Part shown: piece after piece, positions 1-64,000 of the stretch
How the letters are laid out: each line of letters starts with the position of its first letter
How positions within the stretch are numbered: the stretch's first letter is position 1
Origin: Zootoca vivipara
Taxonomy: Eukaryota
Length of the DNA stretch: 64,000 bases
Reading direction: 5' to 3'
Assembly: GCF_963506605.1 (NCBI RefSeq)
Contig: NC_083288.1
Span: 43,028,001-43,092,000 of the forward strand
The notes under the pieces: model-generated
Database searches by the model: none
What the model saw: only the letters and a program-made list of their open reading frames with translations
What the model was told of the DNA's origin: nothing
Translations under genes and position numbers: made by a program

Positions 1-759
1 TCCGGAACAGGCTTCCAGAGGCCACATGTGGGGCAAGAGGCAAAAGAGTGAGCAGCAAAAAATTTAAGTTTTGCCTTTGCATAGTACACAAGTATGTGCA
101 CACACTCACAAGTCAAGTAAGGGGAATGATCGGAGTTCAAGGACACATTCCAGTGAGGCAAAATATATCCGGGTGTGGAGCTGGCTAGTAAGGGGTTTCA
201 CGTGGGGGAAATTCCAAATATCAGCATAATATTCAGCTCCCAGATCTGGAATTCCCAAGCCCTGTTCCCAAGCTAGAAAGGTCTGCACTCAGCACCCTGT
301 CTAGATCTACTGATGAGTGCATTTCATCTAGCAAAGCTTTTCATCTTGTGTTATTCCCCAGAACGGATTGTTTGTAGGTATAGTTTGGGTTTAATGCTCC
401 GGCTTGTATGATGCTGTATCTACACCATCTATTACAGCCACCATATAGTCAGCAGGGTGTTGTGGTTAGATCAGTGGTTCTTTCTACTGTTTCCAAGAGG
501 TGTAATGCTATTAATGTAACCTGGCTATATTTATTACACTAAAATGTTGCTTTTTCTATGTTGTTACATTTGCTATTCTGTTGTTCTTTTATTCTGATAT
601 TGTTCTTGACACTGTTGATTTTGAGATGTGTTCCTGTATTCTTGTAGTTAGCTACTTGGAGGAAGATTCTTTCAGTGGAAGTGCAGTGTACAAATAAAAT
701 TATGAATGAATGATTGAACTGTACTTTCAGTCTTTCCAGCACAGATGTTAAGCTAACCA

Positions 760-920
760 ATTTGCTACCAAGGAGTGTGGTGGAGTCTCCTTCTTTGGAG
801 GTCTTTAAGCAGAGGCTTGACAGGCATATGTCAAGAATGCTTTGATGGTGTTTCCTGCTTGGCAGGGGGTTGGACTGGATGACCCTTGTGGTCTCTTCCA
901 ACTCTATGATTCTATGATTC
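760..920 (+). mobile_element. CR1 LINE 3' end
   Basis: GGGTTGGACTGGATGACC..TTCCAACTCTATGATTCTATGATTC tail; absent at the paralogous site ~12047. Confidence 0.85.
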
Positions 921-1511
921 AGTCTATAATTTCTAGGGCCTTAAAGTCGATTGAAGCCAAACTCATCTTAAGTGAACTTGGAAGTTTCTGCAGTACAGCC
1001 CTAGGCAGGGAATGAATAGTCTCTGGCAGAAATCATAAGATGGGCAACATCTGGCATTGGAAGATGTGGAGTGTCATCTGGGATGCCGAGTTGCTCCTTG
1101 CTCTCTGGGTATCTCATTACAAATGAACAGAAGTGCAACAGAGAAGATGCAGGAGAATAAAGTTAATAAATGAGCCACAAATGGGAGGAGGAAAGTATAT
1201 GGCAAATTATGGAATACTTTTTTGGGGGGGGGGTTGCTTGAGGATCGTCTGCAAATTTGAATATTTGAAAATAAATAACTTTATAAAGAATACAACAAAA
1301 AACAAATGAACAGAAGTCAGGACTGCAGAGAATACAAACTTAGGGTGGGTATTGAACTATATTTAGCTCACTCCACAAACATCATTTTTAAAGGGGATTT
1401 CTGGCATCATCATATTAATCTGTCAGTTTGTGAATACCAATGAGACCTGCACAGACCAAGCTGAGTAACTTCAGTTTCAAGTGTCATGAATCTAGCATGG
1501 CATTTGCTCAA

Positions 1512-1984
1512 TGTTGGGATTCTGGTGAACACAGAGAATCACTGGAACACAGAAACACTGGAGGCGTTCTGATTCTATGGGTGTCTGCCTACAAGTGATA
1601 CGTGCAATTTCCCTTGTTCTGAGTTCAGTTTTGATTTTGAGTCTGAGAGTCCGAGTATGAGTCTCTGCCGGAGAGGAATGTGTAGGAGAGAGTTCTAGAG
1701 ATAAGAGCTGCAAACATGCAGCTAGCTTCTGTTGGTTTTGCTGTTTTTTATTATTCTTCTGTCATAAAGTTGAGTTAGATTAGAAGCCACTGAGTTTAGT
1801 GTGTTTTATTGAAGACACAGACTGCCATTGTTCCAGCTGCGCTGCAACTCTGCTGGGTCTGAACAAGAAGAAGCTTTGCAGAGCGAGCTGGGGAGCGTGC
1901 TGGGCAGCCATTGAAGATTGGCTGTGTGGGTCTAAGGATTTATGACCCACTAATGAACTTTACAATACTACATTTACTACAACA
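1512..1984. mobile_element. Solo-LTR-like insertion
   Basis: TGTTG...CAACA termini; absent from units B and C (ctcaatggtccc). No clean TSD. Confidence 0.6.
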
Positions 1985-2172
1985 GTCCCTGGTTGTACAA
2001 AGTTGAGAATATAAATATCATCTGCTCCTAACTATGATAGTTACATCCACATAGTTTCCTGCTACAAATTGCACTATCTGGGACCCTTAATTCCCATAAC
2101 ACAATCAAATGATCACACGAGCTGGATGATTGCAGCCGTCACATCTAAGTGCCTGTAAATCTCAATGATATT

Positions 2173-2192
2173 ATTATCCTCTCTGTAATTAT
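2173..2192 (+). promoter_or_regulatory. Candidate conserved V2R promoter element ATTATCCTCTCTGTAATTAT
   Basis: The same 20-mer (18-20 of 20 matching) lies upstream of genes 1-5, also at 12812, 22788, 34598 and 45845. Confidence 0.55.
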
Positions 2193-2438
2193 GAAATTAA
2201 GCATGGAAGCTTCGTTTCCACATATCAAGGGAGCTGCAAATATGAGCTGTATTATTAACAATGAAGATAGGAGGGTGCTGTGAATATTGCCTGTACAATT
2301 CCAAGGTGTAACAAGAGATAGCCAGGGCTTGGTCAGGCTAATAACAGATGCTTTACACTGCACAATCTGACTCACAAATCAATGTAGTGTTGACTTAAGT
2401 TAGGCTACCCAACACAGCAAAGGACTTACTGAAAGAGA

Positions 2439-5400
2439 ATGTGGGGACAGGGGAATTTAGGCAGAAGAGGAATTATTTCATGCAAGATAGTTGGATTTGT
2501 CCTATTGCTACCAGTGCTTCTACTTCAGGGGATGTGCAAGATTCCTAACACCTGGAGCACATGCAGTCCCCTACCTTTTCTTCACAAGTATTACCAGCCA
2601 GGAGACCTCATCGTTGCTGGTATTATGTCTCAGATCTCCATATTATTCAACCCAATAGAGTTCGATAAATGTCCTTCTAATGACCTCTTTGATGACATTG
2701 TGTAAGATTTGTTTTGTAAAAACCTCTGGTGCCATATGTTGTTATATTAATTTTCTCTAGGAGTGCCAGGCCCATAGTTCAGTGTTAGATCCAGTGAATG
2801 AGAGGACATATTCCTTTGCCCAATAGTTGCATCATCCCTGTAGCTAAACCATATTAATCATCATCTGTTATCCTTTTAGTTGTGACAGGCATAAATCTAA
2901 TATCGGCTTAAGGAGTTTCAGGACTTTTGTTGTTGTTGTTTAGTCGTTTAGTCGTGTCCGACTCTTTGTGACCCCCTGGACCATAGCACGCCAGGCACTC
3001 CTGTCTTGCACTGCCTCCCGCAGTTTGGTCAAACATGTTCGTAGCTTTGAGAACACTGTCCAACCGTCTCGTCCTCTGTCGTCCCCTTCTCCTAGTGCCC
3101 TCAATCTTTCCCAACATCAGGGTCTTTTCCAAGGATCCTTCTCTTAGTTTCAGGACTGCAATACCTCAAAACTGCCAGGCCCCATATGAACTAACCCAGA
3201 CCATGCAATCATCACCTGAGGCCTTTCTTTGTGTGCCTCCTTGACAAGAGGTTCAGGGCCTTTTTCTGCAGTGGCTCCCCATTTGTAGAATACTCTGCTG
3301 AAAAAGGCTCACCTGGTGCCTTTGTTACATTTCTTTAGGTGCCTTATGTATTTTTGTGTTTTTATATTGTAAACTACCCTGTGATCCTTGGATGAACACA
3401 TGTATAGAAATTTAATTTAAAAAATAACTAGATTTAAACACAATGGTTTAGAGCCGGAACCTTTGCATGTTAATATTCCTCCAGATTTACCTGAATTGAG
3501 ATTGATCAGTATGATAGTATTGGTTCAGCTGAGGTGTGGCAATTGTCCCATGCAGAAGGAAATCACTGTGTTATAGCATGTAACTATTATTTCAGGGTTA
3601 TGACACAGCTCTACCAACATATTCTGGCATTAGTATTTGCTGTAAAAGAGATCAATGCAGATGTCCAAATCTTACCCAACCTCACCCTGGGCTTCCACAT
3701 CTACAACAGCCATTTTAGTCAAAGCTGGACCTATCGTGCTGCCTTGGAACTCCTCTCTACGTACAGCAGATTCATCCCCAACTACAAGTGTGACACCCAG
3801 AATTATCTAGCAGCAGTCATTGGAGGTCCGAACTCTGAGGTTTGTCTTCATATGGCAAATATACTGAGCAACTACAAGATTCCACAGGTAACATTCTCTC
3901 AGAGGTGTCTCCTGATAGTAAATTACCCAGACCATTCGGTCTTTTTTTCAGGCCAAAGGATGGAACTTTGCAAGTGCCGATGATCAGATGTCCCTTCGCA
4001 AATGTTACTGTGTTGATCCTTTGTCCGTTCTTTTTCATTTGTTTCTCCCCTTGTTGCTTAATATGTAACGTTATTAACTGCCTTGGAAACAAATGATGAT
4101 GAATTTGATAAATATATTAATACAAATAATTGAAATAAGCTGGCTGAGGGGATACAGGAAGGTGTCCTTCAGATGTTATTGAAATCCAACTTTCATCAGC
4201 CCCAGCCAGCAAGGGCAATGTGCTCATAGATTATGGGAATACTTATCCTACAATGGAATATGGTGGAAGCCCTGTTATGCCAGTGCAATGTATGACATGA
4301 CACTACCATGAAAGGTAACTGAGAATAATTTCTTGAGTAGATTGCCACAACCCTCGACCAGAATATATACTATGTGCTACTACAATTTCACCGGTTATAA
4401 CTTTTTTCTACCTTTTTGTGGATTGCTCAGTGTACCTGTACCTTTGAATTATTTAAGTTTGAGGAAAAAGCAAGTTCCCATGTCAGCAACACTCCCTCAA
4501 AACAAAATCTGAAATCTAGATTGTAGTCAATACAAGTTAACATAGAAAAACACTGCATACTTAAATAAAATTTCTCATCTCCTCATTTCCTGTCATTAAT
4601 TTAGCTCGTATATGGTCCTACTCCAATGAGAAATATTAAAACTGAAGTCGCTTTCTATAACCAAATGTTCCCAAATATAGACCATCAATATGAAGGGATT
4701 CTGAAGTTACTGCTACACTTCAGATGGCTATGGACTGGTGTGGTGATTGTGAATGATGAGAATGGAGAGAGATTTCTACAGAGTGTGGTTCCAAAATTTA
4801 TTCTGAGAGGAATCTGCTTTGATTTCATAGGAAGATTTCCATCCATTTCTTATTCTAGTGGTATTACGGACTTGGTTGCAGATGGGCTCAAGACATTTAA
4901 TGTTGCCATGAGAAGTACTGCTAATGTGTTGATCATTCATGGGGAAATTGATTCCATGACACTTTTGAGAATGTCTCCTGATATTTCAGAATATGAAGAT
5001 ATACCAATAAAGGCTACAGGTAAAGTTTGGGTCATGACGGTTCAGATGGATTTCACATCACTTCCCTTTCAGAGAGATCAGGACATAGACTTCCTCCATG
5101 GTTCCCTATCCTTCACCATTCACTCAAAGGAGGTCTTGGGATTCAAGGAATTTGTTCAGATGAGAAATCCCATTTTGGAAAAAGAAGATGGCTTTATGAG
5201 GATATACTGGGAAAAGGCATTTCAGTGTCATTTCGTTGACTCTGAGGAAAATATGCAGGATGGAGATATTTGCACTGGGGAGGAGAAGCTGGAGGCTCTT
5301 CCTGGCTCTATTTTTGAAACAAGCATGACTGGCCACAGCTATAGCATCTACAATGCAGTCTATGCTGTGGCACATGCCATGCATGTCATCCATTCATCTA

Positions 5401-8400
5401 AATTCAAGCACAGAGTGGATGAAGGGTGGCTGAAGCTTTGGAATCAACAGATGTGGAAGGTAATATCTGTTTGGTTTCTTGAATAATCAAAGTTACTTTC
5501 GAGCCGGTCTAATGTCAATATTGTCTGTTTAAGAAAAACAGGTGCCGGTAATTTCTGTTTAATTGCTCACAGGCATGGGCTCCACTCCATGTAAATAAGG
5601 CTCTGTTGGAAAGCATTTTGTGTGGTAGTTGTGTGGGAGTATGGTGGGAGATTTGGAGAGGTTTGAAGGGTCGGAATGTGGGTATGTAAAGTTGCTGGGA
5701 GAGAAAGTGTTTATCTTTAGTTTAAAGTCTCTTCCGAGTCAGTTTGTTTTTCTGTTAAAGAAAGCCAACCTTTTGTTTTTCTTCTGTATACTTTGAAGGT
5801 ATACTGCTAGTCAGGGGTTTCATGCTAGATTGGTCTTTAAACACTTGGTGGTGTATTTTAGCCAATTCAACTTCTGTTTGCGTATTTTGTTTTTCTATAA
5901 ACTCTGCGTGAAGCGTACTTTGTAGGGCCACTGGGAAACTGGGGTATATGATTTATGTTGGCACTCTTAATACCCAGTTTTCCCCAATATTATATCGCAA
6001 TAGTATCATGAGCACAATAATGCAGGAATGCTTACCATAGCCCTGGGAACATAGCTGCCAAGTTATCCCTTTTTTACAGGGATTTTCCCTTATGCTGAAT
6101 AGGCTTCCTCTCAAGAAAAGCAAAAACTTGGCAGCTATGCCTGGGAATAGTAATAGAAATAAAGAATCCAGAGTGTTTCTACCAAGGGTGGTTAGCATCT
6201 AAAGACATGTGACATTGAAAACATACTGTAGCTCACTGTTGTGTGAATATGTTTTACATCTGCCAAGAGAAGCTGCTAGGGACCGCACTCAGGACTGTGA
6301 CTGACTCATACTGAATGGGATTAGGTCTTTCTCACTAATAGGAGATTACACCAGAGGTTTTTTTTCTCTCTCTCTCTCTCTCTGTCATTGCTCTTAATGA
6401 AAAGAGCTTATTAAAAAAAAACCGTTAGTGAAATTAAATGCCCATTTGTATGTAGAGAAAGAGAATATACAGGAGTTGATTGTTCCACATTCACTAATTT
6501 AAGGCCATGAGAAGATCCTGCTGGACCAGGACATTGGCCCATCTAGTCCAGCATCCTTCTTCATCAAAAGGAGATGATGGTGATGTAGTGCTCAATGACT
6601 TCTATTACATCCATTACTGGTCTTTATGAATCTTTTGAAGGGCCCATTGCTCACATCCCTCAAGTAGGAAAGTTAATCATCAACCTGTTATATTTACTTA
6701 TGAAATACCCTTCTTTTCCCATCTTTCCCCCTGCCTAATTTAGCTTAGCTGCTTGGTGAGAAATAGCTTCTTTAATAATAGTGCTGGGGAAAAAGTTTAT
6801 TTCAACCAAAATGACCATTTTGCCAGTTTCCAAGAAGTCCAGAAATAAACAGTAAATTGCAAGAAGTCAGGCCATTTTGGCAGTCTTCAAGAAGTGTCAT
6901 GGAAATACTTCTGTCTCTAGTCCTAAGGCAGGGATGGGGAACCTTCAGCCCTCCAGATGTTTCTGAACTGCAACACCCATACTCCAAGCAAGCATAGCCA
7001 ATACCTGTAGGTCCCGCGGCCTACAACTACAAAGTCTACCTAGAAGTCTATGTGGTTGTACATGCTTTGCATTCCATGCATTCATATAGACTCAAAGGCA
7101 AAATGACAGTGGATGAAGAAATACATTTCAGAATGAGCGGTTGTAGACGGTAATGTCCCGAGCATGCTAAAAGTGGAGTAGAAATGGTGATGGATCAGTC
7201 CAAAGGCTTCCCAAGGCAGCCAACTTGATACATGTAGGAAGTGCTCAATCAGGACATTATGGCAATAGGCCACTCCCAACAGTCTGGTGTTCAGAGGCAC
7301 AATGCCCCTTTTTCTGGAGCAAGTATATAGTCATTGTGGCTTATAGCCATATATATATCTAATTTCGTCCATGACTTTGTCTAATCTCCACTGCTCACCA
7401 GATGCAAAGGAATAAAGAGAGAATCTAGATTCTCTGGGAAGTCCAAAAGGTGATAATGTTAAGCATGGAGCAGGATTTTTTCCTGCTTCTGCCTTCCACC
7501 ACATCACTGTTATAAATGTACTAGTGGCTATACCATTCTGACCTGTTCAGTGGCTGCCCAGTCATTTCCTTCATTAGTACTACTGTTACATTTTATTATT
7601 GTAGTTTATTACTGTATCTGTTTATCGTATGTATCTCTCAATGTTCCTGCAATAAGCTCAAGGTGGCCTATAGTCCTCTTCCTCCATTCATATCCATTCT
7701 TCCTTGGTATAAAGCTTTTAAACAAATTCAGTAATCGAGTGTGAATGATCACCAGCCTTTTGTATATCCATATGAATTGGCTGTCTTTTATTTTCTTTCT
7801 TTTTCTACTCATTTTCCTGGAAAAAAAAACCCCAGCTCAACCACTTTGTTAAAAGCATCTCATTTAATAATAGTGGTGGGGAAAAAGTTTCCTTCAACCG
7901 AAATGGAGAGTTAGAGTCTGGATTTGATATTATGAACTGGGTTACATTTCCAAACCAGTCCTTTCGGAGAGTGAAAGTTGGAAAGATCGACCCCATGGCT
8001 CCCCAAGAAGAAGCGTTCAGCATTAGTGAAGAAGCCATTGTGTGGCCCAGCTGGTTTAACCAGGTGAGATAAATTCATATTTTGTAGCTTATCCATCACT
8101 TCTGCAATGATTTACACTTCAGATACTGACCTAGCTCTGTGCTATGTTCATCCATGTGCTTAATGTAGGAGTCAGGGCATGGCTGTAGAGCTCTTCCATG
8201 TTTTGCCAATTAAGTAACACTCATTAAATGCACTATTGCACTGCTACCACCAAATTTGCCACCTGGGAAAAAAGTAAAACTTTATAAATTTACAGGTGGC
8301 CATCTTCATGTAGGGCAAGGCAGCATAAGGATTCCTTCTATCACAATGGGGCTTGCTTGTTTCCTTTCCCTACCCAAATCTGTGAAATATGACTCTCCCT

Positions 8401-10484
8401 TCCCTTGGCCCACATCAGTGAAGTAGGCAAGGGTGTCTGTTTGCCTGGGTAACCCAGGAGCTCGACACACACCACCCAGGTTTGGTACTGCTAATGCAGC
8501 GGTTCAACTTTCCCCCCAGAGATGTATTACATTGGATGATAATAACAACAACAGTTGCCTCCATCTGTGGAGACAGAGCAAAGCCATCATGGCAAGTAGC
8601 CATTGATTGCCCCTTCCTATTTGTCTCTTGCCTCTTCCACCATAAAATGAGATAGTTCAGCAAGTTAACAGAATATAATACACTATATTGCAAAATAGAA
8701 AACATTATCCTCTTACATTTTTGGACAGGCACAACCCCTTTCTCTTTGTAATGCCAATTGTCCTTTGGGTTATCAGAAAACAAAGAAGGAAGGGAAACCA
8801 TTTTGCTGCTATGATTGCATTACATGCCCGGAAGGGAAGATTTCCAACCAGACAGGTAAGAGAGAGGATGTATACAGCCTTTCAAATATACTGACATTAA
8901 GATGTTAAGACTCTCACTTCCCTTCCGGGGTTCAGTTGTTCAGGAAATTCAGGAAAGTTGTTCAGAATTCAGTGAAGGTTGTGGTTCCTGATATGAGGAT
9001 ATATCCTGATATATTCAATAATATCAGTCCAAGCCATAGACATCTGGTAATTATGTACACCAAAAAGAAGAATAAATGAAATGAATCACCACTCAGATGA
9101 AGGAGGTATCATAAGCTGAAGGAAACTGAAACTTTCAGAAATATGAAAGAACATCAGGGGAAAGCTAACGGTGCAATAGCCTCCCTCTCTTAAAAACAAG
9201 ACCCAAGAACCATCTTTCATAATTCAGAGAAGTGCTAAAACTGAAACACAACTGTGTTCCAGTTGACATATTAGTCTGGGAAGTTCAAATCATGTTGGGA
9301 TGTTAAAAAATGTGAACAAGTAAAATCTGCTAGAATCGTGACCGTAAGTGACAACATTGAGCTTCAGGAGCTGAGTTGGGTCCTAAGATCTAGGGGGTGG
9401 GGGGGTGGGACATTAACCATTCCTGAATATGGCATTTTGCTAATAATATAATTACATGAGAAGTGTGGCCGATTATTTTTCAGATATCAAGCTGGCAGCC
9501 CTTATTTCAGGTTTTGTTGTTTTCATTTTGATCAATTTCGTATTATGCGTGTAGTTGTGCTCCTACAGCTTTTCTTTTTCAGACATGGATGAATGCTTTC
9601 AGTGCCCACCAGATCATTACCCAAACATGGAAAAGGATTCATGCTTGCCAAAGGACATACATTTCTTGTCTTATGGTGAACCACTGGGGATCTCTTTGAC
9701 CTGTTTTGCTCTTTCCTTATCCTTCCTTACAGCTTTGGTGCTTCCGATTTTCATTAAGCACCGAGACACTCCCATAGTCAAAGCCAACAACCGCAACCTC
9801 TCCTACACTCTCCTCATCTCCCTCTTGCTTTCTTTCCTTTGTGCTTTGCTATTCATCGGTCAACCTGAGAAAGTGACATGTCTCCTTCGACAAACAGCTT
9901 TTGGCATCATCTTTTCCGTGGCTGTTTCTTGTGTGCTGGCCAAGACAATCATTGTGGTCCTTGCTTTCATGGTCACCAAACCAGGATCTGACATGAGGAA
10001 ATGGGTGGGGAAACAACAGGCCATTTCCATTGTTCTTTCCTGTTCCTTGATTCAAGCTGCTCTTTGTACTGTGTGGCTGGCAACTTCTCCCCCATTCCCA
10101 GATTTAGACATGCACTCAATGAGTAAAGAAATTATTCTGGAATGTAATGAAGGGTCAGTCACCATGTTCTACTGTGTCTTGGGGTTTATGGGCTTGCTGG
10201 CCATTGTCAGCTTCTCTGTAGCCTTCCTAGCCAGGAAGTTACCTGACAGTTTTAATGAAGCCAAGTTTATTACCTTCAGCATGCTGGTATTTTGCAGTGT
10301 GTGGCTGTCCTTTGTTCCAACATATTTAAGCACAAAAGGAAAATATATGGTGGCTGTGGAGATCTTCTCCATCTTGGCCTCCAGTGCTGGTTTACTAGGC
10401 TGTATATTTTCCCCAAAATGTTATATTATTGTAATGAAGCCAGAGCTGAACAGCAAGGAGCAGTTAAGAAGACGAAATCAGTGA
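2439..10484 (+). CDS. Vomeronasal type-2 receptor (V2R, class C GPCR), gene 1, ~888 aa, 6 exons
   Basis: Exons 2439-2701, 3596-3887, 4605-5459, 7836-8063, 8729-8855, 9583-10484 (263/292/855/228/127/902 nt), all GT-AG and frame-compatible. Signal peptide; Venus-flytrap motifs ([42 protein letters not shown]); Cys-rich CCYDC..CPEG; 7TM with TPIVKANN and [15 protein letters not shown]. Confidence 0.93.
2926..3145 (-). mobile_element. Bov-B (RTE) LINE 3' fragment
   Basis: [21 protein letters not shown], (CAA)n tail, 12-bp TSD AGTTTCAGGACT (2914-2925 / 3146-3157); empty site in gene 2 at ~13560. Confidence 0.92.
5468..6002. mobile_element. Solo-LTR-like insertion 8 nt into intron 3 of gene 1
   Basis: TG...GCAATA termini, imperfect 5-bp TSD ATATC/GTATC; genes 2 and 3 show the empty site GGTAATATCATGAGC. 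Confidence 0.65.
6744..6813 (+). pseudogene. Fossil 5' part of a gene-3-type V2R exon 4 in intron 3 of gene 1
   Basis: Reads [23 protein letters not shown] versus gene 3 exon 4 [23 protein letters not shown]. Acceptor TTTAG and upstream intron match 26400-26558; the rest of the exon and its donor are deleted. Confidence 0.88.
7018..7149 (+). pseudogene. Fossil 3' end of a V2R exon 3 from another paralog, in intron 3 of gene 1
   Basis: Reads [25 protein letters not shown].., homologous to [16 protein letters not shown]. Frameshift and stop near the end, followed by donor GTAATG. Confidence 0.8.
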
Positions 10485-13077
10485 AGCATCTAAAATTCTA
10501 TGGCCCTGGTCCATCTTAATTTGAATCTACGCAAAGGGATTTAAGCCAGCCACAACTGATTAGTTCAACTGGATTGCAGTTTAGATTACAGTTTCTCCCT
10601 TTATTCCCTCATTAGGCAGTACATATACATCGCAACATATGGATTGAATAGAGGAACCATCCTATGGTAATATAAACTCCCTACCCGAAGTCTGCCAAGC
10701 AAACAAGAAATGGGAGCCAAAAGCTTTCTTTCCTAGGTCTGACAAATGTAGTGGCATAATTATCTGCCACCTTGAGTGGATATGAAGATACCCCTCCTTA
10801 GGAGCTATCCTATGTTTATTCATTATTTTTTCTCCACATCAGACAGCCAAACAACATATAGCAAACACAAGAATGTAAGCTTTCCCGTTCCATTTTGAAT
10901 GTTACAGCATTGCCATTTATTTCCTGAATGCAACAGTACAAACAATAAATCAAAGTGATACAGAGCCCAGGATTTGTGGGAGGTTTATTTTGTCTGCCTA
11001 CATGCAAATGGGCCGTTTCGTTTGACTAGTTGCTCTTTGGAGAGCAAAAGCTCTGAACTCCAGAAAACTCCTGCCCCAACACTTTGAGTTGTATCCGACT
11101 GCTTCATCCAATGAGTGCAAGCATTTTTGCTTGTACAATGGATTTTCTCCCATCTCCTCACCCTGTGTGGGCCTCATACTTTACCAATCTGCTCCAGAGT
11201 GTCAGGGGAGGGGGAACCTAGAACAGATTTAGAGTTCAGATGGGGGAGGGGAAATCAAACCTTTTATAAAAGGAAATGAGAAAAAGGTTCGGGAGGAGCC
11301 TTCCAGCTGCCTGTCACATGTGGGGTCAGAGGCAAAAGTGTGAGCAGCAACAAATGTCAGTTTTGCGTTTGTACACTAGTACCTGCACATACTCACAAGT
11401 CAAGTAAGGGGAATTGTCGGAGTTCAAGGACACATTCCAGTGAGGCGAAATATATCCAAGTGTGGAGCTGGCTAGTAAGGGGTTTCACCTGGCGAAAATT
11501 CCAAATATCAGCATAATATTCAGCTCCCAGATCTGGAATTCCCAAGCCCTGTTCCCAAGCTAGAAAGGTCTGCACTCAGCAACCTGTCTAGCTCTACTGA
11601 TGAGTGCATTTCATCTAGCAGAACTTTTCATCTTGTGTTTTTCCCCAGAACGGCTTGTTTGTAGGTATAGCTTGGGTTTAATGATCCGGCTTGTATGATG
11701 CTGTATCTACACCATCTATTACAGCCACCATATAGTCAGCAGGGTGTTGTGGTTAGATCAGTGGTTGTTTCTACTGTTTCCAAGAGGTGTGATACTATTA
11801 ATGTAACCTGGCTATATTTATTACACTAAAATGTTGCTTTTTCTATGTTGTTATATTTGCTATTCTGTTGTTCTTTTATTCTGAAATTGTTCTTGACACT
11901 GTTGATTTTGAGATGTGTTCCTGTATTCTTGTAGTTAGCTACTTGGAGTAAGATTCTTTCAGTGGAAGTGCAGTGTACAAATAAAATTATGAATGAATGA
12001 TTGAACTGTACTTTCAGTCTTTCCAGGACAGATGTTAAGCTAACCAGTCTATAATTCCTAGGGCCTTAAGGTCCATTGAAGCCAAACTCATCTTAAGTGA
12101 ACTTGGAAGTTTCTGCAGTACAGCCCTGGGCAGGGAATGAATAGTCCCTGGCAGACATTATAAGATGGGCAACATCTGGAATGGGAAGAGGTGGACAGTC
12201 AGCTGGGATGACGAGTTGCTCCTTGCTCTCTGGGTATCTCATTAAAAATCAAGAGAAGTCCTACAGAGAAGATGCAGGAGCAAAAAGTTAATAAAGGACC
12301 CACAATGGGGATGAGGGAAGTCCATGGGGATCTATGGAATACCTTTTTGGGGGGAGGGGGTTGCTTGAGGATTCTTTGTAGATTTGAAAGTTTGAAAATA
12401 AATAGTTTTATTTAAAAAACACAACAAAAGCAAATGAACAGAAGTCAGGAGAAACTTAGGGCGGGTTTTCAACGACATTTAACTCCCTCCACACGCATCA
12501 TTTTTTCAAGGGGAATTCTAACATCATCATATTAATCTGTCAGTTTGTGAATACCAATGAGACCTGCACAGACCAAGCTGAGTAACATCACTTTCAAGTG
12601 TCATGCATCTAGCATAGTATTTGCTCAATGGTCCCTGGTTGTACAAAGCTGTGAATATAAATACCATCTGGTCCTAACTATGATAGTTACATCCACCTAG
12701 TTTCCTGCTACATTATCTGGGACTCTTAATTCCCATAACACAATCAAATGATCACACGAGCCGGATGATTGCAGCCGTCACATCTAAGTGCCTGTAAATC
12801 TCAATGATATTATTATCCTCTCTGTAATTATGAAATTAAGCATGGAAGCTTCGTTTCCACATATCAAGGGAGCTGCAAATATGAGCTGTATTATTAACAA
12901 TGAAGATAGGAGGGTGCTGTGAATATCGCCTGTACAATTCCAAGGTGTAACAAGAGATAGCCAGGGCTTGGTCAGGCTAATAACAGATGCTTTACACTGC
13001 ACAATCTGACTCACAAATCAATGTAGTGTTGACTTAAGTTAGGGTACCCAACACAGCAAAGGACTTACTGAAAGAGA

Positions 13078-16000
13078 ATGTTGGGACAGGGGAATTTAGG
13101 TAGAAGAGGAATTATTTCATGCAAGATAGTTGGATTTGTCCTATTGCTATCAGTGGTTCTACTTCAGGGGATGTGCAAGATTCCTAATACCTGGAGCACA
13201 TGCAGTCCCCTTCCTTTTCTTCACAAGTATTACCAGCCAGGAGACCTCATCGTTGCTGGTATTATGTCTCAGATCTCTATATTATTCAACCCAATAGACT
13301 TCGATAAATGTCCTTCTAATGACCTCTTTGATGACATTGTGTAAGATTTGTTTTGTAAAAACCTCTGGTGCCATATATTTGTTATATTAATTTTCTCTAG
13401 GAGTGTCAGGCCCATAGTTCAGTGTTAGATCCAGTGAATGAGAAAAGGACATATTCCTTTGCCCAATAATTGTATCATCCCTGTAGCTAAACCATATAGT
13501 CATCATCTGTTATCTTTTTAGTTGTGTCAGGCATGAATCTAATATCGGCTTAAGGGGTTTCAGGACTGCAATACCTCAAAACTGCCAGGCCCCATATGAA
13601 CTACCCCAGACCAGATATTTCTTTAGGTGCCTTATGTATTTTTGTATTTTTATGTTGTAAAAAGCCCTGGGATCCTTGGGTGAACACTAGTATAGAAACA
13701 CGAGTATAGAAAATAGATTTATAGACAGTGGGAAGAAATGTAAGAAACAGTGTTTAGAGCTGGAACATGTGCATGTTAATATTCCTCCAGATTTACCTGA
13801 ATTGAGATTGATCAGTATGATAGTATTGGTTCAGCTGAGGTGTAGCAATTGTCTTATGCAGAAGGAAATCAACGTGTTACAGCATGTAACTATCCTTTCA
13901 GGGTTATGACACAGCTCTACCAACATATCCTGGCATTAGTATTTGCTGTAAAAGAGATCAATGCAAATCTCCAAATCTTACCCAACCTCACCCTGGGCTT
14001 CCACACCTACAACAGCCATTTTAGTGCAAGCTGGACTTATCGTGCTGCTTTGGAACTCCTCTCTACGTACAGCAGATTCATCCCCAACTACAAGTGTGAC
14101 ACCCAGAATTATCTAGCAGCAGTCATTGGAGGTCCGAACTCTAAAGTCTGTCTTCATATGGCAAATATACTGAGCAACTACAAGATTCCACAGGTAACAT
14201 TCTCTCAGAGCACATCTCCTGATAGAAAAGTACCCAGACCATTCGGTCTTCTTTTCAGGCAAAAGGATGGTACTTTGCAAGTGTCGATGATCAGATGTCC
14301 CTTCGCAACTGTTACTGTGTTGATCCTTTGTCCGTTCTTTTTCATTTGCTTTCTCCCCTTGTTGCTTAATATGGAACGTTATTAACTGCCTTGAAAACAA
14401 ATGATGAGGAGCTTGATAAATATATTAATACAAATAATTGAAATAAGCTGGCTGAGGGGGTACAGAAAGGTGTCCTTCAGATGTTATTGAAATCCAACTT
14501 TCATCAGCCCCAGCCAGCAAGGGCAATGTGCTCATAGATTATGGGGAGTTCTTATCCTACAACGGAATATGGTGGAAGCCCTGTTATGCCAGTGCAATGT
14601 ATGACATGACACTACCATGAAAGGTAACTGAGAATAATTTCTTGACTAGATTGCCACAACCCTCGACCAGAATATATACTATGTGCTACTACAATTTCAC
14701 TGGTGAGAACATTTTTCTACCTTTAGCAGATTGCTCAGTGTATCTGTACCTTTGAATTATTTAAGTTTGAGGAAAAAGCAACAAGCTCCCATGTCAGCAA
14801 CACTTTCTCAAAACAAAATCTGAAATCTATATTGTATTTTAACTGTAGTCAATACAAGTTAACATAGAAAAACACTGCATAATTAAATAAAATTTCTCAT
14901 CTCCTCATTTCCTGTCTTTAATTTAGCTCATCTATGGTCCCGTTCCAATGAGAAATATTAAAACTGAAGTCGCTTTCTATAACCAAATGTTCCCAAATAT
15001 AGACCATCAATATGAAGGGATTCTGAAGTTACTGCTACACTTCAGATGGCTATGGACTGGTGTGGTGATTGTGAATGATGAGAATGGAGAGAGGTTTCTA
15101 CAGAGTGTGGTTCCAAAATTTATTCTGAGAGGAATCTGCTTTGATTTCATAGGAAGATTTCCATCCATTTCTTATACTAATGGTATTACGGACTTGGTTG
15201 CAGATGGGCTCAAGACATTTAATGTTGCCATGAGAAGTACTGCTAATGTGTTGATCATTCATGGGGAAATTGATTCAATGACACTTTTGAGAATGTCTCC
15301 TGATATTTCAGAATATGAAGATATACCAATAAAGGCTACAGGTAAAGTTTGGGTCATGACGATTCAGATGGATTTCACATCACTTCCCTTTCAGAGAGAT
15401 CAGGACATAGACTTCCTCCATGGTTCTCTATCCTTCACCATTCACTCAAAGGAAGTCTTGGGATTCAAGGAATTCGTTCAGATGAGAAATCCCATTTTGG
15501 AAAAAGAAGATGGCTTTATGAGGCTATATTGGGAAAAGGCATTTCAGTGTCATTTCGTTGACCCTGAGGAAGATATGCAGGATGGAGATATTTGCACTGG
15601 GGAGGAGAAGCTGGAGGCTCTTCCTGGCTCTATTTTTGAAACAAGCATGACTGGCCATAGCTATAGCATCTACAATGCCGTCTATGCTGTGGCACATGCC
15701 ATGAATGCCATGCATTCATCTAAATTCAAGCGCAGAGTGAATGAAGGGCGGCTGAAGCTTTGGAATCAACAGATGTGGAAGGTAATATCATGAGCACAAG
15801 AATGCAGGAATGCTCACAATAGCCCTGGGAATAGTAGTAGAAATAAAGAATCCAGAGGGTTTGAAAAGTTTCTGTTTCTACCAAGGGTGGTTAGCATCTA
15901 AAGACCAAATTACATGTGACATTGAAAACACACTGTAGCTCGCTGTTGTGTGAAACTGTTCTACATCTGCCAAGAGAGGGGCCTCACTCTAGAGACCTCA

Positions 16001-19000
16001 CTCAGGACTCTGACTGACTCATACTGAATGCTGCTTGGTGAGAAATAGCTTCTTTAATAGTAGTGCTGGGGAATAAGTTTATTTCAACCAAATGATTCAA
16101 CCATTTTTCCATTCTTCAAGAAGTGTCATGAAAATACATCTGTCTCTAGTCCTAAGGCAGGGATGGGGAACCTTCAACCCTCCACATGTTTCTGAACTGC
16201 AACACCCATATTCCCAGCAAGCATAGCCAATACCTGTAGGTCCCACAGCCTACAACTACAATGTCTACCTAGAAGTCTATGTGGTTGCACATGCTTTGCA
16301 GGCCATGCATCCATCTAGACTCAAAGGCAGAATGACAGTGGATGAAGACAACATTTCAGAATGAGCAGTTGTGGACGGTAATGTCCCGAGCATGCTAAAA
16401 GTGGAGTAGAAATGGTGATGGATCAGTCCAAAGGTTTCCTAAGGCAACCAACTTGATAGCTGTGGGAAGTACTCAATCAGGGCATTATGGCAATAGGCCA
16501 CTCCCAACAGTCTGGTGTTCAGAGGCACGGTGCCCCTTTTTTCCTGGAGCAAGTACATAGTCATTGTGGCTAACAGCCATAAATATCCAAATTCTTCCAT
16601 GACTTGGCCTAATCTCCACTGCTCACCAGATGCAAAGGAATAAAGAGAGAATCTAGATTCTCTGGAAAGTCCAAAAGGTGATAATGATAAGTATGGAGAA
16701 GTCCCCCCCCCCCTGCTTCTGTCTTCCACCACGTCATGGTCATAAATGTAGTAGTGGTTATGACATTCTGACCTGTTCCACTGCTGCCCAGCCACTTCCT
16801 TCATTAGTACCACTGTTACATTTTATTATTGTAGTTTATTACTGTATCTGTTTATTGTTGTATGTATCTCTCAACGTTCCTGCAATAAGCTCAAGGTGGC
16901 CTATAGGGCTCTTCTTCTCTCCGTATCCATTCTTCCTTGGTATAAAACTTTTAAACAGTTCAGTAATCAAGTGCGAATGATCACCAGCCTTTTGTATATC
17001 CTTATGAATTGGCTTTCTTTTATTTTCTTTCTTTTTCTACTCATTTTCCTAAAAAAAACTATAACAGCTCAACCACTTTGTTAAAAGCATCTCATTTAAT
17101 AATAGTGGTGGGGGAAAAGTTTCCTTCAACCGAAATGGAGAGTTAGAGTCTGGATTTGATATTATAAACTGGGTTACATTTCCAAACCAGTCCTTTCGGA
17201 GAGTGAAAGTTGGAAAGATCGACCCCATGGCTCCCCAAGAAGAAGCATTCAGCATTAGTGAAGAAGTCATTGTGTGGCCACGCAGGTTTAACCAGGTGAG
17301 AGTAATTCATATTTTATAGCCTATCCACCACTTCTATAATGAGTCACAGTTCAGATACTGACCTAGCTCTGTGCTATGTTCATCCATGTGCTTAATGTAG
17401 GAGTGAGGGCATGGCTGTAGAGATCTTCCATGTTTTGCCAATTAAGCGATATTCATTAAACCCACTATTGAACTACTACTGCCAAATTTGCCATTTGAAA
17501 AAAGTAAAACTTTATAAATTTACAGAGGGTCATATTCATGTAGGGGAAGGCAGCATAAGGATTGCTTCGATCACAATGGGGCCTGCTTGTTTCCTTTCCC
17601 TACCCAAATTTGTGAAATATGGTTCTCCCCTTGGACCACATAAGTGAGGTAGGCAAGGGTGTCTGTTTGACTGGGTAACCCAGGAGCTAGACACATACTG
17701 CCCAGGTTTGGGACTGCTAATGCAGCAGTTCAACTTCTCCCCCATGCTATGGCTCAAACTATGTTTCAGACCGATGGGTTTTGCCCCCCCCTGATTCTGA
17801 GGGATAATTTTAAATCTCCATGGGAAAGGGAAGTGGTAGAGGAAGTGCAAAAGTGCCGCCTGTCCTCCCTTTATATTGAGTCCATGACGTACAGCCGCGC
17901 TAAAGCGATGATCACTCAGAGATTGGGGGATACTGCCAGACAGGAGGACATAGCCCGTGTGAAATCTGGGATGTTTTTAGGGGAGCAGGTGTATCGGTCT
18001 GCACCAGCCCGTTACCTGGCGGATATCCACTGCGTGGAATACCGCAGACTACGTACTGTGGCTAGACTGAATGTCCTTGATTCAGCGGTTTTGAGGGGAA
18101 GATTTGGAGGAGTCCCATACGGTCAGAGAATGTGCCATTGTGCCTTGGGTGAGGTAGAATCCACAGAACACATTCTACTGAGTTGTCCCTTTTATAATGA
18201 TTTAAGGCAATATCTTATAGATCCGTATTTATCTCAGTTTAGTTCCCGACCAAGAGAACGGCAGGCAGCATATTTGCTAAACAAGCCCACTGGGAAAATA
18301 ACTTTCTCAGTGGCTAAATTCCTCTTCCTGGCGCTCAAGTGTCGGAAACGTATAATCAAATGTCTTGATGTGGGTTATCTGTAGGAGGTTTAGTAGCACG
18401 GTCTAACCCATTTATGTATCCCTCTGATGCCTTCGGTTTTATATTTTTATATTTTTATGTATCCCTCTGATGCCTTCAGTTTTATATGTTTATCTTTGTA
18501 TTGAGAATTTTTTTTTTGTTTCTGACTATCGGTCGAATAAAGTATATTGATTGATTGACTTCTCCCCCAAAGGTGTATTACATTGGATGATAAGAACAAC
18601 AACAGTTGCCTCCATCTGTGGAGACAGAGCAAAAGCCATCATGGCAAGTAGCCATTGATTGCCCCTTCCTATTTGTCTCTTGCCTCTTCCACCATAAAAG
18701 GAGATAGTTCAGCAAGTTAACAGAATATAATACACTATATTGCAAAATAGAAAACATTATCCTCTTACATTTTTGGACAGGCACAACCCCTTTCTCTTTG
18801 TAATGCCAATTGTCCTTTGGGTTATCAGAAAACAAAGAAGGAAGGGAAACCATTTTGCTGCTATGATTGCATTACATGTCCGGAAGGGAAGATTTCCAAC
18901 CAGACAGGTAAGAGAAATCATGTATAGAGCCTTTCAAATATACTGACACTAAGGTATTCAGACACTCACTTCCCTTCTGGGGTTCAATTATTCAGAAAAT

Positions 19001-19334
19001 TCAGGAAAGTTGTTCAGAATTCAGTGAAGGTTGTGGTTCCTGATATGAGGATATAGCCTGATATTTTGAATAATATCAGTCCAAGCCATTGACAGCTGGT
19101 AATTATGTACACCAAAAAAAGAAGAAGAAGAAATGAAATGAAAGGAATTACCACTCAGACGAAGGAGGTATCATAAGCTGGAAAAAAAAAAACCAGAAAC
19201 CTTCACAAATATGAAAGAACTTCAGGGGAAAGCTAACAGTGCAACAGCCTCCCTCTCTTAAAAACAAGACCCAAAAACCATGTTTCACAATTCAGAGAAG
19301 CGCTAAAACTGAAATACAACTGTGCTCCAGTCGA

Positions 19335-19394
<60 letters not shown>

Positions 19395-20587
19395 TGTGCT
19401 CCAGGCGACATATTGGTCTGAAAAGTTCAAATCGTGTTGGGATGTTAAAAAATGTGAACAAGTAATGACCGTTAGTGACAACATTGAGCTTCAGAAGCTG
19501 AGTTAGGTCCTGAGATCTGGGGGTGGGTGGGACATTAACCATTCCTGAATATGGCATTTTCCTAATAATATAATTACATGAGAAGTGTGTCAACCTGGCA
19601 GCCCTTATTTCAGGTTTTGTTGTTTTCATTTTGATCAATTTAGTATTATGCATATATTGGTGCTCCTACAGCTTTTCTTTTTCAGACATGGATGAATGCT
19701 TTCAGTGCCCACCAGATCATTACCCTACTGTGGAAAAGGATTCATGCGTGCCAAAGGACATACATTTCTTGTCTTATGGAGAACCACTGGGGATCTCCTT
19801 GGCCTGCTTTGCTCTTTCTTTGTCCTTCCTTACAGCTTTGGTGCTTTGGATTTTCATAAGGCACCGGGACACTCCCATAGTCAAGGCCAACAACCGCAAC
19901 CTCTCCTACACTCTCCTCATCTCGCTCTTGCTTTCTTTCCTTTGTGCTTTGCTATTCATCGGTCGACCTGAGAAAGTGACATGTCTCCTTCGACAAACAG
20001 CTTTTGGCATCATCTTTTCAATGGCTGTTTCTTGTGTGTTGGCCAAGACAGTCATTGTGGTCCTTGCTTTCATGGTCACCAAACCAGGGTCCAGCATGAG
20101 GAAATGGGTGGGGAAACAACAGGCCACTTCCATTGTCCTTTCCTGTTCCTTGATTCAAGCTGCTATTTGTACTGTGTGGCTGGCAAATTCTCCCCCATTC
20201 CCAGCTTTAGACAATCACTCAATGAGTAAAGAAATTGTTCTGGAATGTAACGAAGGATCAGTCACCTTGTTCTACTGTGTCTTGGGCTTTATGGGCTTGC
20301 TGGCCATTGTCAGCTTCTCTGTAGCCTTCCTAGCTAGGAAGTTACCTGACAGTTTTAATGAAGCCAAGTTTATTACCTTCAGCATGCTGGTATTTTGCAG
20401 TGTTTGGCTGTCCTTTGTTCCAACATATTTAAGCACAAAAGGAAAATATATAGTGGCTGTGGAGATCTTCTCCATCTTGGCCTCCAGTGCTGGTTTACTA
20501 GGCTGTATATTTTCCCCAAAATGTTATATTATTGTAATGAAGCCAGAGCTGAACAGCAAGGAGCAGTTAAGAAGACGAAATCAGTGA
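13078..20587 (+). CDS. V2R gene 2, ~888 aa, 6 exons, close paralog of gene 1
   Basis: Exons 13078-13340, 13902-14193, 14927-15781, 17068-17295, 18781-18907, 19686-20587. Same exon sizes and motifs as gene 1; open frame. Confidence 0.93.
16030..16094 (+). pseudogene. Fossil exon-4 fragment in intron 3 of gene 2 (acceptor deleted)
   Basis: Copy of 6749-6813; about 430 nt upstream, including the acceptor, is missing relative to gene 1. Confidence 0.8.
16248..16377 (+). pseudogene. Fossil exon-3 3' end in intron 3 of gene 2
   Basis: [33 protein letters not shown] (frameshifted), then GTAATG donor. Confidence 0.82.
17745..18557 (+). mobile_element. 5'-truncated non-LTR retrotransposon, RTE-X-like
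   Basis: 211-aa ORF C-terminus with CxC..EH...CPFY..LR zinc knuckle, AATAAA, (ATTG)n tail, 12-bp TSD ACTTCTCCCCCA; empty site in gene 1 at ~8510. Confidence 0.8.
19338..19392. repeat. (TAT)n microsatellite flanked by a 19-bp direct repeat
   Basis: Direct reading; flanks ACTGTGCTCCAG[T/G]CGACAT at 19319-19337 and 19393-19411. Confidence 0.9.
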
Positions 20588-23053
20588 AGCATCTAAAATT
20601 CTTTGGCCCCTGATCCATCTTAATTTGAAGCAATGGAAAGGGATTTAAGACAGCCACAACTGATTAGTTCAACTGGATTGCAGTTTAGATTACAGTTTCT
20701 CCCTTTATTCCCTCATTAGGCAGTACATATACATCGCAACATATGGATTGAATAGAGGAATCATCCTATGTTAATATAAACTCCCTACCCGAAGTCTGCC
20801 AACCAAACAAGATGTGGGAGCCAAAAGCTTTCTTCCTTAGGTTTGACTAATGTTGTGGCATAATTATCTGCCACCTTGAGTGAATATGAAGATACCCCTC
20901 CTTAGGAGCTATCCTATGTTAATTCATTATCCTCCCATCCCACATCCGACAGCCAATCAACATATAGCAAACACAAGCATGTAAACTTTGCCCTTCCATT
21001 TTGAATGCCACAGATTTGCCCTTTATTTGCTGAATGCAACACTTCAAACAATCAATCAAAATTATACAGAGCCCAGGATTTGTGGAAAGTTTATTTTGTC
21101 TGCCTACATGCAAATAGGCAGTTTCGTTTGACTAGTTGCTCTGTGGAGAGTCAAAGCTCTGAACTCCAGAAAACTCCTGCCCCAACACTTTGAGTTGTAT
21201 CCGACTGCTTCATCCCATGGGTGCAAGCATTTTTGCTTGTACAAAGGATTTTCTCCCCTCTCCTCACCCTATGTGGGCCTCATACTTTACCAATCTGCTC
21301 CAGAGTGTCGGGGGAGGGGGAACCTAGACCAGATTTAGAGTTCACATGGGGGAAGGGAAATCAAACCTTTTACAAAAGGAAATGAGAAAAAGGTTCGGGA
21401 GCAGCCTTCCATCTGCCTGTCACACGTGGGGTCAGAGGCAAAAGTGTGAGCAGCAACAAATGTACGTTTTGCGTTTGTATAGTGCACTAGTACCTGCACA
21501 CACTCACAAGAGGAATTGTCAGAGTTCAAGGACACTTTCCAGTGAGGCAAAAGAACTCTGGGTGTGGAGCTTGCTAGTAAGGGTTTCACCTGGGGAGAAT
21601 TCCAAATATCAGCATTATATTCAGCTCCCAGGTCTAGGATTCCCAAGCTCTGTTCTCATTGCATACAGGCCAGAAAGGTCTGCACTCAGCAACCTGTCCA
21701 GCTCTGCTGATTTCATCTAGCAATGCATTCCATCTTTGTTATTCCCCCAAATGAACTGTTTGTGGGCATAGCTTGGGTTTAAGGCTTCGGTTGTATGATG
21801 CTGTATCTACATCATCTATTACAGCAACCATATAGTCAGTGGGGTGTTGTGGTTAAATCAGGGGCTATTTCTGCTGTTTCAAAGAGGTGTGGTGCTATTA
21901 ATGTAATCTGGCTATATTTATTACACTAAAATGTTGCTTTTTCTATGTTGTTACATTTGCTATTCTGTTGTTCTTTTATTATGAAATTGTTCTTGACGCT
22001 GTTCATTTTGAGATGTATTCTTTTATTCTTGTTGTTAGCTATTTGGAGTAAGATTCTTTCAGTGGAAGTGCAGTGTACAAATAAATTTATGAATGAATGA
22101 TTGAACTGTACTTTCAGTCTTCCCAGGACAGATGTTAAACTAAACAGTTTACAATTCTTAGGGCCTTAATGTCCATTGAAGCCAAACTCATCTTAAGTGA
22201 ACTTGGAAGTTTCTGCACTACAGCCCTGGGCAGGGAATGAATAGTCCCTGGCAGACATTATAAGATGGGCAACATCTGCAATGGGAAGAGGTGGAGAGTC
22301 AGCTGGGATGACGAGTTGCATGGGCATTTATGGAATACCTTTTTTTTGGGGGGGGTTGCTTGAGGATTGTTTGTATATTTGAAAATAAATAAATTTATTT
22401 AAAAAACACAACAAAAGCAAATGAACAAAAGTCAGGAGAAACTTAGGGTGGGTTGTCAACGACATTTATCTCTCTCCACATGCATCATTTTTTCAAGGGG
22501 ATTTCTGACATCATCATATTAATCTGTCAGTTTGTGAATACCAGTGAGACCTGCACAGACCACGCTGAGTAACTTCACTTTCAAGTGTCATGCTCAATGG
22601 TCCCTGGTTGTACAAAGCTGAGAATATAAATACCATCTGCTCCTAACTATGATAGTTACATCCACATAGTTTCCTGCTACAAATTGCAGTATCTGGGACT
22701 CTTAATTCCTATAATACAATTAGATGATGACATAAACTGGATTATTGCAGCTGTCACATCTAAGTGCCTGTAAATCTCAATGATATTATTATCCTCTCTG
22801 TAATTATGAAATTAAGTATGGAAGCTTCGTTTCCACATATCAAGGCAGCTGCAAATATGAGCTGCATTATTATCAATGAAGATAGGAGGGTGCTGTGAAT
22901 ATCGCCTGTACAATTCCAAGGTGTAACAAGAGATAGCCAGGGCTTGGTCAGGCTAATAACAGATGCTTTACACTGCACAATCTGACTCACAAATCAATGT
23001 AGTGTTGACTTAAGTTAGGCTACCCAACGCAGCAAAGGACTTACTGAAAGAGA

Positions 23054-26000
23054 ATGTGGGGACAGGATAATTTAGGCAGAAGAGGAATTATTTCATGCAA
23101 GATAGTTGGATTTGTCCTATTGCTACCAGTGCTTCTACTTCAGGGGATGTGCAGGATTCCTAACACCTGGAGCACATGCAGTCCCCTTCCTTTTCTTCAC
23201 AAGTATTACCAGCCAGGAGACCTCATCGTTGCTGGTATTATGTCTCAGATCTCCATATTATTCAACCCAATAGATTTCGATAAATGTCCTTCTAATGACC
23301 TCATCGATGACATTTTGTAAGATTTGTTTTGCAAAAAGCTCTGGTACCATATATTTGTTATATTTATTTTCCCTAGGAGTGTCAGGCCCATAGTTCAGTG
23401 ATAGATCCAGTGAATGACAGAAGGACAAATTTCTTTGCCCAAGAGTTGAATCATCCCTGTAGCTAAACCATATTAATCATTATCTGTTATCCTTTTAGTT
23501 GTGACAGGCATATTTCAGGACTGCAATACCTCAAAACTGCCATGTCCCATATGAACTAACCCAGACCATGCAATCATAATCGGAGGCCTTTCTTTGTGTG
23601 CCCCCTTCACAAGAGGTTCAGGGCCTTTTTCTGCAGTGGCTCCCTGTTTATACAATACTCTGCTAAGGGAGGCTCACCAGGTGCCTTTGTTACATTTATT
23701 TAGGTGCCTTATGTATTTTTGTGTTTTTTATTTGTAAACTGCCCTGTGATCCTTGGATGAACACATGTATAGAAACTTAATTTAAAAAATAACTAGATTT
23801 AAACACAATGGTTTAGAACTGGAACCTATGCATGTTCATATTTCTCCAGATTTACCTGAATTGAGATTGATCAGTATGATAATATTGGTTCAACTGAGGT
23901 GTAGCAATTGTCCAATGCAGAAGGAAATCAACGTGTTACAGCATGTAACTATCCTTTCAGGGTTATGACACAGCTCTACCAACATATCCTGGCATTAGTA
24001 TTTGCTGTAAAAGAGATCAATGCAAATCTCCAAATTTTACCCAACCTCACCCTGGGCTTCCACATCTACAACAGCCATTTCAGTCAAAGCTGGACCTATC
24101 GTGCTGCCTTGGAACTCCTCTCTACGTACAGCAGATTCATCCCCAACTACAAGTGTGACACCCAGAATTATCTAGCAGCAGTCATTGGAGGCCCGAACTC
24201 TGAGGTTTGTCTTCATATGGCAAATATACTGAGCAACTACAAGATTCCACAGGTAACATTCTCTCAGAGGTGTCTCCTGATAGTAAATTACCCAGACCAT
24301 TCGGTCTTGTTTTCAGGCAAAAGGATGGAACTTTGCAATTGTCGATGATCAGATGTCCCTTCGCAGCTGTTACTGTGTTGATCCTTTGTCCGTTCTTTTT
24401 CATTTGCGTTCCCCCCTTGTTGCTTAATATGGAACGTTATTAACTGCCTTGGAAAGAAATGATGAGGAGCTTGATAAATATATTAATACAAATAATTGAA
24501 ATAAGCTGGCTGAGGGGCTACAGGAAGGTGTCCGTCAGTTGTTATTGAAATCCAGCTTTCATCAGCCCCAGCCAGCAAGGGCAATGTGCTCATAGATTAT
24601 GGGGAGTTCTTATCCTACAACGGAATATGGTGGAAGCCCAGTTATGCCAGTGTAATGTAAGAGATGACACTACCATGAAAGGTAACTGCGTATAATTGCT
24701 TGAGTAGACTGGTACAACCCTCGACCAGAATATACTATATGCTACTACAAATTCAATGGTGAGAACATTTTTCTATGTTTAGAGGATTGCTCAGTTTATT
24801 TGTACCTTTGAATTCTTTCACGTTCTCTTAAGTTTGAGGAAGAACCAACAAGCTCCCATGTCAGCAGCACTCTAAAAGCAAAATATGAAATCTAGATTGT
24901 ATTTTAACTGCAGTCAATTCAAGTTAAAGAAGAAAACCACTGCACACTTAAAGAGAATTTCTCATCATCTCATTTCCTATCTTTTATTTAGCTCGTATAT
25001 GGTCCTACTCCAATGAGAAATATTAAAACTGAAGTCGCTTTCTATAACCAAATGTTCCCAAATATAGACCATCAATATGAAGGGATTCTCATGTTAATGC
25101 TACATTTCAGATGGCTATGGACTGGTGTATTGATTGCGGATAATGAGAATGGAGAGAGGTTTCTACAGAGTGTGGTTCCAAAATTTATTCTGAGAGGAAT
25201 CTGCTTTGATTTCATAGGAAGATTTCCATCCATTTCTTATTCTAGTGGTATTGCGGACTTGGTTGCAGATGGGCTCAAGACATTTAATGTTGCCATGAGA
25301 AGTACTGCTAATGTGTTGATCATTCATGGGGAAATTGATTCCATGACACTTTTGAGAATGTTTCCTGGTATGTCAGAATATGAAGATATACCAATAAAGG
25401 CTACAGGTAAAGTTTGGGTCATGACGGTTCAGATGGATTTCACATCACTTCCCTTTCAGAGAGATCAGGACATAGACTTCCTCCATGGTTCTCTATCCTT
25501 CACCATTCACTCAAAGGAGGTCTTGGGATTCAAGGAATTTGTTCAGATGAGAAATCCCATTTTGGAAAAAGAAGATGGCTTTATGAGGATATACTGGGAA
25601 AAGGCATTTCAGTGTCATTTCGTTGACTCTGAGGAAAATATGCAGGATGGAGATATTTGCACCGGGGAGGAGAAGCTGGAGGCTCTTCCTGGCTCTATTT
25701 TTGAAACAAGCATGACTGGCCACAGCTATAGCATCTACAATGCAGTCAATGCTGTGGCACATGCCGTGCATGCCATCCATTCATCTAAATTCAAGCGCAG
25801 GGTGGATGAAGGGTGGCTGAAGCTTTGGATTCAACAGATGTGGAAGGTAATATCATGAGCACAAAAATGCAGGAATGCTGACCATAGCCCTGGGAATAGT
25901 AGCAGACATAAAGAATCCAGAGGGTTTGAAAAGTTTCTGTTTCTACCAAGGGTGGTTAGCATCTAAAGACCAAATTACATGTGACATTGAAAACATACTG

Positions 26001-26858
26001 TAGCTCACTGTTGTGTGAATTCTACATCTGCCAAGAGAAGCTGCTAGGGATCTCAGCCAGGACTCTGACTGACTCATACTGAATGGGGTTAGGTATTTCA
26101 TTTCACTAATAGGGGATTACACCAGGAGTTTCCATTTTATTCCAAATGGCAGCTGCTTCAGAAGGATCTCTCTCTCTCTCTCTCTCTCTCTCATTGCTCT
26201 TCATGAAAATAACTCTATTCAATAATTAAAAAATACTTACAGAAATTGAATGCCCATATGTATGTAGAGAAAGAGAATACAGTATACAGGAAGTAATTGT
26301 TCTGCATTCACTTACTTAAGGACATAAGAATATCTTGCTGGACCAGGACATTGAAACATCTCGTCCAGCATCCTTTCGTCAAAAGGAGATAATGGTGATG
26401 TAGTGCTCAATGACTTCTATTACATCCATTACTGGTCTTTATGAATCTTTTGAAGGGCCCATTGCTCACATCCCTCAAGAAGGAAAGTTCACCATCAACA
26501 TGTTATATTTTCTTATGAAATATCCTTCTTTTCTCATCTTTCCCCCTGCCCAATTTAGCTCAACAGCTTGGTGAGAAATAGGTTCTTTAATAATAGTGCT
26601 GGGGAAAAAGTTTATTTCAACCAACATGGAGAACTAGAGGCTGCATTTGATATAATAAACTGGGTGACATTCCCAAACCAGTCCATTCTTAGAGTGAGAG
26701 TTGGAGGAGTAGACCCACGGGACCCCCTGGGCAAAGAGTTCACCATTCATGAGGATGCCATTGTGTGGCCCAGCAGGTTTAACCAGGTTTGACTCCAGAC
26801 ACATTTTTGCGGGCTTTATTCAAATGTCATTTTGCCAGTCTTCAAGAGGTGTCATGGA

Positions 26859-26897
<39 letters not shown>

Positions 26898-29800
26898 ACT
26901 ACTTTTTATTTGTACCCCGCCCATCGGGCTGAGTCTCCCCAGCCACTCGAGTAATAAAACAATACAGCATTAGATATTGAAAGCTTCCCCAAACAGGGCT
27001 GCCTTCAGATGTCTTTTAAAAATAGGATAACTGCTTATTTCCTTGACATCTGATGGAAGGGTAGGTGCCACGACCAATAAGACCCTCTGTCTGGTTCCCT
27101 GTAACCTCGCAGTGAGGGGACTGCCAGAAGGCCCTCAGCGCTGGATCTCAGTGTCCGGGCTGAATGATGGGGGTGGAGACGCTCCTTCAGGTATACAGGA
27201 CCGAGGCCGTTTAGGGCTTTAAAGGTCAGTACCAACACTTTGAATTGTGCTTGGAAACGTACTGGGAGCCAATGTAGGTCTTTCAGGACCGGTGTTATGT
27301 GGTCTCGGCGGCCACTCCCAGTCACCAATCTAGCTGCCGCATTCTGGATTAATTGCAGTTTCCGAGTCACCTTCAAAGGTAGCCCCATGTAGAGCACATT
27401 GCAGTCCAAGAGGGAGATAACCAGAGCATGCACCACTTTGTCGAGACAGTCTGCGGGCAGGTAGGGTCTCAGCCTGCATACGAGATGGAGCTGGTAGACA
27501 GCCGCCCTGGACACAGAATTAACCTGTGCCTCCATAGACAGCTGTGAGTCCAAAATGACTCCCAGGCTGCGCACCTGGTCCTTCAGGGGCACAGTTACCC
27601 CATTCAGGACCAGGGAGTCCCACACACCCGCCCGCCCCCTGTTCCCCAAAAACAGTACTTCTGTCTTGTCAGGATTCAACCTCAATCTGTTAGCCACCAT
27701 CCATCCTCCAACTGCCTCCAGACACTCTTACAGGACCTTCACCACCTTCACTGGTTCTGATTTAAAAGAGATGTAGAGCTGGGTGTCATCTGCATACTGA
27801 TGAACACCCAGCCCAAACCCCTGATGATCTCTCCCAGCGGCTTCATATATATATATTTTAAAAAGCATGGGGGAGAGAATGGAACCCTGAGGCACCCTAC
27901 AAGTGACGGCCCAGGGCTCTGAACACTCATCCCCCAACACCACTTTCTGGACACGGCTCTGTATAACAGTGCCCCCAGCTCCCAACCCCTCTAAACGGTC
28001 CAGAAGGATGTTATGGTCAATGGTGTCAAAGGCCGCTGAGAGATCCAGCAGAATTAGGAAACAGCTCTCACCTTTGTCCCTAGCCCACCGGAGATCATCA
28101 ACCAGTGTGATGTGACCAAGGCAGTTTCAGTCCCATGGTGAGGCCTGAATCCCGATTGGAAGGGATCCAAATATACGCATCTTCCAGGCGTGCCTGGGGT
28201 TGTTCAGCAACCACCCGCTCAATCACCTTGCCCCTAGAATGGTAAATTTGAGACTGGGCGATACTTGGCCATATTGGCCGGGTCGAAAGATGTTTTTTTA
28301 AGAAGCGGTTTAATAACCGCCTCTTTCAGCGGGTCTGGGAAGGCTCCCTCACAGAGAGAAGCATTCACCACCCCATGGAGCCCATCTCCCAGCCCTTCCT
28401 GGCTCGCTTTTATTAGCCAGGATCAATGAGACAGGTAGTCAGTTTCATTAGTCCAAACAGCCTGTCCACATCCTCGGAGGTAACAGATTGGAATTGATCC
28501 CATATAACTTCAGTCCTTTCCCTGCGCATCTCTGTTTATTCAGTGTCAGATAGGCTCACAGCTTCTTCAGCATGCCCCCAACCTTACTGTGCTATTGCTA
28601 ATCATGCCTGCATGTTGGATGGCACATTTGAAAATGTTTACTTACTTATGCATATAGCCATCTATTTATATTCAATGCAATGAAAATGCTGCACATACAG
28701 CTTTCTTATTGCAGGGATCACACATGCATACAACTCTATGAGAACTAGTGCGTGGTGGCATTTAGTGCTTTGTTGTTTATTTTTAGCCTCCTGTGTAATT
28801 CTTTGTACAGTGGTACCTCTACTTACGAATTTAATGCGTTCGGAACGCACATTCGTAAGTCGAAAAAAATCGTAAGTCGAATCCCATAGGAATGCATTGG
28901 GAGAAAAAAATCATAAGTCAAAGCAACCCTATCTAAAAATTCGTAAGTCGAAGCAACCCTATCTAAAAATTTGTAAGTAGAAAAAATCCTATCTAAACCG
29001 CATCTAAGATTGCGGATGGAGCTCCGTTCGTAAGTAGAAACATTCGTAAGTAGAGTTATTCGTAAGTAGAGGTACCACTGTATTTATTTTCATTTATTGT
29101 CAGATGTCTTCTGACTGCTATGTATCAGGGTGATTAATGAAATAAATTACTATAATCATAATATGATTAGATGTTCCAGGACACTGCCTTTCTTGCATTC
29201 CTTGCAACCTGAATAGGAACAAAGGTTGTTAGACCAAGTCAATCCATTGACCTATCTAGCTCAATACTGACAGCTGCTCTCTGGGCATTAAGACCAAGGT
29301 CTTTCTGAACCCTAGCTGGAGATACCTGAGACTGAACTGCATGCAAAGCAGATTCTATACCCTTGATCTATGGCCCTTCTCCCAAGGCAGGGATGGGAAA
29401 CCTTCAGCCCTCCAGATGTTTCTGAACTGCAACACCCATATTCCCAGCAAGCTTAGCCAATACCTGAAGGTCCCCCACACCTACCCTAAGGGATTCAGAT
29501 GTTGGAGTCACCAAGTCTTGCTTTATCACACTCGACATGTTTGGTGTATCCACTCTAATTTATGTTTTATGCCTATTCACCAGGCAAATTTTTGAAATGA
29601 TGTTAATTTAAATAGTTCTACTTATAACCCAATGTACAAGTAAAGAAGTCCCCAGTAAGTCCCACAAAAAAGGTTCTTTGAAGAAAGGCAGAAAATTTTA
29701 GCAATGTACCTGTCATCTCCTCTAATTATGCCAAACCTAAGGCAGCTCTGCCAATTCTGGGGGCGGAAGTGGGGGGGGGGATGAGCAACCTGTGTGCTAC

Positions 29801-32800
29801 AAATTTGGAAACCAGGAACTGTTTTCCTCTATCTTTTATGTACAGGCACTACCCATTTCTCTTTGCAATGACCATTGCCATTTGGGTTACAGTAGAACCA
29901 AGAAGGAAGGGAAGCCATTTTGCTGTTACGATTGCCTTCCCTGTCCAGAAGGGAAGTTCTCAAACCAGGAGGGTAAGATGTGCCGTGCTAATCTTTCACA
30001 AATGGCTTAACCTTGGGATGTTTGATCATCTCCTTGCACATGCTTATTTTTTTTTATTTACTTTGCATGGGTGGCGATCAATGCCAGCTACCAGGACATA
30101 GCTGCATGGGCAAACTGAGGTGCAATCAATCATGTTCTTAACAAAAAGAACTCTGCATCTTTTCTATACAAACTATACCTTGCATATTTCATAAACCTCC
30201 CCATATCATGTAACCAACAGCTCAAACTGACATTATGGACTTGCAAATACAAAACAGCTATTTGTGTGTGTGTGGGGGGGAGTGATTCATTGTTGTTGTT
30301 GTTGTTTAGTCGTTTAGTCGTGTCCGACTCTTCGTGACCCCATGGACCATAGCATGCCAGGCACTCCTGTCTTGCACTGCCTCCTGCAGTTCGGTCAAAC
30401 TCATGTTGGTAGCTTCGAGAACACTGTCCAACCATCTCATCCTCTGTCGTCCCCTTCTCCTAGTGCCCTCCATCTTTCCCAACATCAGGGTCTTTTCCAG
30501 GGAGTCTTCTCTTCTCATGAGGTGGCCAAAGTATTGGAGCCTCAGCTTCACGATCTGTCCTTCCAGTGAGCACTCAGGGCTGATTTCCTTCAGAATGGAT
30601 AGGTTTGATCTTCTTGCAGTCCATGGGACTCTCAAGAGTCTCCTCCAGCACCATAATTCAAAAGCATCAATTCTTCGACGATCAGCCTTCTTTATGGTCC
30701 AGCTCTCACTTCCATACATCACTACTGGGAAAACCATAGCTTTAACTTTCTATCAAGAAGGCCAAGGCACTTGGTACTTAGGCACACCCATCCATGCTAT
30801 GATCAGACCAAGAACCAGCGACAGAGCAAGCTGATCAGATGCCTGGGGCAGCATGAGTACCCTGTGCCCAGGGGTAGGGGCAGGGGCAGCAACCCATGGG
30901 GTGTGGCCAGCCAGGGCAGGATGCTCCACGGGGCCTCCAAGGAATCTGGCTACCTCCTCCCACTCAGGTGGGGGGATGCGGAGGGCGGACCATTTGGGGC
31001 AGCGTGGAGCCTGCAGGCACCCAAGCCACTGCGTCACTCCCAGGAGAGATGTGTGGCTTGGGCATGAGTGCCACCCGCCATTTTGTCACCCTCCCCCTCA
31101 GTGGCGTGCCCCCACCGCACACTCCTTTCTCCGCCCCTGCCCAGAACTGCTTCGTTTCAGCAAGGTGGCTTTTGGGTTTGTTAAGAAATAGGATTTACAG
31201 GGTTTATCAGGAATATTCTAGATAAGAGAATATACAGTGGTACCTCGACTTACGAAGGTAATCTGTTCTGCGGCGCTCTTCGGAAGTCGGAAAGTGTCCA
31301 TTTTGCGCATGTGCAGAACGCGCACACTCTCCGCAAAAATACTTCCGGGTTAGCGGACTTCGGAAGACGAAACCTTCGGAAGTCGAGTCATTCGTAAGTC
31401 AAGGTACCACTGTAGTTAGATACTGATTACATTCCGTTATAACTATTGATATGTATGTATTAAGCAATCAGTGCTAAGAGCTTGGTAGAAATAATGAACA
31501 TTATTCTATTGTAAACCACTCTATGTAGAAGTAGTTAAAAAGTTAGTACTGAATAGCCTATCTGTCAGCTATGTTCCTCCACTGACAGGGAATGAGAACG
31601 CTGGCATAGAGAGAGCAGGTAAGAATGGAGTGCAGAGGGGAGGGCGAAGTGGCAGGGAGCAGCCATGACTTGATCTCTGGGCACAGGGATAACAGAAGGG
31701 AGAGCCAGAGTGAAAAAATGCAGCTTGTCAGCCCAGACAGTGACTCAGACCCAGGAATACCGACAGTGCCCTCTCCAAAATCTTGTAGGATCACGAGACT
31801 TTATGAGAAGTGTGAAAAGGAAAGGAAGAGAAGGTGGAGGTTTTCCTGTTGGGGAAAGCAACTGTGCTATCTGAGGATGACGGCGCTTAGCTGAGCTCTG
31901 ACCTGGTTTGTTTGTTTGTTTGTTTGAACAATAAATCTGAAATACAGTGGTACCTCGGGTTACAAACACTTCAGGTTACAAACGCTTCAGGTTACAAACT
32001 CCGCTAACCCAGAGTCTAGGACTGAAGTCTGATTCAGAAAAGAAACTTCGTACCTCCTCTATTATTATGTGGAAATTACAAACGAACTATAACCCCCCCC
32101 CCATTTCAGGTGAGTGAAAATCACAGACAGGTGGATACTTCTACACTACAGACCAATAGTTTAAGTGGTTTTTTGTGTATGTGTCCTGGCACATTTCAAA
32201 TTATAAGCTGAAAACTCTAGGTTAAACAACTACCATCTCTGAGTACAGTATCCTCAAAATAGAATTGCATAAGAAAGATGGATATAAGTTTTTCAGTTAT
32301 CTATCTAGTATCCACCTTCCTAGGTTTTGTAAAATTAATCTGGTTGTCCCAAGTGCCCACTCATTGGGGTTTTCTCTCTCTCTCCTTTTGCCTTGATTAT
32401 TCTACTGCAAATAGAGTTTCCATATTCCAATGTAAATAGGGTTTCCTCATGTTTTCTTTTTCAGACATGGATGACTGTTTGCAATGTCCAGAAGATCAGT
32501 ATCCAAACAATGCCCGTAATTCATGCATTCCAAAATTAATAATCTTCCTCACTTTTGATGAACCTTTGGGAATCTCTTTGGCAGTATTGGCTCTTTCCTT
32601 TTCATTCATTGCAGCTTCAGTGCTTGGCATCTTCGTTAAGCTTAAGGACACTCCCATTGTCAAGGCCAACAACCGGAATCTCACCTACACTCTTCTCATT
32701 TTCCTTCTGCTCTCCTTCCTTTGTGCTTTGCTGTTCATTGGCCAACCCAAAAAGCTGACGTGTCATCTTCGACAAACTGCTTTCGGCATTATCTTCTCAG

Positions 32801-33375
32801 GAGCGATATCTTGTGTTCTGGCCAAAACCACCATTGTAGTTCTAGCTTTCATGGCCACCATGCCTGGATCCAGGATGAGGAAATGGTTGGGGAGCAGACT
32901 GGCTGCTTCCATTGTTCTTTCCTGCTCCCTGATTCAAGCCGCTATTTGTACTGTGTGGCTCTCAACCTCTCCCCCGTTCCCAGATTTCAACATGCACTCA
33001 GTTATGAAAGAAATTGTTCAAGAATGTAACGAGGGCTCAGTCACCATGTTTTACTGTGTTTTGAGCTACATGGGCTTCCTGGCCACTGTCAGCTTCACTG
33101 TGGCTTTCCTAGCCCGCAAGTTGCCTGATACTTTCAATGAAGCCACGTTTATCACCTTCAGCATGTTGGTCTTTTGCAGCGTTTGGCTGACCTTTGTCCC
33201 AACCTACCTGAGCACCAAGGGTAAATATATGGTTGCTGTGGAGATTTTCTCCATCTTGGCCTCCAGTGCTGGGTTACTGGGCTGTATCTTTTCACCAAAG
33301 CTCTACATCATTGTGTTCAGACCTGAGTTGAACAACAAGGAACAGCTAAGAAGAAGAAACAATGAAATATTCTAA
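23054..33375 (+). CDS. V2R gene 3, ~891 aa, 6 exons
   Basis: Exons 23054-23316, 23961-24252, 24992-25846, 26559-26786, 29846-29972, 32465-33375. Exons 1-3 nearly identical to genes 1/2; exons 4-6 clearly divergent from them. The exon 4 donor (GTTTGA) is weak. Confidence 0.91.
26860..28510 (-). mobile_element. L2 LINE fragment (degenerate RT domain plus 3' end)
   Basis: [34 protein letters not shown] motifs across frameshifted ORFs; trinucleotide tail at 26860-26895. Confidence 0.9.
28808..29080. mobile_element. Tc1/mariner (Tigger-like) MITE
   Basis: TIR CAGTGGTACCTCTACTTACGAA at both ends, TA TSD, internal TCGTAAGT repeats. Confidence 0.88.
30291..30746 (-). mobile_element. Bov-B LINE 3' fragment
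   Basis: [35 protein letters not shown]; (CAA)n tail. Confidence 0.92.
30816..31139. mobile_element. Non-autonomous hAT-like element (GC-rich)
   Basis: Imperfect TIR CAGCGACAGAG / CTCCGCCCCTG; 8-bp TSD CCAAGAAC / CCCAGAAC (7 of 8 match). Confidence 0.6.
31235..31412. mobile_element. Tc1/mariner (Tigger-like) MITE
   Basis: TIR CAGTGGTACCT(C/T)GACTTACGAA, TA TSD. Confidence 0.85.
31945..32013. mobile_element. Truncated Tigger-like MITE end
   Basis: TA followed by CAGTGGTACCTC and GGTTACAAAC repeats; no partner TIR. Confidence 0.6.
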
Positions 33376-33656
33376 ATCATTTAGCCCTGGCCCAATTTAA
33401 ATTAGCAACGAGAATTAAGGGAATTAAGTCAGTGAGAAGCATCTCATTCCTATGGCCTTTCAAACTTTGTGGGGAGTAATTGTTTCCGTTTGTTATGATG
33501 GCATGTATTTTTGTGTTTTTAGTTTGTAAACCACCCTGTGATCTTTGGATGAAGGGCAGTATAGAACTTAATAAAGAAAAATAATATTAAATAAATAATA
33601 CACATGGGCCTGATCATGCTGAAATTTATTGGACTGAGTCCTATGTTACTGTTACA

Positions 33657-33895
33657 CCAGTGTGGTGTAGTGGTTAAGAGCAGTAGACTCGTAATCTGGG
33701 GAACCGGGTTCACGTCTCCACTCCTCCACATGCAACTGCTGGGTGACCTTGGGCTAGTCACACTTCTTTGAAATCTCTCAGCCCCACTCACCTCACAGAG
33801 TGTTTGTTGTGGGGGAGGAAGGGAAACGAGAATGTTAGCCGCTTTGGGACTCCTTCGGGTAGTGATAAAGCGGGATATCAAATCCAAACTCTTCA
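33657..33895 (+). mobile_element. tRNA-derived SINE (Squam3-like)
   Basis: A-box TGGTGTAGTGG, degenerate B-box GGTTCACGTCT, GGGTGACCTTGGG core, L2-like 3' end. Confidence 0.75.
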
Positions 33896-33899
33896 TTGT

Positions 33900-34126
33900 T
33901 TAATCATGTCCTCCCTCAAAGAGGGGACGTGTTGTGGTGAGACCTGGCAACCAAACCCTTGTGTTGTGGGTGGGTATGATTGGATAGCCACAACACCCGA
34001 TGGGTAGGTCCCTTGTTGCCAGGTTTAATCTGACCAATGGGACACTAGCCAAATGGATCAAGGGACCTATATATGCCAATGCATGTGACCCTGAGCTTTC
34101 TCTCTTGGTCAGTGCATCAGCACACC
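33900..34126 (+). mobile_element. LTR U3-like fragment with CCAAT and TATA
   Basis: Reverse complement of ~36810-37012; CCAAT at 34034, TATATA at 34068. Confidence 0.7.
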
Positions 34127-34597
34127 AGCATCGTGTCCGCTGCGAGCCGAAAGAGAGACCAATCTACCTTCAACGATTACGGTGATCTGTTTTCATTATT
34201 TCGCCCCATGTGTGAATTCATCCTATGTCTGCATAGACACTAATGGAAGTTATAGGAATGAGATGATTGCATTCAACATTTTGATAGCTGTATTCTACAT
34301 ATGCAAACAGTAGGCCTGGCACAATCACATGGAATGTTGGGCGTGTGCTACCTGAGAAGCATGCGGTGGTGAGAGGGAGACGATTTGCTGAGCCTCCTGC
34401 TGAAAGGGATTCTTGCCTCCAAAACCTTAACTTTCCCAAAACACATTGCAAACAATGTTCTGGTTCTGGTGCAATCAGGGGTGGTGGTGAGAATTAGCCA
34501 CACAAGGTTCAGTATGCCCCAATGAACAGAACCTGAGGCAACCTCCACCTGGGTGTTTTCCTCTGCAATGTCTCAGAGAACCTTCAAATCTCCAATC

Positions 34598-34617
34598 ATT
34601 ATCTGCTCTGTAATTAT
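34598..34617 (+). promoter_or_regulatory. Candidate V2R promoter element, gene 4 copy
   Basis: ATTATCTGCTCTGTAATTAT, about 270 nt before the ATG. Confidence 0.55.
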
Positions 34618-34886
34618 CAAACTCATCACAATTATTTCTACTTCATCTTCAAATCTCAGAGGACCTCTGATAACCACAGGAAAACAACTATCAGGACATA
34701 ACACAGGTGTTAATATGGACTTTTCCATGAAGAACTGGGGCTAGTGAGAATCGGCATTTGGTAAGACCGACTATCCCTGCTAGTTTTCACTGAATAACCC
34801 TTCACTGCAATAAGTCCAATGGATCTCCGTTCAAATCAGACTGTGCTGCTCAAGGATATGTGAGTGTTGGTATAGAAATAGAGAAA

Positions 34887-47870: not shown

Positions 47871-48889
47871 ACACTTAGCCTTGGATAATTTAGTTTATTT
47901 ATATATTGAATTGAAATGCAGCAAGTAGCATATTCTAATAGTGATGCAGCATGCAACTCTTAATCCTAGGATCTTGACGCAGAACTACCAGCACATCTTG
48001 GCCTTGTTATTTGCTATAAACGAGATCAATGAAAACCCCTTGATTTTACCAAATGTCACATTAGGCTTGAACATCTTCAATAGCCAATTCAGTGCAAGCT
48101 GGACCTACCTTGCCTCACTGGAGCTGCTCTCCACACGAGACAGGTCAGTCCCAAACTATAAATGTGATGGTCAGGACAATACGATAGCAGTCATTGGTGG
48201 ACCTGAGGCTGAGATAGGTTTCCACATGGCAACCATCCTGAGCAACTACAAGATCCCCCAGGTAAGATGTGGCTTTTAGTTATGGCTCTGTAAAACTGAG
48301 CTGGTTAGCTTTGCTGGTTAGAGTGTGATGTCACAGGTTCAATCCCATTAGGAGCCAACTGAATCTTAGGGGAAGGATGCTAGCTTAGTATCTGTTTTCA
48401 GGCAGAAGGTTTCAGCCATATCCAGGTAGGGACGGAAAAGGACTTATGCCTGGAACCCTGGAGAGCTGCTGCCATCAGTGTAGACAATACTGTGTTAAAT
48501 TATTGGGCACTGAGTTGTAAAGGTGCTGACCTTTAAAGCCCTAAACGGCCTCGGCCCTGTATACCTGAAGGAGCACCTCCACCCCCATCGTTCAGCCCGA
48601 ACACTGAGATCCAGCGCCAAGGGCCTTCTGGCGGTTCCCTCACTGCAAGAAGCAAAGCTACAGGGAACCAGGCAGAGGGCCTTCTCGGTAGTGGCACCCA
48701 CCCTGTGGAACACCTTCCCATCAGAGGTCAGAGAGATAAACAACTTCCTGACATTTAGAAAATACCTAAAGGCAGCCCTGTTTAGGGAAGTTTTTAATCT
48801 GTGATATTTTAATGTGTGTTGGAAGCCACCCAGAGTGGCGGGGGGGGGGGACCCGGCCAGATGGGTGGGGTATAAACAATAAACAATAA

Positions 48890-48927
<38 letters not shown>

Positions 48928-51900
48928 CATCATCATCATTATTAAATTCCAAGCAAGCAGCTCTGGTTTTACCTGTACTGTCATTTAACGTGGATAGTAA
49001 GTTTGCTGTACCTTCATTAATTCTCTGTTGTCCATATCACGTTCTCCTCCAAATCACTGCCTTCCCACAGTTTCCCTTCCCTACATTTATATTTTCTCAT
49101 GCCCTCTCCTTTTGGAGTATCCCTTGTGTGAGAAAATATGGACTAAAGGAGGGGAATGTGTTGCAAGGAGAAAGTTATATGGACAGCAGAGGTTTATTGG
49201 AGGTACAGGAAGTTTGCTATCCACAATTAACGACAGTATGGATGAGCCCTCGGTGGTGTTAGGAAATTATTTTGACTTTGTGTCTGTGGAAAGCTGGCTG
49301 AAGAAGTTCCATGATGATATAGGATTCAATCCCCTTGGGTCTGTCCCATCTCATCATGCAGACCTTGAATGCAAGTATTCTCAGAATCTCCCACTGTAAA
49401 CTTGTAAGAGCCACACGGAGATTTTATGAAAGGCAGCACAGAAATGTTTTAAGATAAATAAAATAGTCAATCAACACCTGGTGAGCACTAATTTGGGGAT
49501 GACTATTCCATGGAGTAAAAAACATATTTGCCAAAACTGTAGTTTTGGGATCTCATCACAATAAGAGAGATGAAGAAACATTTGAATTCTCCTCGTTACA
49601 CAAGTTGTTATTAACCCAAAGAAAATACAGCCACGTTCCTTGCTGTGGCCATCAAAACAAGGGGACAATTACTAAAGGCAATATGAGTGCTGATTCAAAA
49701 TAGTATGCACTTCTTAACTATGATTGTTCATGGATTTTGTTATAATCCCATTTTTAAAGGCACAATTTGTGTGGTTGTATCTTATATTTTTTTTCTCTGC
49801 TGTGTTCATTGAAATGTGGATTGGAGCTTTGTTGACGTGTGGGGACGAACATTGCATTACTGTTTGGCAATTTTATGGGTTAATATGCAGCCACAGAGAA
49901 ACTTTAGTTTGGAAATAGGCCTGTCATCTTTCCCACCCTCTGTTATTTTCTATAGTTCACATACGGTTCTGCTCCTGCAATAAATGACCATATTCAAGGA
50001 GCTTTCTTTCACTGGATGTTTCCAGACGGGTCCTATCAATATCGGGGCATTCTCCAGTTACTGCAGCATTTTCAATGGACATGGGTTGGAGTGCTTTTTC
50101 AGGATGATGACAATGGAAATAAGTTTGTACAAAATGTGCTTCCCGTGTTTTCACAGAGTGGTATATGCTTTGACTTTATAGAAAGATTCCCAGCACTGCC
50201 TTTTTACTGTGATTTTTCTCAATTGGTAGAGGAAACAGTTGTAATACATAAGGTCATCATGGGAGCAACAGCCAATGTATTGGTCTTACATGGTGAAATC
50301 CAGGGCATGATGACTTTGAGGATGTTGCTCCAGTTTTCAGAATATGATGATCTGCCAACAAAGACCAAAGTCTGGATCATGACAGCCCCGGTGGATTTCA
50401 CATCAGTCAGCATTCAAAGACTGTGGAAAATAGACTTCCTCCATGGTGCTATGTCCTTTGCAGTTCACTCAAACGAGGTGTTGGGCTTCCAGAAATTTAT
50501 TCAAAACCAGAGCCCTACCTCAAGAAAGCAAGATGGATTTATCCAAGTCTTCTGGGAGCAGACATTTAGCTGTTGGTTCCCTGACTCAAGGACGGATAAG
50601 CCGATTGAGAAGAATTGCAGTGGGGAGGAGCAGCTGGAAACTCTTCCTGCATCTGTTTTTGAAATGGGCATGACTGTCCACAGCTACGGTATCTACAATG
50701 CTGCCTATGCTCTGGCTCACGCTTTCCATGCCATGCAGTTATCCAAATTTAAACATAGAAGACAAGGAAAGCAAAAACTTCTGAATCAACAGCTGTGGCA
50801 GGTAACATAATGGGCAGATGAATGCAAAAGAGCTTGTAGTGTTTGTGGGTTCATGGACAGTCAAAGCCAAAGTAGTGCTCTGAAGGTGTGGGTGAAATCT
50901 AGCTTCCATCAGCCCCAGCCAACATGTCCAATAATCAGGGGTGATTTGTTAGAGTCCAACACCATCTGGCGGGGCACAACATTGGTTGCCTTTGTCTTGT
51001 AATGTTGTCTACTCAAATGTACTTTTGTCATGAGATCCCTTTCTCATCAGTTTATCGGCATTCCTCTCCACAATTAAGAAGACAGTGATGATCTTGGTTG
51101 TTTTGGTTTTCATCCCTAATCAGTATATGCTAATGTTATAAAACTCACGATTCTGGGAAGATTGCAACATTGCACTATGTTGATTGTTCTGTCTTGCCAA
51201 ATGGGACGACCATCCATCTCCTTTCCCCTTGCACTGCTCTGAGGGTTCTCCTACCCTCTAGGGCTAATTTGGGGACATGGAGGAGGAAAGCCCTCTTATG
51301 CTGGCAAAAGTCCTTGTGTCAGCTTCTGATGTGGGGACTCATTAGTTGAATCCCACCCATTATATATTGGTAAGAGATATAACACCATATGATTGATTAA
51401 TGGATATGTATTGCTTGAAGGGAACCACACTGTTCTTACAACTCACTAAGAACGATCTCAGTGGTAGAGCATCTGCTGGCGAAGATTTATGGTCCAATGC
51501 CCAGCGTCTCCAGGTACGGTTGGGAGAAACCCAAATCTGAAACTTTGGAAAGCCATTGCCAGTCAGTGTAAAAAATGCTGAACTAGGTGGAGCAATTGTC
51601 TGACACAGGCAGCTTCCTGTGTTCTTATGTGCTCTGCTCCCGATCCTCCATTCATTTCTATATTGCCTCTTTTGGATGAGAGAAAGAATTCTGTGCATCT
51701 TTACTAAGACTCTGGATTTATTGTTTGATTTTTTTTTTTTAGAACTCTCTCTGTGTGTTTAAGTATAGAAGCCAACTTTTTTAGGATAGCTGTGCCATGT
51801 TTTATCCTTCAAAGCCATTTTTTTCATGCTATGGTAGCCCTTTAATTAAAAAAAATGGAACCCCACCACTTCAAAGATCAAATTGTTCTTCAATCTAGTG

Positions 51901-53747
51901 TGCTAAAGGGTGTGCAGGTGTGTAGGTTATGCCATTGTTGTATGAATATATTGGAACTGAGTATGTAACTATTACTACGGTACTAGCAGTAGCCTACATA
52001 TAACTTTTAAATAAATCAGAAATAAATGTATTCTCTCTAATTTTGTTCCCTGCTCCCATGGCAGCCATTTTGTGACTGGCACTCAAAATTAGAAATGTTT
52101 GCTAGTCCAAAAAATGTTGGTTGAGAAAAGTTGCTGAGTTGAATTATGCACCCTTTAAAAAACCTAATATATTGCATAAGCAAACCTAAAAGTGTAAGCC
52201 TGAGCATTATCTTGTTATGGCAAAAAAAGGGCTTCTCCTTTCAAGAAACCTGTTTGGTATTCTGCCTACTCTATTTATTTTCTTTAAGAAGTAAGCCTAG
52301 TTGGAAAAGCTATTTCCCACATTCTGCTCTGCTAAGGGTAGCGAATGTAGTGCCCTTGAACTTCAACTTCCGTTGGCCCCTGTCAGTATGACAGTATTCA
52401 TGAATAATGGGAGTAGTAGTCATCAACATCTGGAAAGCACCTTGGCTACCTCTGTATTATACCATTGGAATATAGTTAGTAATTTATTTTCAGTAACAAT
52501 AGTAGCTGAAAAGGAGCTGGTGCTAGCTCCAACTCTTCCATATATTCTACACCAGGCATCCCCAAACTGCGGCCCTCCAGATGTTTTGGCCTACAACTCC
52601 CATGATCCCTAGCTAACAGGACCAGTGGTCAGGGAAAATGGGAATTGTAGTCCAAAACATCTGGAGAGCCAAAGTTTGGGGATGCCTGTTCTACACAAAG
52701 ATATGTGTTGGAAGCTTTCTGGCAGTATACGCATATAGATTCATTTTTAAAAGTGTTAGGTACTATCTAAATTAGAACTTATGGAAACTTTCCTTAAGTA
52801 TTTCCAGAATGACATTTTCAAAATATTGTTATATCACCAGTGCCAGGGACATAAGTGGCCTGTTGGGTGGGGTGGAGCTACTACTCTAGCTTCCCAGCAA
52901 ATAGCTCACTGCTGCTTACCATGTGGGAGGGTGGGGAGATTGGTGTGGTTCAAACACATCAGCAGGAACAGTTTGTACCCTAATGACCTCTCTGCTGTCT
53001 TCTCTCCCTGCCTACATCCTGCAACAGTGTCTTCACCTGCCAGGAAGCAGGTTCTGTTCCAGCTGATGAGTCAATTCCAGGTTAGGTAGATTTGAACAGA
53101 ACTGAAGTTTATCCACTACCAATTGGTAGGCTATCAGGTGATCATAGGTACTTATTTGACATGCCATCTAAGGAGCAGACAGGACTAAAATATGTGGTGC
53201 AAGAGCACAATCGTATAGTGAAATATATTTTATGTATTTAGTTTTTTTAATCATAGAACATCATGAAGTTGAGTATTGTGTAATACTCTTTTTCTTTTCT
53301 TTTCTTCTTTTTTAGCTCCACCACTTTCTGAAAGGTGTCTCGTTTAACAACAGCGCAGAGGAAACTGTGTCCTTCAACCAAAAAGGGGAATTAGTAGCGG
53401 GATTTGATGTTATAAATTGGATCACTTTCATAAATGAGTCTTTCCTTAGAGTGAAAGTGGGTAGAATAGACCCGAAGGCTCCCCCTGCCAAAGTCCTCAT
53501 TCTTCAAGATGATGACATTGTGTGGCCCAGGAGCTTTAATCAGGTAACGACTGTGCATATCTCAACTTCAAAATATGCTTCCAGTAATAGAGCCCAATTG
53601 CCAATTGCCTGCTAGATGCTTTCAAGTATTATACCATTACAGGAATGAGAAACTTATAAACCTCCAAATTCCTGGGGTGTTGGTAGTTGAAGTCCAGAAA
53701 CATCTGGACAATGATAGGTTCCCAATCCACAGCACCCACCTATTTTT

Positions 53748-53778
<31 letters not shown>

Positions 53779-56091
53779 TATCTTTGTAAACTTCATGCAA
53801 AGATCATTGGGAGGTTCACAACATGAAAAATACAAAACGAAAAGTCAAAAGGCATAATAAAACAAAGCACAAGCAAAACAAGCCATTAACCCCACTAACC
53901 ACTATCATTTAAAAGTCCAAACAAAATTTAAAAATTCCTTCCAGTAGCACCTTAGAGACCAACTAAGTTTGTCATTGGTATGAGCTTTCGTGTGCATGCA
54001 CACTTCTTCAGATACACAGCTGCTGGCAAAGTGGTGCGGCTCCCCCCAAAAAGCAGCCCTGGAGCGTGGGGCAACAGCACCAATCCTGTCCAGGGCTCCC
54101 AAGCCACCAAATTTTAAAGGTGTGGCTTATTTGCAGGTGTGGCTTATATTTGGGCCAGTACGGTGCTTCTATTTTCAGAATCCAAAGATGATTTCAATGA
54201 TTTCTTGGGAAGTGGTTTAAATATTGCAATTCAAACCCCATAGAAGTATTGGATTATAAATTATTCTCTCCTCTTTTATGGACAGACATGGCCGCTTTCT
54301 TTGTGTAATGACAAGTGTCATTCAGGTTACAGAAGAAAAAAGAAGGAAGGGAAACAATTTTGCTGCTATGATTGTATTCCATGCCCGGAAGGGAAGATCT
54401 CAAACAAGAAGGGTAAGATTAGTTGTGTATAAAGCTTTTGAACTTTATTGACAGTGATCCTACATGTGCGTATTGCACATCATGCTATACCGTAACTTTC
54501 TCAGAGCTGGTGTCCTCAAGAGATTTTGTACTGCAACTTCTTTCAGTCACCTCTTAGTCTCCTAGCTCTCATCCAGGCCACCTCCCATTAACCCTGCCTT
54601 TCACCCAGGGTCCAAACAAACTCAGATATAATCCCCAGAGTTTCACAGTGACAGGCAACAAGGTTAATGGAGCTTCCTCAGAACGCCCACATCTGAATCC
54701 CATTCAGCTTCTCTGCACACACCCTCTTTCAAATTATAGCAAATTTAGATTAGCAGGGTTCCCAGGGGGTTGAACAGATGGCAAACCGGACACCCCTCAA
54801 CTCATATTGCCCTTGTAATTTCCTGTTCTTTGTCAGGCTAGATGCAGAGCTACCTACACACCCATACCTAATCAACAAGATGGGGAACAGGAACTACACA
54901 TTCCAACCAAATGGCCCATGTTAGAATGCCCAGTTAGTGATAGTGAGCGGAAAACATATTTCTTCAGTTATGGGATTCTGTTTCCTATAGTCACTGTGGT
55001 CTAAAACGTCAGTTTTCTCCTGGGCCATCAATATGGCTTCTTTGAAATACAACTGAATGTGAATGACTCAATAACATATTCCAGATGTTAACCAGGGAAC
55101 AATAATTCAGGGCTTTCAAATAAGAATCCTTGATTATGCTTGTTTAAGAATTGTACAATATACAAGGCTGTAGAGAAATGTTTTTTCAGATATGGATGAC
55201 TGCATACTGTGCCATGGTGGACAATACCCAAATAATGACCGGGATCTATGCCTTCCAAAAGATATAAGCTTCTTGTCTTTCGAAGAACCGTTAGGGATGA
55301 GCACCTCCATTTTTGCTCTTATCTTTTCTTCCATCACAGTCTCGGTGCTTGGAATTTTCATAAAGCACAAAGACACTCCTATAGTCAAAGCCAACAACAT
55401 AGACCTCACTTACACCCTGCTCATCTCTCTCCTATTCTCCTTCCTTTGTGTATTCCTATTCATTGGCCAGCCAGAGAAGTTGACGTGTCTCCTTCGACAA
55501 CCTGCTTTTGGCATAATCTTCTCCATGGCTGTTTCTTGTATTTTGGCCAAAACCATCACTGTGGTGTTGGCTTTCATGGCCGCAAAGCCAGGATCCAGTA
55601 TGAGGAAATGGGTGGGGAAAGGATTGGCCATTGCCATTGTTCTGTGCTGCTTCACGATTCAAGCCACTATCTGCACTGTGTGGCTGGCAACTTCTCCTCC
55701 ATTTCCAGATTCAGACATGCACTCAATGGCTAAAGAAATTATACTGGAATGTAATGAAGGCTCAGCCACCATGTTTTACTATGTTCTTGGTTTTATGGGT
55801 TTACTTGCCTTCGTCAGCTTTACAGTGGCTTTCCTAGCCAAGAAGTTACCCGACAGTTTTAATGAAGCCAAGTTCATCACCTTTAGTATGTTGGTCTTCT
55901 GCAGTGTTTGGTTGTCCTTTGTTCCAACTTACTTGAGCACGAAAGGAAAATACATGGTGGCTGTGGAGATCTTTTCCATCTTGGCCTCTAGTGCTGGTTT
56001 ACTGGGTTGCATCTTTTCCCCCAAATGCTACATCATAGTCGTGAGGCCTGATCTGAACAACAAGGCACAGCTCATTAGAAGAAAGCATTAA
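45970..56091 (+). CDS. V2R gene 5, ~869 aa, 6 exons
   Basis: Exons 45970-46184, 47970-48261, 49956-50801, 53316-53543, 54286-54412, 55190-56091. Signal peptide, VFT, Cys-rich and 7TM motifs; open frame. Confidence 0.92.
46400..47525 (+). mobile_element. L1-clade LINE 3' fragment, interrupted by (TA)n
   Basis: [13 protein letters not shown]....[11 protein letters not shown]-terminal zinc motif, T-rich 3' UTR, AATAAA and A-rich end. Confidence 0.8.
47831..47867. repeat. (CA)n microsatellite
   Basis: Direct reading. Confidence 0.9.
48520..48940 (+). mobile_element. L2 3' fragment
   Basis: [28 protein letters not shown]; (TTA)n tail. Confidence 0.87.
51455..51630 (+). mobile_element. Degraded tRNA-derived SINE
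   Basis: CTCAGTGGTAGAGCA head, GCAGCTTCCTGTGTTCTTATG tail; a related piece lies at ~48375-48495. Confidence 0.55.
52553..52688. mobile_element. hAT MITE
   Basis: TIR CAGGCATCCCCAAACT and perfect 8-bp TSD TTCTACAC. Confidence 0.92.
53905..54020 (-). mobile_element. Penelope-like element terminal fragment
   Basis: - strand GTTGGTCTCTAAGGTGCTACTGG, a typical reptile Penelope end, plus a hammerhead motif. Confidence 0.75.
53978..54015 (-). ncRNA. Minimal type I hammerhead ribozyme (Penelope-associated)
   Basis: GUAU-CUGAAGA-A-GUGUG-CAUG-CACAC-GAAA-GC-UC-AUAC: CUGANGA and GAAA boxes, stem II, stem I GUAU/AUAC. Confidence 0.72.
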
Positions 56092-56856
56092 GGAACATAA
56101 AGGTCTGTGATCCTCAAAAAGATAAAGTTATCTGTGACTATGTTGTTCCCCATATTGTTGGGGAGCGGTCCCCTAACCCCTATGAATAATGGGGCATTTG
56201 GTAATGGTTATATTAGTTACATTTCTTGGTAGAGAATTGGCATGATCTAGCCACACCTCCTCTTAATCTGGCATTTCAAGATTGCAAAACTCTGCCCATC
56301 CTCCCCCCCAGCTGTGCAAATAGGGTTGTTGTTGTTGTTGTCATTCCTAAATTTGCCACTGGAAGGGAGATTGTTCACATATTCTGAAGCATCATAGTGG
56401 TGAATGCAGAATAAGCCAAACCGAAGTCTCAATGAGGTGAAGCAGAACAGGGAGTCTCAATGGCTGTTAAGTTTAACGGTTGAAGATTTTATGACACTGA
56501 CAGGACCCCTCTGTACACTGTACATGAGAGCAAACATGGTGCACATAGTTAATGTTAAGCACTTTATGTATTGAACTTAAACACACCCATCCCTTTAGAT
56601 GTTAATCTATACAGTACTGCTTTACCCATTTCAAATACTGACTGTATTTGAAGGCTGTTCTGCTTATTCATCTGAGTGGGGGCCTGCCAGCACCACTGAT
56701 GTCACTGATTTGATGCATGAAGTCACAGGTGAGGTCACCAACACATTAGTAACAGGAGATATTAGCATGAGTTTGGGTGATTGACTTCAGCTAGTTAAGC
56801 ATGTTACAGATGTAAATTAATAAATATTATGGCCCATAGTTCAACCCATTCATTGT

Positions 56857-56984
56857 NNNNNNNNNNNNNNNNNNNNNNNNNNNNNNNNNNNNNNNNNNNN
56901 NNNNNNNNNNNNNNNNNNNNNNNNNNNNNNNNNNNNNNNNNNNNNNNNNNNNNNNNNNNNNNNNNNNNNNNNNNNNNNNNNNNN
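56857..56984. other. Assembly gap (N run)
   Basis: 128 N characters. Confidence 0.99.
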
Positions 56985-57043
56985 TAAAACTAGACTCTAC
57001 AGAGATAGAGTGGGAGATCCCATTGTAAATGTTGGGAGTTCAT

Positions 57044-58043
57044 TATTGCGTGTGGAGACCCTTTAATCCAGGCCTAGAAATAAATACAGACATGACTCGT
57101 GTTTTGGTTTGGTTTTTGGCAGAATTTAGGCCACAACTTTATTGATTACAAATCAAGTGAGTGGTTGCAATTCAATTCAAACCTTTATTGTGTTAGCATA
57201 CAGCCATAGCAAAATAAAACAATACAAAAATGCCAGAGACAAGCAACAAAGCATAATTCAAGGCGATATTGCTGGCGTAATAACATTTAAATTACCCTAA
57301 GACAATAATGCAAAGATTTAGATGTCAGCGCCAAAAATCTAATATGCGGATAATATGAGTGGTTGCATAGGCTCTGGTTCCAAAAGCTACCTAGGTAGCA
57401 CTGACTCAGGGCACACCATGAGTCCGCAGCCAGGTGCACATCTGGGATGGGGTTACCTGACTGGCGTGTGCCAGCCAGGGCCTGATTCCCCCACATGTGC
57501 CCAGAACACTGGATAGGGCATCCCCTGGGGGAATACCAACCATTGGCCCAATGGATTCCTTTAAGAGGAATACCTGTTTTTCGATAGGGTGGTAAGGGAT
57601 CATTCCACCCCTATCAGCATGAACCAGAGCCTATCCGCAACCGTACAAGTTGTGACAATTTGCTATGTGGCAGGCGAAACCCAAGTGGCACAGCCAATCA
57701 GCCAAGTGGGGGAAATTCCTGCCATGCCCCTGCACCAACGGTAGATGACACACGACGGCACAGCAAGGTCAAGCGAAGCCCTAAAATTAGGGAGAGGTGG
57801 GCAGGTGTTTTGGTGCACAGTGCTGGAGAAGAAGATCTCGACAGTCACGTGCAACGATTAAATAGTGGTCCATCTGAATCTTTGATTGACAGGCCCTCAG
57901 CCCAATTGCACCCCTTCAGATGGACCACCAATAGGGTGTTGTGGCTGCTCCAATTGTCCCCGCCCCAACACAGACCTGGTTGCCAGGACCCACTGCAACA
58001 CGTGCCCTCTCTTGCAGGGAGGACCCAATTTATTAAGCATAAC
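57044..58043 (-). mobile_element. Solo-LTR-like element with a nested insertion
   Basis: Colinear with 36241-37052 (AATAAAGTTGTGGCC, hairpin, GCATAACT end). Confidence 0.72.
57170..57355 (-). mobile_element. Short 3' end of a non-LTR element nested in the LTR
   Basis: 12-bp TSD TGAGTGGTTGCA; - strand AATAAA then (TTGAA)n tail; the 36241 copy has the empty site. Confidence 0.8.
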
Positions 58044-58142
58044 TTGTTCCATGGTTTTAAGTGAATTGAGCCATGCCTGACTTGTGCCTAACCGAAGCTT
58101 GCTTTACGGTGTTGATTTATCAAATGCCATGAAACAGTGGAC

Positions 58143-59326
58143 CAAGGGCGTACCCACCATACGGCAAGTTAGGGCAGCTGCCCTACTCTAGAAGCAGGGC
58201 TGGTGGGCAGAGGCAGAGCACAGCCCGGCGGAGCGCGAGTTCGCCATTCCCGCCGCGCCGCGCCGCACCCTCCCTCCAGCTCCCCGGCGCGCCCTCAGGC
58301 AAGGCCAAGCGCGGCGGGGAACCAGGGAGCGGGGAACCCACGCTCCTCCTCGCACAGCCTACAGCGTCAGGAGCGCTGCCAAAAGGCTTCCTCCCTGCAA
58401 CAAGGCGCTGCGGATTTGAGTTCCGCTCTCAGAGCCCGCGCCTCCTTTGCAGCAACGCGGTGAGAGGGCTTCTCCCATCCCACCCACTTCCTTCTCCCCA
58501 CCCCCCACAAATACGGTACTGGGCACCCGCCCCCCTCTCGAAAGCTGCTCGATCATTGCCTGTGCCTGCCTGCAGTGCCTTCATTTCAAGCGGGCTCAGG
58601 GTTTGCAAGGCGACGGTTGTGTGCACAGCGCGCACGGATTCGGAATCGGCCTCGATGAACGCGGCGGGGCTGACTCAACAGATGCACTGCAGGGATGCGC
58701 AGGTTCTCCAGCGAGACTGGCGGGATTTCCACCGCCCCCTCCATTATCTCTACGCAGACCTTTTCCTGCCTCCTTCCCCCAAAGCCCCGTATTCCCTTTC
58801 CTCCCGGTAGACATCCCCGCTTTTTGCAACGCGGTTGTCAGACCCAAAGCAAAATAATTAAGACGCCGTCGGCAGAACCGCGGCTATCTTTTTGTGAGAC
58901 ATCAATTAGGGATAAAGGGGCAGGTTTGTTCCAAGGGATGCTGCGGTGCGACAATACTTCAATACTTCGATACGTGTCTTGTTACGTAGTAAGAGGTAAC
59001 CCGTTTGCGATCAGGCTGGCCGCCACACAACCTCCCGCAGCCCATATAATCCTAGCAGAGACCGTTTTCCCAACGGAGTTGCTATATACAGTATATATAT
59101 GCTGTGCTCTGTCTTTACTCGTCTTGCATTAACATATGTCCTTCTCTACCACACACATCTATTGCAATCCGCAAACCTTAAGCCACCAGCAGATACGCTC
59201 ATCAAATGTTCTATTTTAAGAACATTTTAAAAGCATCTGTTCCCGCCCACTTTGTGGCCCCTCCCCTTCCGTGCCTTGGCCCCTCCCCTTGCCCCCCCCC
59301 TAGTTTTGATCCTGGGTACGCCCATG
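58143..59326. mobile_element. 1184-bp non-autonomous hAT element with CpG-island-like interior
   Basis: 14-bp TIR CA(A/T)GGGCGTACCCA and perfect 8-bp TSD CAGTGGAC (58135-58142 / 59327-59334); no transposase ORF. Confidence 0.9.
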
Positions 59327-60083
59327 CAGTGGACTGAAGCTAGGAGAGAACACAACTTAACACAGCAGAGTTACATTCATGTCTTATCACCAAAATAAAA
59401 CCTATGGAACAAGGCTTCTTCTGTGACCATTTCTGTGGCCATTTCCCCAAACAAACCTATCAGTTCCATTACCCAGCTGATTTGCACATCTCAAATCTTT
59501 ATTACTTAGGCATGAAATCATACAGTATTACAAGTAGATTGCTGCACCACTCAAATATAACTTATAACAACAATAACTATAGATCAACACTAACAACAGA
59601 GTCAATTGTCTTCTGTATTGCAAATATTATTTGGGTATTAATCTCTGCCAGTAACTGAAGAAAACCTAAATTCAAGGTATGCTTTGTATGTTTTTGAGGA
59701 GGGGCTTTGGCCTCCTTAGGCCAAATATTTAAAACATTGATTGTATACTTTTACAAACTCTGGGGTAGCCTTGAGCATGATACCTCTCTCTTGTTTATCA
59801 GTGGCCCTGTTTTCATTACAGTCCTACTGGCCATCACAACTGAGTTTTGATAGCAGAAGTTCATAAAGTATGCAAGACTTCTTGCCACTTTTGAAAAGGG
59901 AGACCTTGCAAACTACTCCCTCTTTTTTGTTAGTATTCATTTTTGAACACATTACTTCCAGTTTGTTATTTCTTACTATGGGTCATTACAAACCAGCTGG
60001 GTCCCACTGCACATGTCCAAAGGAGACTTCTCTCCAGTTGTGTTAAATAATTTTTCTTCTGCAATATCTCACAGAACCAAACT

Positions 60084-60430
60084 GGTAAGGGACCCCTGAC
60101 TGTTAGGTCCAGTCGCGGACGACTCTGGGGTTGCAGTGCTCATCTCACTTTACTGGCTGAGGGAGCCGTTGTACAGCTTCTGGGTCATGTGGCCAGCATG
60201 ACTAAGCTGCTTCTGGCGAAACAGAGCAGTGCACGGAAATGCCGTTTACCTTCCCGCCGGAGTGGTACCTATTTATCTACTTGCACTTTGATGTGCTTTT
60301 GAAATGCTAGGTTGGCAGGAGCTGGGACCGAGCAACGGGAGCTCACCCCGTCGCGGGGATTCGAACCGCTGACTTTCTGATCGGCAAACCCTAGGTTCTG
60401 TGGTTTAGACCACAGTGCCACCCACATCCC
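60084..60430 (-). mobile_element. Sauria SINE (Squam1), near full length
   Basis: - strand head GGGATGTGGGTGGCACTGTGGTCTAAACC, B-box GGTTCGAATCC, AGTAGATAAATAGGTACC and GTCATGCTGGCCACATGAC core. Confidence 0.9.
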
Positions 60431-60449
60431 TAGTTTAAGTAAAATTGAT

Positions 60450-60850
60450 AAAATTGAACCCCGAGGAACTCCACATGGAAGGCTCCACAGGGCTGAAGAG
60501 TACTCCTCAAGCATCAGCCTATGGAAATGGCCCTCCAAGAAGGCTCAGAACAACTGCAAAGTGCTCCTAACTTGGACAGCTGGTCCAGAAGGATACCAAG
60601 GTCAATGTTATCAGAAGCTGCTAAGAGGTCAAGGGGTATTAACAGGGACACATTTTCCCTGTCTCTCTCTGGACAGAGGTCATCATGCAGGGCAACCAAA
60701 GCTGTTTCTGTGACAAAATAAGAGATTGATCTGGAAAGCCAGTTTCCTCCAAAGTCACCTGGATCTGGTCCATGACCACCAACTCAAGAACCTTGCCCAA
60801 GAAATGGAGATTGGCAACTGGCTGGTAGTTACTTAGATTTTCTGACTCCA
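60450..60850 (-). mobile_element. Old L2 RT fragment
   Basis: NYQPVANLHFLGKVLE, LDLLAASDNID, CGVPRGSILS. Confidence 0.75.
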
Positions 60851-61589
60851 TGGCCACAGGTTGTATACCCCCTGGCCTGGAAGTATTTCCTTCCATCCTG
60901 TACCTCAACTATGCCCTGAAATAAGTACCATCAGGCTGTGACCTAAACCAGTCAATGGATATACTATTTTTATTTTATTTTTACCCCAAACTTATTTTGT
61001 TTGGTCAAGGAACTCTCCTCCAGAGTTCCTTGACCAAACAAAAGCTATATGACAGAGGTCCCTCTTCTCCGATTCATGCAGATCAATTGAAGAAGATTAT
61101 TCATCCCTCTCCATTCATCAAATGACTGACCAGATGACTGGGGAGGGAGAAGCTGAACCCCCAACAGATTGAAAAGCTGTGTGCATCCCAGGGTTCTCTT
61201 ATTTAAGCTGGTGTCAAAATGGTGGGGTCTTGGAAGAGGGGGGATTAAACACTGTGGTCTGGGTAGGCAGGTACTGAGCTACGGTAACAATGAAAGAAAA
61301 ATCAGGAAGAAAGGGGGATGCTTGTAAGCCACTCTGTTCATCACCCTCTTCTTCCCTCTACCATGGCCTTGCCAGGTCTTCCATTGCAGCTTGCCTGTTG
61401 TCCTCTGAAGAAGCGCCAGCACACTGGCAACAGCAGGCAGGCAATGGTGCAGCCTGCAGGAGTGATAGGGTCTAGAAGCAGTGGGTGTGGGTGTCTACAA
61501 TGGCCAAGGAGCAGAAAGAGGTGGCAAGCACAAGAAAGAGGTGGGAAGACAGGTGAACTAATACCAGTGTACTGGAGGAAGCAAAGATC

Positions 61590-62076
61590 ACCAGTGTTGA
61601 AGCAATGATTCTTCAACACCAACTTCATTGGACTGGTCATGTTGTGCGGCGACTGATGATCGTCTTCCAAAGCAACTATTCTATTCCGTACTTAAAAATG
61701 GAAAGCGTAGTGCTGGTGGTCAACAAAAGAGGTTTAAAGACTGTCTCAAGGCAAATCTAAAAAAAATGTAGTATAAACACTGACAACTGGGAAACACTGG
61801 CCTGCGAGCGCTCCAGTTGGAGAACAGCCTTTACCAAAGGTGTCATGGGCTTTGAAGAAACTCGATCTCAGGACGCAAGGGAGAAACGTGCTAGGAGGAA
61901 GGCACGCTTGGCAAATCCACACTGTGATCAACTCCCGCCTGGAAACCAATGTCCCCACTGTGGAAGGGAGTGTGGATCCAGAATTGGCCTCCACAGTCAC
62001 TTATGGACCCATTGTTAAAACCGTGTTTTTGGAAGACAATCTTACTCGGCTACGAGTGATCGTCAAAGAAGAAGAG
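61590..62076 (+). mobile_element. RTE-clade (non-BovB) LINE 3' fragment
   Basis: QLHWTGHVVR..RLPKQL..GGQQKRFKDCLK and C2H2 CPHCGRECGSRIGLHSHLWTH across frames; (GAA)n tail. Confidence 0.8.
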
Positions 62077-62790
62077 AGGCAAATGCCCAGTAGTGGTGGG
62101 TGTTAGATGCTCAGAAGCAGGTGTCTGTTGGAGGCAAGAAAGAAGACGTAGCAGCAGGGGTTGGCGGCACTGCCACAAGTTTTGTCTCAAGTGGCAAAAT
62201 GCCCCTGCCTGCCCCTGCATACTCCTATACAAGGGGGAAGCTGCCCCTGCTCCATAATAATTGAAGTTCCCATTTGAATGTTGATTCTTTCTCATTTTGT
62301 AAATCCAGCCCAAGTTAGAAAAATCTTTCTTCCTTTCCCTCCCTCCCTCCTTTCCTTCCTGACTTATTTTTCTGTTGGCCTCATCTTGCTTTTTCTTAGC
62401 TCACCTGCCACTTGCAATCCCATAAACGACCACAGGTGGCTTCTATTGAGTTGTAATAACTACATTTCCTCTGTACTAGCACAGAGAAACTACAACAGTA
62501 TTGACTCCTGCAGCCCATAATCATCAAAATTGCCATGGTTAATTCTACTTCTTTTCAAGTCCCTATAGATTTCCAGTGAACACGGCAAAACAATGAAGTC
62601 TGAATGATGTCGTTAATATTCCTTGCTCCATTTGGAGCTGGGTCTAGAGACAGATTTATACCCTTCCACCCTCCTGATTCTTTTCATTGTCAGGGCTTCC
62701 AAATCAACCTATGGTGTGATTGTTCTTGCTACTTCAGTAATCATGTTAGAAGAGTCAAATTGGTGACTGGGAGGTAGATTTTCAGTCAAT

Positions 62791-63008
62791 ATGGTACTAT
62801 TCATGGTCTCAATATTAGTGTTCCTGCCTTATATGATATGCAGTGTTCCTGTTGCCACATACACTGCTGACACTCCTCTTTCTATTATGCACAATTATTA
62901 TCATTCAGGAGATCTCATCATTGCTGGAATTATTTCTCAGATCTACATGACATTTGATTCAATGGATTTCAGAGGACATCCATCTGAGAAACTGATTGAT
63001 GATATCAT
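62791..63008 (+). CDS. V2R gene 6, exon 1 only (rest presumably beyond the window)
   Basis: Signal peptide followed by HNYYHSGDLIIAGIISQIY..DDIM. Phase-2 donor GTACGA at the position homologous to the other exon-1 donors. Confidence 0.8.
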
Positions 63009-63327
63009 GTACGAAGTAGCTGTTTTTAATCATATCATAATATCCACAGGCATTCTGATCTGATGTCTTTGGGTTTATGTGGGTGGGGAGTGATTGCCAA
63101 AAAGACAGTCGATCTGCTTTTAGACTCTTCTTGGATGCGGCTGCATCTCAATTTTTTAAGTTAGCTCTTTCACTGTAGGGTTCAGGATTTCCATGCCACA
63201 AGTTATAATTGATGGAGGTTGGCTGGGATGCATACAACATTCCAGCCTACCTACATCAGTGAGGTGTAGATAGGCAAAACTTTGATCAGGTTTAATTGCT
63301 GTTTGAAGTACTTAATTTAACATTGGA

Positions 63328-63819
63328 ATGGGAGAGATCATCAGGGGGTTTGGCTTGGGTGTTCATCAGTATGCGGATGATTCCCAGCTCTACATCTCTT
63401 TCAAATCAGAACCAGTGAAGGCGGTGAAGGTCCTCTGTGAGTGTCTGGAGGCGGTTGGAGGATGGATGGCAGCTAACAGATTGAGGTTGAATCCGGACAA
63501 GACAGAAGTACTGTTTGTGGGAGACAGGAGGAGGGCAGGTGTGGGGGACTCCCTGGTCCTGAATAGGGTAACTGTGCCCCTGAAGGACCAGGTAAGGAGC
63601 CTGGAAGTCATTTTGGACTCACAGCTGTCCATGGAGGCACAGGTTAATTCTGTATCCAGGGCAGCTGTCTATCAGCTCCATCTGGTACACAGGCTGAAGC
63701 CCGCGGACTGTCCCGCCAGAGTGGTGCATGCTCTAGTTATCTCCCGCTTGGACTACTGCAATGCGCTCTACGTGGGGCTACCTTTGAAGGTGACCCGGAA
63801 ACTACAACTAATCCAGAAT
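63328..63819 (+). mobile_element. L2 RT fragment in intron 1 of gene 6
   Basis: [26 protein letters not shown]; near-identical to 27340-27830 in opposite orientation. Confidence 0.9.
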
Positions 63820-64000
63820 AGCATAAGTACAACAATAGCAACAGCTGATATAATGATCGACTTAGGTAATTTGATAGCAAAATCAAAAATTATTACCAGC
63901 CATCTACCCTTACCCCAAGGCTCTTTCCATTACTGGAATTCTGGTAGCTCATCATTCTATTACCAATGACAGTTTTCCTGCAACTTGCCGGAGTGCTGTC

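What the first reader, a model, noticed from the sequence alone, without database searches (positions are those of the whole stretch)
6003..10484. Genes 1 and 2 are chimeric V2Rs with the fusion scar preserved in intron 3
Seen: intron 3 follows gene 3's intron 3 up to a truncated gene-3-type exon 4 (6744-6813), then pieces of gene 3's intron 4 (matching ~26828-26860 and ~29385-29475). At ~7015 it switches abruptly into the 3' end of an exon 3 from a different V2R (7018-7149, donor intact), and that gene's intron 3 and exons 4-6 follow. Gene 2 carries the same scar (16030-16377). Exons 1-3 match gene 3 but exons 4-6 do not. Inference: a deletion or unequal crossover fused two V2R genes, the intervening exons decayed, and splicing from exon 3 to the foreign exon 4 (both phase 0) made an in-frame receptor with most of the ligand-binding domain from one parent and the Cys-rich/7TM part from another. 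The chimera then duplicated with both frames intact, so this looks like domain shuffling caught in the act.
Basis: partly seen in the sequence, partly recalled or inferred. Interest (0 to 1): 0.78.

Follow-up and report, generated by a model that had tools for sequence, protein, structure and literature searches.

The report
Old chimeric vomeronasal receptor genes, lizard
Two neighbouring vomeronasal (V2R) receptor genes of the common lizard are hybrids, with the front half from one receptor lineage and the back half from another and leftovers of the fusion still lying in an intron; the hybrid is old, also occurs in wall and sand lizards, and is still kept intact.

Summary
The window is a Zootoca vivipara V2R array with five intact six-exon genes.

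- **Two halves.** Genes 1 and 2 match gene 3 at 95-98% DNA identity in exons 1-3, but only 77-82% in exons 4-6.
- **Scar.** Their intron 3 holds gene-3-type intron 3, 70 bases of a gene-3-type exon 4, two pieces of gene 3's intron 4, then, after a junction at 7016-7025, the decayed last ~42 codons of a foreign exon 3 with its GT donor.
- **Trees.** Exon-3 and exon-6 trees are strongly incongruent (AU p 1.6e-73 and 2.9e-7).
- **Donor type.** It exists intact in the same species (XP_034958615). NCBI already models gene 1 (XP_060137800) with the predicted exon 3-to-exon 4 join.

- **Not recent.** The same chimera is annotated in Podarcis and Lacerta. One Podarcis model contains the scar's exon-3 tail. 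The low 5' divergence from gene 3 fits concerted evolution.
- **Mechanism.** A tandem duplication with staggered breakpoints fits best, but the upstream parent lies outside the window.

No RNA evidence was obtained. First readers noted similar chimeras elsewhere in this genome, including 28 kb upstream and 9 kb downstream (unchecked). This is a clean new example of a known process.

The parts
2439..5459 (+). Gene 1, gene-3-type 5' half: exon 1 at 2439-2701, exon 2 at 3596-3887, exon 3 at 4605-5459 (ends in phase 0).
   Evidence: Open frames and AG/GT sites. 97.0-97.9% DNA identity to gene 3's exons 1-3. ANF_receptor domain in exons 2 and 3. Exon 3 is 100% identical to NCBI model P0130 = XP_060137800.1.
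5460..6743 (+). First part of gene 1's intron 3, of gene-3 type. It carries two insertions that genes 2 and 3 lack (5468-6000 and 6050-6139).
   Evidence: 6001-6049 and 6140-6743 align to gene 3's intron 3 (25848-26558). The insertions appear as gaps in genes 2 and 3 and as skip joints in read contigs.
6744..6813 (+). Truncated pseudo-exon 4 of gene-3 type. The acceptor AG is kept; the 3' 158 bases and the donor are lost.
   Evidence: 65/70 identical to gene 3's exon 4 start (26559-26628), against 54/70 to gene 1's own exon 4. Translation seen.
6814..7015 (+). Leftovers of gene 3's intron 4: an unmatched or locally duplicated stretch at 6814-6872, a piece at 6873-6907, and a piece at 6921-7015 (part of a high-copy repeat).
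   Evidence: 6873-6907 matches 26828-26862 at 94%; 6921-7015 matches 29380-29474 at 93.7%. Repeat nature.
7016..7025 (+). Fusion junction: gene 3's intron 4 (about 29474-29485) joined to the inside of the foreign exon 3. A possible 5-base microhomology (CCTAC) lies at 7020-7024.
   Evidence: Three-way view of genes 1, 2 and 3. The same junction in gene 2 lies at 16245-16254.
7025..7149 (+). Decayed 3' end (about 42 codons) of the donor (X-type) exon 3, with the GT donor at 7150-7151. It has lost one base and carries a stop in the last part.
   Evidence: Frames. Protein matches to exon-3 ends. An intact copy of this tail in P. muralis (P0132) matches the P. muralis X-type gene P0133 best, rank 1 of 130.
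7150..10484 (+). Gene 1, X-type 3' half: donor's intron 3 (7150-7835), exon 4 (7836-8063), exon 5 (8729-8855), exon 6 (9583-10484, stop included).
   Evidence: for exons. No match of 7150-7833 to genes 3-5. NCD3G and 7tm_3 domains. Protein identity to the Zootoca X-type gene P0128 is 92/98/93% for exons 4/5/6, against 63/76/79% to gene 3.
13078..20587 (+). Gene 2, second chimera. Exons at 13078-13340, 13902-14193, 14927-15781, 17068-17295, 18781-18907 and 19686-20587. Scar: pseudo-exon 4 at 16030-16092, intron-4 pieces at 16102-16136 and 16150-16244, junction at 16245-16254, exon-3 tail at 16254-16377.
   Evidence: The tail has lost two bases, a different frame break from gene 1.
23054..33375 (+). 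Gene 3, the intact gene-3-type parent. Exons at 23054-23316, 23961-24252, 24992-25846, 26559-26786, 29846-29972 and 32465-33375. The parental breakpoint lies in intron 4 at about 29474-29485.
   Evidence: 100% identical to P0180 = XP_060137279.1 over exons 3-6. Orthologs in L. agilis and P. muralis group with it for exon 6 (100/99).
7025..16253 (+). One full repeat unit of the array (about 9.2 kb, junction to junction): X-type exon-3 tail, X exons 4-6, intergenic region, gene-3-type exons 1-3, part of exon 4 and part of intron 4. The next unit (from 16254) runs on without a break into the rest of gene 3.
   Evidence: Colinear self-alignments: 9251-12219 with 19393-22319 at 90.9%; 1-759 with 11289-12046 and with 21395-22150; 13617-16030 with 23694-26085.

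Best explanation
Genes 1 and 2 are intact chimeric V2R (family-C GPCR) genes.

Structure (shown). Exons 1-3, most of the Venus-flytrap ligand-binding domain, come from the lineage of gene 3. Exon 4 (the last stretch of that domain), exon 5 (the Cys-rich domain) and exon 6 (the 7TM domain) come from another V2R lineage, here called X. X is represented intact in Zootoca by XP_034958615. The two lineages separated before lacertids split from the amphisbaenian Rhineura.

Mechanism (inferred). The ancestral order was X followed by gene 3. A tandem duplication copied a segment whose left breakpoint lay about 42 codons before the end of X's exon 3 and whose right breakpoint lay in gene 3's intron 4. 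This placed [gene-3 exons 1-4 plus part of intron 4] directly before [X exon-3 tail, intron 3, exons 4-6].

How the product stays in frame. About 200 bases of the gene-3-type sequence (26629-26827), including the 3' 158 bases of exon 4 and its donor, are missing from the chimera. Exon 3 (phase 0) therefore splices to X's exon 4 (phase 0). The two pseudo-exons stay in what is now intron 3.

Age. The fusion happened once, before Zootoca, Podarcis and Lacerta diverged.

Later history. The chimera multiplied in each lineage: at least 3 copies in Zootoca, and 8 distinct models in P. muralis (some may be isoforms, alleles or annotation versions). Because the repeat unit is offset from the gene borders, unequal crossover or conversion between units has kept the 5' halves of the chimeras and of gene 3 alike within each genus. 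Gene 3's 3' half stayed apart. Both halves of the chimeras are under purifying selection, so they most likely act as working vomeronasal receptors.
For: Shown:
- Exon identities switch between exon 3 and exon 4. Synonymous divergence between genes 1 and 3 is 0.048 in exons 1-3 and 0.61 in exons 4-5.
- The scar has duplicated, staggered homologous segments: a gene-3-type exon 4 fragment upstream of an X-type exon-3 tail.
- In the exon-3 tree, genes 1, 2 and 3 and P0131 form a clade (100/97). In the exon-6 tree, genes 1 and 2 sit in the X-type clade (100/97, 23 rows), while gene 3 groups with its L. agilis and P. muralis orthologs (100/99).
- AU tests reject the other half's grouping: p 1.6e-73 on exon 6 and 2.9e-7 on exon 3.
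- Both parental types exist intact: gene 3 in the window, and P0128 in the same species.
- The intact copy of the scar tail in P0132 matches the P. muralis X-type gene P0133 best, rank 1 of 130; gene-3-type tails rank 12 to 57 and need a 2-residue gap.
- NCBI model P0130 joins exon 3 to X-type exon 4 at residues 370/371, exactly as predicted.
- dN/dS between genes 1 and 2 is 0.34 (exons 1-3) and 0.29 (exons 4-6).

Single old origin:
- Chimeras of three genera form one exon-6 clade (98/91) that excludes the X parents of Zootoca and Podarcis.
- Holding the Zootoca chimeras together with the Zootoca X parent is rejected (p 4.4e-4).
- The Zootoca and Podarcis scar tails share a residue that differs from both X parents at 7 of 33 columns, against 1 column that groups by species.

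Concerted evolution of the 5' half:
- Exon 3 groups by genus, with the Podarcis gene-3-type parent P0238 nested among the Podarcis chimeras.
- 'All chimeras form one clade' is rejected on exon 3 (p 0.0015).
- Site patterns along the 5' unit are patchy: chi-square 119, 26 degrees of freedom, p 7e-14, with 0 of 5000 permutations reaching the observed value.

Tandem duplication:
- X-type exon 6, the intergenic region and gene-3-type exon 1 are contiguous three times, and the last unit continues into intact gene 3.

Not a misassembly:
- The junction occurs in two copies about 9% diverged.
- A contig of another run covers 6986-7175 with one difference.
Against: - No transcript evidence. The one RNA run laid (tissue unknown, about 6% of it read) gave zero depth on most of exons 3-6, and reads at 90-95% likeness on two exon-6 bins only. 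What supports the NCBI models is unknown.
- The X parent's position was not seen. Tandem duplication against deletion therefore rests on parsimony.
- Podarcis and Lacerta evidence is from predicted proteins only. Their breakpoints were not seen in DNA.
- The exon-3 tail is short and decayed. Its preference for X-type over gene-3-type is moderate: 23/36 against 17-21/34. The Zootoca X parent ranks only 11th of 130.
- Two of the four AU groups (second test, 50) were named after the trees were seen.
- The contig has only 30-40 letters left of the junction, because a repeat lies there.
- The left side of the junction is a repeat copy, so the exact breakpoint is uncertain within 7016-7025.
Confidence: 0.8

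Rival explanations
1. Deletion model. A gene-3-like gene once lay upstream of an X-type gene. A deletion from its intron 4 to the middle of X's exon 3 fused them. The intact gene 3 downstream is a separate older duplicate.
For: It produces the same junction and the same leftovers. Nothing in the window excludes it.
Against: It needs an extra earlier duplication to place a gene-3-type gene on both sides of X. The seamless unit structure, with X 3' half, intergenic region and gene-3 5' half repeated and ending in intact gene 3, is what a single tandem duplication gives.
Confidence: 0.15
2. Recent or repeated origin. The chimera arose separately in each genus, recently in Zootoca. That would explain why exons 1-3 of genes 1 and 2 are only 2-5% from gene 3.
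For: Exon 3 groups by genus. Synonymous divergence between genes 1 and 3 is only 0.048 in exons 1-3.
Against: Exon 6 of the chimeras from three genera forms one clade that excludes each species' own X parent (98/91; AU p 4.4e-4). A Podarcis model holds the same exon-3 tail between gene-3-type exon 3 and X-type exon 4, sharing derived residues with the Zootoca scar at 7 of 33 columns. Genes 1 and 2 themselves differ by about 9% in the 3' half.
Confidence: 0.06
3. Plain gene conversion. An X-type gene had its 5' half overwritten by gene 3 (or gene 3's by the others) without any structural fusion.
For: Conversion or unequal exchange is active in the 5' half. Gene conversion has been reported for fish V2R-like OlfC genes (PMC6588630, passages read).
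Against: Conversion swaps homologous positions. It cannot leave a gene-3-type exon 4 fragment and intron-4 pieces upstream of a second exon-3 end and a second exon 4.
Confidence: 0.02
4. Artefact: a misassembly or collapsed array, or gene models that wrongly join neighbouring genes.
For: Tandem arrays of about 93% similar units are hard to assemble. The Logan contigs laid are short.
Against: Two diverged copies carry the junction. Contigs of runs from other studies match at 99% or more, including 6986-7175, and gene-2-type variants appear as separate contigs. Protein models of three other species show the same combination.
Confidence: 0.02
5. The chimeras are structurally real but not working receptors: untranscribed, or mis-spliced through the pseudo-exons.
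For: No RNA support was found. The acceptor of pseudo-exon 4 and the donor of the exon-3 tail are intact, so aberrant splicing is possible.
Against: All exons are open in both copies after about 5-9% divergence, while the pseudo-exons have decayed. dN/dS is about 0.3 in both halves. The chimera is kept and multiplied in three genera.
Confidence: 0.12

Closest known systems
Chimeric genes formed at tandem-duplication or illegitimate-recombination breakpoints (Drosophila examples: PMC1463047 and PMC2211543, listing and abstract starts seen; Sdic family PMC7475035, listing and abstract start seen)
   Same: Two genes are joined by a staggered, non-homologous junction. The product is in frame, and leftovers of both parents lie at the junction. 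The new gene is later amplified in tandem.
   Different: Here both parents are members of one receptor family, so the product is a module swap within a conserved architecture rather than a new domain combination. It is old, shared by three lizard genera. Its 5' half keeps exchanging sequence with one parent.
Hybrid genes from unequal crossing over between tandem paralogs, such as CYP11B1/CYP11B2 (PMC8750845, abstract start seen); red/green opsin hybrids (recalled, no call)
   Same: The 5' part comes from one paralog and the 3' part from its neighbour. The cause is the tandem arrangement.
   Different: Those arise by homologous misalignment at equivalent positions and leave no scar. Here the original junction is non-homologous (an intron 4 joined to an exon 3) and left pseudo-exons. 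Homologous exchange seems to act only afterwards.
Gene conversion and concerted evolution in V2R/OlfC genes (PMC6588630, passages read; raised only as an untested possibility for squamate V2Rs in PMC3590772, passages read)
   Same: Paralogs within a species are more alike than orthologs, and identity is patchy.
   Different: Here homogenisation is limited to the 5' half, because only that half is shared between the chimeras and gene 3. It comes on top of a structural fusion.
Calcium-sensing receptor and other family-C GPCRs with solved structures (best match 8szh_A, E 3.6e-142)
   Same: Same domain order: Venus-flytrap domain, Cys-rich domain, 7TM. In that alignment the exon 3/4 border (P0130 residue 370/371) falls about 90 residues before the Cys-rich domain.
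   Different: V2Rs are a large, fast-evolving chemosensory branch. No structure or ligand is known for these genes.

Membership tests
Vomeronasal type-2 receptor (family-C GPCR) | N-terminal Venus-flytrap ligand-binding domain (Pfam ANF_receptor) | tested here: met
   Exon 2 E 1.9e-12 and exon 3 E 3.1e-17.
Vomeronasal type-2 receptor (family-C GPCR) | Cys-rich domain (NCD3G) followed by a family-3 7TM domain (7tm_3) | tested here: met
   Exon 5 NCD3G E 7.9e-15; exon 6 7tm_3 E 1.9e-90, covering 251/251 profile positions.
Vomeronasal type-2 receptor (family-C GPCR) | Closest relatives are annotated V2Rs; six coding exons with the 7TM domain in the last exon (the exon pattern is recalled as typical) | tested here: met
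   Nearly all of the 120 listed hits are named vomeronasal type-2 receptor-like, and all are family-3 GPCRs. Six-exon structure in all five genes.
Vomeronasal type-2 receptor (family-C GPCR) | Expression in vomeronasal sensory neurons | tested here: inconclusive
   One RNA run of unknown tissue gave no depth on most exon bins.
Chimeric gene born at a duplication or recombination breakpoint | The two parts have different closest relatives (incongruent trees) | tested here: met
   AU p 1.6e-73 and 2.9e-7.
Chimeric gene born at a duplication or recombination breakpoint | Both parental gene types exist intact | tested here: met
   Gene 3 in the window. X-type P0128 = XP_034958615.2 in the same species, with its own exons 1-3.
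Chimeric gene born at a duplication or recombination breakpoint | Non-homologous junction with remnants of both parents | tested here: met
   Pseudo-exon 4 (65/70 to gene 3), intron-4 pieces, then the exon-3 tail.
Chimeric gene born at a duplication or recombination breakpoint | For a tandem duplication: order is parent X, chimera(s), parent gene 3 | tested here: inconclusive
   Gene 3 lies directly downstream and the unit is seamless. The upstream side is outside the window and could not be fetched.
Chimeric gene born at a duplication or recombination breakpoint | Chimeric open reading frame maintained by selection | tested here: met
   No stops and canonical splice sites. dN/dS 0.34 and 0.29 between genes 1 and 2.
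Chimeric gene born at a duplication or recombination breakpoint | Chimeric transcript observed | tested here: inconclusive
   NCBI model XP_060137800 has the join, but its evidence is unknown. No RNA reads were found.
Gene-conversion tract as the sole cause | Exchange at homologous positions, with no duplicated segments | tested here: not met
   Second exon-3 end and second exon-4 start in intron 3.

The most novel reading that the evidence does not exclude
In lacertid V2R clusters the tandem repeat unit is out of register with the gene. The array therefore works as a module shuffler. Each unequal exchange re-pairs ligand-binding halves with Cys-rich/7TM halves, and the two halves of one gene evolve in concert with different neighbours.

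Support for recurrence:
- A second mosaic class (P0124 and its relatives) has X-like exon 6 but foreign exons 3-5.
- A Podarcis model turns the scar's exon-3 tail back into a coding exon.
- Several unchecked first-reader notes report chimeras elsewhere in this genome.

Together these suggest that shuffling is recurrent and is a real source of receptor diversity, and that it distorts whole-gene V2R phylogenies and repertoire counts.
Probability: 0.3. Interest if true: 0.7.

Novelty: new member of a known kind. Interest (0 to 1): 0.5.

Why it matters
V2R repertoires are usually analysed as whole genes or by the 7TM exon alone. This is a clean, datable case in which the ligand-binding and signalling halves of a V2R have different histories.

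- The hybrid has been kept under purifying selection and multiplied in at least three lizard genera.
- Its 5' half stays homogenised with one parent. Trees, orthology calls and birth-death estimates for squamate V2Rs can therefore be misled.
- The chimeras and their two intact parents form a natural domain-swap series. It could be used to ask which half sets ligand specificity and which sets trafficking, dimerisation or gene choice.

The process itself, a chimeric gene at a duplication breakpoint, is well known. In four literature searches and passages of three papers I found no description of it for V2Rs. Supplementary files, which were closed and not requested, may list these genes.

Tried and rejected
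- **RNA support.** One RNA run (X22, tissue unknown, about 6% read) gave no depth on most of exons 3-6. Reads lay on repeats and, at 90-95% likeness, on two exon-6 bins. This is uninformative and is not evidence of silence.
- **Related species B (X12).** It covers 28 of 30 bins at about 90-95% likeness and has contigs over 6666-6783 and 7125-7282. No listed contig bridges the junction, so the call does not show whether species B has the scar.
- **Fetching the loci.** The upstream parent and the other species' breakpoints were therefore not seen.
- **DNA match of the exon-3 tail within the window.** It is weak: 60-68% in global alignment and 73-76% locally. The assignment rests on protein comparisons.
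- **Gene conversion alone and misassembly.** Both were considered and rejected; see the rival explanations.
- **Tree sets.** 42 of the 304 fetched proteins were chosen by hand: all with high likeness to gene 1 or gene 3 exons, plus a few further lacertid paralogs and six Rhineura proteins as outgroups. P0130 and P0180 were left out as identical to genes 1 and 3. 33 of the 42 had at least 200 residues of exon 3 (38 rows with the five window genes). All 42 had exon 6 (47 rows).
- **Chi-square test.** It used 14 of the 18 windows, or 394 of 406 informative sites. Two windows had no sites and two had 4 and 8 sites; these were dropped.
- **Accession numbers.** Consecutive numbers for parent and chimera in L. 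agilis and P. muralis are only a weak hint of adjacency and were not used as evidence.
- **Divergence dates.** Dates for the lizard genera are recalled, not tested, and no date is claimed.

Full report
**What the window is.** The 64-kb window has one 128-base run of N. On the + strand it holds five complete V2R genes and the first exon of a sixth.
- Each of the five genes has six exons that are open in the expected phases, with AG/GT at every splice site.
- Translated one by one, gene 1's exons carry ANF_receptor (exons 2 and 3), NCD3G (exon 5) and 7tm_3 (exon 6).
- Gene 1's exons 3-6 are 100% identical to the NCBI model XP_060137800.1 of Zootoca vivipara (P0130). Gene 3's are 100% identical to XP_060137279.1 (P0180). 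The genome is therefore the common lizard's.

**Checking the observation.** Self-comparison shows three head-to-tail units.
- Genes 1, 2 and 3 are alike from about 2.4 kb upstream of the start codon through exon 3 and into intron 3. Exons 1-3 are 95.1-97.9% identical.
- From exon 4 on, genes 1 and 2 stay alike (95-99%). Against gene 3 they are only 76.8-82.5% identical, no closer than to genes 4 and 5 in exon 6.
- Between genes 1 and 3, synonymous divergence is 0.048 in exons 1-3 and 0.61 in exons 4-5.

Inside gene 1's intron 3 (5460-7835) the order of pieces is as follows.
- Gene-3-type intron 3, interrupted by two insertions private to gene 1.
- 70 bases of a gene-3-type exon 4 (6744-6813). 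These are 65/70 identical to gene 3, against 54/70 to gene 1's own exon 4.
- Two pieces of gene 3's intron 4: 6873-6907 and 6921-7015.
- A junction at 7016-7025.
- About 42 codons of an exon-3 end (7025-7149), followed by GT.
- An intron (7150-7835) with no likeness to genes 3-5, then exon 4.

Gene 2 has the same junction (16245-16254) and tail (16254-16377). It has also lost 431 bases of the gene-3-type intron. The tail is broken differently in the two copies: one base lost plus a stop in gene 1, two bases lost in gene 2. It therefore decayed after the copies separated.

**Is it real DNA?** Three lines of evidence say yes.
- The junction is present in two copies that differ by about 9% around it, which a misassembly would not produce.
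- Logan contigs of runs from two other studies of the same organism cover all 30 bins. One 190-base contig (6986-7175) has a single difference. Separate contigs carry gene 2's variants, seen as joints 6316-to-6748 and 6810-to-6872.
- The left flank of the junction is a high-copy repeat, so that contig has only 30-40 letters on that side.

**Are the two halves of different descent?** I searched gene 1's exon 6 alone. I then searched with two database proteins found that way. This gave 304 proteins, later 311. Per-exon identities sort the lacertid proteins into three classes.
- **Gene-3 type throughout:** Zootoca P0180, P. muralis P0238, and partial L. agilis P0020.
- **X type throughout:** Zootoca P0128 (XP_034958615.2), P. 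muralis P0133 and P0161.
- **Gene-3-type exons 1-3 with X-type exons 4-6:** Zootoca genes 1 and 2 and P0131; eight P. muralis models; P. raffonei P0154; partial L. agilis P0002.

The trees agree with this sorting.
- In the exon-3 tree (38 rows) genes 1, 2 and 3 and P0131 form a clade (100/97) inside a gene-3-type clade. The X-type exon 3s lie far away.
- In the exon-6 tree (47 rows) genes 1 and 2 lie in the X-type clade (100/97, 23 rows). Gene 3 groups with its orthologs (100/99).
- Each data set rejects the other's grouping: delta lnL 189, p-AU 1.6e-73, and delta lnL 279, p-AU 2.9e-7.
- Both parental lineages have Rhineura relatives in both trees, so they are old lineages.

**The donor.**
- The tail's translation matches the exon-3 ends of many V2Rs at the right place.
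- P. muralis model P0132 contains the tail in frame, between gene-3-type exon 3 and X-type exon 4.
- That 36-residue copy matches the P. muralis X-type gene P0133 best of 130 exon-3 ends (23/36). The Zootoca X-type gene ranks 11th. Gene-3-type ends rank 12th to 57th and need a two-residue gap.
- The preference is moderate, as expected for a short stretch that has drifted. It agrees with the tail's continuity with X-type intron 3 and exon 4.

**Age.** The chimera is not recent.
- Exon 6 of the chimeras from Zootoca, Lacerta and Podarcis forms one clade (98/91). That clade excludes the X-type parents of Zootoca and Podarcis.
- Forcing the Zootoca chimeras together with the Zootoca X parent costs 34 lnL units (p-AU 4.4e-4). 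This group was named after the tree was seen.
- At 7 of 33 comparable columns, the Zootoca and Podarcis scar tails share a residue that differs from both X parents. Only one column groups them by species.

Yet exon 3 groups by genus.
- The Podarcis gene-3-type parent P0238 is nested among the Podarcis chimeras.
- 'All chimeras form one clade' is rejected on exon 3 (p-AU 0.0015, also named afterwards).
- Along the 5' unit, the three Zootoca copies show strongly patchy site patterns. Overall counts are 191, 115 and 100 private sites for genes 3, 2 and 1. Heterogeneity across windows gives chi-square 119, p 7e-14, with 0 of 5000 permutations reaching it.

The simplest reading is one old fusion followed by continuing exchange between the 5' halves of the chimeras and gene 3 within each genus. 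That exchange could be unequal crossover or conversion.

**Mechanism.**
- The scar holds staggered duplicates: a gene-3-type exon 4 start lies upstream of a second exon-3 end. This excludes plain conversion and points to a non-homologous join of gene 3's intron 4 to the inside of X's exon 3. A five-base microhomology (CCTAC) may lie at the join.
- X-type exon 6, the intergenic region and gene-3-type exon 1 are contiguous three times, and the third unit runs on into intact gene 3. A single tandem duplication of an ancestral 'X then gene 3' pair explains this in one step.
- A deletion between a gene-3-like copy and X needs an extra duplication. I could not see the upstream side, so this step is inferred.
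- About 200 bases of gene-3-type sequence, including the rest of exon 4 and its donor (26629-26827), are missing from the chimera. That leaves exon 3 (855 bp, phase 0) to splice to X's exon 4 (228 bp, phase 0), as NCBI's model does at residues 370/371.
- In an alignment to the calcium-sensing receptor (E 3.6e-142), the border falls about 90 residues before the Cys-rich domain. The swap therefore cuts inside the ligand-binding domain, near its end.

**Function.**
- Both chimeras are open. Between them dN/dS is 0.34 (exons 1-3) and 0.29 (exons 4-6), while the pseudo-exons decayed. This argues for working genes.
- No transcript was seen. The only RNA run laid is of unknown tissue and gave essentially nothing on the exons.

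**Literature.**
- Four searches found no description of chimeric V2Rs.
- Brykczynska et al. 2013 (PMC3590772, passages read) mention conversion among squamate V2Rs only as an untested possibility.
- Policarpo et al. 2024 (PMC10869828, passages read) do not use the words chimera, recombination or conversion.
- Yang et al. 2019 (PMC6588630, passages read) report conversion among fish OlfC genes.
- Supplements were closed and may list these genes.
- Chimeric genes at duplication breakpoints are well known in other systems (listings and abstract starts only).

**Earlier notes of this scan.** Unchecked first-reader notes report similar V2R chimeras 28 kb upstream (s1-853084), 9 kb downstream (s1-851723) and on another piece (s1-855420). 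My own data show one further mosaic class. P0124 and its relatives have X-like exon 6 but different exons 3-5. This fits the upstream note but was not followed into DNA.

**Verdict.**
- It is a clean new example of a known process in a family where it had not been described. The genes themselves are already annotated.

Noticed in passing
no window coordinates (proteins P0124/P0311 Zootoca, P0125 L. agilis, P0003/P0005/P0123 P. raffonei, P0004 P. muralis): A second mosaic class. Exon 6 is 90-93% like gene 1 and lies inside the X-type clade. Exon 4 is only 74-78% and exon 5 79-83% alike. For the two members that entered the exon-3 tree (P0124, P0125), exon 3 lies in another clade. This suggests another module swap or conversion with a border between exons 5 and 6.
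   Followed up: partly
P0132 (P. muralis XP_028560545.1), residues before its exon 4: The model ends exon 3 in a shifted frame and then uses the scar's exon-3 tail as an extra in-frame coding exon. The scar may have been re-used in one Podarcis copy. The evidence behind the model is unknown.
   Followed up: partly
window 5468-6000 and 6050-6139: Two insertions in gene 1's intron 3 that genes 2 and 3 lack. The 90-base one has an inverted copy at 40248-40337 and extreme read depth. A contig of related species B skips 5463-6004.
   Followed up: partly
window 17734-18557: An 825-base insertion in gene 2's intron 4, relative to gene 1. A 237-codon open stretch at 17671-18381 overlaps it. It was not identified.
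   Followed up: no
window 26863-29379: Gene 3's intron 4 holds about 2.5 kb between the two pieces that lie close together in genes 1 and 2. It includes repeats found elsewhere in the window: 26859-27302, and 27341-27836 which matches 63819-63329. These are probably later insertions in gene 3.
   Followed up: no
window 62767-63060: First exon of a sixth V2R at the window's end.
   Followed up: no
window 37000-38540 and 30293-30747 / 38224-38678: Reverse-transcriptase-like open stretches in gene 4's intron 2. Also a 455-base repeat present in opposite orientation in gene 3's intron 5 and gene 4's intron 2.
   Followed up: no
accessions: The gene-3-type parent and a chimera have consecutive accession numbers in L. 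agilis (XP_033024136 and XP_033024137) and in P. muralis (XP_028560544 and XP_028560545). This is a weak hint that they are neighbours there too.
   Followed up: no
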